Assembly: GCA_964596525.1 (NCBI GenBank)
Contig: CAZQUL010000001.1
Location: 1,276,312-1,340,311 of the forward strand
DNA length: 64,000 nt
Origin: an uncultured Gammaproteobacteria bacterium
GTDB lineage: Bacteria; Patescibacteriota; Patescibacteriia; Magasanikbacterales; GWA2-37-8
Direction: 5' to 3'
Part shown: positions 1 through 64,000 of the stretch, piece by piece
Numbering within the stretch: the first letter of the stretch is position 1
Layout: every line of letters starts with the position of its first letter
Program-made: the position numbers and the translations under genes
Notes under the pieces: generated by a model
Seen by the model: only the letters and a program-made list of their open reading frames with translations
Database searches by the model: none
What the model was told of the DNA's origin: nothing

Positions 1-376
1 TGAGCTTAAGGAGAGTGTTCTGGGCTTCAACAGTAAGGCGTTCAGCCTCATCAATGATGACGACTTTGGCTCCGTCTTTTTTCCAGGCTGTACCCGAAAC
101 ACGCTCCTTCAGATCGCGGATTTGGTCGAGTGAAATATCTTGTTTTTTTACCTCGCGTTTTTCATCGTAGAGGCGCTCGACACGGATAAAATCGGGGTGA
201 GACTCAAGTGCGGGACGCTCGGTTTTAAGAAGAACGGCACTGGTAAGTTCGGCCGCGAAACGCTTACCGATGCTTGCCGGGCCAATAAACAGATACGCAC
301 CGCTTGGAGCGGTGACAACGACGGTTTGGAGCCATGCCAGTGCAGCAGCATTACCGCAAAAGTTGTTTTTAAGCAT
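1..376 (-). CDS. holB: DNA polymerase III delta' subunit (HolB), N-terminal part; gene runs off the left edge (C-terminus outside window)
   Basis: Minus-strand translation from the ATG at about 376: MLKNNFCGNAAALAWLQ...AYLFIGPASIGKRFAAELTSAVLL...HPDFIRV...LDQIRDLKERV...VVIIDEAERLTVEAQNTLLK. This is the clamp-loader delta' pattern: degenerate P-loop, HPD motif and the iideAe..NaLLK box. Absent from the ORF track because it has no stop in the window. Confidence 0.7.
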   Translation of the reverse strand, partial: MLKNNFCGNAAALAWLQTVVVTAPSGAYLFIGPASIGKRFAAELTSAVLLKTERPALESHPDFIRVERLYDEKREVKKQDISLDQIRDLKERVSGTAWKKDGAKVVIIDEAERLTVEAQNTLLKL

Positions 377-451
377 AATCTTGACAAAAAGGGGTAAACG
401 GCGTAGCATAAGCGGTCCGCTTTGTCTGCCAAACTACAGGAGGAAAACACC

Positions 452-1225
452 ATGCGGATCTATGCAGGAACCCTGCTTTTGAGCCTTGTCTTCGCTGTCG
501 GCTGCGCAGCTCCGGGTCACTACCAGCGCTACGTTGCTTCGACGCCCATCGCAGGAAACGAGGTAAAGTGTCCTCTCCCGGCACTGGGAATAAACCGAGC
601 CGTAGATGAGCTGCTGAGCAGTCTACGGCGAGCACCAGTAAACGGTGCCGCGCGAGGAGTGCTCAAGCTCAACAACTATCCGGTCTCGGTCGACATGGCC
701 GTAACCGCCGATCAAAAGAATCCGATGTATCCGTTTAAAGTGGATACGCGATGGGGCTTTCTTTTTGTGAATATCCGGCGACATTTGCACATCGGAGACG
801 CCTGGTTCGATGCCCAAACCAAAGATGGGCATGAGGCAGGTCCGAGCACGAACTGGCATGTCCAATACGTATTCGGTGGACCGATCAAGGACTGGCGCGA
901 CGCCCGCATCATTTTCTCGGGCAGCGCACCCCTCATTGAGTACGAAGCAATGGAGACGAACCGCGGCTCAAGCGGCGAAACGCAGCTTACGCTACGCTCG
1001 AGGACGAACACCCAGACGCTCATATTCGACAACGAGGGCAACCTCAAGGCGAGCACGCTGTATACCGGCACCGAACACACATACACCATCTTCCACGAAG
1101 ACTGGCGCATGGTTGACGGACCGTCTGGTACGAGGATGCTCCCCTTCGTCACCGGCATCATCTTCCCGCACGAAGGATCGTCTTGGGTGCTGCGCTACAC
1201 GATGCAAGACCGACACCTCTTCTAA
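452..1225 (+). CDS. hypothetical lipoprotein (signal peptide with lipobox LVFAVGC)
   Basis: AGGAGG 8 nt upstream of the ATG at 452; N-terminus MRIYAGTLLLSLVFAVGCAAPG; no recognisable catalytic motif. Confidence 0.55.
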   Translation: MRIYAGTLLLSLVFAVGCAAPGHYQRYVASTPIAGNEVKCPLPALGINRAVDELLSSLRRAPVNGAARGVLKLNNYPVSVDMAVTADQKNPMYPFKVDTRWGFLFVNIRRHLHIGDAWFDAQTKDGHEAGPSTNWHVQYVFGGPIKDWRDARIIFSGSAPLIEYEAMETNRGSSGETQLTLRSRTNTQTLIFDNEGNLKASTLYTGTEHTYTIFHEDWRMVDGPSGTRMLPFVTGIIFPHEGSSWVLRYTMQDRHLF

Positions 1226-1269
1226 ACCTGCCGCTCCCGATGCTCACGCGTCGCGAGCGGCTTTCTGTT

Positions 1270-2283
1270 TTAACGGGTCGCAAGGATGCTGCGTTTATAG
1301 CTATCCAGATTTTCGAGCGCGATACCCGTGCCACGAGCAACGCAGAGCAAGGGCTCTTCGGCCACGTATGTTGGCACCCCGGTCGCAACGGCGACAAGCT
1401 CGTTGAGGTTGCGCAAAAGCGATGAGCCACCAGACATGATGATACCTTTATCCATCACGTCGGCCGAAAGCTCGGGCGGCGTAGCGTGGAGCACTTCTTT
1501 AATAGCTTCGATAAGCTGACCCAGATCGTGCTGCAAGGCTTCCACTACGTCTTCGGAGGTGACGGTGATGGTCCGCGGGAGTCCGGTGATCATGTCGCGC
1601 CCCGTGATTTCCGTCATGAGCGGCGGATCGACAGAGAGTGCGGAACCGATTTTTATTTTAATATCTTCAGCGCTCTGCTCGCCGACCGCGAGATTGTATT
1701 TATGGCGTATATACTCGGCAATGGACTGGTCGAACTTGGTACCGCCAATACGGACTGATCCGGATGAAACGATCCCGCCAAGCGAAATGACAGCGATTTC
1801 CGCCGTACCGCCACCGATGTCGATGATCATGTGGCCTGAGGCAGCGCCAATGGGAATATCCGCACCGATGGCCGAAACAATCGGTTCTTTGATGATATAG
1901 GCCGCGCGCGCACCAGCTGCAATAGTAGCATCAATGACCGCACGCCGCTCGGTAGAGGTAATGCCGCCGGGTACAGCCACCATCACTTCTGGGCGGAAAA
2001 GACGGATGCCGCCCATGGCTTTATTGATGAAATACCGAAGCATAGCTTCAGTAGTGTGGTAATTAGCGATGACACCATTTTTGAGCGGGCGTTCAGCGAC
2101 GATCGTGTCGGGTGTGCGGCCAATCATGTCACGTGCATCAAGGCCGACAGCCAGCACTTTACCGTCGACTTTGGATACCGCAACCACACTCGGCTCATTG
2201 ACCACAATCCCCTTCTTGGGCACGTATACCAAAACATTTTTGGTACCTAAATCGATGGCGATTTTTTTGACAAACATGGACAT
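1270..2283 (-). CDS. mreB: rod shape-determining protein MreB (actin homolog)
   Basis: 337 aa; IDLGTKNVLVY, ...GGGTAEIAVISLGG... and the C-terminal EEPLLCVARGTG, which are canonical MreB blocks. Confidence 0.9.
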   Translation of the reverse strand: MSMFVKKIAIDLGTKNVLVYVPKKGIVVNEPSVVAVSKVDGKVLAVGLDARDMIGRTPDTIVAERPLKNGVIANYHTTEAMLRYFINKAMGGIRLFRPEVMVAVPGGITSTERRAVIDATIAAGARAAYIIKEPIVSAIGADIPIGAASGHMIIDIGGGTAEIAVISLGGIVSSGSVRIGGTKFDQSIAEYIRHKYNLAVGEQSAEDIKIKIGSALSVDPPLMTEITGRDMITGLPRTITVTSEDVVEALQHDLGQLIEAIKEVLHATPPELSADVMDKGIIMSGGSSLLRNLNELVAVATGVPTYVAEEPLLCVARGTGIALENLDSYKRSILATR

Positions 2284-2286
2284 AGA

Positions 2287-3762
2287 CTAGGGCTCGAGAT
2301 TGATTTCAACATACTGTTCTCCGGCGAGCGAGAATTTCTGGCGGTAGCGGTTGTCGCCATGTTCGTTCGGTGCTTCGCCAGGCCGGGCCGCTAGTACCCT
2401 TTTAGCAAAGGCCATATCAAGCGTCAACGCATCGACCTTCATACCCAGTTCTTTCTGCGCGAGAAGATAATACGAACCGCGTTTTATCTGACTAACAACC
2501 TCGGGTGCAAGGCGCACCACAAAACTTACCTCACCGGCGCTTCCCGGTGGAATGATGATGAGCCCACCGAACCATTGACGACCATACTCAACCCCTTGTT
2601 CAGGCGTGGTTGTAGCAACACCAACGCTGTTTTTGCGGATACCGACAGCCTTAACGAGCGTTGTGCCGAGCGGAAGGTAAAGACGCGTATACGATTGATA
2701 CTGGCTCGTTTTCCAGTCACGTCCACCCTGGTGGGCATAGCGCATGGTGATGGTAGCGGTGTACCCACTGCCCACGGGCGCAATGGCATAAGAGAGGTCG
2801 CGTTTAATGACTGCATCGGTTTTAAGCGCGCCCAAGTTGGCATCGACCCACATAAGGTAATCGCCCTGGAACGATGAGCGGAATTCGCCCGCCCACTGCT
2901 TGGCACGGACAATCGCCTGCTCCTGCGCATCAGTGAGGTAAAGAGCGATGGAGCGGTTTTCAAACATGCGCTCGGCGAGTTTGAGATACGCTGCCCAGTC
3001 GGTGATGAGAGTCGAGGTAAGCTTAGCAGACATGGCGCGTACAAGTTCGGCAAGGATCTGTTTGCGATCGCGACGGGAAAGTCCTTTGTCTTCAAACGCT
3101 TGTTCTACTTCGTATTGGAGTTTTTCAATAACGTTTTCTTTGGTGAATCGCTCACCCGACACTTCGATCGGACCGGTGATACCAAGCATTTCTTCGAGCA
3201 CCGTAGCCGTAATGCCGATAACGCCGTCGATGTTAGCGGCCGCAACACCACGTTGTTTGGTGTAGAGTTCGAGCGCTTTTTCAGAGGAGCTGGCAAAGTC
3301 CGGCGACCAATTGGCATCGCGGAAATACCAGCGGTTTACGCCTAAGTAGGTTTTAAGCGGGGCGGGCGGAACAGACGGAAAATCTTCGGGATAACCGGAA
3401 TAATCGAGGATTTCGGTGCCTTCGACTTTCAAAATATGTGGCACACCATTCTTGAGTTCAACCGTAGCGTAGGAACCGATGAAGCCGCCACCAGGCCGGA
3501 GCTCGGTATTATTGAGAAACAAAAAGAGGTATGTACGTGGCTCGTAAAATCCGAGGAGGTGTTTGACGAATTCCTGCCGATCGGCCGTAGATGTTGCCAC
3601 CGCATCCAGGATATTCGTGCGATCACCAATGGTTTTTACGAGCTGGTCGGCAACAAGGCGCTGCAAGACACCCGAGCGATACGCCCAGTAGGTGCCACCA
3701 ACCACTGTAACACCAAGCGCAAGCAACGTTATTCCGCCGTAGAGAAGGATTTTTTTAAACAT
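2287..3762 (-). CDS. N-terminally membrane-anchored DUF4012-like protein
   Basis: 491 aa with a single N-terminal TM helix (ILLYGGITLLALGVTVVGG) then a large extracytoplasmic domain; architecture typical of DUF4012 proteins common in CPR genomes. Assignment from memory of the family, not a search. Confidence 0.5.
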   Translation of the reverse strand: MFKKILLYGGITLLALGVTVVGGTYWAYRSGVLQRLVADQLVKTIGDRTNILDAVATSTADRQEFVKHLLGFYEPRTYLFLFLNNTELRPGGGFIGSYATVELKNGVPHILKVEGTEILDYSGYPEDFPSVPPAPLKTYLGVNRWYFRDANWSPDFASSSEKALELYTKQRGVAAANIDGVIGITATVLEEMLGITGPIEVSGERFTKENVIEKLQYEVEQAFEDKGLSRRDRKQILAELVRAMSAKLTSTLITDWAAYLKLAERMFENRSIALYLTDAQEQAIVRAKQWAGEFRSSFQGDYLMWVDANLGALKTDAVIKRDLSYAIAPVGSGYTATITMRYAHQGGRDWKTSQYQSYTRLYLPLGTTLVKAVGIRKNSVGVATTTPEQGVEYGRQWFGGLIIIPPGSAGEVSFVVRLAPEVVSQIKRGSYYLLAQKELGMKVDALTLDMAFAKRVLAARPGEAPNEHGDNRYRQKFSLAGEQYVEINLEP

Positions 3763-3780
3763 AGGAGGCGTTAGAAAGTA

Positions 3781-5262
3781 TTAACTGCGTTTTTTGGACA
3801 CGTTGAACCCCAAATATTTGCCGCGCATCAAATGGGTCACCGCGTCCAAACACGGTACAGCCGAGAAAAAAATGAGCGATACCGGGAGTAAAATCCATTG
3901 CAGAATCATGAAAACGTAGCGGTGCGGCGGATGCGATTCGGGCCGTTTGGGCAGCATGAGAACGCTCAAAATCGCCGAAACGAAGAGGCCGATCATAGCA
4001 ATCGTCATAAGGATCTGCAGTACGTAGGGCGTGGTAAAAAATAGGAGTGTTTGGCGGAGTTCGTAATCAGCAAAGACGAGTGGCAGGCGTCCCATGATGG
4101 TAATGAAAATAGCTACCACAGCCCAACTCCATTTGCCTTCGAGTTCATGAAAAAAGAGCACGGCTTTTTTGTGCCACGGAATGAGTGGTCGGATTTTGAA
4201 CTGCTGCCAGAGATACGGGATATGTTCTACACCCCAGGCCCAGCGCCGCTGTTGATAATACAGGTTTTTGAGGCTTTTGCCGATCGTATCATCATGCACC
4301 GTATCCATGGAAACCGGGATGTAGAGCGGTGTCACTTCGTAATCGCCGTTGTAGTGGAGCCAGCACTGGAAAAATATGCGCGAATCCTCGCTTACGATGG
4401 CTTTGGCATGACCACCCACATCGACGAGCGCTTTAAAACTCATGCTGTGCGACGAAAAGGTGACGAGCGTATCGAGCCGCGCCAGACTGAACATCATCCA
4501 AAACGTGGTACCAAAAGCCATAATACGCAAAATAGCGTGCGAATCCCACAAATTGTTATTGTAGAGCGTCACCGGCTGAAACGAACTACGCGTCGGATTG
4601 GGATGCTTAAGGTACATATACTGGAGATGCGCCAGGTATTCAGGGTGCACTACAGTATCGACATCGAACATGGAGACGATGATGCGCTCGTAGGCCCAAC
4701 CATGCTGATCGGCATAGCGCCTGAATTCTTTTTCGGCATGATGGAGGTTTGAACCTTTGCCAGGAATTTCATCGGGCAGGCTGGCCGGATGGGTGTAAAA
4801 CAGCAGATCTTTAAACACACCAGCATAAGCACGCTCGATATCACGAGAAAGCGCTTGCCAGTGAGTCATCTGTCGTTCTTCACCCGAAATAACGACCGTA
4901 AGTTCGCGAGCCGGAAACGTCGAGGCTAGTAGCGCGTTAAGCGTGGCACTCAAAACCGCAAAGCTTTCGTTATATACCGGAAGAAAAACCACGTTATGCG
5001 TTTCTTTCCAACGCGGAAATTCCTGCTTTAAACGTTCAAACCACGCAACGCCGACCGCCTGCCGGAAGCGGCGCCATGACACGAGAACATACAGAGAAAA
5101 ATATACCACCCGCAGCACCCAATAGATGTCAAAAACGATCACCACGTACATCATGGCGAGCGGCGCGAAATAGGAAAGCGCCACACTCCCGATGAGTGTC
5201 GCCCAAATGAGTGCACCAGGCATGATTTCGTAAAGTCGGTAACGTTGATAATTCGTCAGCAT
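3781..5262 (-). CDS. family 2 glycosyltransferase, integral membrane (processive/cellulose-synthase-like)
   Basis: 493 aa; multiple TM helices flank a cytoplasmic GT-A domain (VVFLPVYNES...DVDTVVHPEYL..., with a QQRRW-like motif QQRRWAWG). Confidence 0.7.
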   Translation of the reverse strand: MLTNYQRYRLYEIMPGALIWATLIGSVALSYFAPLAMMYVVIVFDIYWVLRVVYFSLYVLVSWRRFRQAVGVAWFERLKQEFPRWKETHNVVFLPVYNESFAVLSATLNALLASTFPARELTVVISGEERQMTHWQALSRDIERAYAGVFKDLLFYTHPASLPDEIPGKGSNLHHAEKEFRRYADQHGWAYERIIVSMFDVDTVVHPEYLAHLQYMYLKHPNPTRSSFQPVTLYNNNLWDSHAILRIMAFGTTFWMMFSLARLDTLVTFSSHSMSFKALVDVGGHAKAIVSEDSRIFFQCWLHYNGDYEVTPLYIPVSMDTVHDDTIGKSLKNLYYQQRRWAWGVEHIPYLWQQFKIRPLIPWHKKAVLFFHELEGKWSWAVVAIFITIMGRLPLVFADYELRQTLLFFTTPYVLQILMTIAMIGLFVSAILSVLMLPKRPESHPPHRYVFMILQWILLPVSLIFFSAVPCLDAVTHLMRGKYLGFNVSKKRS

Positions 5263-5264
5263 AA

Positions 5265-5654
5265 TTAGTTCTCTCGAGGTTTGAGGCGGATGTTAGGCAT
5301 GCCGCTATAACGCGCCACGAGCGGTTTTCCGATCGTTGCCTTTTTAAGGCGTTCGATGGTTTGTTCTCCCAGCTCTTCTTCGGTGAGGGATTCGACAGGA
5401 ATGCGGTACGCCATGCCAAGCGTATTGGCAATCGTCGTCAAAACACGCGTCGTGGTAAATGACCCCCGTTCCAAACCGACCGCAACACCTTTGATGTCTT
5501 TTAAAGAAAGACCGACTGTCTCGAGCCAAGCAACGAGTTCAGCAAGAACGGCCGCGCTTTTTTTGCCGGCAAAAAAATGCGCCTTTCTTTCGTTGCTATC
5601 AAAGGCGACAAAACGTACCCCCTCCGGTAACTCTGGAATAAAAGCAAGATACAT
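5265..5654 (-). CDS. tsaB: minimal TsaB/YeaZ-like protein (tRNA t6A biosynthesis partner), truncated relative to canonical TsaB
   Basis: 129 aa; GLSLKDIKGVAVGLERGSFTTTRVLTTIANTLGMAYRIPV matches the TsaB core (dl.aiaVg.GPGSFTGvRig...A..l..P). Confidence 0.45.
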   Translation of the reverse strand: MYLAFIPELPEGVRFVAFDSNERKAHFFAGKKSAAVLAELVAWLETVGLSLKDIKGVAVGLERGSFTTTRVLTTIANTLGMAYRIPVESLTEEELGEQTIERLKKATIGKPLVARYSGMPNIRLKPREN

Positions 5655-5656
5655 AG

Positions 5657-6253
5657 TTACGATTCAGCACCGCTTGACGGGGCAGGTTTGCGATACACGA
5701 TAATATGTTTGTGAGCGAAAACAGAGCGAACGAACACATCCCCCAGATCCTGGCGCTCAGAAAGTTCGTTTGAAGTTATAAACGTATAACGGAGCGGTCG
5801 GCCAATCGCAGCTTCGGCCTCCGCGATGATCGTCTCGACGGGCGCAGCGTAGACATTACCAACAATCATGAGATCGATCGGCGCTTCATCATCCCCCATA
5901 AAAAAACCACTCACCACCAACTCGTGCACATCACCGCCCTCGGCGACAATACGGTTGAAGTAATCCTTATATTCCACGATGCGCGCTTTGGCGATAAGGC
6001 TTGCCAAATCATCGGCCAAAAAATGATCCACGCTCAGGCAGTAAAACTTTTGTTCACCTCGTTCAGCGCCATCGTTTTGCACCACCTGAAGAATGCCTAA
6101 ACGCTCGAGATTAGCCAATTCGCGGCGCACCGCATTGAGCTGGATATCAATAAGTCGGGCCATTTCCCGCACGTAAAAAGAACGTTCTGGATAGCGAAAA
6201 AAGAGCGTTAACAGTTTAACGCGGGTTTTCGAGCCAAAAAAATGCTCCAACAT
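5657..6253 (-). CDS. winged-helix transcriptional regulator with an uncharacterised C-terminal domain
   Basis: The ORF runs to 6337 but the first 28 residues look non-native; start placed at MLEHFFGSKTRVKLLTLFFRYPERSFYVREMARLIDIQLNAVRRELANLERLGIL (ArsR/MarR-like wHTH). The start is uncertain. Confidence 0.5.
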   Translation of the reverse strand: MLEHFFGSKTRVKLLTLFFRYPERSFYVREMARLIDIQLNAVRRELANLERLGILQVVQNDGAERGEQKFYCLSVDHFLADDLASLIAKARIVEYKDYFNRIVAEGGDVHELVVSGFFMGDDEAPIDLMIVGNVYAAPVETIIAEAEAAIGRPLRYTFITSNELSERQDLGDVFVRSVFAHKHIIVYRKPAPSSGAES

Positions 6254-6348
6254 ACGTCCGTAAACCAGGCCGAGGGATTTTTTCCTTTTGCAGCACCTCG
6301 GTAGATATAGTATACTGAGCTTACGAGACTGCGTCAAAATCTAATGGT

Positions 6349-8568
6349 ATGGATGGAGAGGTTAAATTTGAAGAATTTTTCGTTGAAGGAAGCGACCACG
6401 AAGCGTCGCATGTGATCCTTCGCATCACCGAGCCTTCCGCCGACACTGAAATGGGCAAAGGCCATTTTTTTGCGTTGTGCGATGTGTCGCAAGCTACACC
6501 TGATGATACTCAGGCGCTTGAGACTCTTTTGGAAGAAGCCGCGCTGCAATATTATCAATACGAAGGCGCTCCTGAACAATCGCTCGAACATGCCCTTGAT
6601 ATCATCAATAAAAAGCAAGGTCTGTTCCTCAAACCCTATCTTAAACTCGAATGCGTGGTCGGTGCCTTAGCCCAAACCACGTTCTTGTGTGGGTATCACG
6701 GCCGCCCCACTTTGCTGGTTCTTTATGGCGGCAAGGACGGCTATAAAACGCTCGATCTCTTTGCCGGTAATGCCGCCGAGGAGCCCCAAAACGGAGCAAT
6801 TTTCAGCCAAGTTATTCAGGGTCGTCTTAATCCAGGCGATTATATTTTCATCGCCTCGCGCGCGACCATGAAAATCGTCGACGCCGAACAGCTCAAACAT
6901 ATCATCACAACGCGCAGCCCCAAAGAAAGCAGTCAGCTCTTGGAGCGCAGTTTGCGCGGACCGCGCCGCGCTCTCTCATACGGCGGCATCATCATGCACT
7001 GCACGCGCCCCCTCGCTAAACCGCCCCAACTCATCAAACCCGGCCGCACCCCGCGCGGATCGGCTGAATCATTGCGTGAACTGTTTGCCACCGAAGAAAA
7101 AACCAAGGCCACTCTTTCCTCGTCCCTCGGCAGTGAAGTGACCAAAAAACTCCACGCTACCCTTGCCCGCGATGAATACGACGAGGGTGAAACCAATTAC
7201 GTTCCACCCCGCGTTCGCGAACGGGTAAACCAAGAATACGAACGCACCGCCGCCTATGAACGACGTAAAGGCTTGCTTATCCGCATCCTCAAAGCACTCG
7301 GACGCGGCGCTCTTGTTGTATTGAGTGCGTTAGGTCGGTTCGCTCAAGCCGTTTTTGTCTCCATCCGTGACGGTTTCTTTATCGCCATCAATTATCGCGG
7401 CCAACGCAACGCCCTACTTACCTCCCGCCGCCGCGAGATCCGCGGCTACGGCGAGCACTTGTGGCGCTTGCCACTGAGCACCAAAATACTCTTTACCACG
7501 GTTCTCGTTGCAGCCGGGGTGTTTGTTGGTGGCTATCTGCACATCCAAAAGAAAGAACGTCTCGCTGCCGCGGAAGCACAGTTTACGAACGCAGTAAAAA
7601 CCATTGAAACGAGCCTTGCTTCGGCCGAGTCGGTACTTTTATACAATAACACGCCAGCCGCCCGCCAAGAGCTTACAGCAGTCGAAACCGCCTTCAATAC
7701 CCTGGACTGTTCAGAGGGTCGCGCCGAAATCTGCACCCAACTCCGTTCTAAAATCGAGCAGTTAAGCCTTAAAGTACGCAAGGTCACCGTAACTGAACCT
7801 TCCGAAATCACTACACTCGACCCCTTCTTTACCACCGAGCAGAGCGGCATGGTGAAAATTAATACTACTCTTCTTATTTTCTCACCCAACACATCGACAA
7901 TTACTGCGTTTAACCTTCTGACCAACGAACAAAAGCAGCTCGCGACTCCAGCCACTACTGGCTTTGTGGCTGCCGCAGTACCCAAAGAGAGCGATTTCGT
8001 ACTCTTTATTACTACCGACCAGCGTCTTATCCGCTATACTCCCAACGACACAACGTTCCGCGCACTGTCGTTCTCTTTCCCTTCTTCGAGCGTCATGGTG
8101 AGCGCCGTGGTGTATAACCGCCGGCTGTACACGCTCGACAAAAATAACGGCCAGCTATGGCGCTTCGAGGCCATCCGGGCCGGGTACGGAGCCGGGACGA
8201 GTTGGATCAAGAGCGCTCCGCTTCCAACCGGCGAAGCACACGATGTTGCTATTGACGGTGATATTTTCATCACTACCGAACAAGGAAAGGTGCGCAAGTT
8301 CGCCAACGGTTTAGAGCAGGCTTTCCCGCAAGAAGAGATCTCCCCTGCTCTCGCGAGTGCCGTAAAAATCTGGACGTATCAGGATATGACGTTTAATTAC
8401 CTTCTTGATACTGCCGAAAAACGGCTTGTTGTTACCGACAAAACCGGGCGCTTGGTAAAACAGATCACCACCACTGCTTTCAACGCGCCGAGCGACATGG
8501 TGATTGATGAAGTGAATAAAACAGCATACATCGTAGATGGAAGTAAGGTGTTAAAAATTGGACTATAA
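6349..8568 (+). CDS. large hypothetical membrane protein: N-terminal cytoplasmic domain (possibly PP2C-like), central TM helix, C-terminal beta-propeller-like repeat region
   Basis: 739 aa; TM segment ILFTTVLVAAGVFVGGYLHI near residue 380; repetitive C-terminus (VVYNRRLYTLD, DVAIDGDIFITTEQGKV, AYIVDGSKVLKIGL). Confidence 0.45.
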   Translation: MDGEVKFEEFFVEGSDHEASHVILRITEPSADTEMGKGHFFALCDVSQATPDDTQALETLLEEAALQYYQYEGAPEQSLEHALDIINKKQGLFLKPYLKLECVVGALAQTTFLCGYHGRPTLLVLYGGKDGYKTLDLFAGNAAEEPQNGAIFSQVIQGRLNPGDYIFIASRATMKIVDAEQLKHIITTRSPKESSQLLERSLRGPRRALSYGGIIMHCTRPLAKPPQLIKPGRTPRGSAESLRELFATEEKTKATLSSSLGSEVTKKLHATLARDEYDEGETNYVPPRVRERVNQEYERTAAYERRKGLLIRILKALGRGALVVLSALGRFAQAVFVSIRDGFFIAINYRGQRNALLTSRRREIRGYGEHLWRLPLSTKILFTTVLVAAGVFVGGYLHIQKKERLAAAEAQFTNAVKTIETSLASAESVLLYNNTPAARQELTAVETAFNTLDCSEGRAEICTQLRSKIEQLSLKVRKVTVTEPSEITTLDPFFTTEQSGMVKINTTLLIFSPNTSTITAFNLLTNEQKQLATPATTGFVAAAVPKESDFVLFITTDQRLIRYTPNDTTFRALSFSFPSSSVMVSAVVYNRRLYTLDKNNGQLWRFEAIRAGYGAGTSWIKSAPLPTGEAHDVAIDGDIFITTEQGKVRKFANGLEQAFPQEEISPALASAVKIWTYQDMTFNYLLDTAEKRLVVTDKTGRLVKQITTTAFNAPSDMVIDEVNKTAYIVDGSKVLKIGL

Positions 8569-8591
8569 AACTAAAGTTTTCCAAACAAAAA

Positions 8592-8625
8592 ACATCCCGC
8601 GTTGTGCAGGATGTTTTTTGTTTGA
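8592..8625. terminator. bidirectional rho-independent terminator between the 739-aa gene (+) and rplL (-)
   Basis: AAAAACATCC-cgcgttgtgca-GGATGTTTTTTG: 7-bp stem flanked by an A-run and a T-run. Confidence 0.6.
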
Positions 8626-8628
8626 AAT

Positions 8629-9033
8629 TTACTTGAGAGTGACTTTGCCGCCAGCTTCTTCGATTTTCTTCTTCATGGCTTCGGCGTCTTCTTTCTTAAC
8701 GGCTTCTTTGATCATTTTCGGAGCGCCGTCAACGAGGGCTTTAGCATCAGCGAGACCAAGGCCAGTGATTTCTTTGACGACCTTGATGACATTGATCTTG
8801 TTGGCACCAGCGTCAGTGAGTTCGACGTTGAACTCAGTCTTTTCAGCAGCCGGAGCGGCGCCAGCAGCCGGAGCAGCAGCCATCATCATGGCCGGAGCAG
8901 CAGCGGATACGCCGAATTTCTCTTCGAGGACCTTAACGAGTTCGGCAAGGTCGAGAACGGACATTTTTTCGATAGTTTCTACGAGGCCCTTGAATTTCTC
9001 CGGAACCTCAACGATTTTCTTTTCGTCGGACAT
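8629..9033 (-). CDS. rplL: 50S ribosomal protein L7/L12
   Basis: 134 aa; [48 protein letters not shown]...[51 protein letters not shown]. Confidence 0.95.
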
Positions 9034-9074
9034 ACACGTGATAATTAGTATTTTTTTAATTAAATTGAGATAGT

Positions 9075-9599
9075 TTAGCTCGCTTTAGCACTTTTAATAT
9101 TGTTCAAGACGCCAACCAAATTGCGCAAGTTGCCGGCAAGTGCGTTGACAAAGCCGGAAACCGGAGCGTTGAGCGTACCGACGAGCTGACCGAGAAGCTG
9201 CTGCTTGGACGGAAGACCGGCCAAGTTCTTCACTTCGCCCTCGCCGATGAATTTGCCTTCGAGGATACCGCCGTAAATGGCGACGATCTCGTTGTCTTTG
9301 GCGAAGGTATGCACGACTTTGGCCGCTGCGACTTCGTCTTTACCCATAAAGGTAGCAATGCCGCCGGTAAAACCTTTGGGGTTGATTCCGGTGATGCCAT
9401 ATCCTTCGATGGCGCGTTTGACCAAGGTTTTCTTGGCCACAAGTACGTTCACGCCTTCGGCCCGCGCCTTGCGGCGGAGTTCGTCGGCTTTGGCGACCGT
9501 GAGACCCTGAAAGTTGGCGAAGACGACGCCTTTAGCCTCTTTAAGGCCAGTGGCAAGCGAATCGACGGTTGCATGTTTCTGCTGTTTTGATTTGGGCAT
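9075..9599 (-). CDS. rplJ: 50S ribosomal protein L10
   Basis: Start set at the internal [46 protein letters not shown]...; the 200-aa ORF extends upstream into the leader. Confidence 0.9.
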
Positions 9600-9800
9600 A
9601 GTTGGTAATCGGTTGAATGGGCAGTGCTTTATTGGAGGATGTATCCAATAAAAAAAGCGCCCATTCACCACAGACACCTTGAGACTTCGACCTTTTGGTT
9701 TGAGCTAAAACGCCAACGATGGTTAACGCTTTAACTTTAACATATGGCCTCGGCAGGGAGAAGTTTAATCCCGTGTACACGGGACCCTGCTGTCTATGGT
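9600..9800 (-). ncRNA. candidate L10-leader-type structured 5' UTR of rplJ
   Basis: About 200-nt untranslated leader on the minus strand with a perfect palindrome (CCCGTGTACACGGG) and an ATTGGA-7nt-TCCAAT hairpin; position matches the L10 autoregulatory leader. Not verified against a covariance model. Confidence 0.35.
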
Positions 9801-9807
9801 TGATGAG

Positions 9808-9836
9808 AGGTTATCATGGATCAGGCCGACTGTCAA
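9808..9836 (-). promoter_or_regulatory. putative sigma70-type promoter for the rplJL transcript
   Basis: Minus strand: TTGACA - 17 nt - TAACCT. Confidence 0.35.
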
Positions 9837-9857
9837 GAACAAAGCACCCCTAAAAAC

Positions 9858-9890
9858 AAAGCACCCCCGTTTCCTCGAAAGGAAACAGGG
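9858..9890 (-). terminator. terminator-like hairpin downstream of the high-GC lipoprotein gene
   Basis: CCCCGTTTCC-tcgaaa-GGAAACAGGGG, followed on the minus strand by a T-rich tract. Confidence 0.45.
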
Positions 9891-9945
9891 GTTTGAGCCG
9901 AGACGCGGCGGCGTGCGTCAGGGACTCAGGGGGCACACAGGGCCG

Positions 9946-10449
9946 CTACTGGATGAACGGGAGGAGCGTGCAGTAGGCCACGCGCTCGCCGTTGGGGAGC
10001 GGCTGCTGGAGGTTGCTCAGGACGACCTTGGTGAGGCCGCCCCGGGCGTAGGCGGCGGTCACCCACGCGGCGCCGAAGCGCTGCGGGAAGTCGGGCCGCG
10101 ACTCCTCGGTGACGCGCACGCCGGTCTTGTTGCCGTCGTACGTGGCCTGCTCCAGCTTGACCCAGGCGTCGAACTTGATGCCCTTGATGGTCTGCGAGCA
10201 GTTCTGGTAGTTGCTGTCGCAGGCGTACGGGTCCTGACCCTCGACAGCGCCGTCCGAAGCCGCGCAGTGGATGGCCGCGAACTTGGCGATGTCCTCGAAC
10301 TGGAGAGGCGTGCCGCCGGTGTTCTTGATCCAGCTCACGGTGGCGTCGCTGTTGAAGGCCTGATCGTCATAGAGGCCGCAGCCGGTGACGGAGGTGGCGA
10401 GGACGGAGGCGACGAAGGAGAGGCTGAGGGTGAGGGTGAGCTTGTTCAT
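9946..10449 (-). CDS. G+C-rich lipoprotein gene (hypothetical secreted lipoprotein)
   Basis: 167 aa; MNKLTLTLSLSFVASVLATSVTGCG (signal peptide plus lipobox); AAGGAG RBS; coding region visibly much more G+C-rich than the flanks; the antisense 237-aa ORF is a Gly/Arg-rich artefact. Confidence 0.6.
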   Translation of the reverse strand: MNKLTLTLSLSFVASVLATSVTGCGLYDDQAFNSDATVSWIKNTGGTPLQFEDIAKFAAIHCAASDGAVEGQDPYACDSNYQNCSQTIKGIKFDAWVKLEQATYDGNKTGVRVTEESRPDFPQRFGAAWVTAAYARGGLTKVVLSNLQQPLPNGERVAYCTLLPFIQ

Positions 10450-10534
10450 GGGATGCTCCTTTCGTTGTTCTCTGAGATGTTCAAGGCGTTAACGTTCGGG
10501 ACCGGGTAGCAGACCATGGGCAATGGTGCCGTAG

Positions 10535-10588
10535 ATCTACAACCGTACTTTCAGCGGCAGTGGTGGCGCGGAGAGTACGGTTGTAGAT
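10535..10588 (-). other. 15-bp perfect-stem hairpin in the 5' UTR of the lipoprotein gene
   Basis: ATCTACAACCGTACT - 24-nt G+C-rich loop - AGTACGGTTGTAGAT; no T-run follows, so not an intrinsic terminator. Confidence 0.5.
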
Positions 10589-10649
10589 GTTGTTCAAAGA
10601 ACGGAGATAGATCCTTGGTTCAGTGCCTATCTCCAGTCTCGAACTCTGC

Positions 10650-10679
10650 AGTATACCATACTTTGACAGTCTTGTCAAG
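10650..10679 (-). promoter_or_regulatory. sigma70-type promoter P1 (minus strand) driving the lipoprotein gene
   Basis: Reverse complement reads TTGACA-agactgtcaaagtatggc(18)-TATACT. Confidence 0.55.
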
Positions 10680-10756
10680 TATATCTCGGAGTGGTCAATT
10701 TGATTGGGTCTTTTTAAAGAACCTTGAGGCAGGTTCTACGATCACTCACGAGCATT

Positions 10757-10785
10757 ATATTACCATACTTTTACGACCTTGTCAA
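10757..10785 (-). promoter_or_regulatory. sigma70-type promoter P2, near-duplicate of P1 about 105 bp upstream
   Basis: Reverse complement reads TTGACA-aggtcgtaaaagtatgg(17)-TAATAT; the surrounding roughly 35 nt is about 80% identical to P1. Confidence 0.5.
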
Positions 10786-10855
10786 GAGTTGCTCAAAGAT
10801 AGCAAAACTAAGCGGAATTTCTGGCAGCGCTCTTAAAATTCCGCGCAATAAATGA

Positions 10856-10885
10856 GAAAAGGCCTTAGGAAGGCCTCTTTTCTCT
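10856..10885 (-). terminator. rho-independent terminator of the pyrH-like gene
   Basis: GAGAAAAGGCCTT-agg-AAGGCCTCTTTTCTC, with a T-rich tract on the minus strand. Confidence 0.55.
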
Positions 10886-10911
10886 TACCGGCTCTAGAAT
10901 AGAAAAATGAT

Positions 10912-11604
10912 TTAACCTAATGTGGTACCGCGGTATTTCTTTCCATGAAGCACTTTTTTAATCTGTTCTATATCAGTTCCTTTTACAAAGTGAACCTTAA
11001 GCTTAAGGCGCTCGGCCAAGCGTGTCGCCACCGGGTCAAACGGCGCACTCATACCCGGAGTCCACGTGTCGCCAACAATACCGCGATATTCTTTCCAGGT
11101 AAGGGCTTCAAAGCGTTTAGCGTCGGGGTTTATGCGCGGATCGCTGTCGCATACGTAATCAATATTAGAAAGATTAATGAGCTCGAGCGCGCCAAAATGC
11201 TTAGCAAGCAGAACAGCATCGGTGTCGGTTGAACAACCCGGTTTCCATCCCGCGGCAATAATGATCGGCTTGGCCGTGGCAATTTTCTTGGTGGGGTTGG
11301 TAACAACAAGGGGGTACGCGAGCTTACCAAAGAGCATGCGTACGAACTCAGCGTTAAAGATGGTGGTGTGGATACCTAACCAATCGAGATCGGTGTTGGT
11401 CGTGGTCGGGATGGTTTCTTTAAGCGCTTGCTGATAGTGGCGGCAGGTCGCTCCCCCGCCGACCGTCAGGATGAACCGGCGGCCTTTTTTAACTTCTGCC
11501 ATAATGAGCGCGCGGAACTTCTTGAGGAAGGGAACATCAAAACCCGTTTTGGGAATAATGATGGAACCTCCGACAGAAAGGATGGTGTACTTAGTGGAAG
11601 GCAT
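10912..11604 (-). CDS. pyrH: amino-acid-kinase-fold uridylate (UMP) kinase, archaeal-type PyrH-like
   Basis: 230 aa; ILSVGGSII...TVGGG...DLDWLGIHTT...AAGWKPGCSTDTDAVLLA...NIDYVCDSDP: glycine-rich nucleotide-binding blocks of the AAK/UMPK family. Confidence 0.55.
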   Translation of the reverse strand: MPSTKYTILSVGGSIIIPKTGFDVPFLKKFRALIMAEVKKGRRFILTVGGGATCRHYQQALKETIPTTTNTDLDWLGIHTTIFNAEFVRMLFGKLAYPLVVTNPTKKIATAKPIIIAAGWKPGCSTDTDAVLLAKHFGALELINLSNIDYVCDSDPRINPDAKRFEALTWKEYRGIVGDTWTPGMSAPFDPVATRLAERLKLKVHFVKGTDIEQIKKVLHGKKYRGTTLG

Positions 11605-11704
11605 AGCACTTATAAGTAAATAGGATCAGTAAAAAATAAATAGTAAGCAACAAGCATATCTACCGTTCCACTTTTTACTGCCTTCTATTTACTTTGTACC
11701 TTTA

Positions 11705-11872
11705 GGGATTGTTATCGTTATTCAACCACGAAGAATTGCCGCGCAGCTTGCGGTGCAATTTACTGTCGGGCTGCCGCTTAAAAACTTCGGGCCGTCCGGC
11801 CAACCAACGACTCGGAGTGCGGTAGGCCACCCGTCCTTTGTGCGCGCGATTGTTGGAATATCCTTTCATAAA
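11705..11872 (-). CDS. possible small basic protein (55 aa), unassigned
   Basis: MKGYSNNRAHKGRVAYRTPSRWLAGRPEVFKRQPDSKLHRKLRGNSSWLNNDNNP; no convincing RBS and no family recognised; may be spurious. Confidence 0.2.
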
Positions 11873-11885
11873 AAAGTTGGCTTAC

Positions 11886-11920
11886 AAAAAAGCATCCCGT
11901 TTCCGGGATACTTTTTGGGT
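11886..11920. terminator. bidirectional terminator
   Basis: AAAAAAGCATCCCG-tttc-CGGGATACTTTTTGG. Confidence 0.55.
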
Positions 11921-11922
11921 GT

Positions 11923-12270
11923 TTAATCATCACCTCGTTGCACCAAACCGCCGATGATCCAACCGAGAATGGACATGAGAAGCGCACCGAGGAAGGCGGG
12001 CCAAAAACCGGCGACATCGAAACCTTTGACTACCGTTGAAACAAGCCAGAACATGAGGGCGTTAATAATCAAGCCGAAAAGACCAAGGGTGAGGAGATTA
12101 ATAGGTAACGTAAGAAGCGAGATTATAGGACGGATAACGGCATTAACCAAGCCAAGCACGAGCGCAGCGATGAGTGCGGAATAAAAACCGTCTACATCAA
12201 TACCCGGCAAATAGTACGCGATAAGCATGAGTGCCCCGGCGGAGAGCAACCAACGAAGAAGTAAGCGCAT
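11923..12270 (-). CDS. DUF360/YvlD-family small membrane protein (phage-holin-4-like fold)
   Basis: 115 aa, 3-4 TM helices; MRLLLRWLLSAGALMLIAYYLPGIDVDGFYSALIAALVLGLVNAVIRPIISLLTLPINLLTLGLFGLIINALMFWL. Confidence 0.55.
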   Translation of the reverse strand: MRLLLRWLLSAGALMLIAYYLPGIDVDGFYSALIAALVLGLVNAVIRPIISLLTLPINLLTLGLFGLIINALMFWLVSTVVKGFDVAGFWPAFLGALLMSILGWIIGGLVQRGDD

Positions 12271-12299
12271 AGAAAATAAAGTTTCTTGTCAGTATAGTA

Positions 12300-12331
12300 A
12301 AGCAAAAACCCTTGCGGTGCAAGGGTTGTTC
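12300..12331 (-). terminator. terminator of the Cys-rich lipoprotein gene
   Basis: AAAAACCCTTGC-ggtg-CAAGGGTTGTT. Confidence 0.5.
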
Positions 12332-12337
12332 GGAGTG

Positions 12338-13300
12338 CTAGAAAAAGTCGCATTTTTTATAGACAGGGTCGCAGATAGTGCTTATGCACCATTTATCTTC
12401 GTCGCAATCCTCGTCGTATTGACAGGGCTTGAGGCAGGCCGGACCGCAGTCAATACCTTTTTCACGGCCATCCTTTACTTTGTTGCCACACGTCTCATCC
12501 ACACAGCGTCGGCGCTCGATGCGGTAGAAATCAGGCGGGCCGGAAATCATGAGCGGGTTATAGACTTCGCTCACCGGGCGGCACCCCAGGATGGGCGAGA
12601 CGACGGAACTGCAGTCATCGTCTATGGCGCAGAGCTTTCCGTGCGTGCAGCGCGGACAAGCAAAGCTTGCCGTGAGAGTCGGGTCAGCGGAGCTAAAGGG
12701 AATCATCTCGACACCACCACAGTCCACATCGGTTTCTTGGCCGTTACGTGATCCATCGGTACAGGTCGGCGCGATACAGGTACCGCCCCGACAGGAATAG
12801 CTGAGGCAATCCCAGTTATGATTGCATCTTTTGCCGCGTCCGCATTTCTTGAGTTCGTCGGCATGCTCGGTGAGGAGCGAAGCTTTTTCACGCGCCTTGC
12901 AGGCTTCGAAGTCGAAGCGGCCCCAGCAGCGCGATGCAGGAAGAACTTCACTAATCCAGACCGGATCGGTATAAGGAAAGAACGAACGGCAGGTGCCGCA
13001 GCTATCGGGCCAGGTGCAGGGGCCGGTTTTGGTGAAGGGACCTTCGCGACAATCGTCCGAAGAGCTGCACCAGGCCGGGCCTTTGGTGACTTCGTACGAG
13101 CCGTCGGGTAAGGCGCGCTCAAAGTAACAACGCCAGGAAGGATACTCGTCGATAAACTCCACGGCGCATACACCGCCGCAGTCAACATCGGTTTCGGTAC
13201 CGTTCATTTCTCCATCGGCACAGGTATGTGGCGGCGATGCGCAGCTAGACATACCGAAAAGCACCACACCTACAAAACCGAAAACAAGTCGAGATGCCAT
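12338..13300 (-). CDS. Cys-rich secreted lipoprotein with three copies of a C-x-DG-x2-NG-x-E-x-DVDCGG repeat (Myxococcus-type cysteine-rich repeat-like)
   Basis: 320 aa with about 40 Cys; lipobox LFGMSSC; repeats TCADGEMNGTETDVDCGGVC / TCTDGSRNGQETDVDCGG / TCGNKVKDGREKGIDCGPAC. Confidence 0.6.
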   Translation of the reverse strand: MASRLVFGFVGVVLFGMSSCASPPHTCADGEMNGTETDVDCGGVCAVEFIDEYPSWRCYFERALPDGSYEVTKGPAWCSSSDDCREGPFTKTGPCTWPDSCGTCRSFFPYTDPVWISEVLPASRCWGRFDFEACKAREKASLLTEHADELKKCGRGKRCNHNWDCLSYSCRGGTCIAPTCTDGSRNGQETDVDCGGVEMIPFSSADPTLTASFACPRCTHGKLCAIDDDCSSVVSPILGCRPVSEVYNPLMISGPPDFYRIERRRCVDETCGNKVKDGREKGIDCGPACLKPCQYDEDCDEDKWCISTICDPVYKKCDFF

Positions 13301-13385
13301 CTGTCTCTTCCTTTTGAAAAGTACCTGCTTAGCTTAAAGTAAAAAACACCGTTCAGCAAGCAGCATGATAAATGGTGTTTTTTGA

Positions 13386-13685
13386 TTATTTATCATTGCT
13401 CAAGCCCATCTTGGAAATCCAGCCAGCCACGTATACAGCAACATACTTGAAAATATCTCGCCCGAACGCGCGAAACGTCTCCCAGTCCCCTTTCACAATA
13501 TAATGAATGCTGAGCGCCACAACCCAAAGTATAAAAAAGGCAGTGACCGCATAGACACCATACTCAAGCACCGTCGCCAGTGCATCAAAAATACGCTCGC
13601 GACGACGATGATTCTTAAGCCGACCATTACGCTCCAGATCTTCATCAGATACTACTTCACGCGCTTGTTCAACCCTCCGTTCCAT
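13386..13685 (-). CDS. small two-TM membrane protein, last gene of the TA/ImmA operon
   Basis: 99 aa; charged N-terminus, then TM helices GVYAVTAFFILWVVALSIHYIV and YVAVYVAGWISKM; start is 3 nt after the immA stop. Confidence 0.45.
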   Translation of the reverse strand: MERRVEQAREVVSDEDLERNGRLKNHRRRERIFDALATVLEYGVYAVTAFFILWVVALSIHYIVKGDWETFRAFGRDIFKYVAVYVAGWISKMGLSNDK

Positions 13686-13688
13686 ATA

Positions 13689-14207
13689 CTACATCATTAC
13701 CTCGCCAAGGAGTTTTTCGGCCCGGATGCTGGCCGCCGATACTGAAACATTGAACTGTCTAGCCACTTCTTCAACCGAAGTGGCGGTTTTCCAGGCGTTT
13801 CTAAATGGTTCAGTTGGCATAAGAATTTCGGCAGCAAGGGTGTTCGCTTCGATTTCCATGGCTTTTTCTTCGGGAGTTTTGACACCTTCTTCTTTGCGGT
13901 GCAATGCGCTCGGCTGGCGCACACCATCAACATGTTCGAGACCAAGTTTATCACGGTGCAGTATGTAATGCGCTATTTCGTGCGCGATGGTGAAGCGTCG
14001 GCGCGTCGGTGGGTGGGAGCTATTAACGTAAATAGCAAATGTTTCTCCTTCTTTTTTGAGCGAGCCAGATTCATTCGGTCGAAAATCCTCGGTCAAAAAA
14101 ACTTTGAGACCGAGCTCTTCGGCGAGCGGGATAAGTTTGGTGGCGCCGCCGTCTTGGTAGCGCTCAATGATTTCTTTAAAGGCAGTAAGCATACGCAGAG
14201 CAGTCAT
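13689..14207 (-). CDS. ImmA/IrrE-family (COG2856, M78-like) zinc metallopeptidase
   Basis: 172 aa; HEXXH motif in RRRFTIAHEIAHYILHRD with the downstream E (EANTLAAEILMP) typical of ImmA/IrrE. Confidence 0.75.
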   Translation of the reverse strand: MTALRMLTAFKEIIERYQDGGATKLIPLAEELGLKVFLTEDFRPNESGSLKKEGETFAIYVNSSHPPTRRRFTIAHEIAHYILHRDKLGLEHVDGVRQPSALHRKEEGVKTPEEKAMEIEANTLAAEILMPTEPFRNAWKTATSVEEVARQFNVSVSAASIRAEKLLGEVMM

Positions 14208-14229
14208 GTCGAAACATGCGGGTACTATA

Positions 14230-14769
14230 CTATACTTCGGGAAAATGGGACATTATTCCCTGCTCGAGCACATCGTCATTCCATAATTCGACATCGACAT
14301 AGACTCGTTCATCAACGCCGATAAAGGCGGCGTAGGGTGCTTCGAGGACACGAGCTTTGTGGACCAGTTCTTTGAGCCCAAGTTCGTGTCGCAAGGAAAT
14401 AGCCCCAGTGGAATGTGCAAAGTCAATCGCCACGATCGGCCGTTCACGAGCTTCATTCTCATAGATGACAAGATCGATAGTATGGGGCGTTGGCATGCCT
14501 GGGACCGTAACGTTTAGAGCGATTTGCTGATGATGAAAACCACGGCCTTCCAAAAGTTCCTCGAAGAACTTTCGCCGCCGTTCATTGAGGGATTCGTACG
14601 CTCGATTGGGCTGAATGAGATATTTCGGACGTGGCGACCACACGTGATCGGCGGAAAATTTACTGTGTCCATGTGGTGCAATAACGGCGTACTGCGCAAT
14701 GATAGCCCGGGTATATTGCAATCGAAAGTCTTGGCACATGGAGGTCGAAGCGGTGCTTGAGGGCATACT
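14230..14769 (-). CDS. hypothetical protein, possibly PD-(D/E)xK/HsdR-N-like fold
   Basis: Start set at MPSSTASTS..., 1 nt after the toxin stop (the longer ORF start at 14811 would overlap the toxin gene); TIDLVIYENEARERPIVAIDFAHSTGA resembles, imperfectly, a restriction-endonuclease-like core. Confidence 0.4.
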   Translation of the reverse strand, partial: SMPSSTASTSMCQDFRLQYTRAIIAQYAVIAPHGHSKFSADHVWSPRPKYLIQPNRAYESLNERRRKFFEELLEGRGFHHQQIALNVTVPGMPTPHTIDLVIYENEARERPIVAIDFAHSTGAISLRHELGLKELVHKARVLEAPYAAFIGVDERVYVDVELWNDDVLEQGIMSHFPEV

Positions 14770-14770
14770 T

Positions 14771-15004
14771 TTAAAGGTTAAAAATAATAACTCGTTTAGT
14801 AGGCTCATCAAAACGATAGAGCAGCGTATATGGCCAGACTTTTACGCGCCGAAAATCTCCAAGCGGGGTGGAAACTTCTTCACCAAGCTTGGGGTAGAAG
14901 GAGAGCATGTCGATGGTTTCGACAACGCGCACCACCCACGGCAGCGGCAGTGAGCGTAGTGTTTTTTCGACGATTTTGGGAATGATGATGGGATATCCCG
15001 TCAT
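14771..15004 (-). CDS. RelE/ParE-family type II toxin
   Basis: 78 aa from the internal ATG: MTGYPIIIPKIVEKTLRSLPLPWVVRVVETIDMLSFYPKLGEEVSTPLGDFRRVKVWPYTLLYRFDEPTKRVIIFNL (characteristic ...G.YRiiY.id....v.I..v.hR-like C-terminus). The 174-aa ORF upstream extension overlaps the antitoxin gene in another frame. Confidence 0.7.
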   Translation of the reverse strand: MTGYPIIIPKIVEKTLRSLPLPWVVRVVETIDMLSFYPKLGEEVSTPLGDFRRVKVWPYTLLYRFDEPTKRVIIFNL

Positions 15005-15005
15005 A

Positions 15006-15350
15006 TTAGGACTTCTTGAAACGGTAAGCGGCGCGTGGTGTACGGACGGCAGTGTCTGGATCTGCCGCTTTGGGTTCAAGACCAAGGCGCTCTTTGATAC
15101 TTTCCCAACTGTAGTATTCGCCTCGTGCGTATTCGTCTTCGATCTTTTTGATGCGGGCGATAAGCTCGGGGTTGCTAAGAAGTTCGATCGTCTCCATAAG
15201 CGCATCGAACTCTTTTTTGGCGATGAGAATGAGTTTGGGATCGCCTTCGACGGTGAGCGTGCAAAAATTACCCGGTTTTTGGACTTCTTCAGCAAGTTCG
15301 AAAAGGTGCTTGCGAGCCTCGGAAATTGAAATGATTTTTTTGCCAGGCAT
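15006..15350 (-). CDS. Phd/YefM-family antitoxin
   Basis: 114 aa; MPGKKIISISEARKHLFELAEEVQK...LTVEGDPKLILIAKKEFDALMETIELLSNPEL matches the YefM N-terminal fold; stop is 1 nt from the toxin start. Confidence 0.75.
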   Translation of the reverse strand: MPGKKIISISEARKHLFELAEEVQKPGNFCTLTVEGDPKLILIAKKEFDALMETIELLSNPELIARIKKIEDEYARGEYYSWESIKERLGLEPKAADPDTAVRTPRAAYRFKKS

Positions 15351-15366
15351 AGGTGGTTGAAATTAT

Positions 15367-15397
15367 ATGTACATTATAACGTACATATCATGTACGT
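15367..15397. promoter_or_regulatory. overlapping perfect palindromes (likely Phd/YefM autoregulatory operator) over a TATAAT-like -10 region
   Basis: ATGTAC-attataac-GTACAT and ACGTACAT-atc-ATGTACGT (8-bp arms), immediately upstream of the antitoxin start. Confidence 0.5.
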
Positions 15398-15480
15398 GGT
15401 AGTGGATAATTTAAGAGACCGCCCTTCGTCCATTGACACTCCCCTATCTTAACTTTATGCTCTAACCGAAGAGGAGGACC

Positions 15481-16758
15481 ATGATGATAAGGAATGCCTG
15501 CCTGTCTCTATTTTTCGCACTCAGCTGCGCCTGCAGCCAGCCTAAGGAGAACACACCTGGTTTCGTTGATGCAGAAGCGCTCGTTAAAGATTCCGCCGTG
15601 CAAAAGGTGTTTCAAGAGCTCGACCACAGGTACGAGGACTTTATCTGCGATCTCGTACAGCTAACTGAGATTCCCGCCCCATCCCAGGGCGAAGCAGAGC
15701 GCGCAGCAGTGGTAAAAGCTCGATTTCAAGAGCTTGGCCTGTCTGCGGTTCGCATTGATAAAGCAGGCAATGTTATCGGCGAACGCGCGGGCAACGAAAC
15801 CGGGCCGAACCTACTCATCACCGCGCACCTCGACACGGTTTTTCCGGCCGGAACAGACGTGCGAGTACAAAAAAAGGGCACCATCTACAGCGCGCCGGGC
15901 ATCGGTGATAATGCACAGGGGCTCGCTGCGCTTATCGCTTTCGCACGGGCGCTTTATGCGCACCAGACGCCAACCAACGGGTCGATTATATTCGCAGCAA
16001 CCACCGGCGAAGAACAGGATCTACGCGGTATGCGCCATATGCTCGCAGACCGGGCAATGCGCACACGTATTCACGGCGTAATCGTGCTTGATTATAAAGA
16101 TGATTACACGGTGAATAACGTGGCTGTAGGCAAACGCTCATTTACCGTGACGTACCGCGGACCGGGCGGCCATGCCTTCGAATACGCCGGGAGCGTCAAT
16201 CCGACTTTTGCTCTGGCCTCGACGATTGCCATGCTCGGCCGGCTTAACGTAACGGATAACCCTAAAACCGCCATCAATGTGAGCAAACTCACGAGCAATC
16301 CCGGAGCGGGAACGATTCCGGAATATGCATCCATGGAAGTGAGCCTGCGCTCGGCATCGGAGCGACAGATTGATCAGCTCGAAGAACGCATGCGCAGCAT
16401 GGCGGCAGCCGGAGTTATGGCGGAAAATACAGTGCGTAGCCTAGCGCACGGAAAGATTTCGGTTGATATAACGCAGAACAGCTCATTTCCCGCCGGCATA
16501 ACGCCCGTAAACTCACCACTCGTCACACTCGCTCTATCGGTTACGAGCGCGCTCGGTCGACAGCCGGAACTTGGGGCGAGAAGCAGTGACGCGAATATCG
16601 CCATGCACTACAGCATTCCGGCGATCATGATCGGTGCCGGGCGCTCCGAAGGAGCTCACACGTTAAACGACACTATCAACGTAGATAAAGCTGCCGCGCT
16701 ACCCGGACAACAACGCCTCGCCGCGATCACGCTCGGATTCGTCGGTATCAAGAAGTAA
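15481..16758 (+). CDS. M20-family metallopeptidase (ArgE/DapE/PepT-like), secreted lipoprotein form
   Basis: 425 aa; GAGGAGG RBS; lipobox FFALSCAC; metal-binding blocks ITAHLDTV, GIGDNAQG, TTGEEQD. Confidence 0.75.
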   Translation: MMIRNACLSLFFALSCACSQPKENTPGFVDAEALVKDSAVQKVFQELDHRYEDFICDLVQLTEIPAPSQGEAERAAVVKARFQELGLSAVRIDKAGNVIGERAGNETGPNLLITAHLDTVFPAGTDVRVQKKGTIYSAPGIGDNAQGLAALIAFARALYAHQTPTNGSIIFAATTGEEQDLRGMRHMLADRAMRTRIHGVIVLDYKDDYTVNNVAVGKRSFTVTYRGPGGHAFEYAGSVNPTFALASTIAMLGRLNVTDNPKTAINVSKLTSNPGAGTIPEYASMEVSLRSASERQIDQLEERMRSMAAAGVMAENTVRSLAHGKISVDITQNSSFPAGITPVNSPLVTLALSVTSALGRQPELGARSSDANIAMHYSIPAIMIGAGRSEGAHTLNDTINVDKAAALPGQQRLAAITLGFVGIKK

Positions 16759-16764
16759 GGCAAG

Positions 16765-16788
16765 CCACCAATGTTCTTGGTGGTTTTA
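16765..16788 (+). terminator. rho-independent terminator
   Basis: CCACCAA-tgttc-TTGGTGGTTTTAT. Confidence 0.6.
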
Positions 16789-16835
16789 TAGTATGCCTAG
16801 TGAGTCGTAGAGCGGTCTTTTATGGTTGACTTACG

Positions 16836-16864
16836 CAAAAAAAACTGCTACAATATGAACTTCA
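16836..16864 (+). promoter_or_regulatory. sigma70-type promoter of the ABC exporter operon
   Basis: TTGACT - 17 nt - TACAAT. Confidence 0.55.
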
Positions 16865-16904
16865 TTCCTTAGCCCTGTTTTGGGTTATATTTCTTTATTT
16901 ATTT

Positions 16905-18647
16905 ATGCCTAATCCCCCACCATCCGGAACGGCACCAGCGAGCGTTTTCGGCCTGTTGAAGCCGTACCGCCGGTTCATTGCAGCACTCATTACACTCGCG
17001 ATCGGCGCGAACGCGCTTAACCTGCTTTTGCCTAAAATCATCGGCCGCGGTATCGACAGTTTTACGGCCGGCCGTTTTTCGTTCGGCACGACAGCGCTCG
17101 AGTTCGGCGGCGCGGCGCTGGCGGTTTTTACCCTGACCGTCGCCCAAAGCCTCATTCAAGTATTCACGTCGGAGCGCGTGGCGCGCGATCTGCGTACACA
17201 GGTGGCTGGTAAACTCTCCGAGCAGAGTTTTTCGTATATCCAAACCACGACGCCGGCAAAACTTTTAACCAATCTTACATCGGATGCGGACCTCATCAAA
17301 AATTTCGTGTCGATGGGTATCGTGTCGATCATTTCATCGCTCGTCGTGATTCTGGGTGCGGCAATTTTGCTTCTTACGATCAACTGGAAACTGGCACTGA
17401 TCGTGCTTACCATCATTCCGCTCATTGGCGGAACGTTCATGTTCGTGTTCAGCAAAGTGAAAGTTCTCTTTATCAAAGGCCGCAGTGTCATCGATCGGCT
17501 CAATAAAGTCATCAACGAAAGCATTTTGGGCGCCATGCTCATCCGCGTGCTTAACTCACAAGAGCGCGAATTCGCTAAATTCCGTGAGGCCAACGCCGAG
17601 GCGCGCTCGGTCGGGTTCTCGATCTTGCGCCTCTTTACCGGTCTTATTCCGATGATCACACTCATCGCCAACCTGGCCGCGCTCGCGATTATCGTTGTCG
17701 GGGGCCGGTTCGTGATTAACGCAGCGATGACGCTCGGCGATTTTGCGCAGTTCATGAGTTACCTCATGATGCTCATTTTTCCGATCATCATGCTTGGGTT
17801 CGTGAGCAATCTCATTGCCCAAGCGAGCGCAGCCTATGAACGTATTAAGGCGGTGTTGAATTCGGTAGCGGATAAAACGAAAGGCACGCGCACCGAGAAG
17901 CTCAAAGGCGAAATCAAACTCGAAGACGTGACGCTCACGATGGGCGAAAAAAATATCGTTAACCATGTTTCGTTCACAGCCAAAGCGGGAACAAAAACCG
18001 CGATCATCGGTCCGACCGCGGCTGGAAAAACACAACTCCTCCATCTCCTCATCGGGCTTATGCCACCGAGCGGCGGGAAACTTCTCTATGATAATCACCC
18101 TCTCGCGGAATATGACAAAGACGCGTTGCATCGCCAGATCGGCTTCGTGTTCCAGGACAGCGTATTGTTTAACCTGACGCTCCGCGAGAATATCGCGTTT
18201 ACGACGGACGTGAAAGACGAGGACTTAGCCAAAGCCATCGCTACGGCGGAACTCACGGATTTCGTTGCGAGTTTGCCCGCGAAGCTCGATACGGTCGTTT
18301 CGGAGCGCGGCACGAGTCTTTCGGGCGGACAGAAACAGCGCATCATGCTCGCTCGCGCGCTCGCGCTTAATCCGAAAATTCTCCTTCTTGATGATTTCAC
18401 CGCGCGCGTCGATCGCCAGACCGAAGAGCGGATCCTCAAAAATATTACAGATAACTACCCGGACCTGACGCTCGTTTCGGTGACGCAGAAAGTGGCGTCG
18501 GTGACGGATTACAACACCATCGTTTTACTCATGGACGGCGAAGTGATCGCCCAAGGCACGCACCAGGAACTCATGGCCGCATCTCCCGAGTACGTGCAGC
18601 TCTACACTTCGCAAGAAAGCACCCACCACTATGAAGTACACTCTTAA
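16905..18647 (+). CDS. ABC exporter, fused permease-ATPase (MsbA/type I exporter family), subunit 1
   Basis: 580 aa; 6-TM domain then GPTAAGKTQ (Walker A), LSGGQKQRIMLARAL (signature), LLLDDFTARVD (Walker B). Confidence 0.9.
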   Translation: MPNPPPSGTAPASVFGLLKPYRRFIAALITLAIGANALNLLLPKIIGRGIDSFTAGRFSFGTTALEFGGAALAVFTLTVAQSLIQVFTSERVARDLRTQVAGKLSEQSFSYIQTTTPAKLLTNLTSDADLIKNFVSMGIVSIISSLVVILGAAILLLTINWKLALIVLTIIPLIGGTFMFVFSKVKVLFIKGRSVIDRLNKVINESILGAMLIRVLNSQEREFAKFREANAEARSVGFSILRLFTGLIPMITLIANLAALAIIVVGGRFVINAAMTLGDFAQFMSYLMMLIFPIIMLGFVSNLIAQASAAYERIKAVLNSVADKTKGTRTEKLKGEIKLEDVTLTMGEKNIVNHVSFTAKAGTKTAIIGPTAAGKTQLLHLLIGLMPPSGGKLLYDNHPLAEYDKDALHRQIGFVFQDSVLFNLTLRENIAFTTDVKDEDLAKAIATAELTDFVASLPAKLDTVVSERGTSLSGGQKQRIMLARALALNPKILLLDDFTARVDRQTEERILKNITDNYPDLTLVSVTQKVASVTDYNTIVLLMDGEVIAQGTHQELMAASPEYVQLYTSQESTHHYEVHS

Positions 18648-20397
18648 TACCGCCGAAAAAAACGCTCCAGCAGACCAAAAATCCGCGGCTATCAAAAAAT
18701 TCCTGCCCTTCCTCAAGCCGGAGCGGAAATTTCTAGCCCTTGCGTTTTTGGCAACGATTGCGAGTGCCGGGCTCAACCTGGCTTCGCCCGCGATCATGGG
18801 TCGCACCATCGACCGCTCCATCGCCGGGCGTGATTTCCATGGCGTGCTCGTCGCGGCCGGGATTCTGCTTATCGTGTATATACTTTCCCTCATCGCCGGA
18901 TATTTGCAGACGCGCATCATGGGCGGGGTGGGCCAGCGTACGCTCTATAATTTGCGCAACACCGTCTTCGATAAACTGCAGGAATTGCCAGTCGCATTCT
19001 TCAACCAGAACAAAGCCGGTGACCTCATCTCGCGCATCAACAACGACACGGAAAATTTGAATCAATTCTTCTCGCAGGCGCTCGTGCAGTTCGCGAGCAA
19101 TATCGTGCTCATCATCGGCGCGGCGATTTTCGTGATTTCGCTCAATCCTCGCCTCGGTGCGGCAGCACTCGCTCCAGCCGTACTCCTCCTTATTTTCAGC
19201 GCACTCGTCGCTCCGTATGTCCGCAAAAAGAATGCAGCGAGCCTCGCAAGCGTCGGACTTCTCAGCGCCGAGGTGCAGGAAAGTCTCGAAAACTTCAAAG
19301 TCATCGTCGCTTTCAACCGCCGCGATTACTTCCGCGAAAAATTCGCTAAAGCCAATAATACTAATTACGAAAAAGCCACCCGCGCCGGCATCGTTAATAC
19401 AGCGCTTTTGACGCCCGTGTACGGACTCATCTCGAGCGCGGCGCAGCTCGTCGTTTTAACCTACGGCATTTTCCTCATCATGAGCGGCTACGCGACGATC
19501 GGCATCCTCATCAGTTTCATCGGCTACGTGTCACGGTTTTACGATCCGCTCCGCCATCTCGCCATGCTTTACGCGCAGTTCCAGGTAGCGCTCGGCAGCT
19601 GGCAGCGCATCGCGGATATCCTTGAGATGAAAAACGACATGGAAAAACTCCTTGGCGAAGACGCCGGAAAAACCAAAGCCCCGGTACTCGAATTCAAGAA
19701 TGTCGGATTCGGCTATGAGAACGGCAAACAGGTCTTGAACGACATCAACTTCGCGCTTGAGGCAGGAAAAACGTATGCACTCGTTGGTCCGACCGGCGGC
19801 GGCAAAACCACGACCGCGTCCATCATGGCCCGGCTTTACGACCCGACGAGCGGAACCGTCTTTTTGCACGGCCGAGATATCCGCACGGTGGATGATACGG
19901 AGCGCTCACGGGCGATCGGATTCATATTGCAAGACGCATTTCTCTTTACCGGCACAGTGCGCGAGAATATCGTCTACGGTAACGCGGCATACGAAACCAT
20001 GACGAGTGAAGAACTTGCCAAGGTTATTGAAGAAGCCGGATTGACCGAACTTATGAAGCGTTTCAACGACGGTCTTGAAACGAAGGTGGAAAACGGCGGC
20101 GCGACTTTGAGCCTCGGCCAGCGCCAGCTCATCGCGTTCATCCGGGCAGTGCTGCGCAAGCCGGATATTCTCATTCTTGATGAAGCGACCGCAAACATCG
20201 ATACGGTGACCGAAGAACTCCTGCAGACCATTCTCGAAAAACTCCCGAAAATGACGACGCGCGTGGTTATCGCGCATCGCCTCAATACGATTGAAAGCGC
20301 GGACGAAATCTTCTTCGTCAACGCCGGGGTGATCACGCCGGCCGGTTCGTTCGAGCATGCGGTCGAGATGCTGATGAAAGGAAAAAAGACCAGCTAA
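18631..20397 (+). CDS. ABC exporter, fused permease-ATPase, subunit 2 (heterodimer partner, translationally coupled)
   Basis: 588 aa; GPTGGGKTT, LSLGQRQLIAFIRAV, ILILDEATANID; start overlaps the subunit 1 stop. Confidence 0.9.
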   Translation: MKYTLNTAEKNAPADQKSAAIKKFLPFLKPERKFLALAFLATIASAGLNLASPAIMGRTIDRSIAGRDFHGVLVAAGILLIVYILSLIAGYLQTRIMGGVGQRTLYNLRNTVFDKLQELPVAFFNQNKAGDLISRINNDTENLNQFFSQALVQFASNIVLIIGAAIFVISLNPRLGAAALAPAVLLLIFSALVAPYVRKKNAASLASVGLLSAEVQESLENFKVIVAFNRRDYFREKFAKANNTNYEKATRAGIVNTALLTPVYGLISSAAQLVVLTYGIFLIMSGYATIGILISFIGYVSRFYDPLRHLAMLYAQFQVALGSWQRIADILEMKNDMEKLLGEDAGKTKAPVLEFKNVGFGYENGKQVLNDINFALEAGKTYALVGPTGGGKTTTASIMARLYDPTSGTVFLHGRDIRTVDDTERSRAIGFILQDAFLFTGTVRENIVYGNAAYETMTSEELAKVIEEAGLTELMKRFNDGLETKVENGGATLSLGQRQLIAFIRAVLRKPDILILDEATANIDTVTEELLQTILEKLPKMTTRVVIAHRLNTIESADEIFFVNAGVITPAGSFEHAVEMLMKGKKTS

Positions 20398-20419
20398 TAA
20401 ATCCGATTATAAATGTAAG

Positions 20420-20448
20420 ACCCCGGCGCGATGAGCCGGGGTTTTGGT
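20420..20448 (+). terminator. rho-independent terminator
   Basis: GACCCCGGCGCG-atga-GCCGGGGTTTTGG. Confidence 0.6.
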
Positions 20449-21707
20449 TAGGGATTTTTACGAGTTAGCTCGAGAGGAAGGTTTTTTCGGGCGGCTTCGA
20501 AGCGAATCAGGAAGTCCGCACGTACCGTGGATCCAGGGGACCCCCGCAGAACTTCTCTGACGCGCTCGAGCGAATAATATATCGATTCCCTCTTACGGAG
20601 CGAAAAGTAATAACGAAGCTGATTTTCCGACCACCTGAACTCCACAGCAAGAAGGTATACAGCGACCGTCCGCGACCAGGACGACCACCTCATCAGCTTG
20701 CGCCCCTCATAAGCCCACTGCGCCTCTACTACCCTCTTGACTGCCAGGTACTGCGCGATTAGCTCTTTGTCTTTACTGAAAGCTAGGTTAGCCGGGATGG
20801 GCTCAGGGCGAGGTTTGATTTCCCCTGCTTCCGAAAGAAGCCGGAGGGCTTCCTTGAGGCGCGCGTAGACCATATGTGCGCTGAGCTTGAGAGTTGTGGC
20901 AAGCTTGGTACCGGTCAAAAAGCCAGGCGGCCTGTCTTTGGCAAAGCCGTATCGGAGCTCAAGGGCGCGGTAATACTCCGGTCGTGCTTCCGCCAACTTC
21001 GCAAGCCGTCCGGATTTTTTGGCCTTAAGGAGAAGCTCAAGAGTCGGAAGCAAACTCTTAAGATGCAGCCTTGGCCACGAGATCCCAGAGAGCAGCATAG
21101 GAGAACAGCCCCGCAAAGCAGCCAGCACTTGGCGCGGACGGGCATCGATTTTACCGTCATACCGCTTTGCCAGATCTTTGGCGAATTTTTGCGCACACCA
21201 GTTGACCGAAAGACCAGGTTTGAGATAACGAAGCAGGCCTTCGATTCTCCAGGTCAAACTAGACATGACGCTGATCCCATACTCTTGTTTAAGCTCTTCA
21301 CTAGAGCACCGCCGTTCGCCATGGACGCCGAGATAACAGCGGATTATCCTGATCCAGCGGCAACCTTTTTTGGCAAGATGATTAAGCTTTTTTATCTCAT
21401 CCGCACTGAGATCTTCGAGTATCTTTCGTTTTTGATCTAACGTTTTGCGGCGCAGGCGGATGATCGGCGGCTTACGGGTCTTGCCCGATTCGACCAGGCG
21501 CACTTTGGTCCGATGCAGCGCAGCGCTAACAGTAGGCAGAAGCTCTTCACCACCCGAAGAAAGCTCGAGTTTACGCAGATTGGGCGCGCGCTCCAGGATT
21601 GCACTAACGAGCTCCAACGTCAGCGGGAGCGAACAGAAGACGTACTCGGTTCGGAAATTGAGCTGTCCAACATCCTCTTTCTTGGTGACGATTTTTCTGA
21701 CCGACAC
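20448..21707 (-). CDS. hypothetical basic protein with several helix-turn-helix-like segments
   Basis: 419 aa, Arg/Lys/Leu-rich; HTH-like GTKLATTLKLSAHMVYARLKEA and SEELKQEYGISVMSSLTWRIEGL; no catalytic motif recognised; opposite-strand ORFs are shorter and non-protein-like. Confidence 0.35.
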   Translation of the reverse strand: MSVRKIVTKKEDVGQLNFRTEYVFCSLPLTLELVSAILERAPNLRKLELSSGGEELLPTVSAALHRTKVRLVESGKTRKPPIIRLRRKTLDQKRKILEDLSADEIKKLNHLAKKGCRWIRIIRCYLGVHGERRCSSEELKQEYGISVMSSLTWRIEGLLRYLKPGLSVNWCAQKFAKDLAKRYDGKIDARPRQVLAALRGCSPMLLSGISWPRLHLKSLLPTLELLLKAKKSGRLAKLAEARPEYYRALELRYGFAKDRPPGFLTGTKLATTLKLSAHMVYARLKEALRLLSEAGEIKPRPEPIPANLAFSKDKELIAQYLAVKRVVEAQWAYEGRKLMRWSSWSRTVAVYLLAVEFRWSENQLRYYFSLRKRESIYYSLERVREVLRGSPGSTVRADFLIRFEAARKNLPLELTRKNP

Positions 21708-21798
21708 GGTTTTCCTCCTCAGGCTTCGGAAATATTAAAGAACTGACGTGATCTAAACCGCCAAGGTATAGCATGAGCCGGAAAAAGTCAACTATTTT

Positions 21799-22464
21799 TC
21801 AAGGCCACAATCCCTGTTCTTTAAGGCTCAAAAAATTTTCGCTTGTGACGATGATATGATCTAATACTTCGATGCCGAGCACCTGACCTGCGATGACAAG
21901 ACGTTTCGTCACTTCAAGATCACTTTCGGATGGCACGGTATCCCCGCTTGGATGATTATGCGCCACAATAATTTGCGATGCGGTGTGCAAAATCGCTGGC
22001 TCGAACACTTCGCGTGGATGCACTAGGCTCGTTTCAAGGAGCCCGACGGAAATAGTCTCGCGCTTAATCTGCTGTAGACGCGGATCAAGGTAAAAAATAA
22101 TGAAATGTTCTTTTTTAAGCACCGCAATATCTTTGAGTTCGCGCGCCACATCCGCGGGTGACATAAGAAGCGCGGCTTTTTTATCTTTTAGGAGACGTTT
22201 GCCGAGCTCAAAGCAAGCGGTGATCTCGCATGCCTTGGCTTCGCCGAGACCGAAAACTTTAGATAAATCTTCGACTGTCGCATCGACCAAGCCTTTGGCA
22301 CTGAAACTGCGCAAAATCGATTCTGCAAGTTCGACGACGTTGAGATTCTTGGTGCCGGTACGCAAAAGGAGCGCCAGAAGTTCGCTGTTGGAAAGTTTAT
22401 CCGGACCGTACTTGAGCATTTTTTCGCGCGGGCGGTCGACAGCGGGGAGATCTTTAAGCTTCAT
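21799..22464 (-). CDS. radC: RadC-family JAB-domain protein (UPF0758)
   Basis: 221 aa; N-terminal KYGPDKLSNSELLALLLRTGTKNLNVVELA (HhH) and C-terminal JAMM motif ILHTASQIIVAHNHPSGDTVPSESDLEVTKRL. Confidence 0.85.
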   Translation of the reverse strand: MKLKDLPAVDRPREKMLKYGPDKLSNSELLALLLRTGTKNLNVVELAESILRSFSAKGLVDATVEDLSKVFGLGEAKACEITACFELGKRLLKDKKAALLMSPADVARELKDIAVLKKEHFIIFYLDPRLQQIKRETISVGLLETSLVHPREVFEPAILHTASQIIVAHNHPSGDTVPSESDLEVTKRLVIAGQVLGIEVLDHIIVTSENFLSLKEQGLWP

Positions 22465-22469
22465 ATGAA

Positions 22470-22886
22470 CTATTTTTTCTCTGGCTTATTGAAACGCAAA
22501 TACGCTAGTATCGGCAACCCGAAAATAAAGATTTCTGTTACCAATAAATCATATCCACTCTTTATCAACCAATCAGTGGTTGGATGGCTGGAAAAAAATT
22601 GTATACGCACAAATTCAGCAGAACCGGTGGAAGTGGCGGAAGGCGGAGTAGCACACCACACTCCTTGAACCGGACGAAGCGCATCGGTGAGCGGATATTT
22701 CGGCCGATAGTCGACCCTATACGCCAGGCCGTCAAATATCTTTCCTTGAGCTTCGCACACCTGCCTCGCGCGCGGCTCGAAAAAAATTTTATGCAGAGAG
22801 TAGGTAGCCACAAACGCGCATAACAAACCTACGATAAAGCACCCGAATAAGATGCGATTATCACGGTCTTTAAAATAACCCAGCAT
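22470..22886 (-). CDS. hypothetical membrane protein
   Basis: 138 aa; TM helices at both ends (ILFGCFIVGLLCAFVATYSL; LLVTEIFIFGLPILAYL). Confidence 0.4.
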   Translation of the reverse strand: MLGYFKDRDNRILFGCFIVGLLCAFVATYSLHKIFFEPRARQVCEAQGKIFDGLAYRVDYRPKYPLTDALRPVQGVWCATPPSATSTGSAEFVRIQFFSSHPTTDWLIKSGYDLLVTEIFIFGLPILAYLRFNKPEKK

Positions 22887-22896
22887 AAGAAAACGA

Positions 22897-23085
22897 TCAC
22901 TTCATCTCTTTGATGACTAGCTCGACAGACTCGAGATATTGTTTTAGATCCTGCGCAATCTTACTCCCCTCTTTATATTTCTTAATTCCCTCTTCAAGGT
23001 CGATACCGTCCTGTTCGAACCATTCGACGATCTTCTGGAGTTCGGCGTAGGATTTTTTGAAATTAAGCTCCTTTATTTTAGGCAT
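22897..23085 (-). CDS. xseB: exodeoxyribonuclease VII small subunit
   Basis: 62 aa from the internal ATG: MPKIKELNFKKSYAELQKIVEWFEQDGIDLEEGIKKYKEGSKIAQDLKQYLESVELVIKEMK; the 118-aa ORF upstream extension is non-native. Confidence 0.7.
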   Translation of the reverse strand: MPKIKELNFKKSYAELQKIVEWFEQDGIDLEEGIKKYKEGSKIAQDLKQYLESVELVIKEMK

Positions 23086-23144
23086 ATTTTTGACAGATAA
23101 TGGAGAAAAGTATACAGTGGCCCCATCGAAATCAGGAGGTAAAG

Positions 23145-23699
23145 ATGTATAGAACAGCCACACTTCCGGTTCTTTCGCTGCTCTACTGCAGCTCGCCGGC
23201 CAAACCATCACCGCACCCAGACGCCAAGATCTATCGGGAATTTTCGCAGGCAATCGCGGATGCCGAGAAAAAGTACGGCGTCATGGGCGAAGTGCTCATG
23301 GCGAACGTGTGGGTGGTTCAGGGAAAACCGTCGCACCCCGTTCGCATTGCTCATGACAGCCTCTTCGTTCGCCGCGGCATGCGCTTTGGCCTGTTCGGTT
23401 TGAATTACGATGAGATCATGGTGTGTGGGAGGTTCGAAATTGAAGAGTTCAGCGTGCGTGGACAAGTGCTGTGCGCAGCTCGATTGATCCGCGACCGCGC
23501 TGGATTCTCCCCTTCTACCTGGGCGGCGCTCCGCCTCTATAGCCGTAAGCTCCCACCCGAAGCAGTGCGTGCCTGGGGCGCGCAGCTCGCGGATTTGCGG
23601 CTGACGTGTCCGGAGTATCAACACAAAAGATACAACTGCCCGAACGCGCCGTTTCTACCCGGCTTTGTCGACGCGCCATTTCCTTCTCCCTCACGCTAA
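23145..23699 (+). CDS. hypothetical secreted protein
   Basis: AGGAGG 6 nt before the ATG; MYRTATLPVLSLLYCSSPAKPS signal-like N-terminus. Confidence 0.45.
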   Translation: MYRTATLPVLSLLYCSSPAKPSPHPDAKIYREFSQAIADAEKKYGVMGEVLMANVWVVQGKPSHPVRIAHDSLFVRRGMRFGLFGLNYDEIMVCGRFEIEEFSVRGQVLCAARLIRDRAGFSPSTWAALRLYSRKLPPEAVRAWGAQLADLRLTCPEYQHKRYNCPNAPFLPGFVDAPFPSPSR

Positions 23700-23755
23700 C
23701 ACCGATCGCCTCGCGAGGCAAGGTGTTTTTTTGTTAGTTTTTTCAAAATCCAGTA

Positions 23756-23784
23756 TTGACAGCCCCGTTCACGCTCCGTATACT
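23756..23784 (+). promoter_or_regulatory. sigma70-type promoter
   Basis: TTGACA - 17 nt - TATACT, about 30 nt upstream of an AAGGAGG RBS. Confidence 0.6.
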
Positions 23785-23811
23785 CGGGGAGTTATCCGCA
23801 AGGAGGGATAA

Positions 23812-24195
23812 ATGTTCAAAAACATACAAAAAGGACTGAGCATTCTCATCATCATTACCAGCCTTAGCAACTGTACGACGCCCGGGCACGTCGTGCCAAC
23901 AGCTTCGTCGCCAGCCAAAAACGATCCAATGCCCTTTTGCCAAGGCGACGGGCAAGAGATTCTCGCTCGTCCGAGCAGCACTGCTTATTTTCTCGCACTT
24001 ATCGGCTGCTTCATGCGCGAGCTCGAATGTCGCGCCGCTGAGACGTGCCCCACCCGTTTCGACCAACATCCAAAGGCCAAGTTAATCAGCGAAAAATGTC
24101 ACGAATCAGACCCGGCGGTAAAAGACCATATCGGCATACTTACCCACGACGAACGCACCTTCGCCACTGAGTGTCTAGGCCTGCCCCTGCCGTAA
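23812..24195 (+). CDS. small Cys-containing secreted/lipoprotein-like protein
   Basis: 127 aa; MFKNIQKGLSILIIITSLSNCTTPG signal peptide; 8 Cys. Confidence 0.5.
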   Translation: MFKNIQKGLSILIIITSLSNCTTPGHVVPTASSPAKNDPMPFCQGDGQEILARPSSTAYFLALIGCFMRELECRAAETCPTRFDQHPKAKLISEKCHESDPAVKDHIGILTHDERTFATECLGLPLP

Positions 24196-24237
24196 CTCGT
24201 ACACACCGGCAACCATCCGCACACCGAATATGTAGCA

Positions 24238-25491
24238 TCACCGGCGGGCGGTTTTTTTATTTTCAACAGTTTCGGTGCGCGCAGTGTACGAGCCGTCGTA
24301 TGTACGCACACGAATTACGTCACCGGGTTTAATTGCAGCCGCAGAACGGATTAGCGCACCCTCATCGGTAAAAGCCAGACTATATCCTTGCCGCAAAAGA
24401 CGCTCTGGATTGGCTTGAGCCATAAGCCGTTCGGCATAAGCGACGCGTTCTTGGTAGCGTTCATATAGAGACCGCAGGCGCTCAAATGTACTCTCGAAGC
24501 GCGCCACGAGACGCGCACAAGGATCAACCAAAACGAACGCAGCCGTAGAAAGCGCGTACTCAGCAGCACGAATACGCTCCCGCTGCAGAGCGACTCCTTG
24601 TTTGAGCGCGCTTATGATAAATTCATACTGATATTCAAGTTCACCGAGCACATCGCGATAGTCAGGCACGATACGCTCGGCCGCATTAGAGGGCGTCGAG
24701 CAACGAACGTCGGCCACATAGTCGGCAAGTGTGTCATCCCGCTCATGCCCGATGCCCGTAACAACCGGGATGCGGCTCGCGTAGATGGCACGCACCACCG
24801 CCTCGTCGTTGAACGCCGCCAGATCTTCGAGCGAACCGCCACCACGGATAAGAACGAGCGCATCGAGATGATCGGGGTATTTACTGAAATCATCGAATGC
24901 AGCGAGAATATCCCCTACAGCTTCAGCGCCCTGCACGTTCACATGGCGCATAACCAGCTCTACAGCACCCCAACGATTAGCCAGAATACGGCGGAAGTCG
25001 CCCCACGCCGCGCTATCGCGCGAAGCGATCACACCAATCCGTTCGGGAAGATCAGGCAGCGCACGCTTGCGTTCTAAAGCAAACAACCCTTCTTTTTCTA
25101 ATTTTTCTTTAAGAAGAAGGAAGGCTTTTTTAAGCGAGCCTTCCCCAACTAACTCGGCGCGCTGCACCGTAAAACTGAATTTGCCGGTTTTCTCGTAGAT
25201 TTTAGGATAGCCGAACACGCGAACTTTCATGCCGTCCGCGATGGGTTGGTGCAGCATGAAGACCGTAGAAAAACAGCCTAGCACCCCAGTTTCATCCTTC
25301 AAATCAAAAAAGACCCACTTGTTTTGGGAAACTTTATACTGTGACACTTCACCCTCAATGGCGTATTCACCCAGGATAAGGTCGTTGATCTGCGAGAGGA
25401 AAGAGGTAACCGAGAGTGCCGCGAGCATAATGAAAAGTAATGTGCGAGACAAACTTGCGCCGATATCATCGCGTATTTTTATCTGCAACAA
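24238..25491 (-). CDS. xseA: exodeoxyribonuclease VII large subunit
   Basis: 417 aa; N-terminal OB-fold (YAIEGEVSQYKVSQNKWVFFDLKDE), catalytic core (GVIASRDSAAWGDFRRI...LVLIRGGGSLEDLAAFNDE...PVVTGIGHERDDTLADYVADVRCSTP). Confidence 0.85.
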   Translation of the reverse strand: MLQIKIRDDIGASLSRTLLFIMLAALSVTSFLSQINDLILGEYAIEGEVSQYKVSQNKWVFFDLKDETGVLGCFSTVFMLHQPIADGMKVRVFGYPKIYEKTGKFSFTVQRAELVGEGSLKKAFLLLKEKLEKEGLFALERKRALPDLPERIGVIASRDSAAWGDFRRILANRWGAVELVMRHVNVQGAEAVGDILAAFDDFSKYPDHLDALVLIRGGGSLEDLAAFNDEAVVRAIYASRIPVVTGIGHERDDTLADYVADVRCSTPSNAAERIVPDYRDVLGELEYQYEFIISALKQGVALQRERIRAAEYALSTAAFVLVDPCARLVARFESTFERLRSLYERYQERVAYAERLMAQANPERLLRQGYSLAFTDEGALIRSAAAIKPGDVIRVRTYDGSYTARTETVENKKTARR

Positions 25492-25494
25492 CTT

Positions 25495-26097
25495 CTACCT
25501 AACCAACACACCAAATAACGCATCAATCACCGGCCGGATGATATCGAACAAGAAGAACACAAAAACGAAGAGTAAAATCATGCCGTAACGTTCGAGAGTG
25601 TCGCGAATAGCGTTTGCCGAATCGGGCAAAAGGGCAAAAAGTACCTTGGAACCATCGAGCGGCGGAATGGGCACCAAGTTGAACACCATAAGAAGGATAT
25701 TAGCGTACACAATCACCTCTAGAAACGGTCGCATGGCGAGTACCGGGAAAAGCCGGATGATAGCCGCTGCAGCGACTGCTAAAAGCAGGTTGGCGAGCGG
25801 ACCAGCTACACCCACAATAGCCGGGCCCCATTTCTGGTCGCGCAGATTGTAGGGGTTAAAGGGTACGGGTTTAGCATAAGCGAACATGAACCGGCCGCCG
25901 CTACTGATAAACAAAACTAACGGTAGAAGAATGGTGCCGATCCAGTCGATATGCGCCCGCGGATCGATGGTGAGACGCCCGGCGTAGCGCGCCGTCGGAT
26001 CCCCCAGCCGGTCCCCCATCCAGGCATGGGCGTATTCGTGGATAATACTCGACGGAATGATGATGATAAAGTAAAAAAGGAGGCCGATAAGGTCCAT
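25495..26097 (-). CDS. M50-family (site-2-protease-like) membrane zinc metalloprotease
   Basis: 200 aa; polytopic; HEYAHAW (HExxH) in TM1 and NLVPIPPLDGSKVL (LDG motif). Confidence 0.75.
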   Translation of the reverse strand: MDLIGLLFYFIIIIPSSIIHEYAHAWMGDRLGDPTARYAGRLTIDPRAHIDWIGTILLPLVLFISSGGRFMFAYAKPVPFNPYNLRDQKWGPAIVGVAGPLANLLLAVAAAAIIRLFPVLAMRPFLEVIVYANILLMVFNLVPIPPLDGSKVLFALLPDSANAIRDTLERYGMILLFVFVFFLFDIIRPVIDALFGVLVR

Positions 26098-26098
26098 A

Positions 26099-26127
26099 TT
26101 GACAGAAAAAACGATTTCGCGTATAGT
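26099..26127 (+). promoter_or_regulatory. sigma70-type promoter of rpmB
   Basis: TTGACA - 17 nt - TATAGT. Confidence 0.6.
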
Positions 26128-26166
26128 CTGTTTATCTTAACAACTATCTTCTAACTAAGCAACGTT

Positions 26167-26343
26167 ATGAGCCGCATGTGCATGCTCTGCGGGAAACAGG
26201 CTGTCCGCGCCAATTCGGTGAGCCACTCCAACCGCAAAACCCCCCGCCAGCAGAAGCCCAATCTGCAGTTTTTGACCATCGCCAACACGCGCGTCAAAGT
26301 CTGCTCTGGCTGCCGCCGTACTATCGCCCGCCAGACGGTCTAA
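26167..26343 (+). CDS. rpmB: 50S ribosomal protein L28
   Basis: 58 aa, not in the ORF track: MSRMCMLCGKQAVRANSVSHSNRKTPRQQKPNLQFLTIANTRVKVCSGCRRTIARQTV (C..CGK...N.VSHSNR.T.R...PNLQ pattern). Confidence 0.75.
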   Translation: MSRMCMLCGKQAVRANSVSHSNRKTPRQQKPNLQFLTIANTRVKVCSGCRRTIARQTV

Positions 26344-26569
26344 CTGTTTCAGCGAATATAAGCTAAAAAGCGCCTTACCTGGCGTTTTTTGGTTTATGTC
26401 TAACAAACGAGCCCTTTAAACCGCTTAAATAAGCATAGTGCATTATTATTTGACTTATCCCGAGATATTCTTGACAATATTGTATAACTATGTTTAACTT
26501 GTCATTGTTCGCTTGCTCTCTGCACAACACCCACAACGTTCGACGACTTTGACCTCGGAGGAAGCACCC

Positions 26570-27193
26570 ATGTCGACCCTGAAGAACACTGGCCTCGCCG
26601 CCTTCTCGCTGTTCACCCTGCTGACCGGCTGCGGCGCTCCGGACCTGAACCCCGGCTCGACGCCCGGGGGCCCCATCGGTCCCATCGCGAGCACGGACCC
26701 GCTGCGCGAGGCCGACATCCCCGGCCCCTATACGATCGATGTCTCGACGGCGACCGACACCTGCCGCGGCCTGAACGAGGCCGTGTCGATCCTCAACAAG
26801 TCGGGCCTCTGGGGCACCTTCCAGGAGCCCAAGCTCGCCTGCACGTTCCCGCTCGACACGCGGCTCCCGCAGCGCGAGTTCTGGCTGTCCATCAGCCAGC
26901 TCGACGAGACCCGGCGCAGCACGACCCTCGGCTGCGAGTTCATGGGCAGCGAGATCCTGTTCCGCAACACGTTCGCGGTCCGCATGATCAAGAGCAGCAA
27001 GGACGGGGACCGGACGTTCAGCCTGAACTTCCAGTACCTCGAGATGTTCACCGGCATTTCCGTCTCGAAGATCGGAAGCAACGAGGACATCATCTCCGTG
27101 CTCGAGGCGTCCCAGGCGACCCGGCCGCCGGTCAACCCGCAGAACTTCATGTTCTGCCGGCTCGATCTGACGCCCGCCCTCAGCAAGCTGTAG
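26570..27193 (+). CDS. second G+C-rich lipoprotein gene (hypothetical)
   Basis: Start at MSTLKNTGLAAFSLFTLLTGCGAPDL (lipobox LLTGC) with GGAGG 8 nt upstream; coding region much more G+C-rich than flanks; overlapping 185-aa antisense ORF judged artefactual. Confidence 0.6.
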   Translation: MSTLKNTGLAAFSLFTLLTGCGAPDLNPGSTPGGPIGPIASTDPLREADIPGPYTIDVSTATDTCRGLNEAVSILNKSGLWGTFQEPKLACTFPLDTRLPQREFWLSISQLDETRRSTTLGCEFMGSEILFRNTFAVRMIKSSKDGDRTFSLNFQYLEMFTGISVSKIGSNEDIISVLEASQATRPPVNPQNFMFCRLDLTPALSKL

Positions 27194-27242
27194 TCGCCAC
27201 CTGGCCTGCAGCGGCTGAGAGGCTTCGCACTGTGCATTCCCA

Positions 27243-27270
27243 CCCCCGTCCCTGACGGGGGTTTATATTT
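27243..27270 (+). terminator. rho-independent terminator
   Basis: CCCCCGTC-cct-GACGGGGGTTTATATTT. Confidence 0.6.
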
Positions 27271-27486
27271 ATAATTGAAAAACACCTCGAAGGGACGAGA
27301 TGTTTTTCAGCGCAGTAGTTATAAGCACGGCATGTGTCCCGTGAAGGTAGGTGGTGAGCCGCACAGCACGCCCACGGGCGGGCTAAATATAGGCAAACCT
27401 AGGGGACAACATAGAACACTTTTGCACGCACCCATAACTGACTGACAAAATAACTATACCACAACCTCAAAATCCCTTCTAGCGGA

Positions 27487-27515
27487 CCATACAACAAGAC
27501 CTCGGCAGAACCGAG
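27487..27515. terminator. bidirectional terminator (10-bp perfect stem)
   Basis: AAGACCTCGG-cagaa-CCGAGGTCTTGTTGTT. Confidence 0.55.
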
Positions 27516-27575
27516 GTCTTGTTGTTAGTATGCAGTTTTCTACTCCCTACGAGCTACGCCCTACTACCTGGATTA

Positions 27576-28154
27576 TTAATCAACAAACCGCTGATAGCTG
27601 AAAACGACATCGCGGCCGCCGAACCAGTGTTTGATTTCATGCTGCGCTTCTTCGGCGGTTTCGGAGGCATGGATAAGGTTCATGACCGCGCGCTTTTCGG
27701 TGTTGGCAACGGCCGGGGAATCGGCTGAGTAATCACCGCGGATTGTACCCATCTCGGCCTGATACGGCATAGTCGGACCGACGATCTTGCGCACCATATC
27801 AACAGCATGAACACCCTCTACGACCATACGGACAAGCGGCGCGGACACCATGTAATCAACAAGCCACTGGCGGACCATTTTGCCGATTTCTAAATCATCT
27901 TTAGTACCGAGCGCCTGAATGGGGTCGATGTTGTATTTTTCGTAGGTGCCGAGCGTTTTTCCGCCCACGCGCTTGATCCAGGCTTCATCTTTCGGATAAT
28001 GATTGTCGATTTGTTCTTTGGTCGGCTGGAACATTTCAAGCGCTACGATTTTAAGATCGCGCTGCTCGAAGCGGCGGATGATTTCACCGATCAAACCTTT
28101 TTTGACACCATCTGGTTTGATCATGACGTATGTCTGTTCTTTCTTGAAGTTCAT
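27576..28154 (-). CDS. ndk: nucleoside diphosphate kinase (long form with insertion)
   Basis: 192 aa; TYVMIKPDGVKKGLIGEIIRRFEQRDLKIVA...; catalytic His region ...RGDYS....NLIHAS. Confidence 0.85.
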   Translation of the reverse strand: MNFKKEQTYVMIKPDGVKKGLIGEIIRRFEQRDLKIVALEMFQPTKEQIDNHYPKDEAWIKRVGGKTLGTYEKYNIDPIQALGTKDDLEIGKMVRQWLVDYMVSAPLVRMVVEGVHAVDMVRKIVGPTMPYQAEMGTIRGDYSADSPAVANTEKRAVMNLIHASETAEEAQHEIKHWFGGRDVVFSYQRFVD

Positions 28155-28211
28155 AGTATTAACGCTGAGTAAATAAGTTGGGCTTAAGTATAACGTTTTT
28201 GAGAAGCGCTG

Positions 28212-28568
28212 TCAATAAAAAACGGCGAAACGAAAGGTAACGTGGCGTGTCGCTCGGTTGAATTCCACCAAAAGTCCAGCCAAAATAAAGCTTCCTTCGG
28301 CAATCCCCCGCTTAAAACAATAACTTTTGACGGTCTTTTCAAGCTTATGTTTTTTAGCGGGCGTAATAGACGAATACGTAGCCATGTCCCCGCTTTGGCG
28401 GGTTTTAACTTCTACGAAATACCAATCCTCATCGCGGCGCGCAATGATGTCGATTTCTCCTGTAGTGGCAAAGAAATTACGCTCAACCACGGTAAAGCCT
28501 TGGCGAGCCAAAAAAGCGGCAGCTTGGTCTTCGCCCCAGGCGCCCACTTTTTTACGCACGGTCGACAT
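28212..28568 (-). CDS. yraN: YraN-family (UPF0102) predicted endonuclease
   Basis: Start at the internal MSTVRKKVGAWGEDQAAAFLARQGFTVVERNFFATTGEIDIIARRDEDWYFVEVKTR...KKHKLEKT. Confidence 0.75.
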   Translation of the reverse strand: MSTVRKKVGAWGEDQAAAFLARQGFTVVERNFFATTGEIDIIARRDEDWYFVEVKTRQSGDMATYSSITPAKKHKLEKTVKSYCFKRGIAEGSFILAGLLVEFNRATRHVTFRFAVFY

Positions 28569-28591
28569 GCGAGACGTTAGACGAACAAAAC

Positions 28592-28996
28592 CTAGCGGCG
28601 CAGGTATTTCTCGCGGCGTTCGCGCAACGCTTGTTCGGAGCGGATTTCCGGTACACGCAAGGTGAAGTAGCGGTACCATTCATAAGCACGCCACGCCGTA
28701 AGACCAAGGATGACGAGTGCCCAGAGCCGCCATGAGAAAAACGGAATTTGATGCTGGCGCGCAAAAGTGACCAGAAGAAGCGTTACCCCAAACCAGGCGC
28801 TGATGCGCATCGCTCGCAACATAAGGCGTTTAACCACGGAATCTACCGAAGAGCGGCGACTCAAGACAAACAACACCACCGAGAGAATAAGAGCGAGCAG
28901 TGGTATGCCATACCACACGATACGCGCCACACCAAGTGCCGCATCCGGAGTTGAAAACCAGTAAGAAAGGGAAAACAGATTGCCAATGCTATACAT
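28592..28996 (-). CDS. hypothetical membrane protein (4 TM)
   Basis: 134 aa; hydrophobic segments; basic C-terminus. Confidence 0.4.
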   Translation of the reverse strand: MYSIGNLFSLSYWFSTPDAALGVARIVWYGIPLLALILSVVLFVLSRRSSVDSVVKRLMLRAMRISAWFGVTLLLVTFARQHQIPFFSWRLWALVILGLTAWRAYEWYRYFTLRVPEIRSEQALRERREKYLRR

Positions 28997-29008
28997 ACAA
29001 CAAATACA

Positions 29009-29557
29009 TTAAGTTTTTCTGAGCAGAACACCGTAATGGAAATCACTGAACGTCATTTCATCAAGCAGTTCAAAACCGCTGCGCTCTGATTTTACGCGCA
29101 GTGCCTCGCGCGGCAAAAGACGGGCCGGAAAATTGGCGTTTGGGCCGATCTGGCGGGCGTAATCTACAATCAGCACCATGCCGCGCGGCTTGAGGAGGCG
29201 AGCCGTTTCTTCGAGCACGCGGTCATGCGCGGTAAGAGCACTCATAACATTGTGCAGCAAACAGCGGTCCAGCGAATTTTCGGGAATAGCTGTTTTGCCC
29301 ACGGTTTCGATATCCGACCAAACGGTTTTGATATTGCTATGACCATGCGCACGGACAAGGCCGCTCAGGTGTTCGAGCACCTCAGGGACGACGTCGACCG
29401 CATACACGGTTCCTTCGTGCCCAACTTCGCGCGCAAGGGCAAACGTAAGCTGCCCAGAGCGTCCACAGCCCAAATCCGCGACATGCATGCCGCTCTCGAC
29501 ACCTGCTTTGAGCAGCACGTCTTCGGGACGTGCCAAAACATTAGAAGCAAGGAGCAT
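29009..29557 (-). CDS. class I SAM-dependent methyltransferase
   Basis: 182 aa; motif I VADLGCGRSG and a post-I acidic residue (YAVDV). Confidence 0.7.
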   Translation of the reverse strand: MLLASNVLARPEDVLLKAGVESGMHVADLGCGRSGQLTFALAREVGHEGTVYAVDVVPEVLEHLSGLVRAHGHSNIKTVWSDIETVGKTAIPENSLDRCLLHNVMSALTAHDRVLEETARLLKPRGMVLIVDYARQIGPNANFPARLLPREALRVKSERSGFELLDEMTFSDFHYGVLLRKT

Positions 29558-29563
29558 AAAAAA

Positions 29564-29809
29564 TTACCGGATAAGGACTTTCCCGACAGTACCCATGAGA
29601 AAGCCGCCGAAAAGCCCGGTGATAAGAAGAAAACCGATGATGATAACAGCGATGCCAATGAGCTTATACATGAGGCGACTCCCACCATTGAAGCCTAAAT
29701 GTTCTTCGGCCCAAGCAATACTACCGAAATTCTCGAGAAACCATTCGCTTTTAATGACCAAAAGGGTTCCGAGCCCAGACAAAAGAAGGCCCACGAGGAT
29801 TTTAAGCAT
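29564..29809 (-). CDS. small membrane protein (2 TM)
   Basis: 81 aa; MLKILVGLLLSGLGTLLVI... and ...IGIAVIIIGFLLITGLFGGFLMG. Confidence 0.4.
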   Translation of the reverse strand: MLKILVGLLLSGLGTLLVIKSEWFLENFGSIAWAEEHLGFNGGSRLMYKLIGIAVIIIGFLLITGLFGGFLMGTVGKVLIR

Positions 29810-29904
29810 AACGAAAAGGCGAAAAAACAGAGTGATTTGAGTAGAGTACTAAATTCTAGGGGTGGGCGTCAACGGGGAAGGCGAAATATTTCAACTCAAT
29901 TTTT

Positions 29905-29945
29905 TAAAATAAACACCAACAACATCTCTGCTGTTGGTGTTTATT
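29905..29945 (-). terminator. rho-independent terminator (11-bp perfect stem)
   Basis: AAACACCAACA-acatctctgc-TGTTGGTGTTTATT. Confidence 0.55.
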
Positions 29946-30620
29946 CTACTTCTTCTCCCCTTTCCACTCTGTCGTATACCCCGGATTCTCGCTCGGGCGA
30001 AGCTTGTTCGGATATTCGATATCCGTCTTTACATCGTGCGAGAGCTTCTTGAAGAACTTAAATACGTCGTAGGGATTCGCGATGTTGGCAAGCGTGTGTG
30101 GTGTGGCGGTAAAATTACCGCGCCGATCGTGTTCGCCGACACCTTGGGCGAAGAACGCGATACTGCCGGACCCGCCGCCGATGGTTTTGTCCCAAAACCC
30201 GACCTGCACCTCTGTACTCGCAATCTGATCAAAATCAACATAGCTGAAATCACGGCCGATAATACCGCTTTGGATGATGATGCGCTTACCGGTGATGGCG
30301 TAGTAGAGATTTTTATAGCCGAGAATTTTGAGGAGTGGAATGCCGAACAGCAAGAAGAGACCGATGAGTACGAACGGCAGCAAGAAAAGATTAACTGAGG
30401 CCGTCACCATACCTTCGCCCGCGACGTTCAAGAACAATCCAGCCGATAAGAACGGCGACAAAAACAAAAACCACACGATGCCAAAGAGAAATGAAGGGAG
30501 CGAACCGGTGAGTACGTAGGGCCATAATGCCGGTTTTCCTTCCCAGAGAACCTGTTCGTTAGGGTCGAGGATGCGGTCGATTTCGCGCATAGAGAAAAAA
30601 TTAAAGTCTCTTAAACGCAT
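29946..30620 (-). CDS. membrane protein with bacterial PH (bPH_2/DUF304-like) domain
   Basis: Start set at MRLRDFNFFSMREIDRILDPNEQVLWEGKP...; the longer ORF start at 30707 lies inside the tRNA gene. Two TM helices then a PH-like domain (YAITGKRIIIQSGIIGRDFSYVDFDQI). Confidence 0.5.
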   Translation of the reverse strand: MRLRDFNFFSMREIDRILDPNEQVLWEGKPALWPYVLTGSLPSFLFGIVWFLFLSPFLSAGLFLNVAGEGMVTASVNLFLLPFVLIGLFLLFGIPLLKILGYKNLYYAITGKRIIIQSGIIGRDFSYVDFDQIASTEVQVGFWDKTIGGGSGSIAFFAQGVGEHDRRGNFTATPHTLANIANPYDVFKFFKKLSHDVKTDIEYPNKLRPSENPGYTTEWKGEKK

Positions 30621-30651
30621 ACATCGGTTGTCTTGAAAGATCAACCGATGT
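30621..30651 (-). other. 10-bp perfect hairpin between tRNA-Leu and the downstream start codon
   Basis: ACATCGGTTG-tcttgaaagat-CAACCGATGT. Confidence 0.5.
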
Positions 30652-30660
30652 ATGGATATG

Positions 30661-30744
30661 TGCCCAGGAGAGGATTCGAACCTCCATTCCCTTACGAGAG
30701 CTACCACCTCAAGGTAGTGCGTCTACCAATTTCGCCACCTGGGC
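30661..30744 (-). tRNA. tRNA-Leu (anticodon GAG), CCA not encoded
   Basis: Minus strand GCCCAGGTGGCGAAATTGGTAGACGC...CTTGAGGTGGTAG...GGTTCGAATCCTCTCCTGGGCA; type II long variable arm; anticodon loop cTTGAGgt. Confidence 0.85.
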
Positions 30745-30758
30745 ATGTTGAGTTGTAT

Positions 30759-30861
30759 TGTCATTGCGAGCGGCAGCGAAGCAATCCCCTTGATTCCAGA
30801 GCTCTTTCTGACATCGAAGGGATTGCTTCGTCAGTCGTCTAACTCCTTCCTCGCAATGACA
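30759..30861. repeat. about 100-bp palindromic (MITE-like) element, copy 1
   Basis: Outer arms TGTCATTGCGAG / CTCGCAATGACA and inner arms GAAGCAATCCC / GGGATTGCTTC; shares its termini with the element at 52759-52857. Confidence 0.55.
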
Positions 30862-30889
30862 CATTTTACAAAGGGCTGTTCTGCGCTTT

Positions 30890-31651
30890 TTAAAATTTTC
30901 TTTCCTTCCCGACGATCATGTCGATTTTGGGGGCGGCCATGCGAATGACGAGGCGCGTTTCTTTGGATGTGCGCCCGTCGGTTTCAACCGTGAACGGGTT
31001 ATGGCCGATGACCTTCATTTCTTTGAACGGAAACATGCTGGCCTCCTCCTTGGTATACCCCCACCACCGCTTCTTTGTCAACGGTTCAAGATACGCTTCG
31101 AGGCGTCCATCCTGTGGATGAACCGCGTAGGGCAACGGAGCAAGGAGCTGGGCTGGCTGGAACGGCTTAATGTTGCAGACCACCACTTCGAGCAAATCGT
31201 GCGTTGTGATTTTGAACCGTTCGTCGTAGACCACCTGCACTTTGGCCGGCGGAATGCGGATCTGGCCGATGAAGTAGCGATTGTTGACCTGGCCCACGTC
31301 GAGCGGCGTACGGCGGCGGCGCGAGAGCACCATGCACGAGTCGGGTCCGACGGGAATACCGAGGATGGAAGCGATAGAGAGTTCCTTGCCAAGCGGCAAG
31401 TAGCCGAAGGTGCACGGTACGTCGGCGGCGTTGGCGAGGATCTGGCCGAACGTGGTGTCGTCACCTACGATGACGATGGTTTTGGCACCGCGGCGCAGTT
31501 CGTCCACGATCATGCCTTTAACGTCGGAGTAGTTCACGACACGCAGCACTTTACCAGAAAGACCCAAATCGGTCAAACGAACTTCAAGCGCCCGGAGTAC
31601 GGCCGCGTTACTGCCCTGACGCACAAAATTGTCGTACAGGTAAACGTACAT
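30890..31651 (-). CDS. DAGK_cat-family lipid kinase (YegS/BmrU-like)
   Basis: Start at MYVYLYDNF...; GDDTTFGQILANAADVPCTFGYLPLG corresponds to the GGDGT...lPlGtgN lipid-kinase signature. Confidence 0.6.
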   Translation of the reverse strand: MYVYLYDNFVRQGSNAAVLRALEVRLTDLGLSGKVLRVVNYSDVKGMIVDELRRGAKTIVIVGDDTTFGQILANAADVPCTFGYLPLGKELSIASILGIPVGPDSCMVLSRRRRTPLDVGQVNNRYFIGQIRIPPAKVQVVYDERFKITTHDLLEVVVCNIKPFQPAQLLAPLPYAVHPQDGRLEAYLEPLTKKRWWGYTKEEASMFPFKEMKVIGHNPFTVETDGRTSKETRLVIRMAAPKIDMIVGKERKF

Positions 31652-31670
31652 ACTCCCCCGCGCGGGCGTC

Positions 31671-32162
31671 TTATTCGGCACCCATCATGCCGGACGTTTC
31701 TTCGACCGGAGCGGATTTTTTGGAACGGGTTGTGCGGGCAGGCTTGGGAGTTTCAAGACCTTCGACACCGGTCATACTGACCTTACCGTAGAGCACGGCG
31801 CCTGGTTCGACCGAGAGCGTTTCCACTTCCACATCGCCGATGATGCGACCCGTAGAGAGAAGTTCGAGCGAACCCATGATCTTCATGTTACCGCGCACCT
31901 CGCCCGAAATTTTGGCCGTGCCGGCTTGGACATTGGCGAAGATTTTGGCACCGGTTTCTACCAAGAGAAGTTTGGAGGTATATACCGTACCGGTCACCGA
32001 GCCTTTGACGATAATGTCGCCCTCGGAAGAAAAATCGCCTTCGACGTGCACCGAAGGACCGACGACCGTTTCGACGGTGTCGTCGTTCTCGACGCGTTCG
32101 TAGGCGGCTTCGTACTGTTCAGCCGGTGGCTGCGGGGCAGGTTTGGCTTTTTGGAAGATCAT
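31671..32162 (-). CDS. bactofilin-family cytoskeletal protein
   Basis: Start at MIFQKAKPAP...; repetitive beta-helical core (VHVEGDFSSEGDIIVKGSVTGTVYTSKLLLVETGAKIFANVQAGTAKISGEVRGNMKIMGSLELLSTGRIIGDVEV). Confidence 0.7.
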   Translation of the reverse strand: MIFQKAKPAPQPPAEQYEAAYERVENDDTVETVVGPSVHVEGDFSSEGDIIVKGSVTGTVYTSKLLLVETGAKIFANVQAGTAKISGEVRGNMKIMGSLELLSTGRIIGDVEVETLSVEPGAVLYGKVSMTGVEGLETPKPARTTRSKKSAPVEETSGMMGAE

Positions 32163-32274
32163 ACAAGGGTGGAATGAAAAAATGAACATGGTTAGTATAC
32201 CTAAAAAATGGGCTTTTGCCCATCGTGCTTAGTCTGTTGACAACTAAAAGTGTTCAGGCTACCGTGAGTGGCAT

Positions 32275-33672
32275 ATGCAGCATATCCATTTCATCGGCAT
32301 CTGCGGCGTGGCCATGTCCGCGCTTGCGGTGTTGTTTAATAAAAAAGGCTGGAAGGTAACGGGTAGCGACGTGGGTTTTTATCCGCCGGTATCGACCTAT
32401 TTGGAACAAGAAAACATCGCGTTTTATGCTGGGTGGCACCCGGAAAAGATGGGCAAGCCCGACATTGTGGTGGTGGGTAATGTGGCTGGATCGGAAAATG
32501 CAGAGCTCAAGGCGGCCGAAGAACAGGGGCTCCGTACCATGTCGTACCCTGAACTTGTTGCCGAATTTGTAGTAAAAAAAAACTCTATCGTGTGCGTAGG
32601 CACTTACGGTAAAAGCTCTTCGACGACGCTCGTTGCCTACCTTCTTAAATCTGCAGGCAAAAACCCAACGTACATGATCGGCGCTTTGCCGATCGATTTA
32701 CCGGGAAGCGCCGAGGATCCGGTAAGCAGTACCTGGAGCGTACTCGAAGGCGACGAATATAAGACGAGCCGAACCGATCTGCGCGCTAAATTTTTCTCCT
32801 ACCGCCCGACACATCTGCTTTTAACAGGCTTGGCCTGGGACCATGCTGATGTCTACCCGACCGAAGAAGCGTATCTGAACGCGTTCCGGAAACTGCTGCG
32901 CATGATTCCGGCCCACGGACTCATCGTAGCTTGCACGGATAATACTTTGGTAAAGCAGATCATCGACGAGGCTCTGCACGATGAGCGCTTCCAAAAGCCA
33001 CGCATCATTACCTACGGAAAAAACGAACGTGCCGATGTTCGGCTTGTGGATGTTACCGAAACGACTGAGGGTGTGACAGCACGTGTTTTACAAAACGGCA
33101 CGCCTTTCACGTTACATGCCCCGTTGGTCGGCGGTTACATGGCCGAAAATATCTGTGGGGCTTTTACACTCACGACGGCCATCGGCTGCAAACCAGACGA
33201 AGTAGCTACTGCTCTTGGTGGGTTCCACGGACTTAAACGCCGCCTGGAACTACGAGGTAGTACCGCCCGCGGCGCTCGCGTGTATGATGACATTGCGCAT
33301 TCACCCGTGAAAGCGCGCTCAACACTCGAAACACTTCGCCGTTTGTTTCCTGAACACACGATTACTGCCGTGTTCGAACCTAATACCGGTAATCGCACGC
33401 CTGAGGCCGAACCGCAATACGCCCACGCTTTTACCGCCGCAAATCGTGTAGTACTCCCCCGTCTTACCAAACTCAAAAAAAATCCCAATGCTGTGGTGTG
33501 GGACACAACTGATCTCTTACGCGTCATCGGAGCCACACATCCGACCGTCCACATGATTGAAGACGACGAAAAACTGGTCGCATTTTTACGCCAGACAACT
33601 GACAAAGATATTATTGTCTTCATGGGCAGCCACGGCTTCCGCGGCATGATCGAGCAAACACTCGCACCCTAG
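32275..33672 (+). CDS. mpl: Mur ligase family protein, MurC/Mpl type (closest in motif content to murein peptide ligase Mpl)
   Basis: 465 aa; HIHFIGICGVAMSALA, YPPVSTYL, GTYGKSSSTT, EGDEY, WDHADVY, RRLELRG and YDDIAHSP line up with Mpl-specific blocks (YPPMST, EADEYD, EFDHADI, RRLELRG, YDDFAHHP). Confidence 0.75.
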   Translation: MQHIHFIGICGVAMSALAVLFNKKGWKVTGSDVGFYPPVSTYLEQENIAFYAGWHPEKMGKPDIVVVGNVAGSENAELKAAEEQGLRTMSYPELVAEFVVKKNSIVCVGTYGKSSSTTLVAYLLKSAGKNPTYMIGALPIDLPGSAEDPVSSTWSVLEGDEYKTSRTDLRAKFFSYRPTHLLLTGLAWDHADVYPTEEAYLNAFRKLLRMIPAHGLIVACTDNTLVKQIIDEALHDERFQKPRIITYGKNERADVRLVDVTETTEGVTARVLQNGTPFTLHAPLVGGYMAENICGAFTLTTAIGCKPDEVATALGGFHGLKRRLELRGSTARGARVYDDIAHSPVKARSTLETLRRLFPEHTITAVFEPNTGNRTPEAEPQYAHAFTAANRVVLPRLTKLKKNPNAVVWDTTDLLRVIGATHPTVHMIEDDEKLVAFLRQTTDKDIIVFMGSHGFRGMIEQTLAP

Positions 33673-33677
33673 ATTCA

Positions 33678-33842
33678 TTACTTTCCTTCGTCCATGATTT
33701 CGGCCGCCCAGACAGTACCGTCATTGCCGGTGAGTTTGAGGGTAATGCCGCACATGTGGCACTCCACGACCGTGCCGGTTTGGAGCTCGGTATAAGGGTT
33801 TAAATCAACGGTGTTCTTGCATTCTGGACAAATGAGGTTCAT
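33678..33842 (-). CDS. small zinc-ribbon protein (54 aa), LysW-like fold
   Basis: Not in the ORF track: MNLICPECKNTVDLNPYTELQTGTVVECHMCGITLKLTGNDGTVWAAEIMDEGK; CPxC ... CxxC spacing as in LysW/ArgW carriers, but the C-terminus ends -DEGK, not the -EDWGE needed for carrier function. Confidence 0.4.
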   Translation of the reverse strand: MNLICPECKNTVDLNPYTELQTGTVVECHMCGITLKLTGNDGTVWAAEIMDEGK

Positions 33843-33984
33843 AGAGGTAAAGTATGGTGTTCATGTAAAGAATTTCTTTGATTAAAGCATATTTTAAGGA
33901 AAAACGCTAGACACGCACTTATCATTGCGAGCCGGCAGGCAGACTTGCGATGATGGGTATATAAAACATCCATCTCCTTCATCT

Positions 33985-34893
33985 ATGAAAAGCCCCCAAC
34001 TTCCCGCTCCTCGGCTTGCTGCCGCGCTCGGCCTCACAAGCGAAGTGTGGCTCAAACGCGAAGACCTGCACAAAAGCGGCTCTCACAAAGGCCGCTCGAT
34101 TCCGCATATGATTAAGGAATACACCCGGGCCGGAAAACGCCGTTTCGTTATTTCTTCCTCGGGAAACGCAGCCCGCTCCGCGATGCAAGACGTGGCAAGT
34201 CACAATAAAAACCCCCAAGCCGAGCCGCTCGAGCTTGTTGTGCTCGTGGGAGAACATATCGATACCGGAAAATGGGATATCTTGAAAAAATGCGCTGAAA
34301 CGACTTCGGGTATCACGCTTATACAGCATACTAACCCCCGCCAGGAGGCTCAGCGTTTGAGCCAAAAAGGTTACCAGCTTCTGCGTCAATCGACAGACGA
34401 TACCGCACTGTTTGGGTACGGAGAGCTGGCTCTTGAGCTCCATCGCATTCCCGGACTTTCTGCAGTGTTTATTCCAACTTCGAGCGGCACACTAGCCGAA
34501 GGGATATATCAAGGTTTTATCCAGGAAAATACCTCCCCACTCCCAGAATTTCACATCGTGCAAACCGTGAGCTGCCACCCGCTTGCAACTGCTTGGTTTG
34601 CGAACAAAAAACAAAAACTTTCAGAACTGCCAGCCGAAATATCGCTCGCCAGCGCGATCACAGACAACATTGGTCAGCGCCAAAAACAGATCATCAACCT
34701 TCTCACCGCTACACGCGGCGCGGCCTGGATCATTACCAACGAACAAATACAAAAAGCCCAGCACCTGGTGCTGGAAAGTGAAGGGGTCGAGATTTCCGCG
34801 ACTAGCGCTTTGAGCGTCGCTGCATTGCAAGCCGCCCTCGCGAGCGGATGGAAACCGCAGGGCGCCGTCGCTTGCCTTATTACCGGCCCCTAA
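33985..34893 (+). CDS. PLP-dependent enzyme, fold type II (tryptophan-synthase-beta/threonine-synthase superfamily)
   Basis: Start at MKSPQLPAP...; LKREDLHKSGSHKGRS carries the PLP-lysine motif (cf. SFKDRG); a Gly-rich loop (IPTSSGTLAEG) follows. Confidence 0.55.
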   Translation: MKSPQLPAPRLAAALGLTSEVWLKREDLHKSGSHKGRSIPHMIKEYTRAGKRRFVISSSGNAARSAMQDVASHNKNPQAEPLELVVLVGEHIDTGKWDILKKCAETTSGITLIQHTNPRQEAQRLSQKGYQLLRQSTDDTALFGYGELALELHRIPGLSAVFIPTSSGTLAEGIYQGFIQENTSPLPEFHIVQTVSCHPLATAWFANKKQKLSELPAEISLASAITDNIGQRQKQIINLLTATRGAAWIITNEQIQKAQHLVLESEGVEISATSALSVAALQAALASGWKPQGAVACLITGP

Positions 34894-36927
34894 TTAGCGT
34901 TCGCTCGTGAGCATGATTTCACGCTTGCCGTCGAAGTTGACGTCCGCGGTTGCAATGCGCACATCAGAGGCAGAGCCGAAGATGCCGCGCGTTTCGTACT
35001 CGTCGCGCTTTTTGAGGGACGAATTGAAGATCCGGATGAGTGGACGGCCGGTTTCGGGCAAGGTAATGATCTCGTCGCGCCCATCCCCATCCACATCACC
35101 CGCCGCCACCTGCACGCCATCGGCGTATTTTTTGTCGTACGGGGTGAGGCGCGCTACAGCCTTGTAAAGAAACCGGTCGTAGATATAGATTTCATTAGCG
35201 CGGCCTTTGCCGGTGCCAACTAAGAGTTCTCCGTGTTTATCACCCACGACATTACCAAACGCCAGGGTAAAACCACCCTGGTATTTTGACCCGAGCGGGG
35301 TATCGGTTTTAATCTTTTGCCCAAGATGGTTGTAGACAACAAGCCCGCTGCCGACTTCTTGGGCTACCGCGATAGCGAGTGGGTCCGTGGCTACGAGCCG
35401 CCCGACTGCCAGCCGGATACCGTAACGGTAATACGCGCCAAAAGGAAAATCTTTAAAAACAACGTTACCCTGCGCATCGAGCACCTTAAGCTCCGGTCCT
35501 TCGACAATGACTTTTTCTTCGGTACCATCACCAGTCAGGTCACCAATGAAAAGGCGGGCACCAGAAGCGACCGCGCGGTCTTCGACAAATATGCCATTGC
35601 GAGCACGGAACCCTTTAGCGTCGAAGAAACGGGCAAATGATCCGTTGGTAAAAACAGAATTACGCACCACTTCGAATGTCTTGAGCACAACGAGCCCGTC
35701 CTGCGCTCCGATAGTGACTGCATCAACAATACGGCCGCTATTGACCGTGCGATCTTGCGTGCCGAAAAGCGTTTCAAAGTCGCCTTGGAGATCGACTTTT
35801 TTCTGTTCGTTAGATGGATTAACGAGCGCTACGCCATTTTGAAAATCACGCCGCCATACCGCGGTTTCTGCGTAGTCGAGCGGCGTTTTAACAACCGATT
35901 GGGCATTGCCGCGCGGTGCGCCGAGCGAGAAATTGTATTCGTCATACCACCACAGCTGCGTATGATCGTTAGTACCGTAATCGAACGAAAAATATCCGTC
36001 GTGCATCAGCGCGCTTGCCAGACCGAAACGCATTTCGCGGTAATCGTTCTGACGCCCGGTATTTTTGGTATTGCTATTGAAAATAAGCAGTCGTTTGCCA
36101 GGTGTAGACACGTAGTCGCGGGCGAGACCCATAGTGTAGCGCCAGCCGAATTCCGGAAAATTCTCAAAGAGCGCAGCCTGCAAGTCAGTACGGTAAACGG
36201 AACTGCCTGCACCCGTGTTGCCCGCAACAAGAAAACCAGACGGCACGACGCGCCGCGTCTCGGCAAAAAGCGAGCGGTAACCTTCGCGCCAGGCTTCATC
36301 GCCGTTTAAATCTGCCCGGCCATCGCGATTGTAGTCGGCCTGTCCTTTAGTGAACCATTCAACGTCTTGCCAAACGTTATCGTAAAAAACACCGTCCCAC
36401 ACGCCGGCAGTCGCGATTTCGCGTCCTACGAACTGGGCTAAATACGTGCTCCACCGGGTACCGCCGACGACCGGCGACGCAGCAGACATATTGAGCATGC
36501 TCGTACCCGGCCAAAAGGTGAGGCGGTTCTGGTTTGCGTCCGTGAGATACCATTCGGCAGCAATACCCTGCACGAGCTTGCGACGCATCGCGCTTGGGCT
36601 GGTAGCCGCATCATTAGCAATTTCTTGCGAGGTCACGTAAGCGAGCAAAATAATGGACGGATTAAGCTCACGCAATTTTTTAAGCTTTTCGGAATTGCGC
36701 GCCTGGTTTTCCATGTCGAGAATAACGATATCCCATTTGGCAAGTTCGGGCAGCTGATCATCGCGCAAATCCCACGCCAAAAAATAATTAGCAAGCCGCG
36801 GCGCGGTATGGCCTGGACGGAGCGGAGCCGCACGGGTAGCCAGCGGCGAAAAAAGTAAAAAAAGACTTGCGCAGGACGTAGCAAGAAGGAGAACGGTGTA
36901 AATTCGCTGGAAAAATCCTCGCATCAT
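34894..36927 (-). CDS. secreted protein: N-terminal glycoside-hydrolase-like domain plus C-terminal FG-GAP/VCBS-type repeats
   Basis: 677 aa; signal peptide LLLATSCASLFLLFSPLATRAA; C-terminal repeats GDLTGDGTEEKV, GDVDGDGRDEII, DVNFDGKREIM. Confidence 0.45.
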   Translation of the reverse strand: MMRGFFQRIYTVLLLATSCASLFLLFSPLATRAAPLRPGHTAPRLANYFLAWDLRDDQLPELAKWDIVILDMENQARNSEKLKKLRELNPSIILLAYVTSQEIANDAATSPSAMRRKLVQGIAAEWYLTDANQNRLTFWPGTSMLNMSAASPVVGGTRWSTYLAQFVGREIATAGVWDGVFYDNVWQDVEWFTKGQADYNRDGRADLNGDEAWREGYRSLFAETRRVVPSGFLVAGNTGAGSSVYRTDLQAALFENFPEFGWRYTMGLARDYVSTPGKRLLIFNSNTKNTGRQNDYREMRFGLASALMHDGYFSFDYGTNDHTQLWWYDEYNFSLGAPRGNAQSVVKTPLDYAETAVWRRDFQNGVALVNPSNEQKKVDLQGDFETLFGTQDRTVNSGRIVDAVTIGAQDGLVVLKTFEVVRNSVFTNGSFARFFDAKGFRARNGIFVEDRAVASGARLFIGDLTGDGTEEKVIVEGPELKVLDAQGNVVFKDFPFGAYYRYGIRLAVGRLVATDPLAIAVAQEVGSGLVVYNHLGQKIKTDTPLGSKYQGGFTLAFGNVVGDKHGELLVGTGKGRANEIYIYDRFLYKAVARLTPYDKKYADGVQVAAGDVDGDGRDEIITLPETGRPLIRIFNSSLKKRDEYETRGIFGSASDVRIATADVNFDGKREIMLTSER

Positions 36928-36960
36928 AACGGCCTAATCTACCCAAAAATACTCTTTTTG

Positions 36961-38025
36961 TCAATCATTCACCCCCGCCACGCGCTCATATACGCTTTCA
37001 TGCAAGCGCGCAACCGCGGTAATAGAGCAACGCTGGCTGCGCACACGAGCTGCTTCGCCTTGCCCACACAGTGCATCCCAATGTTTGTGGTACCAAATTA
37101 TTTTTTCTGCCAGCTGCGAGGTATTTTCTACCTCAAACAATGCGCCGGTAATGCCATCTTCGACGAGCTCGGTGAGCCCTCCGGTGCGGGCAGCGATAAC
37201 CGCGCGTCCGGCTGCCATAGCTTCCATAACCACGATACCCAAACCTTCCCAACGCGAAGGAGCAATGAGGAGATGGTGTGAGGTGAAAAGTTCGGGGATG
37301 GCTAAGCTGGTGCGCACGAAGTTAATGCGGTCTTTGAGGCCGAGTTCTTGGGCAAGCGCAGCAAGAGGTTCGTACAACTCACCTTCACCCACGCAGGTAA
37401 GCTGCCAATTGCCCGGCACATGCGCCAAAGCTTTGAGTGCAATGTCATAACCTTTCTGCTCAGTGAGGCGGCCGATCATAAGAAGTTTAAAGAGCTCAGG
37501 CGCAGCTGCGGGAACCGGAGGAACACTCGCGAAACGTTCGGTGGAAATGCCGCACCGGACAGTGGTAATGGGGGCGGTGATACGGTAAAAATCCTTCATC
37601 CAAACATGGATTGCCTCAGAGGTGGCGAGGTACGCAACGCTCAGATGGCACAGTTTTCGTTTGAACCACCCTTTAAGAGCAGATTCAGGGCGCACGTTAT
37701 GCTCGGTGGAAACGGTCGGAATACCGGCAAAGTACGCAGCGATGCGACCCCATGCATCTGCGCCAAAAAGATGGGTGTGTACAATGTCGGGCTTGAGTTT
37801 TTTAAGGAGATGGTAGAGCGGAATGATTTTGAGGGGACCGAAACCGCGGACGTCGTAGACGGCGGCATGCCGGCCGAGTTCGGGTGCGAGCGGACGGTCG
37901 GGATGAAAAAGAATGACACTCGAGCGAACGAGAGCCGGGTCGAGATGGTTAACAACATCAACGACATTGCGCTCCGCGCCGCCAAAACGCAGCGACGGAA
38001 TGATCTGCACGACATGAATGGGCAT
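36961..38025 (-). CDS. family 4 (GT-B) glycosyltransferase
   Basis: 354 aa; MPIHVVQIIPSLRFGGAERNVVDV... N-terminus and C-terminal EGLGIVVMEAMAAGRAVIAARTGG (E-x7-E region). Confidence 0.8.
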   Translation of the reverse strand: MPIHVVQIIPSLRFGGAERNVVDVVNHLDPALVRSSVILFHPDRPLAPELGRHAAVYDVRGFGPLKIIPLYHLLKKLKPDIVHTHLFGADAWGRIAAYFAGIPTVSTEHNVRPESALKGWFKRKLCHLSVAYLATSEAIHVWMKDFYRITAPITTVRCGISTERFASVPPVPAAAPELFKLLMIGRLTEQKGYDIALKALAHVPGNWQLTCVGEGELYEPLAALAQELGLKDRINFVRTSLAIPELFTSHHLLIAPSRWEGLGIVVMEAMAAGRAVIAARTGGLTELVEDGITGALFEVENTSQLAEKIIWYHKHWDALCGQGEAARVRSQRCSITAVARLHESVYERVAGVND

Positions 38026-38026
38026 A

Positions 38027-39472
38027 CTACGGGGAATCAGACGAAGAGCTTAGTCGATCCAGATACCGCGCCGCGAGGGCAACGCCGATCGGCATCCACA
38101 TGACACTCGTAAAATACGATGTATTGAACAATTGAAATGTAACCGCACCAACGACCATAACAAACATCGCCAAAGCGCGGGAATGAGGGGCGTCTCCATC
38201 ATTCGTGCGGCGCGGATAGATGGTTATGAACAAAGCGATAAGTGCTAAGAAGAAAACCACTATACCGACAATCCCCTGTTCCAAAAGGACTTTTTGGATA
38301 AAACCATGCGATTCAAGAGCCTCCCCGAATTCAACTACGTATTCATGGGTATTTTCGAAAATGGGAATATACATCCCTGGCCCATGCCCGATAAGCGGCG
38401 AGCGCCAAAAATAAAAAGCGGCGATTTCGGTCGTGAGTATGCGGGCGAAATTGGAGCTCGAGACGATGGAGGAGCGCAAGAAAAAAATCATGTATAGCAA
38501 AAGCGCACTCCCCACCGCGACGAGCGGACCAATAAGGTATGTGCCGATTTTTTCCCACACTATTTTTACCGCCGAACGTAAAAGGAAGGCCGCAACAACG
38601 GCCTGCACCGCCAAACTTATCCAGCCGGCGCGCGATAGCGTAAGCAGTTCTGCTACTACCATAAGCACGGTACCAAGCGCCAAGAACGGCGCGGTTTCGC
38701 GGTTCTCTCGGTACGCTTCCCATGCTTTCCAGATACCGACGGGAATGAGCGCGACCAGCACTTCGGCGATAAGGTTGTGGTTATACCCAAGCGGGGCGAG
38801 CGAATTGATGCCATAGGGCGTAACGCGCCACCAGCCAGTCTGCGGCACGACGACAAGGGACGAAAGACCAAATAGAGCGATTCCGACACCAACCCCCCAC
38901 CAGATCGACAGCACCCGCTCTAGAACCGTCTTGGAATTAATGAGTAGTGGCGGCAAGAGACCGTAGAGCACAAACGTGAATGCGATCGGCCGCACTAGAT
39001 ACTTAAACGATAAACCGCTATTTCCCTCGTAAGCACCCAAAGCTGAAACCGCGCTCACAAGAATAAACAATGCGTACAGCCCGATAAACCACCGCGGAGC
39101 GTGCAGGCTCTTCCACTGCAACGGTAAGGCACCCACTAACACCGAAAGAACGACGCCAGCACCAACCATCATGGCTATAAAATCGATGAGCGGCGCGTTG
39201 ACAGACGAGAGATACGCAACATTGCGGGCAAAATCGTAGGCATTAAGGTAGATGAACCAATTGCTGAAAAAACAAAACAGGGCCATGAGATACACGCCCC
39301 AACGGATATTGAAAAGAAATACCCCTAAAAGAAGGCTACCAAGCAAAAAAATACCGCTATCAATGAACCATTCGCCGGGCAAGAAAAACGCCACAACGAG
39401 AGAGAGCGTGAGGAGAAGTCCGCCGTAGTAAACACGCTGCTGAGGAGTGATGGTGAGGACACGCCACGCCAT
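38027..39472 (-). CDS. O-antigen ligase/polymerase-like (Wzy_C family) membrane protein
   Basis: 481 aa, about 10-12 TM helices; LTLSRAGWISLAVQAVVAAFLL loop characteristic of O-antigen ligase-like proteins. Confidence 0.65.
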   Translation of the reverse strand: MAWRVLTITPQQRVYYGGLLLTLSLVVAFFLPGEWFIDSGIFLLGSLLLGVFLFNIRWGVYLMALFCFFSNWFIYLNAYDFARNVAYLSSVNAPLIDFIAMMVGAGVVLSVLVGALPLQWKSLHAPRWFIGLYALFILVSAVSALGAYEGNSGLSFKYLVRPIAFTFVLYGLLPPLLINSKTVLERVLSIWWGVGVGIALFGLSSLVVVPQTGWWRVTPYGINSLAPLGYNHNLIAEVLVALIPVGIWKAWEAYRENRETAPFLALGTVLMVVAELLTLSRAGWISLAVQAVVAAFLLRSAVKIVWEKIGTYLIGPLVAVGSALLLYMIFFLRSSIVSSSNFARILTTEIAAFYFWRSPLIGHGPGMYIPIFENTHEYVVEFGEALESHGFIQKVLLEQGIVGIVVFFLALIALFITIYPRRTNDGDAPHSRALAMFVMVVGAVTFQLFNTSYFTSVMWMPIGVALAARYLDRLSSSSDSP

Positions 39473-39527
39473 ACAGAGTAGAAGTGTTAAGCACGTTCAT
39501 AGTATCAATAAATTACTGTTCGGACAA

Positions 39528-39565
39528 TAAAAAAGACCCCTTCCGCTCAAAAGCGGTAAAGGGTC
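39528..39565 (-). terminator. rho-independent terminator of the third high-GC lipoprotein gene
   Basis: Nested hairpin CCCTTCCGCT-caaa-AGCGGTAAAGGG followed on the minus strand by TCTTTTTT. Confidence 0.55.
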
Positions 39566-39629
39566 CGGTGTGCAGACTCCCCAGTCTGCACGGACTACGC
39601 GTCACGCACGGGGCCGGTGCTGCGGGTTG

Positions 39630-40226
39630 CTACTGGCAGCCGCCGAGGATGCCCTGGATGAACAGGTTCACGATCGTGCTGCCGCCGGTGTACGTGATCT
39701 CGGGCAGCGCGCCGAGCTGCTCGCCGTTGACCTCGACGGTCACGAGCTCGTTGTCGTGCGGGCTGCGGCCCGGGATGCCCGCGGTGAGACCGGACTTGAG
39801 GTCCACCTTGAGCTGGATGCCCTGGGGCACCAGGCCGGCCTCGATCTTCTTGCCGCCGACGGTGTCGGTGGTGGTGATGGCCGCGAGGCACGCCACGCTG
39901 GGCAGGGCGAAGATGGCCGGGGCCGCCTTGCTCGCCGCCTTCTTCTGGACGCCGGAGTCGCCGAGCGCGCTGACCGCCGTCGAGTAGTACATGACGGTGA
40001 TGTCGACGGGCACGGCGCTGAGACGCGGGGTGACCTTGAGGTTGATCGCTCCCGGCGCGGCGACGGTCAGGTTGCGGGCGATGTTGTCGGGCGCGGGCTG
40101 CTGGGCATCCGGGTTGGGGTTGTTCGGCAGCGGCTGGGGGGCCGCTTCGGTGCCGCACGCGCCCACGAGGGCGAGGACGGCGGCGCCGAGGCCGAAGTTG
40201 AGGAACGAACGGAGGGAACGGTTCAT
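39630..40226 (-). CDS. third G+C-rich lipoprotein gene (hypothetical)
   Basis: Start at MNRSLRSFLNFGLGAAVLALVGACGTEA (lipobox LVGAC) with AGGAGAA RBS; coding region very G+C-rich vs flanks; the overlapping 250-aa and 254-aa ORFs in other frames are Arg/Gly/Pro-rich artefacts. Confidence 0.6.
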   Translation of the reverse strand: MNRSLRSFLNFGLGAAVLALVGACGTEAAPQPLPNNPNPDAQQPAPDNIARNLTVAAPGAINLKVTPRLSAVPVDITVMYYSTAVSALGDSGVQKKAASKAAPAIFALPSVACLAAITTTDTVGGKKIEAGLVPQGIQLKVDLKSGLTAGIPGRSPHDNELVTVEVNGEQLGALPEITYTGGSTIVNLFIQGILGGCQ

Positions 40227-40585
40227 GGGTCTTCTCCTGTGCACCTCGCTGTCGGGTGCGTTGACAGAAAATACGGTAGCAGAAGAAGGTCTTTTTGTCA
40301 AGTATTCTATGGATATCTTTGAGGTCGATTTTTTGAAGTTTTCTACAGTCAAACTTCATCTTTTATTTATCTTCCACAGCAGACCCTTTACAACGTTTTT
40401 TTATGGTGTAGGTTGTTTCCTAAGGGGGACGCGCTGCTGCATGTTCGGCAGTTTTTTTGTTGCCCTCAATTGGCTCGTTGACAACTCAACCCAAGGAGCT
40501 TGTTATGTCTACTACCTTGCCTCGTGCTACACTGCCTCCAGAATCTAGTCACCCTGCCACAACTCGTGGCGCTAAGGAGAATCCT

Positions 40586-41254
40586 ATGAAAACTTCTTCT
40601 GCTCATCTGCGTACGTTTCTCATCACTCTTGGTCTTGGCACCCTTGCCCTCATGGGCATGCGGTGTAATGGGTTTACCCCGGGCGGCGAAGCGTATCCGA
40701 AAGCTACGACGAGTATTCCGAGGTATACGTACAAGACGGTGATAGGTAAAGTTACTTGGCCGTCTCCGAATTCGATTGACCAGCAAGCGCTTGCCGCCAT
40801 TCCATCGGCGGAGCGAGAGAAACTCAAGCTCTCCGGCGTGCCGGTGTTGGTGCCGAGGGATCCGAAGTTCCTCAAGACAGGAATTATGATAAATCCTACG
40901 GAAACAGGCTACGCTTTTGGACCTGCTGACTGGGTAGAAGGGATAGATACGACAATAAACGGGGGTCGTATTGGCGATACGTCCGACGCCCCAATCTCAA
41001 CTAACGCGTATGAACAAAGTTCTAACAGCGTCAAAGTTGGTGAGTTTAATGTCGTGTTTTATCAGAACGAAGCTGGTACATGGTACGGAACCTGGGGTGC
41101 TTACGGCGATATGGGCTATCTCATGAGTTTTAGATGTCGAGATCGCCAGGATTCCCGTTGCGCTAACGAGAGCCAGCTTAAAGAGCTTATAAGAAATCTC
41201 GTCTTCGTTGGTGGCAACTTTATCCCTTACGAAACCACCATCCTCGACCAGTAA
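40586..41254 (+). CDS. hypothetical secreted protein
   Basis: AAGGAG 6 nt before the ATG at 40586; MKTSSAHLRTFLITLGLGTLALMGMRCNG signal peptide. An alternative start at 40505 also has an RBS. Confidence 0.5.
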   Translation: MKTSSAHLRTFLITLGLGTLALMGMRCNGFTPGGEAYPKATTSIPRYTYKTVIGKVTWPSPNSIDQQALAAIPSAEREKLKLSGVPVLVPRDPKFLKTGIMINPTETGYAFGPADWVEGIDTTINGGRIGDTSDAPISTNAYEQSSNSVKVGEFNVVFYQNEAGTWYGTWGAYGDMGYLMSFRCRDRQDSRCANESQLKELIRNLVFVGGNFIPYETTILDQ

Positions 41255-41275
41255 CCACAAGAAAGAGAGTGTGTC

Positions 41276-43162
41276 ATGAAAAAGATCGCTGTGGCTCTGT
41301 CGGTAGGAACTGCCACTATCTTTGGCGCCTTCTTTGCCCTCAACAGGGTAGAAGCCCAAAGTGAAACCCAAAAACCTGTCTTTAGCTACTACCCACCTGG
41401 TAGCATTGAGCCTAAGAGTGGTGCTGGTGCTAAACCTGAGTTTCAGCTTAGCACCGGCTATGTCGATTATACCGTTCATGCTCCCGGTATTGGTTTCCCG
41501 CTTAAGCTACCTGCCTTCCCTAACTCTCAAGTATATCGTCCTGGGGGAGAATTCTATGCCTTAAAAGGCGACGGAAAATGGCAGTGCGACAAAAGCAACT
41601 ACAGCTATCCGTGGCGGGACAACTATTGCGAGAAACGATCGTGGGATGTTGATGACTGCCAGGGCGGTCATGGGCACCAGGGACAAGACATCCGGCCTTC
41701 GACATGTGTCACTGATACGCACGAAGTGGTGGCGGTAGAGGATGGTGTCATATCTGAAATTCCTGCGCTGGGAGAGCTTTATGTCAAAAGTATCGACAAT
41801 AAGCGTCTCTACGACTACTTCCATATGGAGTTCGTCCGTCACAAGGTAAAAGATAATGGCGGACTGCTTTTGGACGCTAAGGAAAACCCCATAGAAATAC
41901 CTGGGACGAGGGTAAGTTTCAAGAAGAATGATCCTATAAAAAGAGGCCAGATACTTGGTTATGTTTCCACTTTTTCGGGTGGGAGTAGAGATGTCACTTC
42001 TCGTCATCTGCACCTCGCTCTTAGAAAGCACAGGTACGACAGCAGCGGAAAGATTCTGTACGGTGGCGCTTTCTTCTACCACTCCCCCTACATGTCCCTC
42101 GTCCGCGCCTATGAAGCAGCTCTGGGAACTGAAGGTGTAATGCTTTCCGCCCCGGTCATCTGCAAGGCCGGCACCGCTCGTTGCACCGATACGTCGATAG
42201 TTTCCTGCAACAGCGACGGAACATCGGAGAACTTGACTCCCTGCAAAACCACAGCGTGCAAGAACGACGTGATCTGCAAAACCGGTGTCGCCGATCCGCC
42301 GCCTGCCAAACCTCCTGATCTTTCTCTCCCGCCACCCAAAGACATGCCCACCCCACCACCCCCACCCGACCTCACCCCGAGTTGCCGACCTGAAGCCTGC
42401 ATCTGCGGGTGCGGTGGTGCCACGTGCCGTGCACAATCCTGTACGCCCTACTCCACCTACTGTGCCGATTCATCGCGCCTTTTCCAGTGCGCCAACGACG
42501 GATGCTCCTTTACGTTCACGCCCTGTCCGTATGGTTGCAGTGGCAATGTCTGCAAAGACAGCTCCGGCATGGTGCCAGACATGTCCATGCCTGTCCGTGA
42601 CATGGCTGGAGTGGATTTAGGTCGTCCGACCGAGATTTGCAATGGAATCGACGACGACAGCAACGGCATTATCGACGACAGGACGGAGTGCTGGACGTGG
42701 ATCACCCGCTTCAAAGATCCCATCACCGGGGCACGCTGTTACGGCGTTGGTTCCACCCCTCCGTTTGCCTGCGCAGCGTATGACCGCGAGTTCACCTTGT
42801 TTGCGGTTCCCTCTGTCGCCTGGAGCGACGGTAGCAATGCTCTCTGGGTACAGTGCAGCCGCGGCATCGACCACGTCATTACCAAAAAAGACGGTGGTGA
42901 GCGAGTGGCACTCGAAGGGCTCGGGTGGAACTGTTTCCTGGAGTTGGGATATTTCTTCAACTCGGGGATGGGTCCTCGAACGCCTAAGCGCACACCGTAT
43001 GCGAACACGTGTCCGCTGTACCGGCAGCGTTTTTCTACCTCTGGCTCACAGTCGCATCTTTTCACGCCCTTCTCAGAATCTGTCACCAGTGCGGTCTGCG
43101 AACCGCCGGCCCGGGCTGATGTGGTGGCTGTGAGCTCGTGTGGGTTGCCGGTGGGGTGTTAG
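41276..43162 (+). CDS. secreted M23/LytM-family metallopeptidase fused to Cys-rich domains with a MopE-like CxxGxDDDxNGxxDD motif
   Basis: 628 aa; signal peptide; M23 blocks GHQGQDIRP...HEVVAVEDGVI...GQILGYVS...HLHLAL; Pro-rich linker; 30+ Cys; TEICNGIDDDSNGIIDDRTEC. Confidence 0.65.
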   Translation: MKKIAVALSVGTATIFGAFFALNRVEAQSETQKPVFSYYPPGSIEPKSGAGAKPEFQLSTGYVDYTVHAPGIGFPLKLPAFPNSQVYRPGGEFYALKGDGKWQCDKSNYSYPWRDNYCEKRSWDVDDCQGGHGHQGQDIRPSTCVTDTHEVVAVEDGVISEIPALGELYVKSIDNKRLYDYFHMEFVRHKVKDNGGLLLDAKENPIEIPGTRVSFKKNDPIKRGQILGYVSTFSGGSRDVTSRHLHLALRKHRYDSSGKILYGGAFFYHSPYMSLVRAYEAALGTEGVMLSAPVICKAGTARCTDTSIVSCNSDGTSENLTPCKTTACKNDVICKTGVADPPPAKPPDLSLPPPKDMPTPPPPPDLTPSCRPEACICGCGGATCRAQSCTPYSTYCADSSRLFQCANDGCSFTFTPCPYGCSGNVCKDSSGMVPDMSMPVRDMAGVDLGRPTEICNGIDDDSNGIIDDRTECWTWITRFKDPITGARCYGVGSTPPFACAAYDREFTLFAVPSVAWSDGSNALWVQCSRGIDHVITKKDGGERVALEGLGWNCFLELGYFFNSGMGPRTPKRTPYANTCPLYRQRFSTSGSQSHLFTPFSESVTSAVCEPPARADVVAVSSCGLPVGC

Positions 43163-43277
43163 GTTAGAGCTTTCCTTGATCTTGACCATCCTGTTGTGGG
43201 GTGGTTTTGTGTTATCCGATTTCCTAGCTTTTTTTGCAGTTGCACATTTGATTTTCTTCTTGTAGGATACGTCCGTT

Positions 43278-44732
43278 ATGGCCTACGGAAATTCTGAACT
43301 CATCGATAAAGTCCCGCCCCAAAGCCTGGAAGCCGAAATGTCATTTCTCGGCTCGCTTTTGATTGACAAAGAAGCGCTCCTCAAAGCCGCGGATTTGGTG
43401 AAGCCGAACGATTTCTACAAAGACGCACACGCGACTATTTACGAAAGCATTTTAGAGCTCTACGACAAAAGCGAACCGATCGACCTTTTGACGCTTGCCA
43501 ACCGCCTCACGGAACGCGGCGTGCTCGAAGCCGTGGGCGGGCGCAACTATTTGGCCGAGCTAACAAGCGCGGTTGCAACCGCCGCCAATGTAGTGCACTA
43601 CGCTTCGATCATCCACCGCAAAGCCACCCGGCGCCGCTTACTTTCGGCTGCGCACGAAATCAGCCGCTTGTCCTACCAAGAAGATTCCGAAGATTTGGAA
43701 ACGATTCTCGATGAAGCGCAACAACATCTCTTCGGTGTATCGCAAACGCACTTCAAACAGGCGTTCACCCCGGTGCACAGTGTGCTTTCGGGCGCGTTTG
43801 AGCGTATCGATGAACTACACCGCAACCAGGGCAAGATGCGCGGTATTCCAACCGGTTTCCGTGAACTCGATTACAAACTTTCGGGTTTGCAGAGATCCGA
43901 TCTCATCATCATCGCCGCGCGTCCCAGTGTGGGTAAAACCACCTTCGTGATGGACATGGTGCGCCACATCGGCTCCCGTGAAAAAATCCCGGTCGGCGTG
44001 TTTTCACTCGAAATGAGCAAAGAACAACTCGTCGATCGTATGTTATCCTCGGAGTCGAACGTGGATTTGATGCGCATCAGAAATGGACGTCTTAATGACG
44101 GTCCGGATTCTGATGATTTCGCACGCATCGGTCATGCCATCGGAACGCTTTCGGAAGCACCCATTTTTATCGATGATTCTCCGAGCACAAACATTATGCA
44201 GATCCGCACCAAAGCACGCCGTCTGCAGAGCGAGCACGGGCTTGGACTCATCGTCATCGACTACTTGCAGCTCATGGAATCCCAAGGGGACATTGAAAAC
44301 CGCGTGCAAGAAGTTGCCAAAATCACCCGCGGCCTGAAAGGCATCGCCCGTGAACTCAACGTTCCGGTCATCGCCCTTTCACAGCTCGCCCGCGCCGTGG
44401 AACAAGAAAAACCGGCCATCCCCAAACTCGCCCACCTGCGTGAATCCGGTTCGATCGAGCAGGACGCGGACATTGTCATCTTCCTCTACCGCAAAGCCGC
44501 GGACCGCAACTACCAACTCGACAGCATTCCACCCGATGAACGCCGTATCGCCGAAATCCACATTGCTAAACACCGTAACGGTCCGACCGGCGTAGTGAAA
44601 CTTCTTTTCAACGACGCGTGCGTCTCGTTCCGCAACCTAGAAGCGAACATGAACATTCCGGATGCTGGCGGGGCGCCGCAGGGCGGACCAAAAGCGCTCA
44701 AACCCAAATCAGCGTTTACGAAGGCAACCTGA
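43278..44732 (+). CDS. dnaB: replicative DNA helicase DnaB
   Basis: 484 aa; PQSLEAEMSFLGSLL N-terminus, Walker A ARPSVGKTT, Walker B LIVIDYLQLM, arginine finger region. Confidence 0.95.
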   Translation: MAYGNSELIDKVPPQSLEAEMSFLGSLLIDKEALLKAADLVKPNDFYKDAHATIYESILELYDKSEPIDLLTLANRLTERGVLEAVGGRNYLAELTSAVATAANVVHYASIIHRKATRRRLLSAAHEISRLSYQEDSEDLETILDEAQQHLFGVSQTHFKQAFTPVHSVLSGAFERIDELHRNQGKMRGIPTGFRELDYKLSGLQRSDLIIIAARPSVGKTTFVMDMVRHIGSREKIPVGVFSLEMSKEQLVDRMLSSESNVDLMRIRNGRLNDGPDSDDFARIGHAIGTLSEAPIFIDDSPSTNIMQIRTKARRLQSEHGLGLIVIDYLQLMESQGDIENRVQEVAKITRGLKGIARELNVPVIALSQLARAVEQEKPAIPKLAHLRESGSIEQDADIVIFLYRKAADRNYQLDSIPPDERRIAEIHIAKHRNGPTGVVKLLFNDACVSFRNLEANMNIPDAGGAPQGGPKALKPKSAFTKAT

Positions 44733-44815
44733 GAGAGACCTTAGACCTGAGACCCTAGACCTTAGGATACTTGTAATTCTAAGGTCTGAGGTCTAATATC
44801 TAATATCTTAAGGAT

Positions 44816-45136
44816 ATGTCCATGTTCAACAAACTCAAGCAATTCAAAGACCTTCGCGACCAGGCCAAAAAAATGCAGGAAATGCTCGGTGAAGAATCCG
44901 TAACCGTGAACGCGCTCGGCGGCGGCGTAGTGCTTACCATGGACGGTACGCTCCAGATTACCGGACTCGCCATCAACGACGAATACCTTAACCCGGCGAT
45001 GAAAGAAAAACTCGAAAAGGGTATCAAAGAGGCTCACGCCGATGCCATGAAACAAATCCAAAAAAATATCACTCTTAAGATGCAGCAGAGCGGTGATTTG
45101 AACTTGTCGAATTTGCTCGGCAGCAAAGAAAGCTAG
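44816..45136 (+). CDS. ybaB: YbaB/EbfC nucleoid-associated protein
   Basis: 106 aa; MFNKLKQFKDLRDQAKKMQEMLGEE...VTVNALGGGVVLTMDG. Confidence 0.85.
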   Translation: MSMFNKLKQFKDLRDQAKKMQEMLGEESVTVNALGGGVVLTMDGTLQITGLAINDEYLNPAMKEKLEKGIKEAHADAMKQIQKNITLKMQQSGDLNLSNLLGSKES

Positions 45137-45228
45137 ACACTCAAAAAACCTCGACTCGGAACGGAAAGGAGGCAGCAGATTTTTATTTTGGACACATCCA
45201 AGGACACACCACACCTGACTGCGCGAGT

Positions 45229-45831
45229 ATGTACTCCCCTTCCATCGACAACCTAATCCGCGAGCTCAAAAAGCTTCCCTCGGTCGGCGAGCATACAGCT
45301 GAACGTTTTGTGTTCCATTGGCTTAGAAGCGGCAAAAAGGACGTGGGTACAATGCTACAGGCGCTCAAAGATTTGATGGAGAATGTGAAAAGCTGCGAAA
45401 CATGCTGGACATTCAGCGACGCCTCGCCGTGCGGCATCTGCAATAATCCGAAGCGAGATAAAAGTACGTTGTGTGTAGTAGCGAACCCGCAAGATGTTGC
45501 CGCCCTCGAAGCGACGGGAAGTTTCGCGGGCGTGTACCACGTGCTGCGCGGCACACTCGAAGCGACCGAAGAAAATTCCGAGGAACGATTAAAAGTGAAA
45601 GAATTACTGAAGCGTCTGGCCGGCACGCCCACAGCGCAAGAAATCATTCTGGCACTCAACCCCAATTTACCTGGTGAAACGACGATGATGTATCTCACCG
45701 AACAGATCCGCGCTGCGCGGCCGGAGATAAAAATAACCCGCTTGGCACGCGGGCTTCCTATGGGGAGTGACATTCAGTACGCCGACGAAGTAACGCTTAC
45801 GAGCGCCCTGCGCAACCGGTTGCAAAGCTAA
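45229..45831 (+). CDS. recR: recombination protein RecR
   Basis: 200 aa; HhH N-terminus (LIRELKKLPSVGEHTAERF), C4 zinc finger (CETC...CGIC), Toprim (LCVVANPQDVAALE). Confidence 0.9.
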   Translation: MYSPSIDNLIRELKKLPSVGEHTAERFVFHWLRSGKKDVGTMLQALKDLMENVKSCETCWTFSDASPCGICNNPKRDKSTLCVVANPQDVAALEATGSFAGVYHVLRGTLEATEENSEERLKVKELLKRLAGTPTAQEIILALNPNLPGETTMMYLTEQIRAARPEIKITRLARGLPMGSDIQYADEVTLTSALRNRLQS

Positions 45832-45853
45832 AAATAGAATTATAGAATTGAAG

Positions 45854-45888
45854 AAGCGAACGGGATGACCGTTCGCTTTTGGTTTTTT
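45854..45888 (+). terminator. rho-independent terminator of recR; hairpin sequence repeated at 46839-46857
   Basis: AAGCGAACGG-gatga-CCGTTCGCTTTTGGTTTTTTT. Confidence 0.65.
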
Positions 45889-45897
45889 TGAGATCGA

Positions 45898-46311
45898 CTA
45901 CTTGGCCGGAGCAACCGGAAGAACAAAGCAGTGGCGGATGGGTGCGGCCTCGGGGAGAGCGAGCGGTGCAGCACAGTCGCTGAGCTCTCGAAAGTAGGTG
46001 TGGTGGAAGAGTCCGCCAACACAAAATTTTGAGGCACACGTCCGTGCGTCTAAACGGAAACGGTAGTCGTGGACATCGAAAGATCCCTGGCATGCAGTCG
46101 CGGCTGCGCGGAGATTTTTTTCCTCTTGGAGAGAACACCGCGGAACAAAGACGGTACACACGACCACCCCAACGACGAGCAGGATCAGTCCGTACTTCGG
46201 CTTGAATTCGGGAATGTCTCCCGAATAAAAGCAAAATAAACCCGAAACTCCCACCAGCCCCACGAGCATTCCTACGGCAACACCAATCTTCATCTGCGTT
46301 TCGTATGCCAT
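45898..46311 (-). CDS. hypothetical small membrane protein (137 aa)
   Basis: Two TM helices, then a Cys-containing soluble tail. Confidence 0.4.
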   Translation of the reverse strand: MAYETQMKIGVAVGMLVGLVGVSGLFCFYSGDIPEFKPKYGLILLVVGVVVCTVFVPRCSLQEEKNLRAAATACQGSFDVHDYRFRLDARTCASKFCVGGLFHHTYFRELSDCAAPLALPEAAPIRHCFVLPVAPAK

Positions 46312-46332
46312 GGAATACCTCCTTTTTTGCGA

Positions 46333-46716
46333 CTAGCGCTGGCACTCCAGGTTCATTGCCACCCGGGGCAAAGTAAGCGGCGGCGAGCAGGTCACCTGCC
46401 AGCCATCATTTTCCTCAACTACACGGCAGGTTTTTGCCGGGAGATGAAAACCAACCATGGTCGCCGTGATCTGCCCCTTACAGTAAAGCTGGACGGTCGT
46501 GGGTTTGGGCGGATCAATCTTCAGCTGGCCGGAAAAACCCCATGCAAAGGAACCGAATGCAGCAGCAAGACTCAGGACACAAAGAAAAGCCAAAGAGACC
46601 GCCTTGGGCATAGAGAGCTCAACCGAACTTCTCAGCCGGAGGTAGCAGGCCGTAGAAACACCTACAGACGCTACCACTCCAAGCAAGCCGAACAGCAAAG
46701 GATTGTTGCCAAACAT
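46333..46716 (-). CDS. hypothetical small membrane protein (127 aa)
   Basis: N-terminal TM helices, then a Cys-containing extracytoplasmic domain. Confidence 0.4.
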   Translation of the reverse strand: MFGNNPLLFGLLGVVASVGVSTACYLRLRSSVELSMPKAVSLAFLCVLSLAAAFGSFAWGFSGQLKIDPPKPTTVQLYCKGQITATMVGFHLPAKTCRVVEENDGWQVTCSPPLTLPRVAMNLECQR

Positions 46717-46838
46717 CGTTTACCGCCTTTCTTTTCAACGATCAGGGTTCATGCCGGGCTGGAAACGTCTCCAACCCAAAGATTGAGCATGACAGATGAC
46801 TTTACGGGAGATGGGTTAAAAGGTCAAGAATTCAAAAA

Positions 46839-46857
46839 CGAACGGCATGACCGTTCG
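46839..46857 (-). terminator. hairpin terminator, near-identical copy of the recR terminator stem
   Basis: CGAACGG-catga-CCGTTCG, with a T-run on the minus strand. Confidence 0.5.
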
Positions 46858-46881
46858 CTGAGAAGAAACGCTACTCAAGTT

Positions 46882-47121
46882 TCAAGGCTGTACGCAAGAA
46901 TTCTGTACATGAGAGCTTGGGCAGGCCGCTCTTTTCTCGCGCATATCGCTCAGAAGCGTCGCAAGCACAATGCTGATAAGGAGGCAGTACAAACCGTAAA
47001 AAGCTTGCCGAACATCTTTGGAGCGTACAGCCCGCACCACGCCGTATACACCAGCCAAAAAACAGATTAGGGAAAGACCGTATAGCACGAACAGAACTAC
47101 TTTCATCAGCACGACCACCAT
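46882..47121 (-). CDS. hypothetical small membrane protein (79 aa, 2 TM)
   Basis: MVVVLMKVVLFVLYGLSLICFLAGVYGVV...LYCLLISIVLATLL. Confidence 0.35.
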   Translation of the reverse strand: MVVVLMKVVLFVLYGLSLICFLAGVYGVVRAVRSKDVRQAFYGLYCLLISIVLATLLSDMREKRAACPSSHVQNSCVQP

Positions 47122-47205
47122 CCTTTCTATGGATTCTACTCAGAAGCGGGAGTACGCTTCATAATGCCTGTATCCTAGTGATTGGGACAAAAGATGTCAA
47201 TCACA

Positions 47206-48429
47206 TCATTCTTTACGCAGCGCATCGATCGGATTCAAACTGGCTGCTTTTTTGGCAGGATAAAGACCAAAAATAAACCCGATAAGTGCGGAAAAGCCCA
47301 CAGCCAGTACAACGGACTGGAGCGGAATGCTATACACCCATGCAAGACCAAAATTGATGGCCAAGGCGTAGACAAGATAGGCGAGCAGCGCACCCACGAC
47401 AACGCCGACTGCACCGCCGCCGAGCGTAATGAAAATGGCTTCGTACAAAAACTGCATGAGCACGTCGCGGCGACGGGCGCCGAGCGCTTTGCGCAGACCG
47501 ATTTCAAACGTGCGCTCGGCCACCGAAACGTACATGATGTTCATAATGCCGACACCACCGACGACGAGCGATACAGCAACGAGCGCAACCAAAAGGAACG
47601 TAACGCCTTTAGCAATATCCCCTACCGCGGTTGCCGCTTGATCGACGGTCTGCACCTCAAAATCATCGCGCGCTGGATCGGTGATACTGTGATTTTCGCG
47701 CATGATTTCCTGCAGATCGAGAATCGTACTATCGACTTTGCTCATGTCGCGGAATTTGCCAGCAATGGATATATAATGATCGATACCGAGCAGTTTACGC
47801 TGGAGAGTTTTACCCGGCAAAATCATTATGCTATCCAGATCGAAGAAAAACGCCGCGCCGCGCGGGCTGAGCGCACCCACGACGCGGAATGGTTTACCGC
47901 GGACGTAAATAGTCTTACCCACCGGATCTTCGTCACCGAAAAACTGTTCGCGGACTTTGGAACCAAGCACTACGACGTTCGCAAGCGAGTCTTCTTCGTC
48001 ATGATCGAAAAATCGGCCGACCGCTAGGTCCATTTTTTCTACCTCGGGAGTATCGGCACCCTGGCCAAAGAGAATGACACGTTTGAGCTCGCTGCCGTAA
48101 CTCACCACTTCTTGACTCGTGAGTGTTCCGTAGGCAGCGACAATATTGGGGTGCTTGCGGATATCCTCCACATCAGCTTCTTTCATGGTAGTAACGACAA
48201 TACCCGAACTGCCAAAAGAACCGCGATTTGGAACGCGTGTTTCGATATTGAAGGTATCGCTACCAAAGACGTCAAGTTGACCCAGAATGAGGCGCTCCAT
48301 CCCCTTTCCTGCAGCCATAATCATAATGACAGCCGCAATACCGATGGCAATAGCGAGCATGGTAAGAACGGTACGCGTAAGCTGGTGGCGGAGCGATGCG
48401 ACGGCAAGTGAGGTATAGATGGAAAACAT
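47206..48429 (-). CDS. ABC transporter permease, MacB/FtsX family (permease 2)
   Basis: 407 aa; N-terminal TM, large periplasmic MacB_PCD-like domain, C-terminal FtsX 3-TM bundle. Confidence 0.85.
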   Translation of the reverse strand: MFSIYTSLAVASLRHQLTRTVLTMLAIAIGIAAVIMIMAAGKGMERLILGQLDVFGSDTFNIETRVPNRGSFGSSGIVVTTMKEADVEDIRKHPNIVAAYGTLTSQEVVSYGSELKRVILFGQGADTPEVEKMDLAVGRFFDHDEEDSLANVVVLGSKVREQFFGDEDPVGKTIYVRGKPFRVVGALSPRGAAFFFDLDSIMILPGKTLQRKLLGIDHYISIAGKFRDMSKVDSTILDLQEIMRENHSITDPARDDFEVQTVDQAATAVGDIAKGVTFLLVALVAVSLVVGGVGIMNIMYVSVAERTFEIGLRKALGARRRDVLMQFLYEAIFITLGGGAVGVVVGALLAYLVYALAINFGLAWVYSIPLQSVVLAVGFSALIGFIFGLYPAKKAASLNPIDALRKE

Positions 48430-48438
48430 ACAAGGCGA

Positions 48439-49680
48439 TTATTCGTAGCGGAGAGCTTCGATGGGATCGAGCCGACTAGCACGACGGGCCGGGATGATCC
48501 CAAAAACGAACCCGATAGCCGCTGAGATGCCCGTACCAAGAATGATGGAATATGGCGGAATGACAAAGTCCCAGGCATACCCGAAATGAATTGCGAGAGT
48601 AGCGGCCAACCATGAAATAAGGGCGCCCAAAAGAATGCCCAAAACGCCACCACAGATGGTAATAAAAATAGTTTCAACGAGAAACTGCACAATGATGTGC
48701 GAGGTGCGTGCCCCGAGCGCTTTGCGCAAACCGATTTCTTTGGTGCGCTCCTGCACGGCCGCGAGCATGATGTTCATAATGCCGATACCACCGACAAGCA
48801 GTGAGATTGCCGAAATAGCGGTAAGAAAGAGCTGCAACGCACTCGTGATTTGGGTAAGCACTTCGAGTCCTTGGTTGGTCGAGCGGACACTGAAATCATC
48901 TTCGGATGGCGAGAGAATATCGTGGCGGTCACGGAGCACAGCCTTTATTTCTTCAATGGCAACTTCAGTGTTTTCGGGTGTATCGATTTTGAAACGGATA
49001 AAGTTGACGTAGTTAATACCCAGAAGAAGTTTTTGTGCAGCCGTAACAGGCACGAGGATCTGGTCATCCTGGTTCTGAAAACCGCTCGTACCACGTTTTT
49101 TGAGTACGCCGATGATGGTGAAGTTGGTTTTTTTGAGCTTGATCTGCTGCCCGAGCGGATCAGCCTGATCGCCAAAAAGATTGTCGGCCACTTCGCTCCC
49201 GATGACCGCGACGCGGGCCGTGGTGCGATCTTCTTCTTCGCTGAAAAAACGCCCGCGCTCAACGACCGAGCTTTCCACATTCAAATAGTCGCTTCCTACG
49301 CCGACAAAGGTTGTGTCAGTCTTATTTTCACGCCAGGTAATGGTTTCGGAACCGCGGACGTAGGGCGTCATAGCAGTAATGCCGGGAATGCCGGCTTTCA
49401 TTACGGCACGGCCATCGTCGTGTGTAAGACTCGTGATGACAATGCCGAACGCAGCGGTTGGCGGCCCATTTTCTTCGGACTGGCCAGGCAAGACAGCGAT
49501 AAGGTTTGATCCAAGACTTTTTACCTGGTTGAGGATAAGGCTTTCTGCACCTTTGCCGACTGAGATGATAATGATCATACTCATAACCCCGATGATGATG
49601 CCGAGCATGGTCAAAAAGGAACGCACTTTATTGCGCATCAGAATCGACCAGGCGGTAAGGATGTTTTCTATAAAAATCAT
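48439..49680 (-). CDS. ABC transporter permease, MacB/FtsX family (permease 1)
   Basis: Start placed at MIFIENILTAWSILMRNKVRSFLTMLGIIIGV (parallels the permease-2 N-terminus); the 569-aa ORF N-terminal extension is Ser/Arg-rich, non-native and overlaps the opposite-strand gene. Confidence 0.75.
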   Translation of the reverse strand: MIFIENILTAWSILMRNKVRSFLTMLGIIIGVMSMIIIISVGKGAESLILNQVKSLGSNLIAVLPGQSEENGPPTAAFGIVITSLTHDDGRAVMKAGIPGITAMTPYVRGSETITWRENKTDTTFVGVGSDYLNVESSVVERGRFFSEEEDRTTARVAVIGSEVADNLFGDQADPLGQQIKLKKTNFTIIGVLKKRGTSGFQNQDDQILVPVTAAQKLLLGINYVNFIRFKIDTPENTEVAIEEIKAVLRDRHDILSPSEDDFSVRSTNQGLEVLTQITSALQLFLTAISAISLLVGGIGIMNIMLAAVQERTKEIGLRKALGARTSHIIVQFLVETIFITICGGVLGILLGALISWLAATLAIHFGYAWDFVIPPYSIILGTGISAAIGFVFGIIPARRASRLDPIEALRYE

Positions 49681-49692
49681 AAGGGTGCGTAA

Positions 49693-49721
49693 TTGACAAG
49701 GCTTAAATGACGGTGTTACAT
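49693..49721 (+). promoter_or_regulatory. sigma70-type promoter for the 150-aa plus-strand gene
   Basis: TTGACA - 17 nt - TTACAT, followed by AAAGGAGG. Confidence 0.45.
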
Positions 49722-49738
49722 GAAAAAGGAGGTTGAAC

Positions 49739-50191
49739 ATGTCGGATACTATCACTGCCCAACCGGTAAAAACGCCTTTCTTCACGCCGGAAACGATTCG
49801 TTCGCTCGATGAGCTCCGCGAGGAGATGGAGCGGCTCAAGAAGCTGAGCGATGCGCTTCTCGAGCCCTTGTTTGATCTGGCCCACATCGACAGGGAAGGA
49901 GAGCTCGACGATGCGGTCCGCACGCACTCCGCGGTAAGCGTGGATGAAGCGCGCACCAGCATTGAACGCAGCTTGCTGGGGCAGGACAGCCTTGGTGTGC
50001 CCTGCGAAATCATTCCGCCCCAAGAGAAGAAGATCCCTCCTCCCATGCTCAGTGAATTAGTGCGCACTATCACGCGCGAGGTCACAAACCTCAATTCGCA
50101 GCTCGAAACCGGATCTACCCTCGCCCGCCATGCGGATGTGGTATTCACCGAAGTAGAGCGGGTTTCCGGCCTTACCCACGAGACCTTCTGA
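49739..50191 (+). CDS. hypothetical soluble protein inserted on the opposite strand within the MacB-type ABC cluster
   Basis: 150 aa; strong RBS AAAGGAGG; acidic coiled-coil-like; no motif recognised. Confidence 0.5.
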   Translation: MSDTITAQPVKTPFFTPETIRSLDELREEMERLKKLSDALLEPLFDLAHIDREGELDDAVRTHSAVSVDEARTSIERSLLGQDSLGVPCEIIPPQEKKIPPPMLSELVRTITREVTNLNSQLETGSTLARHADVVFTEVERVSGLTHETF

Positions 50192-50246
50192 AAATATCCG
50201 CTTAGACAGACCGGCAGAACGGTCCCACCGATCGTCTGGCGGTTTT

Positions 50247-50975
50247 TTATTTGGCCAGATCGCCACCTTCTTTAATAAGGCGACGTTCAGCAACCGCAAC
50301 ATCACGCGTGATAGTGCCATCGCGGATTTCGAGGATACGGCGAGCATGCTCGGCAGTCGAGCGTTCGTGGGTAACAAGGATGATGGTGTGACCCTGACTG
50401 TTGAGGTCTTGTAGGATTTTCATCACCTGCGCACCAGATTTGGAATCCAGGTTGCCGGTCGGTTCGTCGGCAAAAATGATATCCGGGTTGCCAATAAGGG
50501 CGCGGGCGATGGCGACACGCTGCTTTTCACCACCCGAAAGTTTGGCCGGTGTATTGCCGAGGCGGTGGCTCAAACCCACGGCGCCAAGGAGTTTTTCGGC
50601 GCGCGTTTTACGCTCAGCAGCGCTTACGCCCGGGGTGTACAAAAGCGGCAGCATGACGTTTTCAAGCGCCGTGGAGCGGGCCAGCAGGTTGAAGGCTTGG
50701 AACACGAAACCCACGCGGAGGTTGCGCATGGCAGCGAGTTCGTCATCGGTAAGGCGGCTCACGTCTTTACCGTCGAAGATATAAGCTCCAGCGGTCGGCG
50801 TGTCGAGAAAACCGAGAATATGCATGAGCGTCGATTTGCCCGAACCGCTCGGGCCCATGATGGCGACGAACTCGCCTTTGTCGATGGTGAAATTAATGGT
50901 CTTGAGAACCGGCGTAACCACGTCGCCGTTGACGTAATCTTTTACTAAATCTTTGACCTCGATAAGGTGAGGCAT
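50247..50975 (-). CDS. ABC transporter ATP-binding protein, MacB/LolD/FtsE type
   Basis: 242 aa; [10 protein letters not shown] (Walker A), [15 protein letters not shown] (signature), [12 protein letters not shown] (Walker B), H-loop TILVTHE. Confidence 0.9.
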
Positions 50976-51026
50976 ACGGAATGCTTAGAGACAAACAAGT
51001 ATGCGCCGAACATAGCGCTCGTACGC

Positions 51027-52730
51027 TTACATTTCTGCTACGGTCTCGATCGTGAGAACGTCCAAGGCCGTGACAAGTACCGTTCTAACCGCTCCGGCGA
51101 GGGTAAGCCGGGCTTTCGAAAGCGCTTTCTCAGAACCGAGAATGGGGCACTGGGCATACCAGTCATTGAAGGCTTGGGCGAGATCGAAGCAGTATTTAGC
51201 GACGACCGAGGGGTTGTAAGCAAGAAAGGCCTTCTCGAGGATATCCGGAAAACTCGAAAGCATGAGGGCAAGCCTCTTTTCGGTCGGGGCAGAGAGCAAA
51301 TCAAGGTTAGAATTTTCCAGCGAAGACGTTTCGGACTGAGCTTTGCGGAAGATACTATTGATGCGCGCGACGGAATATAAGATGTAAGGCGCACTCATCC
51401 CTTCGAAACTGACCGCCTCGTCGAGATTGAACACGATATTCTTGGCAGCTTCGTGTTTTTGCATGTTGTATTTGAGAACGGCCAACGTTAGCTTGAGGGT
51501 CGTGCTCTGGATTTTTTCTTCCGGCCAGTCAGCATGACGGGCGGTCATTTCATGCTTGAGACGCTCAAAAACCTGATCTCGGAGATCCTCGTATAAAATG
51601 ACGGTGCCTGCGCGTGAGGACATCTTGCCTTCAGGGAGCATGACAAGGCCGTAGCTCACATGCGTCATTTTTTTGTTGAATCCGGCGAGCTCGAGGATTT
51701 TGAAGAGCTGCTTGAATTGGAAATTCTGCTCGAGTCCGGTGATACAGATGCTTTCGGTAATATCGTAACGCGCGAATTTTTCTTCGGCGAGCGCCAAATC
51801 GCTCGTGATATAAAGACCGGCACCGGTCGACTTGCGCAAGAGAACGGTATCCAACTTATAGGCGGAAAGATCCGCAATGATCGCCCCCCGCTCCCCGACC
51901 GTGGCGATGCCTTTAGCGAGAAGTTCGTCGACGACCTGCTGTCCGCGGTCCTTGAGATCGCTTTCAAAAAAAACCCTGGCATGCTCGATCGCGAGCTCGG
52001 CATTGAGGCGTTTGAATCCTTCCAAACTCCAGGCGCGGGTCTCTTCAAAGAGCGCAAAAACCGACGGATCGCGCGCTTCGAGTTTAAGTTGCAGATCATC
52101 CACCTCACCCTGACACTCCGGATGATCTTTGAGATAATTATTAGCTTCGGCGTACACCTGCCCGAGCCAGCGCTGTTTATTTTCGGGTGGTGTTTCGCCA
52201 CCATGGAATTTACGGAGTCCCCAGAGGCATTTGACCACGTGGGCGCCGAAATCGTTCAGATAGTTGACCGGCGTCACGCCGTAACCGGCCTTGGCGAACA
52301 GTTTGACAAGCGTATTGCCGATACAGACGTTGCGCAAATGGCCGATGTGGAATTCTTTGTGGGTATTATTCGACGGATACTCGATGAGAACGTTTGCCGG
52401 ATTCTCAAGGTGTTTTGATCCGAATCGTTCGCCGCTTTGAGCGATCTCGCCAAGCACGATCTGCGCTACTTTTCCGGCATTAAACGTGAAATTTAAAAAT
52501 GGGCCAGCAGATGAAACAGTCTCCACTAGACCGCCAATCAAGCCTTGCGCCGTACGAGCAAGTTCACTCGCAACCAGAGCGGGGTTTTTCCCCTGCTTCT
52601 TAGCCAGCTCAAAACAAGGAATAGCCACATCCCCCATCTCAGGATTGGGCGGCGTGGAACAGGGAGTGTCGGAAGGCAAGTTGAGAGCGGTAAGAAATTT
52701 CTTGAGTTCGTTATCGAGTACAGGAGACAT
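51027..52730 (-). CDS. argS: arginyl-tRNA synthetase
   Basis: 567 aa; class I HIGH motif (SNNTHKEFHIGHLRN), Add-1 N-terminal domain, DALR C-terminal domain. Confidence 0.9.
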   Translation of the reverse strand: MSPVLDNELKKFLTALNLPSDTPCSTPPNPEMGDVAIPCFELAKKQGKNPALVASELARTAQGLIGGLVETVSSAGPFLNFTFNAGKVAQIVLGEIAQSGERFGSKHLENPANVLIEYPSNNTHKEFHIGHLRNVCIGNTLVKLFAKAGYGVTPVNYLNDFGAHVVKCLWGLRKFHGGETPPENKQRWLGQVYAEANNYLKDHPECQGEVDDLQLKLEARDPSVFALFEETRAWSLEGFKRLNAELAIEHARVFFESDLKDRGQQVVDELLAKGIATVGERGAIIADLSAYKLDTVLLRKSTGAGLYITSDLALAEEKFARYDITESICITGLEQNFQFKQLFKILELAGFNKKMTHVSYGLVMLPEGKMSSRAGTVILYEDLRDQVFERLKHEMTARHADWPEEKIQSTTLKLTLAVLKYNMQKHEAAKNIVFNLDEAVSFEGMSAPYILYSVARINSIFRKAQSETSSLENSNLDLLSAPTEKRLALMLSSFPDILEKAFLAYNPSVVAKYCFDLAQAFNDWYAQCPILGSEKALSKARLTLAGAVRTVLVTALDVLTIETVAEM

Positions 52731-52758
52731 ATTTTAATATAATGTCTTTGCGAGGAGC

Positions 52759-52857
52759 GTAGCGACGAAGCCCGTCCGCCATGGCAGCAAGGCGTGCCGG
52801 GCGGGCTTCATCGCTCATTCTTCGCTCCTCGCAAAGACATATTTATTGACATGAACG
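52759..52857. repeat. about 100-bp palindromic (MITE-like) element, copy 2
   Basis: 18-bp perfect terminal inverted repeat ATGTCTTTGCGAGGAGCG / CGCTCCTCGCAAAGACAT with an imperfectly palindromic interior; termini match copy 1 (TGTCWTTGCGAG...CTCGCAAWGACA). Confidence 0.55.
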
Positions 52858-52895
52858 GAATGCTGTGAGACCGTACGGTACGAAAGCGAGGCAGC

Positions 52896-53204
52896 ATGAG
52901 TTCTTTACTCAACGCGATCGAGAGCCGATACCTTGACCGACGCGTCGGCGAGGAAACGGTGTTTGAAGATTATTCTCTTGTCAAGAGCGGCGATAAACTG
53001 GTAGTGGTTGTACATAGCTATAATGCCATTTCTGAAGCGGAATTCTGGGAATGGTACCAGATGAACGAGGCTCTTGGAAAACCGTGGCCACCCGTGGGCG
53101 CTGCGCGCGCCCAGGTTTATTTCAACGGCGTCTGCGAAGTTCCACATGCCGTCGAGAAGCTCTTGGAGCACGGGCAGCTCGTCGGCCGCTTTCCACCAGA
53201 GTAA
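52896..53204 (+). CDS. hypothetical protein
   Basis: 102 aa; no TM helices; no motif recognised. Confidence 0.4.
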   Translation: MSSLLNAIESRYLDRRVGEETVFEDYSLVKSGDKLVVVVHSYNAISEAEFWEWYQMNEALGKPWPPVGAARAQVYFNGVCEVPHAVEKLLEHGQLVGRFPPE

Positions 53205-53232
53205 CGTAACGAGTGCTCACCGAGCCCTCGTT

Positions 53233-54408
53233 TTATTGTATCCGCACGAAATGCCGACTCCCCTTTTGCACCACATCGCCCTTCGCCACTTTTTCATCGA
53301 TCAGCGAGACTTTGCGCTCACCGATTTTCACGCCGCCCTGGGCGATTACCTGGCGCGCTTCACTCTTACTCTTTACGAAGCCGGCTTCGAGGAGAACGGT
53401 GACGATGTCCGGGGCAGAAGGAGTGAGCAGGGCCATTTCATCGGGAACTTCTTTTTTAGAGAACGTTTTGACGAAGGATTCTTCCGCTTGAACCGCTGCT
53501 TTGGAAGAATGATACATTTTTACGAGCTCGAAGGCGAGCTTCATTTTGATATCGCGCGGGTTGGCGCCGCCCCGAAGCGCGCTTTCATAGTCTTTTACTT
53601 CATCAAGCGGTACGCGCGTAACGAGAGTAAAATATTTGATCACCAGATCATCGCGCAACGCCATCACCTTGCCGTACATGTCGGCAGGCTCGGCTGCAAG
53701 ATTGATGGTATTCCCCCAGCTCGAGCTCATCTTACGCCCATCAAGACCTTCGATAAGGGGACCCATGACGATGCTTTGCGACTCCTGGTTGTAACGCTCC
53801 TGGAGTTTACGTCCGGCGAGCAAATTGAAGCGCTGATCAGTGCCGCCGAGCTCAACATCGGCTTTGACGGCCACGGAATCATACCCTTGCATGATCGGAT
53901 AGAGAACTTCGCGCAGCGACACGCGCGTGCCCGCATCGAGACGGCGGCGGATATTATCGCGCGCGATGAACTCAGCCACCGAAAAACAATCTGCCTGTTC
54001 CCCGATTTCGCGGTAAGTCAATTTGTCGAGCCAGGTACTGTTATAATGGATTTCGGCTTTGTCGAGATCGATAATCTTGCCGGCCTGCTCAGTATAATGC
54101 CGCATGTTTTCTTCGATTGTTTGGCGCGTGAGCATGGGACGTTCACTGTCTTTATCGGACGTGTCGCCGATAACGCCCGTAAAATCGCCGACGATGAAAA
54201 CGACCTGGTGACCAAGCTCCTGAAAATCGCGCAGCTTAAGGAGCGGGATGGACCGGCCGAGGTGGATGTTCGGGCTCGTCGGATCAATGCCGAGTTTGAC
54301 GCGCACTTGTTTCTTGGCTTTGAGCTGGGCTTCGAGTTCGTCTCGGCCGATGATTTCTTCGACGCCACGGGTAAGAAGATCCGCCGAGTGGCGAGCGGAT
54401 GAGGGCAT
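53233..54408 (-). CDS. tyrS: tyrosyl-tRNA synthetase (with C-terminal S4 domain)
   Basis: 391 aa; HIGH-type GIDPTSPNIHLGR, KMSKS-type KMSSS, C-terminal S4-like SKSEARQVIAQGGVKIGERKV. Confidence 0.85.
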   Translation of the reverse strand: MPSSARHSADLLTRGVEEIIGRDELEAQLKAKKQVRVKLGIDPTSPNIHLGRSIPLLKLRDFQELGHQVVFIVGDFTGVIGDTSDKDSERPMLTRQTIEENMRHYTEQAGKIIDLDKAEIHYNSTWLDKLTYREIGEQADCFSVAEFIARDNIRRRLDAGTRVSLREVLYPIMQGYDSVAVKADVELGGTDQRFNLLAGRKLQERYNQESQSIVMGPLIEGLDGRKMSSSWGNTINLAAEPADMYGKVMALRDDLVIKYFTLVTRVPLDEVKDYESALRGGANPRDIKMKLAFELVKMYHSSKAAVQAEESFVKTFSKKEVPDEMALLTPSAPDIVTVLLEAGFVKSKSEARQVIAQGGVKIGERKVSLIDEKVAKGDVVQKGSRHFVRIQ

Positions 54409-54523
54409 ATGCTAAGAAGAGAAAAATATGGCTGTATTTAACTAAAATATTGACAAAAAGTCAAAAGATCAGTATGTTTTCCAGTCGGGTTACGTACCGA
54501 CCCCGAAAAACCAGGAGGACCCC

Positions 54524-55342
54524 ATGGGCGGCGAAACGCACGAAGTACCGCGGATTTCGAGCATGGATTGGAACGTCTACCGCGCAGCGGCGCAGAGCCT
54601 TGTCGATCTCTTGCTTGAAGCTGGACTCGAACCCAGTAAATTATGGCCGTTTACGATCGTCAAAGATCCGGGTTTAACCCGAAGAATGGTGGATTTTATC
54701 CACACCCAATCGGACGCCTACCCCCGGATCCGCATCGCCGAAGCGGCCGAGATCATGGGGAATAACTACTTCGGCTTTGCCGATGCCGAGCAGCTCTTTA
54801 ACACACCGATTGGCCAGGAAGTCTGCGACGGCCCGAACGGTCTTGTGCCGTTCTCGCGCTCAACGCTGAGCAGATTTAAAGACACGCATGTCCTTATCTA
54901 CCTTCCGGGCGGCACCGCCAAAGCATTACTTGGCAAAGAGACTCTCAACCTCGGCATCATCCCGATTAATAACGATCTTCGGGAAATGTCGGTAATTTGG
55001 GATGACCACGAAGAAGGACAATGGCACCTCGTTGCTCGCAACCCAGGCCTCGAACATTTAACCTACGGCGAACAGAGGGGGCAGATTCTCGCGCCATGCA
55101 CTGTCGCTTCGGCACGCACTTCACTATGCACTTTTGCAGCGCTATGGACAGGCAACGAAAGCGAGCGTCGCAAGCTTTATATGTGGCGCTGCCAAGCCAG
55201 TCACTCAAGAACCGGCCAGAATCTATTGGTCTACCTTGAGAATAACAATAGTTGTACCCACCTGCACATGCTTGTAGATACCCTTCGGAATTGCGACAAA
55301 GCACGAGTGCCCATCCATACCGAAATTACGCCGGGCATCTAA
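54524..55342 (+). CDS. hypothetical protein
   Basis: 272 aa; soluble; a sigma70-like promoter (TTGACA-17-TATGTT) lies about 70 nt upstream. Confidence 0.4.
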   Translation: MGGETHEVPRISSMDWNVYRAAAQSLVDLLLEAGLEPSKLWPFTIVKDPGLTRRMVDFIHTQSDAYPRIRIAEAAEIMGNNYFGFADAEQLFNTPIGQEVCDGPNGLVPFSRSTLSRFKDTHVLIYLPGGTAKALLGKETLNLGIIPINNDLREMSVIWDDHEEGQWHLVARNPGLEHLTYGEQRGQILAPCTVASARTSLCTFAALWTGNESERRKLYMWRCQASHSRTGQNLLVYLENNNSCTHLHMLVDTLRNCDKARVPIHTEITPGI

Positions 55343-55444
55343 ACCCCGCACCAGCAGCCGATATTTTGCGGCTGCTTTAAAATCTTTCAAACATTGACAA
55401 GCGGATAAACTCCGCGTAGGGTGGCTTTGGTTAAGGAGGTTCGC

Positions 55445-56011
55445 ATGCGCATCTACTTCATTGGCCTTGGCAATACGCGGACGAGCTACCAGCAAACGCT
55501 CCACAACACCGGATTCGCGGTACTCGACGCGCTCGCACGGCAGATCGGGAAAAAGTTCAAAGAAGAACCCCGGCTTAAAGCCGAGGTGGCGTACGGCACG
55601 ATCGGTACTACGCCCGTGACGCTTCTCAAGCCTATGACCGGCATGAACGAATCCGGCGAGGTCATCGACCTTATCAGGCAGGTCTACCCCTCATTCAAGA
55701 CCGAAGAGCTCTTCATTATCTACGATGATCTGACGCTCGCTCCGGGCACGATCCGCTTCCGCGAAGGGGGCGATGCAGGTGGTCACAAAGGCATGATGTC
55801 GATCGTCCAGCATGCCAAAACCAACCGGATCCGGCGCTGCAAGCTCGGCGTCGGACCCGACCCGGGCGGCACAGCGCGTTATGGCTACGTTACGACGCGC
55901 GTGACCGACGAACGCTGGCAGGAAATCCTCACCATGGCCGACAATGCCGCAAAAGAGATCGTGGATCTCGTCAACCGCGGTGGTTGCGAGAAGCCGCCGG
56001 CCGCGGCCTAG
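55445..56011 (+). CDS. pth: peptidyl-tRNA hydrolase
   Basis: Start MRIYFIGLGNTRTSYQQTLHNTGF with AGGAGG RBS; the catalytic His (HNTGF) context is conserved. Confidence 0.85.
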   Translation: MRIYFIGLGNTRTSYQQTLHNTGFAVLDALARQIGKKFKEEPRLKAEVAYGTIGTTPVTLLKPMTGMNESGEVIDLIRQVYPSFKTEELFIIYDDLTLAPGTIRFREGGDAGGHKGMMSIVQHAKTNRIRRCKLGVGPDPGGTARYGYVTTRVTDERWQEILTMADNAAKEIVDLVNRGGCEKPPAAA

Positions 56012-56085
56012 CACACATCTTTTTTCCAAACCAAAACCGCCCGGCATACGCCCGGCGGTTTTACATTTTTGATGATGACCACGCT

Positions 56086-56859
56086 CTAGCGCTGCAAACC
56101 AATATTAAAGAAGTTTTCACCAAGTACCGCACCCTGCTGGTTCGGATCAAGAGCGCGTACGCGCAGACCATAGATGCCGTCCGCCGTGTACGAAGGGGAC
56201 GTGAAATTGAGCGTGCTATTAAAGAGTGCGTTTTCTCCGGCATTGAGCTGTGAATTAAGCGTTGAGGAGGACACGATAACACCATTCGGATTGAACACAT
56301 CGCTCTGGATAATTACCGGACGGGCAGCACCATTATTGACGTACGAAAAACTGAGTGGCAACGGGTTTTGCACCGCCACCCGGCTCCCCGCGGTCGGCAG
56401 GTTCGAAAAAACGATCGGACCCGCGCTCATCATGGGCGAGAATGTAAGTGGATTGGTTACGCTGCCCAACGGATATGCCGACGAAGGCGCAAAGGCCATG
56501 GATGGAGTGATGTAAACGCCGTTTTGGAAGTAGGCGCTCAGATCCGACGTCAAACCAGGAGCACGGTGGAGTGTGTCAATGTAGCTAGGCGCGGTATTGC
56601 CCGGGAGATTCGTAGTCACTGTCCCGCCGGTGGCTGGGGCGGAAGCCGGAGGAAGAGCTGCTGGGAGGGCAGTTGGGGTCGTAGAAGCTGGTGTTTGCGT
56701 ACCCGTACTTTCAAAGTACCACGCCAAACCCGACGTAGGAGAGGTGGGTGTCGAAGTGGACCCGGTAAGTGAAAGCGGGGTTAGGGCGTGGGCCGACGAA
56801 GCGAACAGGAAGGCCCCGACAATAGCAGCGGAACCAACGAGGTAATTTAGGGATTTCAT
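56086..56859 (-). CDS. secreted Thr/Pro/Ser-rich hypothetical protein
   Basis: Start at MKSLNYLVGSAAIVGAFLFASSAHA (signal peptide); a TPS-rich linker then a C-terminal domain. Confidence 0.5.
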   Translation of the reverse strand: MKSLNYLVGSAAIVGAFLFASSAHALTPLSLTGSTSTPTSPTSGLAWYFESTGTQTPASTTPTALPAALPPASAPATGGTVTTNLPGNTAPSYIDTLHRAPGLTSDLSAYFQNGVYITPSMAFAPSSAYPLGSVTNPLTFSPMMSAGPIVFSNLPTAGSRVAVQNPLPLSFSYVNNGAARPVIIQSDVFNPNGVIVSSSTLNSQLNAGENALFNSTLNFTSPSYTADGIYGLRVRALDPNQQGAVLGENFFNIGLQR

Positions 56860-56939
56860 ACGAAACAGCATTAGAAGTTAATCTTATTTTAAGCTTATAC
56901 AGCCATTTTTGAGGCGGCTATACAATCTGTGTATAAGTT

Positions 56940-59618
56940 TTAGGATGTACGAAGGGCAGCAAGCTGACCAACAAGCTTGGCAAGCTTCCCCTCTGCCTCG
57001 CGATATTTAACCCGTTCTGCCTCAACCACGGTTGGCGGCGCATGGTTAATAAATTGATCGTTAGCGAGTTTGTTTTTGAGGGAGAGCACGTACCGTTCCA
57101 CATCAGCAACTTCTTTAGTCAGGCGCGTTTTTTCTTTCTCCACGTCGATTGCAGCCGAGATATCAAGCATAACGTCGACTGCACCCTCTGGAAAGGATAG
57201 AGCGTTTGGCGGTATACCAACATTCTCGCCGATCGTGATGGTTTCAACACCAGTACGCAAGCCCTTGATGAGTGCTTGGCACTCTTCCATAAGCTTCAAA
57301 TCTTCGCCGTGCGCGCGGATAACCACACCGATCTTTTTGGCCGGTTCAATTTTTTGCTCAGCACGCATGGTGCGGATACCGGTAACGATATTCTGGATGC
57401 GTTCGAACTCGCGCCCATGATAGGGCACATGCTCAGACGCTTTCGGCCATGTTTGAACCATAAGGAAGGATTCTTCGCCCCGCCACTCGCGCCAAATCGC
57501 TTCGGTCACAAACGGCATAAAGGGATGCCAAAGTTTGAGTACGGTTTCGAGGATGAAACCGAGGATTTCCTTCTTGCCCCCTTCGATTTTCGCTACTTCC
57601 AAATACCAGTCGGCCACGCTGTCCCAGGTAAATGTGCGCAAAATCTCGCCGGCAGACGATAGCTGGTATTCTTCCAAGAGTCTCGTCACATCACGAACAG
57701 TATCGTTAAGGCGCACAAGGATCCATTCATCAGCTTTTGTTTTAGCGGCGACCGGAGCACCCAGACTCACAACCCCGATCTCACCGGTTCCCAACATAAA
57801 CCGCGCCATGTTCCACAGCTTGTTTGTAAAATTGCGGAACCCGGCGATTTTCTCTTCGGAGAGCTTCATGTCATTACCGGGCGTGTTGCCCAAGAGGAGC
57901 GATAACCGCGTCGCGTCGGTACCATACCTTTCGATCATGTCGAGCGGATTGATGATGTTGCCAAGGCTCTTACTCATCTTTCTCCCTTGCTCGTCGCGCA
58001 CGAGGCCGTGCAGATACACGGTCTTAAAGGGCACGTCGCCGAGCGCATAGGTAGTCATGAGGATCATGCGCGCCACCCAGAAAAAGATGATATCGTAGCC
58101 GGTTTCGAGTACCGAAGTGGGGTGGAATTTGGCAATATCCGGGCTTTGCTTAACCCAATCAACCAAGGACTCAGCGTTAAGTATTCCCTTGTTGAGAAGA
58201 GTGGAAAAACTCCAGAGGCCCGAAGAAAACCAGGTGTCGAGGGTGTCGGAATCTTGCACCCAACCTTCCCCCGTCGGAGCATCAACAGCACACACCATTT
58301 CTTCGTCCCGATACCACACCGGCACCTGGTGCCCAAACCAAATCTGGCGGCTAATGCACCAGTCGCGCAGGTTATCGATCCAGCTGAAATACGTTTTTTC
58401 GAAACGATCCGGGATAATCTTGATTTCGCCGCTCCGCACGACGGATTGCATGAGCTGTTTGAGTGTCACCTCGTCGCCGGCTTTAAAATCTTTGAGCACG
58501 GAACGCTGTAAGGTGAATTTCTTGTTAACTCCGATGAACCACTGTTTTTTGATCTGCGGTTCGATAAGACCGCCGGAGCGTTCGGCCGTAGCTACCTGGT
58601 GAACGTAATCTTCTTCTTTTACCACGAGTCCTTTGGTACGGAGTTTTTCGACGATCTTTTGGCGAGCCGTAGCGATGGGCTCTCCGGCGAATTCGCCAGC
58701 AACAGGGAGAAGTTTTCCCGCTTCATCGATGATCTGCTCTTTGTCGAGTCCGTGGCGCTCGGCGATTTCAAAATCGATGGTGCTGTGCCAGGGCGTGATG
58801 GTCATGGCACCGGTGCCAAATTCTTTATCGATAGCTTCGTCTTTAATGACGGTCGCGGTAATCGGTCCGTTGATCCACTCGAGCGTTATGGTTTGGCCGG
58901 ACTTAAACTCCGCATACCGCTCATCATCCGGATGAACGACAACGTATTTGTCGCCGAATTTGGTTTCCGGACGAGCCGTACCAATAACAAACGGGCCGTA
59001 CTGGAAATAGTAAAATTTTGTTTTTTCTTCTTTGTAGACAATTTCATCGTCCGACACGGTGGTTTGGCCGATCGGGTCCCAATTGACAATGCGATGGCCC
59101 TGGTAAATAAGCCCGTCGTCGTGCATCTGTTTGAATACCAAACGCACCGCTCGGTTGCGCACCTCATCGAGCGTATAAGCTTCACGGCTCCAGTCGAGCG
59201 ACGCACCCATTTTTTTGCACTGATTGACGATCGTATCGTGGCTTTCTTGGGCAAACGTCTGTACGCGCTTCAAAAATTCGGCTCGGCCAAGATCGTATTT
59301 GGTCTTTTTCTCCTTTTCGGCGATGAGTTTTTCTACTTTAGATTGGGTGGCGATGGCGGCATGGTCGGTTCCCGGCACCCAGAGGGTCCGATCCCCTTTC
59401 ATGCGGTGGTAGCGGACCAGCGTGTCTTCGATAGCAAGCATAGCGGCATGGCCCATATGGAGCGTCCCGGTGACGTTCGGAGGCGGAAGGACGATAGAAA
59501 AAGCTTCTGATGCAGCGGAAAATGACGTCTCGGGAGAAAAAAGGCTGTTTTCGACCCAACGTTTATACAGGTTGTTTTCATGACTAGCAGGATCGTAAGC
59601 TTTAGGTAATTCGTTCAT
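56940..59618 (-). CDS. valS: valyl-tRNA synthetase
   Basis: 892 aa; PPPNVTGTLHMGHA (HIGH), KMSKSLGN, C-terminal coiled coil. Confidence 0.95.
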   Translation of the reverse strand: MNELPKAYDPASHENNLYKRWVENSLFSPETSFSAASEAFSIVLPPPNVTGTLHMGHAAMLAIEDTLVRYHRMKGDRTLWVPGTDHAAIATQSKVEKLIAEKEKKTKYDLGRAEFLKRVQTFAQESHDTIVNQCKKMGASLDWSREAYTLDEVRNRAVRLVFKQMHDDGLIYQGHRIVNWDPIGQTTVSDDEIVYKEEKTKFYYFQYGPFVIGTARPETKFGDKYVVVHPDDERYAEFKSGQTITLEWINGPITATVIKDEAIDKEFGTGAMTITPWHSTIDFEIAERHGLDKEQIIDEAGKLLPVAGEFAGEPIATARQKIVEKLRTKGLVVKEEDYVHQVATAERSGGLIEPQIKKQWFIGVNKKFTLQRSVLKDFKAGDEVTLKQLMQSVVRSGEIKIIPDRFEKTYFSWIDNLRDWCISRQIWFGHQVPVWYRDEEMVCAVDAPTGEGWVQDSDTLDTWFSSGLWSFSTLLNKGILNAESLVDWVKQSPDIAKFHPTSVLETGYDIIFFWVARMILMTTYALGDVPFKTVYLHGLVRDEQGRKMSKSLGNIINPLDMIERYGTDATRLSLLLGNTPGNDMKLSEEKIAGFRNFTNKLWNMARFMLGTGEIGVVSLGAPVAAKTKADEWILVRLNDTVRDVTRLLEEYQLSSAGEILRTFTWDSVADWYLEVAKIEGGKKEILGFILETVLKLWHPFMPFVTEAIWREWRGEESFLMVQTWPKASEHVPYHGREFERIQNIVTGIRTMRAEQKIEPAKKIGVVIRAHGEDLKLMEECQALIKGLRTGVETITIGENVGIPPNALSFPEGAVDVMLDISAAIDVEKEKTRLTKEVADVERYVLSLKNKLANDQFINHAPPTVVEAERVKYREAEGKLAKLVGQLAALRTS

Positions 59619-59659
59619 AGATACGATAAAAACAGGGTTACTATAGCACAGCCCGCTAC

Positions 59660-59693
59660 AAAAGCACTACCCCGGGTTGGCGGAGTAGTGCTT
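59660..59693 (-). terminator. terminator hairpin downstream of the giant surface-protein gene
   Basis: AAGCACTAC-cccgggttggcgg-aGTAGTGCTT. Confidence 0.45.
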
Positions 59694-59700
59694 ATGAGAT

Positions 59701-62700
59701 TTAGAGCCCGAGTGGAATGCGTTCTGCAGGCGGTGGAGTGGTTTCGACCGGAGGCGGATCTTGGGTGGGAGGAGTTGAAGGTGGCGCAGATTCTTGCGGC
59801 GGGGTTGGTTCACTCTCGGAAGATGAGGGTGTGGCAGGCTCAGTTTCTGACCCTGCAGGAGAAGGCTCTTCTCCTACCGCCGGAGCCGGCTCCGAAGAAG
59901 GGGTGGAAGAAACAGTCGTTTCCGGCGTTGAAGACGGCGTGTCAGCGCCACTAATGGTCGTAGTTGGCACCTCTACCGAAGGAGTCGTAGAAGGCGCAGT
60001 GGTTTCGTCGATGGTCGGCGTAGAGGTAGCGGCTTCTTCGGTCGTGGTCGTCGGGACAGTAGACGTTGAAACAGGAACAGTGGAAGTGGGCACCGTTAAC
60101 GGAGCAGAATCTGCCGGTTCGGACTCAGGGGTTGCGTCCGGTACGACTACGTCGATGCGAGGAGTTACGACTGGCGCGTCGCTCACCGTCATGCGCGCTC
60201 GTTCCGAGGGTAAGAAGGCATGCCAGTTAAAGATAACGTCACGCGTTGTGGTAGGAGAAGTAAGGGCCAGAACAAAACTGCTTGTTGCCACACTCTTAAG
60301 CTTCCACGGATCTTCAAAGTCGACCGGGGTGGCAACAACAATTGGCGATCGGACATACGGATTTTCGAAGGTTACGCGCACTTCTTGAGATCCAGCCAAG
60401 ATTTTTGCCTCACCCACGCTGTCGACGCCAAATTCGGCATGACCATATACGGTGAGCTTACCACCCACGCGAGCGTTACCTTCCACCACCAAAGAATTAA
60501 GGGTAAGAAGAGAAATCTCGGCGTTCTGAATCATGGAAAGGACGGTTGAAGTGTTGATGTTGACCGATGTGTCACGCGGGGTTGCCTCAAGGAGTTCAAC
60601 GCGCGATCGAACAGCAGTAAGATCGTTCGCTAAACGATCGGTCGAGCTTACGAGCTTAGCGTTGAGCTCTTTTACGCCCTGGAGTAAATAGATGGGGATA
60701 AGATGGTAGTGAATACCCATATATCCACGACCCACATCGGGAGAAACGAGCTCCGGAAGATACTGCTCTGTATCCTGGGCGATCAAACCATACTGTCGGC
60801 TGTTACCCAGGTGGAGATCGGGAAATTCATCCGAGCGGAAGAAATAGGTGCTCGGCGTAAGCTGAACGAGTTTCTCAAGAACATTATTCAAAGGTTCTAG
60901 GTCTTTTTTGAGGCGGATATCGGAAGAACAGCTACCAATAAGACCAGTGCCATCATACCGGCGCAAACAACCATTGGTTCCGGCCGTACCGACGCGGATG
61001 TCACCTGCTACTTGGAGGACATCGTTAATGGTTGTTGTACCTACGCCAAGCAAAGGGCCGATAAAGGAGGGTGCCAGAGAGACAACGGCCAGAGGACCTG
61101 TAGAATTGATGCCGCCATTTCCAACATCAAGGCTTTGCTGGGCCTCTAATCTCCCGCGCACCGCCACATCACTTGAAGCTTGAAGGCCACCGACCTGCGC
61201 GCTTTGGGCGATAAGGCTTGTTACTTCGGTCCCTGTTACATCGATAACCAACATTTTACCCGGGCTTCCTTCAATCGACACATACGCATAGCGACCGTAA
61301 ACCTTGAGATCATATGCCAGATCATCAATATCAATAGAGTGGGCAAGTACGGGGCTCAGGGGAGAAGAAATATCAATGACAAGCAATTTTCCTGTACCGC
61401 GTTGGACAGCGTAGAGGTACCGCCCTGCTACAACGAGCTCACGAACATTAGCCCCGACAGTTGTCGAAGCGAGCACTACCTGACCATTTATCGGATCCTG
61501 CATGTCAGCAATATACAAGCTGTCCGTAGCATGGCCAACATAAAGGTAGCGCCCGCTAACAGCGACACTCGACGGGCCACTACCGACACTAAGATGAGTG
61601 ATGTAGATCGTGTTGGGGTTATTTGGGCTATACAGAGAGTAAATACCCACGGTATTTTCACCCTGATGCGCGATATACATATAATTACCATCGAAGGTAA
61701 GGGCTACAGGACCAACACCGGTAGAGGGACCAGAATATACAACTTTAGTATATTCCGGATCACCTATATCAAGAACTGAAACATAAGTTCCAACATAGTT
61801 AAGCACATAGGCATAACGCCCTCGAATATCAATTGAGACGGGGGAAGCGCCAACCGAAGAAACCGTTTTGACGAGAAAAGGAAGACTCGGATCACGAACA
61901 TTTAGGACAGTTACATCATCTGAGCCTCGATTGACCACAAAAGCATACTCACCAGCCACGGCAACGTCGCTCGGTTGCGTTCCCACCGTTGTTGAAGAAA
62001 TCTGGATAGGATTGCGCGGATTACTAATATTGATGGCAGATAAGGTATTAGAAGCTGCATTTGTGACAAAAAGATTTGCACCGGATTTGGCAAACCCGCG
62101 TGATCCATACCCAAGCGTCGTGCTTGCCACTACCTGCACACCAGAGTTTGGTCCGATCAAATTTTGGATATTTCCTTCTACGGTCAAGCGCGCCGCTGCT
62201 GTTGTGGTACCAATACTAAGAGCGCCACTCGTATTATTCCAAACAAGCGACGAAGTCTGCATGACACTGCCCGTCGGACTACCGAAAACCACCTGCCCAT
62301 CATTAAAATTGCTCAAATCACCTGGGCCGATAGTAGAAGTACTGACCAAACCGTTCGTGCCGCGCAAGAAACCGGTTAAGCCACTCAAGGTCAAGCTCGA
62401 AATAGTCGTCGTTGCCAGTGTAGAGGTTCCGGCAGCTGTCAGGTTGCCACCTACGTACTGACTGCCGGTCGTGGTTGCGTTGGTAGCTACTAAGTTGGTA
62501 GCAAAGAAATTAGTGCTCGTCGCATTGCCCAAAACCGCATTGGTGAGGGTGCCGAGCGTGGCCGCGAAATTAGTAGTGGTAAGATTGCCGCCCGTGGCGT
62601 TAGTGAAGCTGAGCAGGCTGGCAAAAAAATTGGTTGATGTGACATTGGTTGATGTGACATTAGCCAAGGTGTTGAAGGTGGCAGTAAACGTCGTCACGAA

Positions 62701-64000
62701 CGAGTTAGTTGATGTGGCGTTCGTCGAAGTAACGTTCGTTAAGGCGCTGTTAGTACCTGTAAGATTTGTAATAGACGCCGTATTAAGTGAGGCGTTTGTT
62801 CCGGTAGCGTTTACCCAAGTAAGATTCTGAAAATTAGAAGTTCCATCAATCTGAAGGTTATCGAAACTGCCGGTGGCGGCATGGATAATCGTAGCAGTAG
62901 CACTGCCCGTAACCGTAAGGTCGCCACCAATAGTGGCATTTCTCGTTACATCAAGCTGCGCCACAGTCGTCGTAGCCAGGGACGAAGTGCCAGTAAATGT
63001 CGCTGCCCCAGAGAGCGCCAGGTTGGTGCCGGTCGCGTTAGTAAATGTTAAGCTGGCAAGATTCAACGAACCGTTAAAGATGAGATTATCGAAGGTGCCG
63101 GTTGTGGCGTGCAGGTAGGTCGAAGTAGCATTAGTCGCGACTATATTTGTCGCAAAGAAATTAGTGGAGGTAGCATTACCCAAAACCGCATTAGTAAGCG
63201 TACCGAGCGTGGCAGCAAAATTAGTCGTCGTGGCGTTGGTCGAGGTGACATTCGTGAAAAGAGCGTTAACACCCGTCAAATTAGTTGTCGATGCTGAGAC
63301 TATAGAAGCAGTGGTACCGGTGGCGTTGGTAAAAGTAAGATCAGTGAGGTTTAAAGGACCATTCAACGACAAACTGTCAAACGTCGCTGTTGTGGCACGG
63401 AAAATCGTCGCGGTGGCATTCCCGGTGATCTGTACATCATTGGAAAATACAAAACGATTGTTGGTGGCATCCCACTGCAAATAATTGCTACCAGAATTAT
63501 TGAAATAGAAGAAGTTGTCGCCCGCCGTAGTGAAGCGTCCGAACGAGCCAAGGAGGAGTGCGCCTTGCATCGTGGTCGTGTTGACAGTAGTCAGACTTGA
63601 TACGGTAGTCGTCGCCAAACTCGACGTAGCAGTAGCAACGATCGGCCCACTGAAGGTGCTAGATCCGGTAGCGTACCAAGAACCAGTCGTGGTGGCATTG
63701 TTGAGAAGCGTATTTCCTGAAACGGTCAACTCGACGATGGTTGTAGTGGTAAGATTGGTAGCTCCCGTAGCTTTTAACTGATTTAAAGCCGTAACACCAG
63801 TGGAAGTGCCGTTGACCCACGTAATATCGCCAAAAGAACTACCGCTCGTGGCACCCGAAATCTGCTGGCCGTTCCAGTACAGGCTTCCACCCTGGTTATA
63901 CAAACTGAAGCTTGTCGTAGCCGGCGTAGTGGAAGCTAGAGAAATGCCACCGACTACCGAGAGAGCGTTATCAGGCGCGCTGGTGCCAATACCTAGGCGC
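59701..64000 (-). CDS. giant secreted/surface protein (5' end beyond window): Thr/Asn-rich beta-helical repeats, LVIVD-type beta-propeller repeats, S74-type intramolecular-chaperone (tailspike-like) domain, PT-rich tail
   Basis: More than 1430 aa within the window; the frame stays open to the right edge and the track's M at 63903 is TTG. Repeats such as ...TNATSTNFFATN...; LVIVD-like blocks GEYAFVVNRGSDDVTVLNV / GRYAYVLNYVGTYVSVLDI / GRYLYAVQRGTGKLLVIDI; S74-like SSDIRLKKDLEPL...YGLIAQDTEQYLPELV; C-terminal PT/ST-rich low-complexity tract. Confidence 0.7.
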   Translation of the reverse strand, partial: RLGIGTSAPDNALSVVGGISLASTTPATTSFSLYNQGGSLYWNGQQISGATSGSSFGDITWVNGTSTGVTALNQLKATGATNLTTTTIVELTVSGNTLLNNATTTGSWYATGSSTFSGPIVATATSSLATTTVSSLTTVNTTTMQGALLLGSFGRFTTAGDNFFYFNNSGSNYLQWDATNNRFVFSNDVQITGNATATIFRATTATFDSLSLNGPLNLTDLTFTNATGTTASIVSASTTNLTGVNALFTNVTSTNATTTNFAATLGTLTNAVLGNATSTNFFATNIVATNATSTYLHATTGTFDNLIFNGSLNLASLTFTNATGTNLALSGAATFTGTSSLATTTVAQLDVTRNATIGGDLTVTGSATATIIHAATGSFDNLQIDGTSNFQNLTWVNATGTNASLNTASITNLTGTNSALTNVTSTNATSTNSFVTTFTATFNTLANVTSTNVTSTNFFASLLSFTNATGGNLTTTNFAATLGTLTNAVLGNATSTNFFATNLVATNATTTGSQYVGGNLTAAGTSTLATTTISSLTLSGLTGFLRGTNGLVSTSTIGPGDLSNFNDGQVVFGSPTGSVMQTSSLVWNNTSGALSIGTTTAAARLTVEGNIQNLIGPNSGVQVVASTTLGYGSRGFAKSGANLFVTNAASNTLSAINISNPRNPIQISSTTVGTQPSDVAVAGEYAFVVNRGSDDVTVLNVRDPSLPFLVKTVSSVGASPVSIDIRGRYAYVLNYVGTYVSVLDIGDPEYTKVVYSGPSTGVGPVALTFDGNYMYIAHQGENTVGIYSLYSPNNPNTIYITHLSVGSGPSSVAVSGRYLYVGHATDSLYIADMQDPINGQVVLASTTVGANVRELVVAGRYLYAVQRGTGKLLVIDISSPLSPVLAHSIDIDDLAYDLKVYGRYAYVSIEGSPGKMLVIDVTGTEVTSLIAQSAQVGGLQASSDVAVRGRLEAQQSLDVGNGGINSTGPLAVVSLAPSFIGPLLGVGTTTINDVLQVAGDIRVGTAGTNGCLRRYDGTGLIGSCSSDIRLKKDLEPLNNVLEKLVQLTPSTYFFRSDEFPDLHLGNSRQYGLIAQDTEQYLPELVSPDVGRGYMGIHYHLIPIYLLQGVKELNAKLVSSTDRLANDLTAVRSRVELLEATPRDTSVNINTSTVLSMIQNAEISLLTLNSLVVEGNARVGGKLTVYGHAEFGVDSVGEAKILAGSQEVRVTFENPYVRSPIVVATPVDFEDPWKLKSVATSSFVLALTSPTTTRDVIFNWHAFLPSERARMTVSDAPVVTPRIDVVVPDATPESEPADSAPLTVPTSTVPVSTSTVPTTTTEEAATSTPTIDETTAPSTTPSVEVPTTTISGADTPSSTPETTVSSTPSSEPAPAVGEEPSPAGSETEPATPSSSESEPTPPQESAPPSTPPTQDPPPVETTPPPAERIPLGL

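Follow-up and report, generated by a model that had tools for sequence, protein, structure and literature searches.

A very GC-rich orphan gene for a predicted lipoprotein between rpmB and ndk in a Magasanikbacteria-like genome

Introduction

For the most part, the Patescibacteria (CPR) are episymbionts that have never been cultured. Their hosts are unknown, and it is presumably through surface proteins that they attach. In bacteria generally, recently acquired genes and orphans are usually AT-richer than the genome that carries them. A gene for a predicted surface lipoprotein in a Magasanikbacteria-like (Patescibacteria) genome breaks this rule: like two others in the 64-kb stretch of DNA analysed here (the window), it is extremely GC-rich and orphan, and yet it sits on native-looking expression signals. 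How did such a gene come to lie between housekeeping genes? The answer matters in either of two ways. Surface-lipoprotein genes written in a ~70%-GC dialect could be the molecular trace of a host or of a regular source of DNA and, if so, offer a route to predicting the partners of an uncultured lineage; enrichment for GC in situ, if that is what took place, would be a sign of some gene-specific process, mutational or selective, that is as yet unknown.

Results

A single-gene transcription unit

The coding sequence at 26570..27193 (+ strand; 207 aa, GC3 0.96, TAG stop) is a real, monocistronic transcription unit. Its parts would be an AT-rich sigma70-type promoter, a leader of ~63 nt carrying GGAGG, the 207-codon ORF and an intrinsic terminator. 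The putative promoter, TTGACA-17-TTAACT (26471..26499, + strand, -35 box at 26471-26476), was recognized by eye from its hexamers; the promoter scanner gave only an overlapping candidate, TTGACT-17-GACAAT, at 26450-26478. It belongs to an AT-rich stretch (0.34 GC at 26344-26499), in agreement with the local AT-rich promoter region pointed out in an earlier, sequence-only reading of this DNA. The -35 box is contained in an 18-nt motif, CCGAGATATTCTTGACAA (26460..26477, + strand), which has only two matches in the window, the second being in the promoter of island 1, one of the two other GC-rich lipoprotein genes (10672-10689, - strand); 0.08 matches are expected by chance, and none of 100 shuffles reached two. 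CTTGACAA is found also upstream of the third such gene, island 3, and of a native lipoprotein ORF, 452-1225. The Shine-Dalgarno sequence, GGAGG (26557..26561, + strand), is 8 nt ahead of the ATG, in the context GGAGGAAGCACCC followed directly by ATG. Promoter and ribosome-binding modules alike are native-looking and shared with other lipoprotein genes (island 1, ORF 452-1225). At the other end stands an intrinsic terminator, ACCCCCGTC-CCT-GACGGGGGT plus T-rich tail (27242..27272, + strand), which marks the right boundary of the GC-rich segment; the terminator had been seen before, with a stem of 8 bp, but its stem-loop (27242-27262) has nine pairs, seven of them G-C, and a loop of 3.

The first 20 codons (26570-26629, + strand) encode a signal peptide, identified by regular expression and by eye, whose N-terminus, MSTLK(+)NTG-LAAFSLFTLL, has a positively charged (Lys) n-region followed by a hydrophobic core. 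It leads to the lipobox L18-T19-G20-C21 (Cys21 codon at 26630-26632, + strand), which falls within the pattern [LVI][ASTVI][GAS]C, with the Cys inside the first ~35 residues, used to recognize lipoprotein precursors. The LTGC lipobox is therefore as previously read, but the cysteines number five (positions 21, 65, 91, 122 and 196), not six. The product is predicted to be a lipid-modified, surface-located prolipoprotein. It would leave the cell via Sec, Lgt would attach diacylglycerol to Cys21 and signal peptidase II would cut before this residue; the ORFs scanned in the 64-kb window, out of a genome of 1.34 Mb, include neither enzyme. The mature protein, of ~187 aa, would be anchored at the outer face of the cell membrane through a Pro/Gly-rich linker of ~30 residues, and the four Cys of its globular part could form two disulfides. 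The AlphaFold2 model obtained with single-sequence input has a mean pLDDT of 32, too low for use. Our most plausible guess at function is a role at the surface of an episymbiotic Patescibacterium, for example in adhesion or contact with a partner cell.

The opposite strand carries an ORF of 185 aa (26728..27285, - strand) that we regard, as did the sequence-only reading, as an artefact of GC-rich third positions. That this frame, or a non-coding RNA, should be the functional product rather than the sense ORF is extremely improbable. The antisense frame is indeed open, and its GC3 is high (0.91), but it starts at a GTG within the terminator of the neighbouring RNA, lacks a Shine-Dalgarno sequence and runs across the terminator of the lipoprotein gene; its GC1 (0.46) is lower than its GC2 (0.51) and its translation is rich in Arg and Ser, as is typical of reverse frames. 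The sense strand has its ATG, GGAGG at -9 to -13, signal peptide, lipobox, GC1 above GC2 and terminator, and a protein identical to its product is annotated from the sense ATG in NCBI and Logan records. A scan against Rfam returned no hits in favour of a non-coding RNA.

A GC-rich segment with the outline of a transcript

The gene was singled out by its high G+C content, and the measurements bear this out: 0.662 overall (GC1/GC2/GC3 = 0.53/0.49/0.96) in a window of 0.524. Across 46 native genes of the window, GC3 is 0.588 +/- 0.068 and reaches 0.81 at most, which places the gene at z=5.5. A maximal-segment scan of GC returned it, as 26591-27261, as the second of three outstanding segments in the window, these three islands scoring 72, 48 and 45, and the next segment 15. 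The bias reaches beyond codons, since the non-coding 3'UTRs of the islands are also GC-rich (0.67, 0.73 and 0.71, against a mean of 0.46 for intergenic DNA of the window), that of the gene under study (27194..27241, + strand) being 0.67. The GC-rich segment is in fact transcript-shaped: it sets in near the predicted start site, the leader being 0.54-0.57 GC against 0.34 further upstream, and it ends at the terminator stem. In composition the transcribed part matches, roughly, a genome of ~70% GC or more. The unit is thus composite, since its AT-rich promoter (0.34 GC, with native-like modules) is joined to a transcript that, to judge by its GC3 of 0.96, would have ameliorated hardly at all.

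Could a native gene have reached such values through translational selection, as a very highly expressed major lipoprotein, for instance? The adjoining rpmB has a GC3 of 0.81, the highest among the native genes, in many bacteria the optimal two-fold codons are the C-ending ones (TTC, AAC, ATC, GAC), and the tRNA-Leu(GAG) of the window fits the preference for CTC. The codon usage of the gene nevertheless differs significantly from that of the resident genes, with the AAG/GAG and CTG/GCG preferences reversed: the island codons are AAG (100%), GAG (95%), CTG (34%) and GCG (38%), whereas rplJ and rplL (GC3 0.61 and 0.56), like rpmB, favour AAA, GAA and GCT and avoid CTG and GCG. In the island, A- and T-ending codons are shunned indiscriminately and G-ending codons that are rare natively are common, and the enrichment includes the non-coding 3'UTR. 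Codon bias from high expression was rejected on account of these opposite choices, and translational selection appears to us very unlikely.

A more substantial alternative is that this is a native, fast-evolving surface lipoprotein gene whose whole transcript has been enriched for GC in situ, either by selection on the mRNA (stability, avoidance of an AU-specific RNase) or by an AT->GC bias in mutation that is linked to transcription or targeted. The untranscribed promoter would then remain AT-rich, and fast evolution would explain missing homologs. The transcript-like outline of the segment favours this alternative, as does amino-acid composition, which does not set the protein apart from native ones: GARP and FYMINK are 0.26 and 0.23, against 0.275 and 0.248 for native proteins and 0.35 and 0.15 for a 67%-GC actinobacterial control, a Nocardioides plasmid, so that the island proteins are nearer to the native ones. 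As an argument against a high-GC donor this is weak, because 4 of the 31 control genes match the island-like composition and because secreted lipoproteins of high-GC bacteria can be likewise atypical, rich in Lys, Asn and Thr. Against enrichment in situ, we know of no gene-specific mechanism of this kind in bacteria, and selection fixing ~96% of synonymous sites is implausible in slow growers with small genomes. Other native lipoprotein genes of the window (452-1225, 12338-13300, 15481-16758 and 23812-24195), moreover, are without GC3 bias, as are the highly expressed rplJ and rplL.

Three islands

The other two islands are likewise GC-rich orphan lipoprotein ORFs, at 9946-10449 (island 1) and 39630-40226 (island 3). 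Their proteins are unrelated to the one under study (BLASTP E=0.19 and 0.86), as had been stated. All three genes are precisely intergenic, with GC3 values of 0.962-0.965. They all end in TAG, as do 10 of 39 native genes, all have CCC directly before the ATG (1 of 33 native genes), and all have Gly at +2, after the lipobox Cys (none of 4 native lipoproteins). So close an agreement in GC3 fits a saturated process and hence enrichment in situ, but the stop codon, the Gly and the CCC are not predicted by a process that drives composition.

Relatives contain sporadic, mutually unrelated, Pfam-less small GC3-rich ORFs in variable slots, several of them for lipoproteins; eight of nine are orphans without Pfam domains. 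Their sporadic occurrence in such slots is consistent with recurrent uptake; that they, like all three island genes, are orphan and Pfam-less can also be counted in favour of enrichment in situ.

The insertion site in relatives

Around ndk and rpmB, gene order is the same in about 15 relatives. The upstream neighbour, correctly named from the outset, is rpmB (ribosomal protein L28; 26167..26343, + strand; PF00830, Ribosomal_L28, E=1.4e-12), a native gene whose position is kept in relatives. Its terminator hairpin, AAAAAGCGCC-ttacct-GGCGTTTTTT (26365..26392, + strand), was read from the sequence, being missing from the terminator scanner's list; equivalents follow rpmB in relatives, and it delimits the insert on the left. 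To the right, and convergent, is the native ndk (27576..28154, - strand; PF00334, E=7.6e-38), with Ndk 58-84% identical across 80 related loci. Framing the interval as rpmB-ndk overlooked a conserved, structured small RNA of ~137 nt 3' of ndk (27308..27444, - strand), which separates the insert from ndk. The covariance model hits it with 101.7 bits, and 17 of its 21 pairs show compensatory changes; it is not in Rfam 15, scans of the region and related loci having returned only terminator-driven noise. This RNA is native context, outside the insert; common near ndk in many Patescibacteria, and covarying, it may be the region's more robustly new object. Its own terminator hairpin, TGAAAAACATCTCG-tccctt-CGAGGTGTTTTTCA (27276..27309, - strand; inverted repeat I4), is native, has equivalents in relatives and abuts the insert on the right.

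The interval between rpmB and the small RNA, when it contains no gene, measures 42-90 nt in five relatives (L004, L002, L060, L013 and L009) and 214-228 nt in two; in the window it is 965 nt. The two convergent terminators that directly flank the insert are almost contiguous in relatives, which upholds the description of a precise one-gene insertion. Comparison with orthologous intervals, proposed with that description as the test of an ancient native gene, spoke for that description: it found a homolog in none of the ~15 syntenic ndk/rpmB intervals, the nearest relatives being distant (Ndk <=84%, M50 <=72% identical). This absence from every orthologous interval examined is a further point against enrichment in situ. 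tblastn against 160 related loci found only the window's own copy (L001, a Logan contig of the same stretch), and a metagenome scan for closer relatives with the neighbouring M50 protease gave none above 72% identity.

In four relatives (L003, L022, L027 and L064) the slot is filled by a small, membrane-anchored thioredoxin-like (CPHC) protein. Replacement of this gene at the slot was considered and rejected, the window containing no remnant of it. Nor was there a mobility signature (integrase, transposase or tRNA target) in the ORFs scanned within the window, and a search for flanking repeats or target-site duplications at the three islands yielded nothing beyond short, imperfect matches of the kind that chance could produce. 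The sole repeat flanking the gene, GGTTTATGTCTA / GGTTTATATTTA, has 10 of its 12 nt in agreement and may be accidental.

An abrupt compositional shift together with an absence of homologs might also betray an assembly chimera, or read-through from a contaminating high-GC organism. This reading is rejected because an independent k-mer assembly (Logan) of run SRR11567520 includes a short-read contig of 11,708 bp identical to window positions 19017-30724 and spanning both junctions; this contig is reported from 2 samples. The segment contains, besides, a complete and correctly oriented promoter, RBS, ORF and terminator, and there are three such islands, each precisely intergenic. We see next to no likelihood of a chimera.

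Homology searches

The gene is an orphan. A word-index search of 5.8 billion clusters returned nothing beyond the query itself; exhaustive phmmer against 1.84 billion representative proteins, scans of metagenome and viral contigs, and tblastn against plasmid and phage collections found no homolog; and comparison with Pfam, NCBIfam, PHROGs and PDB sequences gave no match. Searches with islands 1 and 3 were likewise empty. With no homologs in these collections, neither a donor nor phylogenetic nesting in another clade emerged, and one would not expect three orphans out of three island genes if they had come recently from a high-GC phylum that has been sampled. In the literature on Magasanikbacteria genomes and on CPR gene transfer involving lipoproteins, nothing relevant was found.

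Discussion

Origin of the gene

We lean, if only somewhat, towards horizontal acquisition of the gene from a single, very GC-rich, unsampled source, because its ~70% GC composition is shared with at least two other lipoprotein genes, along with idiosyncratic features. A foreign origin we infer from composition alone, and by the same token the three islands would have a donor in common. A unit of ~870 bp (about 26400-27270) would have been inserted in this lineage between the terminators of rpmB and of the small RNA; its source might be a monoderm, Actinomycetota-like organism or the mobile elements of one, and the gene would now be under promoter signals of the recipient's own type. What was first presented as a single-gene insertion has therefore held up as an aberrant but real gene absent from relatives, while foreignness itself is a compositional argument with enrichment in situ as its competitor. 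That competitor stays in play because the promoter and RBS modules look native and are common to other lipoprotein genes; we consider it possible, though improbable on balance.

We would hold out a slimmer chance for a process beyond ordinary gene transfer and as yet undescribed, which would have produced a set of at least three lipoprotein cassettes within 64 kb. Each cassette would combine a native-type, partly shared promoter/RBS module with a transcript whose free positions are saturated with G and C, and its protein would be native-like and without homologs. Conceivable candidates are AT->GC hypermutation confined to transcripts, by which surface lipoproteins would be diversified, or the capture, by way of RNA, of transcripts made in a host cell of very high GC. 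As unrelated small GC3-rich, Pfam-less ORFs recur in variable slots of other Patescibacteria, such cassettes may be common to the group as a whole.

Comparison with known systems

On the preferred reading, acquisition from a GC-rich source, the closest parallel is with the 'morons' of prophages. Like a moron, the gene is a lone ORF of deviant composition that has a promoter and a terminator to itself, occupies intergenic space flanked by conserved genes and is absent from orthologous intervals; unlike one, it is outside any prophage, with no mobility gene or attachment repeat nearby, and it is GC-richer than the genome, only its promoter part being AT-rich and of native composition.

The product recalls the lipoproteins of high-GC monoderms, of the mycobacterial LpqH type, in its Sec-type signal peptide, L-[AST]-[GA]-C lipobox with Gly at +2, Pro/Gly/Thr/Ser-rich tether, small Cys-containing globular domain and GC3 above 0.9. 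The likeness is one of grammar only and no more than a lead; in sequence the protein resembles none of the known lipoprotein families.

In the Vlp/Vsp-type sets of Mollicutes, conserved 5' expression modules precede divergent mature regions; here too, promoter/-35 and RBS modules are common to several small, mutually unrelated lipoprotein genes of a single reduced genome. These genes differ in having no repeats, clustered locus, poly-A or invertible switch, in their unconserved signal peptides, and in being scattered among housekeeping intergenic slots.

The thioredoxin-like protein of the four relatives, finally, occupies the same slot in the same orientation, and is likewise a small protein of the envelope, anchored in the membrane at its N-terminus. 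It is unlike the lipoprotein in its native composition, its length of ~120 aa, its CxxC motif and its conservation in four lineages, and the two are without similarity.

Composition and reading frame

The orphan prolipoprotein gene at 26570-27193(+), second of the window's three GC-rich islands, has 207 codons and a GC content of 0.662 (0.53, 0.49 and 0.96 at codon positions 1, 2 and 3), the whole window standing at 0.524. Third-position GC (GC3) in the 46 ORFs accepted as native is 0.588 +/- 0.068 and peaks at 0.81 in rpmB; the gene thus lies 5.5 SD out. A maximal-segment scan of the window (GC threshold >0.60) ranked its segment, 26591-27261, second with a score of 48, between 39561-40194 (72) and 9897-10436 (45); the best segment after these scores 15. 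The compositional contrast claimed in the sequence-only reading is thus real and exceptional.

The protein begins MSTLKNTGLAAFSLFTLLTGCG, which reads as a Sec-type signal peptide with a terminal LTGC lipobox, Cys at position 21. The lipobox stands as first proposed; the cysteines number five (21, 65, 91, 122 and 196), not six. AlphaFold2 run without an alignment gave a pLDDT of 32, too low to be informative. An antisense ORF of 185 aa (26728-27285(-)) is to be expected, since the third positions of the sense gene are G/C. It had been set aside as artefactual, and rightly: its GC1 is below its GC2, it begins at a GTG within the neighbouring terminator and crosses the gene's own terminator, and it is the sense ATG that public gene calls adopt.

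The region upstream, 26344-26499, is at 0.34 GC and carries a putative promoter, TTGACA-17-TTAACT; its -35/spacer region includes a 10-bp palindrome, ACAATATTGT. GGAGG lies 8 nt upstream of the ATG. A GC-rich 3'UTR of 48 nt leads to a terminator at 27242-27262, a 9-bp hairpin (7 G-C) with a T-rich tail. The AT-rich promoter region and the terminator were thus correctly described, apart from a stem given as 8 bp. As read from these signals, the transcript would start at ~26506 and end at 27262, and ribosomes starting at the ATG (26570) would make a prolipoprotein for Sec export, cleaved before Cys21 and lipidated on it. The mature protein of ~187 aa would be tethered to the surface by a proline/glycine-rich linker, and its remaining four cysteines may pair as two disulfides. 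Our best guess is a cell-surface role, for instance in contacting a partner cell or the environment.

An authentic locus and an orphan protein

The gene is preceded by rpmB (26167-26343(+)) and, further upstream, by an M50 protease gene and xseA. On its downstream side it has ndk (27576-28154(-)), together with genes for a UPF0102 nuclease-like protein and a methyltransferase. Other genes of the window are housekeeping ones (mreB, rplJ/rplL, pyrH, radC, Mur ligase, dnaB, argS, ABC/MacB transporters), with no integrase or transposase in the 64 kb, and the best matches of Ndk, at 58-84% identity, are in Patescibacteria metagenome-assembled genomes mostly labelled Magasanikbacteria. The exact protein is on record twice, in the NCBI contig and in a Logan assembly. 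The Logan contig (run SRR11567520, 11,708 bp) matches window 19017-30724 at every base, which excludes an assembly chimera.

No relative of the protein was found by word-index search of 5.8 billion clusters or exhaustive phmmer search of 1.84 billion representatives, nor was there anything in JGI metagenome contigs, IMG/VR, or plasmid and phage collections, or any match in Pfam, NCBIfam, PHROGs or PDB. Where a compositional contrast and a source for it had both been looked for, the contrast was found, but no homolog or donor in any collection searched.

Insertion between convergent terminators

The gene order methyltransferase - hypothetical - UPF0102 - ndk, convergent with rpmB - M50 - xseA, is kept in ~15 relatives. 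Searched by tblastn, none of the 160 related loci, orthologous rpmB-ndk intervals included, carries the gene. The ndk-rpmB distance is 84-310 bp in ten relatives, 440-506 bp in two, 609-814 bp in four and 1233 bp in the window. The four (loci L003, L022, L027 and L064) have the slot downstream of rpmB occupied by a conserved ~120-aa membrane-anchored thioredoxin-like protein with a CPHC motif and native composition (interval ~10570-11400 in each); no remnant of this gene was found in the window.

Reading the intervals of relatives also disclosed a conserved RNA of ~137 nt directly downstream of ndk on the same strand, in most relatives with its own predicted TTGACA-17-TATAAT promoter and terminator. 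A covariance model of 14 copies scores 101.7 bits in the window, at 27308-27444(-) (terminator 27276-27309(-); -10 box TATAGT, 27458-27453(-)), and also matches 34 of 99 other loci, hence 35 of 100 sources, always downstream of ndk, in genomes labelled Magasanikbacteria, Komeilibacteria, Parcubacteria/Paceibacterota and Zambryskibacteria. Its three nested helices show compensatory changes in 17 of 21 base pairs, and 96% of cells in the alignment are paired, versus 39-51% in slid-partner controls. Rfam 15 holds no match. In L022 the RNA is inverted.

From the rpmB stop to the 3' end of this RNA there are 42-90 nt in five relatives (L004, L002, L060, L013, L009), 214-228 nt in L018 and L019, ~610 nt in loci with the thioredoxin-like gene and 965 nt in the window. 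In the native architecture the terminators of rpmB and the RNA face each other; the position of the RNA and the gap sizes therefore place the insert (~26400-27270, ~870 bp) exactly between two convergent terminators, and the proposal of a precise single-gene insertion is upheld. With M50 identity no higher than 72%, even the nearest available relatives are too distant for the event to be dated.

An imperfect 12-nt direct repeat, GGTTTATGTCTA / GGTTTATATTTA (10/12), lies at the insert edges, 26391-26402 and 27260-27271, each copy directly following the stem of a terminator. The first island is similarly flanked by a terminator tail present in duplicate, AAGAACAAAGCACCCC / AAAAACAAAGCACCCC (9835-9867). 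These edge repeats could be chance or an insertion footprint.

Three islands and their counterparts in relatives

The other two islands are also lipoprotein ORFs with the GC3 of the rpmB-ndk gene: 0.964 for island 1 (9946-10449(-), lipobox VTGC, between pyrH and the L10 leader/rplJ) and 0.965 for island 3 (39630-40226(-), lipobox VGAC). Pairwise protein comparison found no similarity among the three, in agreement with the earlier statement that the protein is unrelated to the other two, and a search for homologs of islands 1 and 3 found none: both are orphans. The protein collection has no exact match to island 1, perhaps because its gene was called in another frame or from another start.

The three nevertheless have features in common that are mostly missing from native genes. 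All end in TAG (native genes, 10/39), have CCC directly 5' of the ATG (1/33) and Gly directly following the lipobox Cys (native lipoproteins, 0/4); their non-coding 3'UTRs are at 0.67, 0.73 and 0.71 GC, against 0.46 for all intergenic DNA. An 18-mer spanning the -35 box, CCGAGATATnCTTGACAA, occurs in the window only at the promoters of the rpmB-ndk gene (26460-26477(+)) and island 1 (10672-10689(-)), two matches where 0.08 is expected by chance, and ~45 nt around it can be aligned. The extended -35, CTTGACAA, recurs upstream of island 3 and of ORF 452-1225(+), a lipoprotein of native composition (lipobox AVGC, no Pfam match) whose ribosome-binding context resembles that of the rpmB-ndk gene. 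GC3 in this ORF climbs from ~0.58 to 0.80 in the final third; the gene may belong to the same class, as an older member that has ameliorated.

The -35/spacer region of island 1 has TTGACA-agac-TGTCAA, a candidate operator, and a tandem promoter-like module (CTTGACAAg..cgt.aAAGTATGGTA.A.T; 26 nt, 85% identity) lies upstream at 10654-10679 and 10761-10786 on the minus strand, the copies 107 nt apart with a hairpin in between. The leader of ~190 nt contains a 14-bp stem. Just downstream of the island 1 insert comes the L10 leader (9642-9817(-)), itself upstream of rplJ; this leader scores 44.0 bits, exactly the Rfam gathering threshold, and was missed by the whole-window gathering scan.

Scanning 1.78 Mb of related loci for small ORFs whose GC3 exceeds the background of their own genome by 0.30 or more gave about ten, with an excess of 0.30-0.55. 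They include lipoproteins at L010 12209-12733 (0.82 vs 0.30), L060 16895-17461 (0.75 vs 0.34) and L095 9353-9685 (0.72 vs 0.36), a protein with a signal peptide at L024 3896-4360 (0.82 vs 0.37), and ORFs at L020 19212-19796, L040 12909-13529, L064 15939-16250, L128 11683-12240 and L019 15262-15915, the last containing a cold-shock domain. Unrelated to one another and to the window genes, and devoid of Pfam domains in 8 of 9 cases, several are lipoproteins or secreted proteins, and several sit in the pyrH-rplJ slot. This slot, which holds island 1 in the window, is also expanded in L019, L022, L064, L095 and L113, and in all of these except L113 the resident ORF has GC3 0.30-0.55 above background. 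Variable intergenic slots adjoining ribosomal-protein genes recurrently carry GC-rich orphan envelope genes in these genomes; the window, with three in 64 kb, has ~8x the density of relatives and a more extreme bias. The gene at rpmB-ndk is a compositionally foreign, single-gene orphan lipoprotein islet: the kind is known, the member new.

Origin of the high GC

The islands use AAG (100%), GAG (95%), CTG (34%) and GCG (38%), and avoid A- and T-ending codons indiscriminately. Translational selection is rejected: rplJ/rplL, with GC3 of 0.61/0.56, favour AAA, GAA and GCT, and CTG is absent from both. Since the non-coding 3'UTRs are also ~70% GC, codon choice alone does not account for the composition, which is a property of the segment as DNA or as transcript.

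The standard explanation, horizontal acquisition from a genome of ~70% GC or more, with a single source for the three genes, is the one we somewhat favour; the idiosyncrasies shared by the islands point to one source. Against simple transfer, all three genes are without any homolog, no mobility signature was found around the islands in the repeats and gene content of the window, and the promoter part of the insert is AT-rich and native-like, making the unit compositionally composite. The main rival, transcript-wide GC enrichment in situ of native fast-evolving lipoprotein genes, accounts for the orphan status, for expression signals of native type and for the transcript-shaped boundaries of the GC-rich segment, but no mechanism for it is known, and it leaves unexplained that highly expressed genes and the other native lipoprotein genes (GC3 0.59-0.67 in the latter) were spared. 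A further point against simple transfer is the native-like amino-acid composition of the island proteins: GARP/FYMINK fractions are 0.26/0.23 for the rpmB-ndk gene and 0.275/0.248 for native proteins, whereas a control, a Nocardioides plasmid of 67% GC, gives 0.35/0.15. This point counts for little in our view, since 4 of 31 control genes resemble the islands and an atypical composition is known for secreted lipoproteins from high-GC bacteria. That the unexplained twist of the islands reflects an undescribed process rather than ordinary transfer seems to us improbable.

The overall observation is confirmed with small corrections, the insertion is supported, and foreign origin of the gene is likely rather than proven. 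The islands' lipobox grammar, L/V-T/G-G/A-C-G, together with the Pro/Gly-rich tether, appears reminiscent of the lipoproteins of high-GC monoderms.

Follow-up and report, generated by a model that had tools for sequence, protein, structure and literature searches.

Our analysis of a 64,000-nt stretch of DNA (hereafter the window, meaning the whole stretch analysed) suggests that element A, a palindrome of about 100 bp close to a tRNA-Leu gene, is a non-coding, selfish stretch of DNA: two REP units joined as an inverted doublet, which would be moved by a GIY-YIG nuclease. We put the probability of this reading, taken as a whole, at roughly 0.6. Its parts differ in strength. It is highly probable that element A belongs to a family of REP doublets and came to its present place by insertion; that a GIY-YIG nuclease is the mover of the ATTGCGAG subtype, to which element A belongs, is a suggestion falling just short of even odds. 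REPs are among the most abundant bacterial repeats, and for the CGTC-tagged half of them the literature knows of no dedicated enzyme (PMC3733652). The window comes from a lineage of Candidatus Magasanikbacteria (Patescibacteria/CPR).

The preliminary description of this DNA had reported a hairpin of about 100 bp at 30759-30861 with 12-bp outer arms and additional inner arms, and this is exactly what the sequence reads. The outer arms (TGTCATTGCGAG/CTCGCAATGACA) are perfect over 12 bp, the inner arms (GAAGCAATCCC/GGGATTGCTTC) can be extended to 24 nt with 83% complementarity, and the element folds far better than its dinucleotide shuffles both as RNA (z = -8.5/-7.4) and as DNA (z = -6.7/-7.2). 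In its forward orientation it lies on the same strand (minus) as the adjoining DAGK-like gene and tRNA-Leu. It had been placed 3' of the tRNA gene; since the latter is encoded on the minus strand, the element is in fact on its 5' side, 14 nt upstream of tRNA-Leu(GAG).

A second element had been announced at 52759-52857. Element B does exist, with near-identical termini (ATGTCTTTGCGAG...CTCGCAAAGACAT, or ATGTCTTTGCGAGGAGCG...CGCTCCTCGCAAAGACAT when longer ends are read) and a shared core (GACGAAGC), but those coordinates were 17 bp off (the true ones are in Table 1). It lies 12 bp upstream of the start of argS (52730, minus strand); the intergenic region is a divergent one, and the neighbour there is an orphan ORF of 102 aa. 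Element B, too, folds far better than shuffles with the same dinucleotides (z = -11.8 as RNA and -9.3 as DNA). Its interior is different, as had been said, and the difference includes a loss of the inner GCAAT-type box that affects both halves: each carries the same derived changes, with TTTGC in the head and the closing GCAAA/GCAAT-type inner box lost, so that only the long hairpin forms. On the reading preferred here, element B is a decayed or homogenised relative. A third candidate, the mini-hairpin listed in Table 1, scores 16.4 bits (E = 0.04) with the covariance model described below and has a DNA fold with z = -1.3; it is possibly a remnant of the family, a weak one that may be due to chance. 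Both Logan contigs of the organism end inside elements A and B, and palindromes of this family break short-read assemblies.

Table 1. Positions of the elements, their parts and neighbouring genes, counted from the first nucleotide of the window
Feature	Position	Strand	Description
Element A	30759-30861	- (long-arm 'forward' orientation)	103-bp inverted tail-to-tail doublet of two REP units, ATTGCGAG subtype
REP unit A1	30819-30861	-	TGTC head, ATTGC, GAG plus degenerate 19-nt apical segment, CGAA, GCAAT, CCC tail
REP unit A2	30759-30788	+	TGTC-ATTGC-GA-GC-GGCA-GC-GA-A-GCAAT-CCC
Variable spacer (loop) of element A	30789-30818	no strand	Partly self-complementary; spacers vary among family members
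Element B	52742-52840	+	99-bp divergent family member; TGTCTTTGCGAG heads, GAGGAGCGTAGCGACGAAGC core
Mini-hairpin	33920-33955	+	tATCATTGCGAG-ccggcaggcaga-CTTGCGATGATg; 36 nt; between LysW-like Zn-ribbon gene and PALP gene
tRNA-Leu(GAG)	30660-30744	-	Identified by ARAGORN and Rfam
DAGK-like gene	30890-31681	-	263 aa; element A lies 28 nt past its stop

A common architecture was found across 52 oriented elements of the family. In order, an oriented element consists of (C/T)GTCATTGCGAG; a small hairpin that varies and is often GAGCGAAGCGAC; CGAAGCAATCC(AG); a variable spacer of 15-35 nt; (CT)GGATTGCTTCG; CTTCG; and CTCGCAATGAC(G/A). The unit that makes up each half measures ~30-45 nt. Its YGTC head is followed by a 5-bp basal stem starting from AT and by a tandem G.A; the apex is a small hairpin, in many cases the GCGAAGC mini-hairpin, and the tail is C-rich. 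The consensus tail of the family is ...GCAATCCAG and that of element A is CCC; in the doublet, the tail pairs with the other half. Unit A1 has an intact basal stem (ATTGC/GCAAT) and an apical part that folds poorly, and the minimum-energy DNA fold of unit A2 pairs both ATTGC/GCAAT and GC/GC. The window has two canonical half-units, against 0.02 expected, and both belong to element A; the halves of element B depart from the half-unit rule, their TTTGC having no partner box. The 11-mer of the family, when one mismatch is allowed, has 6 matches in the window against 3.0 expected and is not enriched on its own.

Several lines of covariation support this structure. The inverted repeat reaches exactly one base past the 11-mer, and among 94 elements the pair at that position is C..G in 51 and T..A in 23. 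The terminal pair covaries (CG 20, UA 7, UG 3), as do the apical or side hairpin and the inner-stem extension, and the observed values were reached by none of 500 shuffles. Sister subtypes, scanned with the pattern GTCATYCTGAR...YTCAGRATGAC, share the plan, and half an element folds upon itself as AT(Y)CT-GA-GC-GAA-GC-GA-AG(R)AT. Across 41 such elements, all 82 halves have a variable head base that is complementary to the variable inner-box base of the same half. Only 19 of the elements, however, combine two halves of one type; the other 22 are heterodimers, every one of them internally consistent. The selected unit is therefore the REP hairpin of ~30-45 nt, and the element of ~100 bp is a tail-to-tail inverted doublet of it. 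At least seven variants of the basal stem exist, all of them complementary (ATTGC, ATCCT, ATTCT, ATTTC, ATCTC, ATTCC and ATCCC), with ATTTC, ATCTC, ATTCC and ATCCC found in CPR copies, and 99 of 312 heads belong to unpaired (singlet) units. In nearest-neighbour models the hairpin of a single half-unit has a weak folding energy (-2.7 to -3.7 kcal/mol, with z not significant); what argues for such hairpins is comparative, namely covariation, and not thermodynamic. The termini had been described as terminal inverted repeats. The pairing within halves indicates that they are not plain ones: each conserved end is the outer half of a REP unit that folds on itself.

The view that the two elements belong to a diverged, multi-copy family with conserved inverted termini was borne out, since hundreds of copies with the same termini exist in viral contigs, plasmids and relatives. 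At least 120 stretches of viral contigs match the terminus pattern TTGCGAG-N55-85-CTCGCAAWGAC, and among the matches listed there are 92-104 distinct elements of 69-123 bp. BLAST searches of plasmids found full-length copies in alpha- and gammaproteobacterial hosts (Novosphingobium, Methylosinus, Methylocystis and Halomonas), including one on pNL2 of N. aromaticivorans (154842-154924) between two genes of a dioxygenase operon; pSA1 of N. resinovorum has 14 places with a family match. Copies also occur in loci of other Magasanikbacteria (L140, L133, L275, L281 and L289). We built a covariance model from 36 elements, namely 34 from viral contigs, the N. aromaticivorans plasmid copy and element A, and left element B out. 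It gives 66.5 bits to element A, a member of the training set, and 40.1 bits (E = 1.7e-8) to element B, which is outside it; in the entire 64 kb it found nothing beyond A, B and the marginal hit at 33920-33955. The window thus holds two clear copies and a marginal one. Heads of the B type (GTCTTTGCGAG) had no match in viral contigs, where no other copy was found.

The preliminary description had allowed that the two hairpins might be coincidental terminator-like structures, and it is true that the window has only two clear copies and that the 11-mer by itself is not enriched. Yet, element B was recognised at E = 1.7e-8 by a model trained without it, hundreds of copies exist elsewhere and there is no T-tail: the likeness by chance of two unrelated structures is refuted, its probability being negligible, and elements A and B are not chance hairpins. 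They are neither an RNA gene nor a terminator. Two other candidates were rejected: integron attC sites, because the ends TGTCATTGCGAG/CTCGCAATGACA lack the R''/R' core sites (RYYYAAC...GTTRRRY) and the copies are not in cassette arrays, and an intrinsic terminator, because no T-tract follows either hairpin. The translated elements had no match in Pfam or PHROGs and form no coding family. Full-text literature searches with the terminus sequences returned unrelated primers only, and no paper found describes such an element.

Comparisons with relatives indicate where elements have been inserted. At the site of element A we compared 80 loci of relatives (609 kb), and scanned 30 orthologous loci for tRNAs; the synteny of the DAGK-like gene with tRNA-Leu(GAG) is kept in nearly all of these 30. 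Empty sites were found: in relatives with readable synteny there is no element, most spacers measuring 8-50 bp and a few ~100-150 bp, and in the closest relative, whose DAGK-like protein is 66% identical to that of the window, the empty spacer has 54 bp. The motif scan and the covariance model found copies in only one of the 80 loci (L140). Its two copies (5278-5390 and 5962-6050) occupy two spacers of one operon whose counterparts in the window measure 6 and 12 bp, and its own spacer at the site of element A is empty, with 8 bp. The presence/absence pattern is hence reciprocal, this locus being filled where the window is empty and empty where the window is filled. The 609 kb also include one doublet of another subtype (L133).

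Other sites tell a similar story. The tyrS-argS spacer is empty and measures 3-30 bp in most relatives, and the window has there an insertion of ~500 bp made of the orphan ORF and element B. In one relative (L275), argS is preceded at 15 bp by a doublet that belongs to another subtype. In others, argS itself has received in-frame insertions of two different subtypes in the same loop of the ArgRS N-terminal domain (L281/L273 and L289); a shorter remnant exists in L269 and the insertion is absent from the closest relatives, L283 and L285. Empty orthologous sites, together with other sites filled only in relatives, indicate that these elements are insertions. Element A would have entered an originally very short spacer between the DAGK-like gene and tRNA-Leu, in this Magasanikbacteria lineage only. 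The counts of target-site duplications of 2-8 bp, taken at four boundary offsets, equal those expected by chance, and the empty-site allele of element A had no match in metagenomes. The family prefers tight intergenic spacers and is sometimes found in-frame within genes.

What could move such elements is suggested by a viral locus (L251), where an ORF encoding a GIY-YIG protein of ~100 aa (10847-11218, minus strand) has a REP doublet (10731-10819) on one side and an inverted REP unit on the other, heads outward. Used as a single-protein query for loci, the protein found only itself; at E<=1e-5 it has 1969 homologues, mostly from very short contigs. What such genes encode is a stand-alone Slx1/YhbQ-like GIY-YIG domain (PF01541) of ~95 aa. 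Among the 120 best of the 1969 homologues, 51 have a C-terminus that reads ...LRSE*, in 48 cases ...RDSSLRSE*, and the latter tail is AGAGATTCTTCGCTTCGCTCAGAATGA; ...LRSE* is thus encoded by REP sequence, which places the stop codon inside the REP head. Other homologues begin with VILSEAKNL, which is GTCATTCTGAGCGAAGCGAAGAATCTC. The full unit of ~420 bp was found in two large chromosomal contigs (L297 and L298) as TGTCATTCTGAGCGAAGCGAAGAATCTCTCTG, a leader of ~50 nt, the GIY-YIG ORF and CAGAGAGATTCTTCGCTTCGCTCAGAATGACA, and it has the same ends as the short doublets of the ATTCT/ATCCT subtypes. These two loci and the viral one share the order TGTCATTCTGAG...REP, ~50-nt leader, GIY-YIG ORF and then an inverted REP that holds the stop codon.

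This arrangement extends well beyond these three loci. A tblastn search of plasmids found homologues in hosts of the CGTC-tagged REPs of Di Nocera et al. (A. lipoferum, S. meliloti, Neisseria and N. aromaticivorans). In A. lipoferum the GIY-YIG gene lies between sufB and sufC and has that lineage's own YGTC-headed REPs on both sides, heads outward; S. meliloti, N. aromaticivorans, Planktothrix (Cyanobacteriota) and Spirosoma (Bacteroidota) show the same layout with lineage-specific CGTC/TGTC REPs, and in N. gonorrhoeae the REPs on both sides are of the dRS3 type. Inverted REP ends flank the GIY-YIG gene in all 9 loci that we read, with four phyla among the named hosts. Called ORFs contain REP-derived residues in 82 of 120 close homologues (the best of 1969) against 6 of 982 control ORFs. 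The same holds for 44 of the 148 representatives of clusters at 50% identity and for 24 of 120 homologues of the alphaproteobacterial type, in which MAGLVPAIH is GTCATGGCCGGGCTTGTCCCGGCCATCCA.

The link to the window itself is less direct. Neither a GIY-YIG nor a transposase gene was found in its 64 kb by homology searches with RayT and GIY-YIG queries. In viral contigs there was no match for ATTGCGAG heads ~400 bp apart, the spacing expected of a nuclease unit; none of 388 ORFs of GIY-YIG homologues has a read-through tail of the ATTGCGAG type; and plasmids carrying ATTGCGAG doublets have no GIY-YIG gene near them. At the tRNA-Leu site of five relatives there are GIY-YIG genes flanked by other palindromes, and related CPR genomes hold ATTCT, ATCCC, ATTCC and ATTTC doublets. 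What would tie the elements of the window to the nuclease is the close similarity of the REP subtypes. REPs could also simply accumulate beside GIY-YIG genes. Literature searches combining GIY-YIG with REP terms found no paper, and the consistent architecture of GIY-YIG genes and REPs may be what is new here, with the nuclease as a candidate enzyme for REPs of the CGTC type.

The most serious rival to a nuclease-driven REP doublet holds that element A is a REPIN of the classical kind: a RAYT (HUH/Y1 transposase) encoded elsewhere in the genome would mobilise it as single-stranded DNA, and the GIY-YIG genes would be bystanders or a second passenger. REPINs consist of two inverted REPs and a less conserved spacer, and take either a long hairpin or a clover fold (Bertels & Rainey 2011, PMC3116915); like them, the family of element A is made of non-autonomous inverted REP doublets with two alternative folds, a clover among them, has singlets as remnants and shows no target-site duplications. 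Moreover, a Neisseria REPIN (ATTCCCGCGCAGGCGGGAATC) with the same CGTC-AT...AT-CC layout has been assigned to a Group 2 RAYT. However, when the window and 2.2 Mb of loci with elements were searched by tblastn and with a two-sequence HMM, no RAYT turned up except at the two RAYT loci that served as controls. On a Chloroflexota plasmid, the REPs on either side of a RAYT gene are of the GTAG type and not of this family, and Di Nocera et al. report no transposase gene flanked by CGTC REPs. Unlike REPINs, the sister subtypes have a GIY-YIG gene between their REPs. REPIN-RAYT systems are also reported to be lineage-specific, vertically inherited and absent from plasmids (bioRxiv 10.1101/2021.07.10.451892), whereas the YGTC family crosses phyla and is present on plasmids and viral contigs. 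We regard RAYT mobilisation as unlikely, though by no means negligible. More doubtful still is a hairpin, in RNA or DNA, that is useful to the host and kept by selection rather than by mobility, whether it stabilises mRNA, marks a processing site, ends transcription or binds a protein. The hairpins of A and B are very stable, the stems covary and copies are mostly located just past genes, with a modest excess of co-directional ones (20 vs 8, a count limited by the fact that doublet orientation is defined only by the unequal apical hairpins). But copies occur in both orientations and inside ORFs, some in-frame inside argS, spacers vary, and in the sister subtypes about half of the copies are heterodimers, in which the long hairpin is interrupted. 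Copies are also sporadic among orthologous loci, with two, both in L140, and the single L133 doublet in 609 kb. Neither locus of the window has a terminator-like site or T-tract and no promoter-like site is associated with the elements. The structured repeat-RNA family that had been envisaged found no support: beyond the two orientations and the copies inside ORFs, stems carry no strand-specific G.U signature (G.T 14 vs A.C 22), and Rfam matched only the tRNA at the gathering threshold and nothing relevant even at E<=10, the best other hit being mir-653 with 19.6 bits against a threshold of 77.

The elements had also been likened to MITEs, and part of this comparison stands. Orthologous sites are empty in relatives, and, as in the pairing of MITEs with autonomous parents, the inverted ends of short non-coding copies recur in a longer unit that carries a gene, here in the ATTCT/ATCCT sister subtypes. 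What does not fit is the absence of target-site duplications, and the gene of the longer unit is that of a minimal GIY-YIG nuclease, not of a known transposase. A conventional MITE derived from an insertion sequence with a DDE transposase and TG...CA ends is very improbable. The terminal inverted repeats, the size of ~100 bp, the intergenic location and the TGTC...GACA tips of CPR copies would suit it, but duplications occur at chance level, about half of the copies start with CGTC instead of TG, and the constraint acts within each half and not between the ends. Furthermore, when the neighbour genes at viral loci were clustered, they were phage or GTA structural genes only, with no recurrent transposase or enzyme. 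Among the readings weighed here we retain the REP doublet with a GIY-YIG mover.

The closest published relatives are the CGTC-tagged REPs (Di Nocera, De Gregorio & Rocco 2013, PMC3733652); dRS3 of Neisseria and RPE-4/RPE-6 of Rickettsia are among them. These REPs have a CGTC head (TGTC in many repeats), a stem starting from AT and an unpaired 3-nt tail with the consensus CCA, occur in several phyla, also within genes, and were described as having 'no dedicated transposase' (PMC3733652). The family of element A resembles them in its head (CGTC/TGTC), in the AT at the start of its stem, probably in its short C-rich tail (CCA there; CCA, CCC or CTC here), in the frequency of homo- and heterodimers, in its intragenic copies, in its spread over several phyla and in the lack of an adjacent transposase gene. 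It differs in the stem, which is uninterrupted over 8-9 bp with a loop of 4-5 nt in CGTC-tagged REPs, and here has 5 Watson-Crick pairs, a tandem G.A and at least 2 more pairs, closed by a loop of 3-4 nt or a longer apical hairpin. It also differs in the dimers, which are mostly head-to-head there and have their heads outward here. The ATTGCGAG sequence is in neither the text nor the supplements of PMC3733652, and Novosphingobium carries classical short CGTC REPs as well. Given the interrupted stem, the outward heads and this co-occurrence, we treat the family as a new relative and not as one of the four published families, from which it is probably separate, though it may still equal 'CGTC-2'. 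On present comparisons it appears to lie within or next to the superfamily of CGTC-tagged REPs, and to be REPIN-like.

Rickettsia palindromic elements, for which in-frame insertion into housekeeping genes has been reported, are similar in behaviour: they too are palindromic repeats of ~100-150 bp that insert in-frame into housekeeping genes, here into the ArgRS N-terminal domain of relatives. Host phylum and sequence are different, and the likeness is one of behaviour, not of compared sequences. Unlike the lone GIY-YIG domain of ~95 aa described here, homing endonucleases, the free-standing GIY-YIG ones included, possess DNA-binding domains and are directed at a single allele. The survey of the superfamily by Dunin-Horkawicz et al. 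(2006, PMC1564403) regards prokaryotic stand-alone Slx1-like GIY-YIG proteins as repair-related and vertically inherited. The nuclease activity of eukaryotic Slx1 is structure-specific, which would fit hairpin or cruciform substrates. No paper found in our literature search describes flanking REP hairpins and dispersed short derivatives of GIY-YIG genes.

We infer the following route of spread. The likeliest mover would be the Slx1/YhbQ-like GIY-YIG nuclease of ~95 aa, acting in trans. Its target would be the hairpin or cruciform formed by a REP, which it would nick close to the YGTC head; repair of the break would then copy another element. Doublets of ~100 bp may be MITE-like derivatives, or empty homing sites, of the autonomous unit of ~420 bp; they look like derivatives because in sister subtypes the nuclease gene lies between the same two outward-facing REPs. 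GIY-YIG nucleases form no covalent intermediate, and this counts against a nick leading to insertion at new, non-homologous sites.

A wider proposal, which we hold tentatively and at odds clearly below even, is that YGTC-headed REPs, present in at least 6 phyla, on plasmids and on phage-like contigs, serve as non-autonomous partners to a class of bacterial mobile elements that has gone unrecognised. The Slx1/YhbQ-like GIY-YIG nuclease would be the only gene of this class and its mover, and would co-diversify with the REP subtype. The proposal would take in element A, the published CGTC REPs, the dRS3-type repeats of Neisseria and the RPE-like in-frame insertions.

Whatever moves them, these elements, newly recorded here from a CPR genome and clearly polymorphic in their insertion, are active in the reduced genomes of CPR, where they enter spacers of a few to tens of bp and even insert in-frame into the gene of an aminoacyl-tRNA synthetase. 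If the unit formed by the GIY-YIG gene and its REPs is real, it would provide a testable candidate enzyme for CGTC-tagged REPs. It would also turn thousands of genes annotated as 'GIY-YIG nuclease family protein' or 'putative endonuclease' into genes of selfish elements, and would explain the spurious ends of annotated ORFs, such as ...RDSSLRSE, VILSEAKNL, LRFARND and MAGLVPAIH.

In relatives, the DAGK-like gene and tRNA-Leu are separated by a spacer that is a hotspot of insertion; in the window, it holds element A (the REP doublet at window 30759-30861). In this spacer, L123 carries a LAGLIDADG ORF confirmed by Pfam, L141 an ORF similar to it, and five loci contain small GIY-YIG nuclease ORFs (L146 identified by Pfam, the other four by jackhmmer). 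The GIY-YIG ORFs of L146, L170 and L200 are accompanied by partial, tRNA-like duplicates of tRNA-Leu that contain the palindrome CCTGCCTGCCGGCAGGCAGG, which was also seen in L131, L182 and L188. A similar sequence (CCGGCAGGCAGA) forms the loop of the window's mini-hairpin, a marginal covariance-model match. At the tRNA-Leu site of L183, the hairpins on either side of the GIY-YIG gene belong to another family (CCGTGCACCACAAGGGTGCACGG, CCATGTACCCTTGTGGTACATGG, CCATGAACCACAAGGGTTCATGG), which suggests that other GIY-YIG clades possess flanking palindromes of their own.

Element B lies in a segment of about 500 bp between tyrS and argS, together with an orphan ORF of 102 aa. Since the two genes are adjacent in most relatives (3-30 bp apart), this segment looks like an insertion. 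The argS gene itself contains in-frame REP doublets in related groundwater CPR genomes, where two different subtypes occupy one shared loop of the ArgRS N-terminal domain and lengthen the protein by about 24-38 residues. The closest relatives of these genomes, L283 and L285, have argS without the insertion.

The two doublet copies in viral contig L067 share the same asymmetric arms, and each loop is the reverse complement of the other, with some 13 out of 17 positions agreeing on visual comparison. Such loops between identical asymmetric arms suggest inversion of the loop through recombination within the inner stem. Elsewhere, up to five consecutive doublets separated by spacers of about 12 bp form tandem arrays, an arrangement that recalls BIME or REPIN clusters. 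In the Logan short-read contigs of SRR11567528, from the same organism as the window, L121 stops inside element B and L204 inside element A; de Bruijn assembly is broken by the palindromes or by their repetition. The window's longest inverted repeat (33-nt arms, 76% complementarity) is composed of AGACCT/TAGACCT-like short repeats and is unrelated to the REP family.

Coordinates of REP doublets, insertions and associated features
Feature	Locus and position	Remark
Spacer insertion	L123 4789-5431; L141 4762-5418; L146 4765-5173	orthologous to window 30745-30890
Further insertions in this spacer	L170, L200, L183, L134	
Hairpins of another family flanking GIY-YIG gene	L183 about 4830-4910 and 5270-5300	
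Mini-hairpin loop	window 33932-33943	
Orphan ORF	window 52896-53204 (+)	no Pfam match
argS doublet	L281 2656-2789 (= L273 223-356)	orthologous to about window 52540
argS doublet	L289 2683-2765	orthologous to about window 52540
Shorter remnant of argS insertion	L269 near 2690	orthologous to about window 52540
Viral doublets	L067 4145-4227 and 11957-12039	
Tandem arrays	L224 8519-8969; L120 2990-3195; L048 1122-1335	
Contig ends	L121 1-47; L204 1-30	elements B and A, respectively
Unrelated inverted repeat	window 44736-44808	
GIY-YIG/REP unit	L301 (AZO_p3 255218-256090)	A. lipoferum

In A. lipoferum, REP doublets border both sides of a GIY-YIG gene located between sufB and sufC. This unit looks like an insertion into a suf operon of a cultured organism, and would be a convenient experimental system.

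Follow-up and report, generated by a model that had tools for sequence, protein, structure and literature searches.

A G+C-saturated lipoprotein gene of a Magasanikbacteria genome, interpreted as an allele of a hypervariable cassette at a conserved locus

The most G+C-rich stretch of a 64-kb window of bacterial DNA ('the window' denotes here the whole stretch that was analysed) carries a small gene, lip3, that we interpret with moderate confidence as one allele of a hypervariable lipoprotein cassette at a conserved locus, with a G+C bias that is kept within the cassette and a role for the encoded protein in conflicts at the cell surface. To judge from its sequence, the host is a Candidatus Magasanikbacteria (CPR/Patescibacteria) bacterium, and the dnaB gene of the window is 58-81% identical to the dnaB genes of Magasanikbacteria/Patescibacteria MAGs. 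The lip3 family consists of five distinct members, and the comparative statements made below rest on very few genomes.

Against a mean GC of 0.524 for the window, positions 39551-40300 reach 0.68, with a 200-nt maximum of 0.74. Two other islands (9851-10450, GC 0.66, maximum 0.735; 26501-27250, GC 0.653, maximum 0.71) are nearly as rich, and the statement of the initial annotation that the lip3 island is the most G+C-rich stretch of the window is correct by a small margin. A maximum-likelihood two-boundary change-point fit places the G+C-rich segment at 39561-40194 (GC 0.713 vs 0.491 outside), which takes in the lip3 coding sequence and 3'UTR and leaves out the promoter. The bias is most extreme at third codon positions, where lip3 has a GC content (GC3) of 0.965 and an A content of about 0.01, compared with a mean GC3 of 0.579 (sd 0.063, range 0.44-0.75) for 52 host ORFs (z = 6.1).

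Codon-position periodicity, the lipobox and 22 invariant columns in an alignment of the five family members all indicate that lip3 is a genuine lipoprotein gene. Its coding sequence (39630-40226, minus strand; stop codon TAG at 39630-39632), as defined by codon-position GC, the family alignment and an AlphaFold2 model, encodes a prolipoprotein of 198 aa. The initial annotation had given a length of 199 aa, which needs this small correction, and its assignment of a lipoprotein with an LVGACG lipobox holds. The GC contents of codon positions 1, 2 and 3 are 0.66, 0.49 and 0.965, a periodicity expected for this reading frame. The N-terminus, MNRSLRSFLNFGLGAAVLALVGAC followed by G, contains two Arg residues, a hydrophobic core and the lipobox V-G-A-C. 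Within the signal peptide (aa 1-23; 40158-40226, minus strand), the signal sequence MNRSLRSFLNFGLGAAVLALVG presents Arg3 and Arg6 and then 15 hydrophobic or small residues, which form a charged n-region and a hydrophobic h-region of the kind described by the PROSITE PS51257-type lipoprotein signal. The stretch L-V-G-A-C24 fits the pattern [LVI][ASTVIG][GAS]-Cys within approximately the first 35 residues, and the predicted lipid attachment residue Cys24 (40155-40157, minus strand) is invariant in all five family members, as is Gly25.

A spacer rich in Pro, Gln and Asn (aa 25 to ~55) separates the predicted anchor from a beta-rich domain (aa ~56-198), the latter taken from a low-confidence AlphaFold2 model that is all-beta (pLDDT 59.5) and that gave no Foldseek match with E < 0.03 in the PDB or BFVD. 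Cys112 and Cys197 are conserved in four of the five members and probably form a disulfide that staples this domain. Two longer ORFs that overlap lip3 (250 aa, 39570-40322, plus strand; 254 aa, 39595-40359, minus strand) had been called spurious, and we agree. Both are Arg/Gly/Pro-rich and antisense-like, and because their GC excess falls at codon position 1 they are best regarded as frame-shifted by-products of lip3, such that an overlapping second gene was rejected as a candidate.

The signals that surround the coding sequence are those of a stand-alone, single-gene transcription unit with a predicted promoter, ribosome-binding site and intrinsic terminator. The predicted sigma-70-type promoter (40273-40302, minus strand), read from the sequence, combines the -35 element CTTGACAA (40295-40302) with a 17-nt spacer and the -10 element TACCGT (40273-40278), and it lies in AT-rich, host-like DNA. 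It was missed by a strict consensus scan because its -10 box is weak. The -35 element occurs six times in the window vs 2.0 expected, with four of the six copies upstream of the three G+C-rich lipoprotein genes, and it is also present upstream of the lip orthologues in two related assemblies (MAG_113 and L084). The 5'UTR (40227-40265, minus strand; GC 0.64) contains a small CTGTC...GACAG hairpin and a predicted ribosome-binding site, AGGAGA (40233-40238), located 6 nt 5' of the ATG; the orthologues have a similar hairpin followed by AGGAGG. At the other end, the 3'UTR and predicted intrinsic terminator (39528-39629, minus strand), as defined by RNA folding and composition, include a G+C-rich portion (39562-39629, GC 0.71). 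The terminator is real enough as a prediction (folding energy -46.4 kcal/mol, z = -2.24), but it is composed of two tandem hairpins (39570-39591 and 39534-39566) and a U6 tract (T-run at 39528-39533), and not of the nested hairpins first proposed. Its outer stem GACCC/GGGTC and T-run are shared with the terminators of the orthologues on contigs L084 and L085.

The same general layout is found twice more in the window, and the description of lip3 as the third of three high-G+C lipoprotein genes stands, with a GC3 of 0.96 in each. The first cassette (9897-10700; coding sequence 9946-10449, minus strand; GC3 0.96, stop codon TAG) lies between pyrH and rplJ, encodes a lipoprotein of 167 aa (lip1), and has a predicted promoter with a perfect TTGACA-N17-TATACT approximately 200 nt upstream. 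The second (26460-27261; coding sequence 26570-27193, plus strand; GC3 0.96, stop codon TAG) lies between a metalloprotease-like gene and ndk, encodes a lipoprotein of 207 aa (lip2), and has the CTTGACAA element of its predicted promoter at 26470-26477 as well as its own predicted terminator. The three proteins are not homologous to each other, and their genes nonetheless have equal GC3 values (0.96, 0.96 and 0.965). No homologues were found for lip1, a homology search with lip2 returned only lip2 itself, and none of the three cassettes contains an Rfam element. High G+C is not a general property of lipoprotein genes, since 38 lipobox ORFs have a median GC3 excess of -0.01, and lipobox ORFs of ordinary composition are present in the window itself (422-1225, 12338-13300 and 15481-16758).

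Sharp compositional borders of this kind can also be produced by a chimeric assembly or by contaminating high-GC reads. We consider this explanation scarcely credible. Two Logan contigs (from runs SRR11567528 and SRR11567520) match the window through both lip3 junctions at 100% identity, and the check for a chimeric join that had been proposed for these junctions therefore gave no sign of one. Moreover, each island coincides precisely with a single complete gene that has a terminator and a promoter of the host type, and G+C-enriched homologues at the same locus were recovered by independent projects. Aside from the sharpness of the borders, the point in favour of an artefact is the common end of both Logan contigs at 40682.

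Downstream of lip3, and co-directional with it, are genes (34894-39472, minus strand) for a Wzy-like polytopic membrane protein of 481 aa (38027-39472), a GT4 glycosyltransferase (36961-38025) and a GHL15 + FG-GAP protein identified with Pfam (34894-36927). Upstream, dnaB (43278-44732, plus strand) serves as a conserved anchor, and between it and lip3 is a pair of plus-strand genes (40505-43162) for a secreted protein of 249 aa and an M23-like, Cys-rich protein of 628 aa. The base at which both Logan contigs stop lies 456 nt upstream of lip3. The proposal that lip3 has envelope genes as neighbours is borne out for the glycosyltransferase (Pfam E = 1.7e-34). For the Wzy/O-antigen-ligase-like protein, neither Pfam nor NCBIfam gave a profile match, and the M23 match is sub-threshold (20.6 bits vs a cutoff of 28.7).

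A related gene resides at the same locus in the two related assemblies, where lip homologues are 35-39% identical to lip3 and where the conserved order is dnaB, transcribed divergently, then lip, Wzy-like, GT4 and GHL15. In the closest available relative, MAG_113, the locus is divided between contigs L003 and L085, the latter with the order lip, M19 peptidase, Wzy-like, methyltransferase, GT4 and GHL15; the amino acid identities to the proteins of the window are 56% (Wzy-like), 45% (GT4) and 57% (GHL15). A second metagenomic contig, L084, holds the 5' end of dnaB, the promoter, lip, the terminator and the start of the Wzy-like gene on a single piece, and the first 61 aa of its Wzy-like protein are 60% identical to those of the window. 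Comparison with the continuous L084 suggests that L003 and L085 meet at the lip 5'UTR, with no exact overlap found. In both relatives, dnaB directly adjoins the lip gene. Thus, by position and gene order, lip3 presents itself as the allele that the window genome carries at a positionally conserved locus, and the extra material relative to the two relatives is not lip3 but the secreted-protein/M23-like pair, which has host-normal GC3 values (0.51 and 0.59) and no homologue in 80 related dnaB loci. Repeats were not found around 40.4-43.3 kb.

The comparison of the two relatives with each other suggests how the locus might change. Between L084 and MAG_113, the first 61 aa of the Wzy-like protein are 100% identical (87% at the nucleotide level), the 3'UTR/terminator is 94% identical and the promoter/5'UTR 79% identical in nucleotide sequence, whereas the lipoproteins between them are only 39% identical in amino acids and their DNA is mostly unalignable. 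The locus therefore has the look of a cassette with hypervariable alleles, framed by conserved regulatory sequences, in which the lip allele would be replaced, or would diversify, as a unit the size of the coding sequence. A diversity-generating retroelement was tried as an explanation and rejected, as no part of 39520-40310 has a second copy in the 64-kb window. A search for flanking repeats or recombination sites shared by the cassettes yielded only the common promoter motif.

Homologues of lip3 are exceedingly scarce. We searched 5.8 billion proteins with a word index and 1.84 billion representative proteins exhaustively with phmmer. Among the latter, the sole homologues are the copies at Magasanikbacteria-type loci and those on two phage-like contigs. 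The true homologues (P0003-P0006) are on contigs of 41-53% GC, and none from any high-GC organism was found in either collection. A scan of GTDB representatives gave no match, a metagenome scan re-found only P0005, and a family HMM added no members when it was applied to every ORF in the 80 related dnaB loci. In a clustering of 15 billion proteins, each lip allele forms a cluster of one. No meaningful match was obtained in Pfam, NCBIfam, PHROGs, PADLOC, INPHARED (tblastn) or IMG/VR, and a sequence profile search of the PDB returned nothing at E <= 1 except a spurious match to PsbX. Two weak phmmer hits were discarded, namely P0007, an Ig-like repeat protein for which hhalign covers only the signal peptide (probability 2%), and P0008, a low-complexity repeat protein.

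The two phage-like homologues are stand-alone genes, each with its own predicted promoter and terminator. P0003 is flanked on one side by tail-fibre-like genes and lies directly upstream of an integrase gene (phrog_1, E = 6e-45), on a 33-kb contig that also carries replication genes and two tRNAs, and P0005 adjoins RusA; the host of these contigs is one that we infer. In the literature, no report was found of this family, of the sequencing runs SRR11567528 and SRR11567520, or of GC3-saturated genes in CPR. As far as these searches reach, the lip family is thus a previously undescribed one that would be common to Magasanikbacteria chromosomes and temperate-phage-like elements.

It is important to consider whether the odd composition of lip3 records a recent transfer. 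In such a scenario, a homologue would have displaced the resident allele, and its donor, from which the other two cassettes would also come, would be an unsampled organism of ~70% GC, such as the cell on which the CPR bacterium lives. We regard this as unlikely. In its favour, a GC3 of 0.96 in three genes lies far from the 0.44-0.75 of the 52 host ORFs, and its uniformity among three unrelated ORFans is exactly what one recent high-GC donor would yield. In addition, the 3'UTRs are also G+C-rich, GC1 and GC2 are slightly raised, the overall codon table resembles those of high-GC bacteria, homologues are entirely lacking for lip1 and lip2, and the region is plastic, with genes upstream of dnaB that are non-syntenic across relatives. 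However, relatives have positional orthologues that are diverged past synonymous saturation, and no family member in a high-GC context was found among the 1.84 billion representative proteins. Furthermore, the value of GC3 follows the resident genome rather than the allele. Every family member exceeds its own genome in GC3, with values for gene and background of 0.965 and 0.58 in the window, 0.76 and 0.47 in MAG_113, 0.58 and 0.43 in L083, and 0.60 and 0.30 in L086, and the divergent alleles in the near-identical backgrounds of MAG_113 and L084 are equal (0.76 and 0.77).

The smaller signals are also more typical of a resident gene. Host promoters are of the same type, and all three genes end in TAG, which accounts for 27% of host stops (TAA 59%, TGA 14%); TGA dominates among stops in high-GC genomes. 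The choice among G/C-ending codons in lip3 (CTC over CTG, and GGC far over GGG, which is nearly absent) is that of the host genes rplL and rplJ and matches tRNA-Leu(GAG). Mobility genes, tRNA targets and flanking repeats were not found around the cassettes. For these reasons, the initial view that lip3 was inserted or taken up as a foreign gene is not upheld, given its same-position homologues in relatives, the lack of any high-GC homologue in the searches described above, and a promoter, stop codon and codon usage that are host-like.

On the evidence of these comparisons, we conclude that the unusual base composition belongs to the lip gene family and would not be the mark of a recent foreign origin. 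An old transfer is a poor explanation as well. At four-fold sites of conserved residues, the values observed between lip3 and its homologues (0.30-0.47) are indistinguishable from those expected at saturation (0.32-0.37), and because synonymous sites between orthologues are saturated, the bias must be either maintained in place or re-imported. Our preferred interpretation, that of a cassette with a bias of its own, holds that these genomes themselves maintain or generate the extreme G+C. This would require a GC-favouring force that is limited to the cassette, which could be selection on the G+C content of the transcript or DNA, or GC-biased conversion coupled with frequent allele exchange. We know of no bacterial mechanism that lifts GC3 by 0.4 within sharp, gene-sized limits, and reported effects of GC-biased conversion are far smaller than this.

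One possibility is that a mutagenic and GC-biased process is aimed at transcription units, through targeted A:T->G:C hypermutation or very strong GC-biased conversion, which would yield hypervariability and GC3 saturation together. This would account for the coincidence of both properties in one CDS-sized segment with conserved flanks, for a shift towards G+C at all codon positions and in the 3'UTR that is greater where constraint is weaker, for the near-complete loss of third-position A (0.00-0.01), and for the recurrence of the pattern in related MAGs (L005, L010, L017 and L026), in further ORFs that encode small secreted proteins or lipoproteins. We nevertheless judge it improbable. Between L084 and L085 the 3'UTR, although G+C-rich, retains 94% identity, the part of the lip1 leader nearest the promoter is not G+C-rich, no candidate enzyme, template repeat or retroelement was noted near lip3, no TR-like copy is present in the window, and the mechanism has no precedent.

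A more conventional cause would be translational selection for optimal codons in very highly expressed genes. It would suit the signals predicted for lip3, a ribosome-binding site and a terminator that are both strong and a -35 box that follows the consensus, and also the preference of lip3 for C-ending over G-ending codons, as in ribosomal protein genes. This cause is very unlikely. In rplL and rplJ, GC3 is 0.56-0.64, AAA and GAA are the favoured codons, and GCG and CTG are avoided, whereas the lipoprotein genes use AAG at 23 of 23 positions, GAG at 21 of 22 and GCG at 22 of 58. Because rplL and rplJ are highly expressed and do not have the bias, expression level alone is insufficient to produce it. 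The UTRs are G+C-rich as well, and an adjoining rplU gene in L076 is AT-rich.

Other genes invite a broader formulation. An unrelated family of 220-aa genes, present in three MAGs of the Parcubacteria type at a site ~1.6-1.9 kb downstream of dnaB, has GC3 values of 0.96, 0.93 and 0.80 in genomes of 39, 37 and 42% GC. It is conceivable, although we think it a long shot, that some CPR bacteria, and the phage-like elements with homologues of these genes, hold a class of promoter-to-terminator cassettes of one gene each that are subject to an A:T->G:C drive limited to the transcription unit. Candidates for such a drive would be targeted hypermutation, strong GC-biased conversion, or selection for transcripts that are free of A and U and thereby resistant to A/U-specific RNases. 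Many of these cassettes would encode small secreted or lipid-anchored proteins, and the drive would saturate synonymous sites (third-position A near 0, GC3 of 0.93-0.97 in genomes of 37-52% GC) and accompany extreme protein hypervariability at surface-protein loci.

Several known systems share features with the lip locus. In lambdoid phages, morons (a concept of Hendrix and Juhala) are stand-alone promoter-gene-terminator units of deviant composition, and lip3 is likewise a single gene with its own predicted sigma-70-type promoter and intrinsic terminator and a composition unlike that of its neighbours, a layout that recurs on both phage-like contigs and applies to all three loci of the window. 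However, the window copies reside among housekeeping genes (dnaB, pyrH/rplJ and ndk) and not in a prophage, no phage genes being noted within the 64 kb, and lip3 keeps its position in different species and is not sporadic. Hypervariable surface-antigen loci, such as those for O-antigen or capsule, pilin, and the lipoprotein alleles of Neisseria and Mycoplasma, are replaced by recombination in conserved flanks. The lip locus resembles them in its conserved flanks, divergent coding centre and near-identical backgrounds, and in the position of lip3 beside glycan-synthesis genes. It differs in that the unit is one small gene, in that silent cassettes, repeats, invertible promoters and homopolymer switches are absent from lip3, and in the extreme GC3 saturation of the variable part. 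Finally, lip3 is like a horizontally transferred genomic islet in that its GC is ~20 points above that of the genome with sharp borders, but its relatives carry the gene at the orthologous site, donor-side homologues were not found, the regulatory signals and stop codon are of the host type, and the bias scales with the resident genome.

The closest functional parallel might be Ltp of the Streptococcus thermophilus phage TP-J34, a superinfection-exclusion lipoprotein of a temperate phage whose active domain is a helical repeat (PMC3952083). Like Ltp, the lip3 product is predicted to be a small lipoprotein of a single-membrane (monoderm-type) cell, with an anchor, a low-complexity spacer and a globular domain. 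A lip3 relative also stands alone next to an integrase gene in a temperate-phage-like element, and alleles vary between close relatives. The two proteins have no sequence similarity, the lip3 family is predicted to be all-beta rather than helical, and lip3 itself belongs to a conserved housekeeping locus of the chromosome. Once mature, the protein would be attached through a lipid on Cys24 to the outer side of the cytoplasmic membrane, and its Pro/Gln-rich spacer of ~30 aa would hold out the beta-rich domain of ~145 aa. Because of the hypervariability of the locus, its phage-borne paralogues and its position beside a surface-glycan cluster, the observations point to a role for lip3 in cell-surface recognition conflicts. 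Our best guess, made with low confidence and by analogy, is that the protein may block or mask phage entry in the manner of superinfection-exclusion lipoproteins, and the main alternative is that it might recognize a partner or host cell.

The prevailing view of CPR/Patescibacteria is that they live attached to other cells, and to our knowledge, almost nothing is known of their surface proteins and phage interactions. The lip locus provides a clean example of a hypervariable allele cassette with conserved regulatory flanks next to a surface-glycan cluster, and it is plausible that lip3 is a determinant of phage or partner specificity. There is also a warning for the annotation of these genomes where single genes of extreme G+C are concerned, because orthologues keep a GC3 excess that is specific to each genome, and extreme G+C in a single gene is therefore an unreliable sign of recent foreign origin. 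If the saturation of GC3 proves to reflect a dedicated mechanism or selection at the level of the transcript, it would represent a new phenomenon in bacterial genome evolution.

The G+C content of the window averages 52.4%, and three sharp compositional islands rise above it (9851-10450, 26501-27250 and 39551-40300). The third had been described as the most G+C-rich stretch, and it does lead the others by a narrow margin, with a G+C content of 0.68 and a 200-nt peak of 0.74; a change-point fit sets its borders at 39561-40194 (0.713 inside vs 0.491 outside). It holds lip3 (39630-40226, minus strand), a real stand-alone lipoprotein gene whose product begins with MNRSLRSFLNFGLGAAVLALVGAC|G, a classic lipoprotein signal (lipobox V-G-A-C24). 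The initial annotation was right about the lipoprotein and its lipobox, and its length of 199 aa is corrected to 198 aa. The G+C content at codon positions 1, 2 and 3 (0.66/0.49/0.965) identifies this frame as the coding one, and the overlapping 250-aa (+) and 254-aa (-) ORFs, already regarded as spurious, are by-products whose G+C excess falls at codon position 1. A predicted promoter, CTTGACAA-N17-TACCGT, lies upstream in AT-rich DNA and is followed by a short GC-rich leader and by the ribosome-binding site AGGAGA, 6 nt 5' of the ATG. Downstream of the coding sequence, a GC-rich 3'UTR of ~70 nt leads to a terminator (RNA fold dG -46 kcal/mol, z = -2.2) that consists of a pair of hairpins in tandem plus a U6 tract rather than the nested hairpin proposed earlier. 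Position 39528, from which the feature had been taken to start, is the final T of the terminator T tract.

The exact lip3 protein is present on one 1,343,778-bp NCBI contig. It also occurs on two Logan contigs (runs SRR11567528 and SRR11567520), which are 100% identical to window positions 30832-40682 and 37831-40682, across both lip3 junctions. The chimeric join beside lip3 that had been raised as a concern is effectively excluded, and further support for the join comes from independent projects that recovered homologues at the corresponding locus. Both Logan contigs, although from different runs, end at exactly the same base, 40682, inside the secreted-protein gene and directly past its signal-peptide part; no repeat in the window explains this break, and strain heterogeneity is a possible source.

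A word-indexed search of 5.8 billion proteins matched only lip3 itself. Exhaustive phmmer comparison with 1.84 billion representatives recovered four true homologues (P0003-P0006; 176-207 aa, 29-39% identical to lip3), all with a lipobox, and the family alignment has 22 invariant columns and the motifs GIT..AT.DG, PQGIE.KV, AG..G..P.DN and LLGC. Two more weak matches were rejected as compositional or confined to the signal peptide. Every lip allele forms a cluster with no other member among 15 billion sequences, and lip3 has no match to curated families, defence models, phage orthologous groups or solved structures. Its AlphaFold2 model is all-beta at low confidence, and a fold search with this model gave no structural neighbour. 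The homologues form a new, tiny lipoprotein family in an uncultured lineage.

A search with the window's dnaB gene (43278-44732) returned 80 loci; the top ones, 58-81% identical, belong to Candidatus Magasanikbacteria/Patescibacteria MAGs. P0004 resides on contig JBPOHP010000136 (L085) of MAG_113, the MAG of the best dnaB match (81%), in the order lip - M19 peptidase - Wzy-like (56% identical to the window) - methyltransferase - GT4 (45%) - GHL15 (57%). P0006 resides on a 1.5-kb JGI contig (L084) in the order dnaB 5' end (reverse strand) - CTTGACAA promoter - lip - terminator - Wzy-like gene start. The MAG_113 dnaB contig (L003) ends with an L084-like promoter and 5'UTR hairpin, and its lip contig begins at the ribosome-binding site. 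When both are compared with the unbroken sequence of L084, these two contigs appear to abut, with no exact overlap found, so the MAG_113 assembly would have broken at, or a few bases from, the start of the variable part. From these gene orders the ancestral clade arrangement is dnaB <-|-> lip -> Wzy-like -> GT4 -> GHL15, which makes lip3 a positional orthologue rather than an insert. The proposal that a foreign lipoprotein had been taken up finds no support in the case of lip3, with lip at the same site in both relatives. Near positions 60-70 of L084, a G8 homopolymer in the reverse-strand dnaB start gives an apparent frame shift, probably through an error of sequencing or assembly.

What the window has in addition to its relatives is a secreted-protein and M23-like pair of normal composition (40505-43162), with no counterpart among the 80 related dnaB loci. 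In the M23-like protein (41276-43162, +; 628 aa, secreted) a linker is Pro-rich and the C-terminal half Cys-rich, and there is a weak MopE-like CNGxDDD motif. The neighbourhood had been described roughly correctly: the GT4 gene is confirmed by a profile match and the secreted pair is present, but the M23 peptidase match is below threshold and no profile supports the Wzy-like (O-antigen-ligase-like) assignment.

Variability is best gauged by comparing the close relatives L084 and MAG_113. They are identical over the first 61 aa of the Wzy-like protein (100% aa, 87% nt), and share 94% nt identity in the lip 3'UTR and terminator and 79% in the dnaB-lip intergenic promoter region; their lip proteins are 39% identical, with DNA alignable over only 81 nt (72%). 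This pattern is the signature of allele replacement or very strong diversification, limited in either case to the coding part, with regulatory flanks conserved. Chromosomal alleles are 35-39% identical to one another, no nearer than they are to the copies on phage-like contigs (28-37%), which share 46% identity. One of the latter, P0003, is flanked by tail-fibre-like genes on one side and an integrase (phrog_1, E = 6e-45) on the other; further genes of its 33-kb contig specify an O-like replication initiator, an AAA ATPase and two tRNAs. The other, P0005, adjoins RusA. Both copies have a promoter and a terminator of their own and are convergent with a small membrane-protein ORF. These ORFs (L083:10559-10768 and L088:380-508, both minus strand) are homologous, encode single-pass proteins (...GGIFIIGLFLF...KIRGKR...) and could be functional partners. 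The lip locus is a hypervariable, positionally conserved cassette whose gene is common to phage-like elements.

We infer that the lip3 product is lipid-anchored at the outer face of the membrane in a monoderm-type CPR cell and comprises, beside a Pro/Gln-rich spacer, a beta-rich domain that is probably disulfide-stapled. A role in surface recognition conflicts fits the hypervariability of the locus, the phage-borne paralogues by an integrase and the adjoining glycan cluster. Superinfection exclusion or receptor masking is a tentative suggestion made by analogy, with adhesion or recognition of a partner as its chief rival. In function the closest analogue is Ltp of temperate Streptococcus phages, a superinfection-exclusion lipoprotein encoded in the lysogeny module and built from a lipid anchor, a spacer and an active domain (PMC3952083). 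The lip3 protein shares no homology with Ltp and differs in predicted fold class, and therefore falls outside that family.

The other two islands hold lipoprotein genes of the same anatomy: cassette 1 (9946-10449, -; 167 aa, lipobox VTGC) and cassette 2 (26570-27193, +; 207 aa, lipobox LTGC), both with GC3 0.96, a CTTGACAA-type promoter outside the GC-rich segment, their own terminator and a TAG stop. By sequence comparison the three lipoproteins are unrelated to one another. The 52 other long ORFs of the window have GC3 0.579 +/- 0.063 (maximum 0.75), and the cassettes neighbour housekeeping genes (pyrH/rplJ-rplL, ndk and dnaB). The whole cassette 1 unit (9897-10700, -) sits between pyrH and rplJ, with a perfect TTGACA-N17-TATACT promoter ~200 nt upstream of the coding sequence and a 15-bp perfect hairpin (ATCTACAACCGTAC...GTACGGTTGTAGAT) in its leader; a search for homologues of its protein gave none, and a 15-billion-protein collection lacks even this protein. 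A 33-nt stretch, CGAGATAT[A/T]CTTGACAA..., is common to the cassette 1 and cassette 2 promoters (10657-10689 and 26460-26492) at 82% identity, and across the window CTTGACAA is over-represented (6 copies vs 2.0 expected). Elsewhere, a 1400-aa ORF (59701-63903, -) has an unusual GC2 of 0.52 and no NCBIfam match at E <= 1e-5.

The anomaly apparently recurs beyond lip3. Three Parcubacteria-type MAGs (L076:3287-3949, L080:13082-13744 and L081:3629-4303; genomic G+C 39, 37 and 42%) carry, ~1.6-1.9 kb downstream from dnaB, members of an unrelated, cytoplasmic-looking family of 220-224 aa without signal peptide, whose GC3 is 0.96, 0.93 and 0.80, respectively. In L076 and L080 the gene stands between an AT-rich rplU and tRNA genes, is preceded by a strong TTGACA promoter with a long leader and followed by a GC-hairpin terminator, and has third bases that match the window cassettes (A3 ~0.01-0.02, C3 ~0.6). 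Neither of these two has a Pfam match, and L076 has no NCBIfam match. GC3 also exceeds background by 0.25-0.45 in further small ORFs for secreted proteins or lipoproteins of L005, L010, L017 and L026; ordinary lipoprotein genes are not enriched (median GC3 excess -0.01 across 38 lipobox ORFs, 3 of them in the window). The lipobox ORFs L005:4577-4828 and L026:14567-14926 (GC3 0.86 and 0.78; genomes 44% and 40% GC) are within dnaB-centred loci of Magasanikbacteria-like MAGs. In two Magasanikbacteria MAGs of 39-40% GC, at L010:237-566 and L017:6139-6474, a common, conserved upstream leader (translated NILTI.IFKCKIFTLP.NPIPG.KRSKEP) precedes differing small secreted Lys/Glu/Pro-rich proteins (GC3 0.84-0.88), another conserved-leader, variable-cargo arrangement. 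An adjacent 2OG-Fe(II) oxygenase (L055:4908-5813, -) and nucleoside phosphorylase (5893-6777, +), GC3 0.80-0.85 in a 43% GC genome, look like an ordinary transferred metabolic islet, unlike the cassettes.

Within the lip family, G+C excess is a shared trait that scales with the resident genome: lip GC3 is 0.965 vs a background of 0.58 in the window, 0.76 vs 0.47 in MAG_113, 0.58 vs 0.43 on L083 and 0.60 vs 0.30 on L086, and reaches 0.77 on L084. At four-fold sites of conserved residues, lip3 agrees with its homologues no more than expected at saturation, which rules out passive persistence of an ancestral bias. This synonymous saturation, the equal GC3 of very divergent alleles in near-identical backgrounds (0.76 and 0.77) and the 0.96 common to three unrelated window cassettes all point to the resident genome, and not the allele, as what sets GC3. 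Recent replacement of lip3 by an allele from an unsampled high-GC donor would also give a G+C-saturated gene, and we consider it improbable, second in rank to maintenance in place. The promoter motif is host-like, as are the TAG stop (host stops are TAA 59%, TAG 27% and TGA 14%; TGA is the dominant stop in high-GC bacteria) and the choice of G/C-ending codons (CTC > CTG, GGC >> GGG, as in rplL/rplJ), the CTC preference being consistent with the tRNA-Leu(GAG) of the window. Translational optimisation was rejected, since GC3 is only 0.56-0.64 in rplL/rplJ, which favour AAA and GAA and avoid GCG and CTG; in the cassettes, AAG fills 23/23 and GAG 21/22 positions.

The lip3 3'UTR is also G+C-rich and GC1 and GC2 are mildly raised, which places the force on the segment and not on codons as such. 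A dedicated mutagenic mechanism is a further candidate, which we rank third and regard as quite unlikely. Maintenance of G+C saturation in place is the reading towards which we lean, with slightly better than even confidence for its two routes together: selection would act on the G+C content of the transcript or DNA, or GC-biased conversion would be tied to allele exchange. If a specific mechanism does underlie the G+C anomaly, its significance would be greater.
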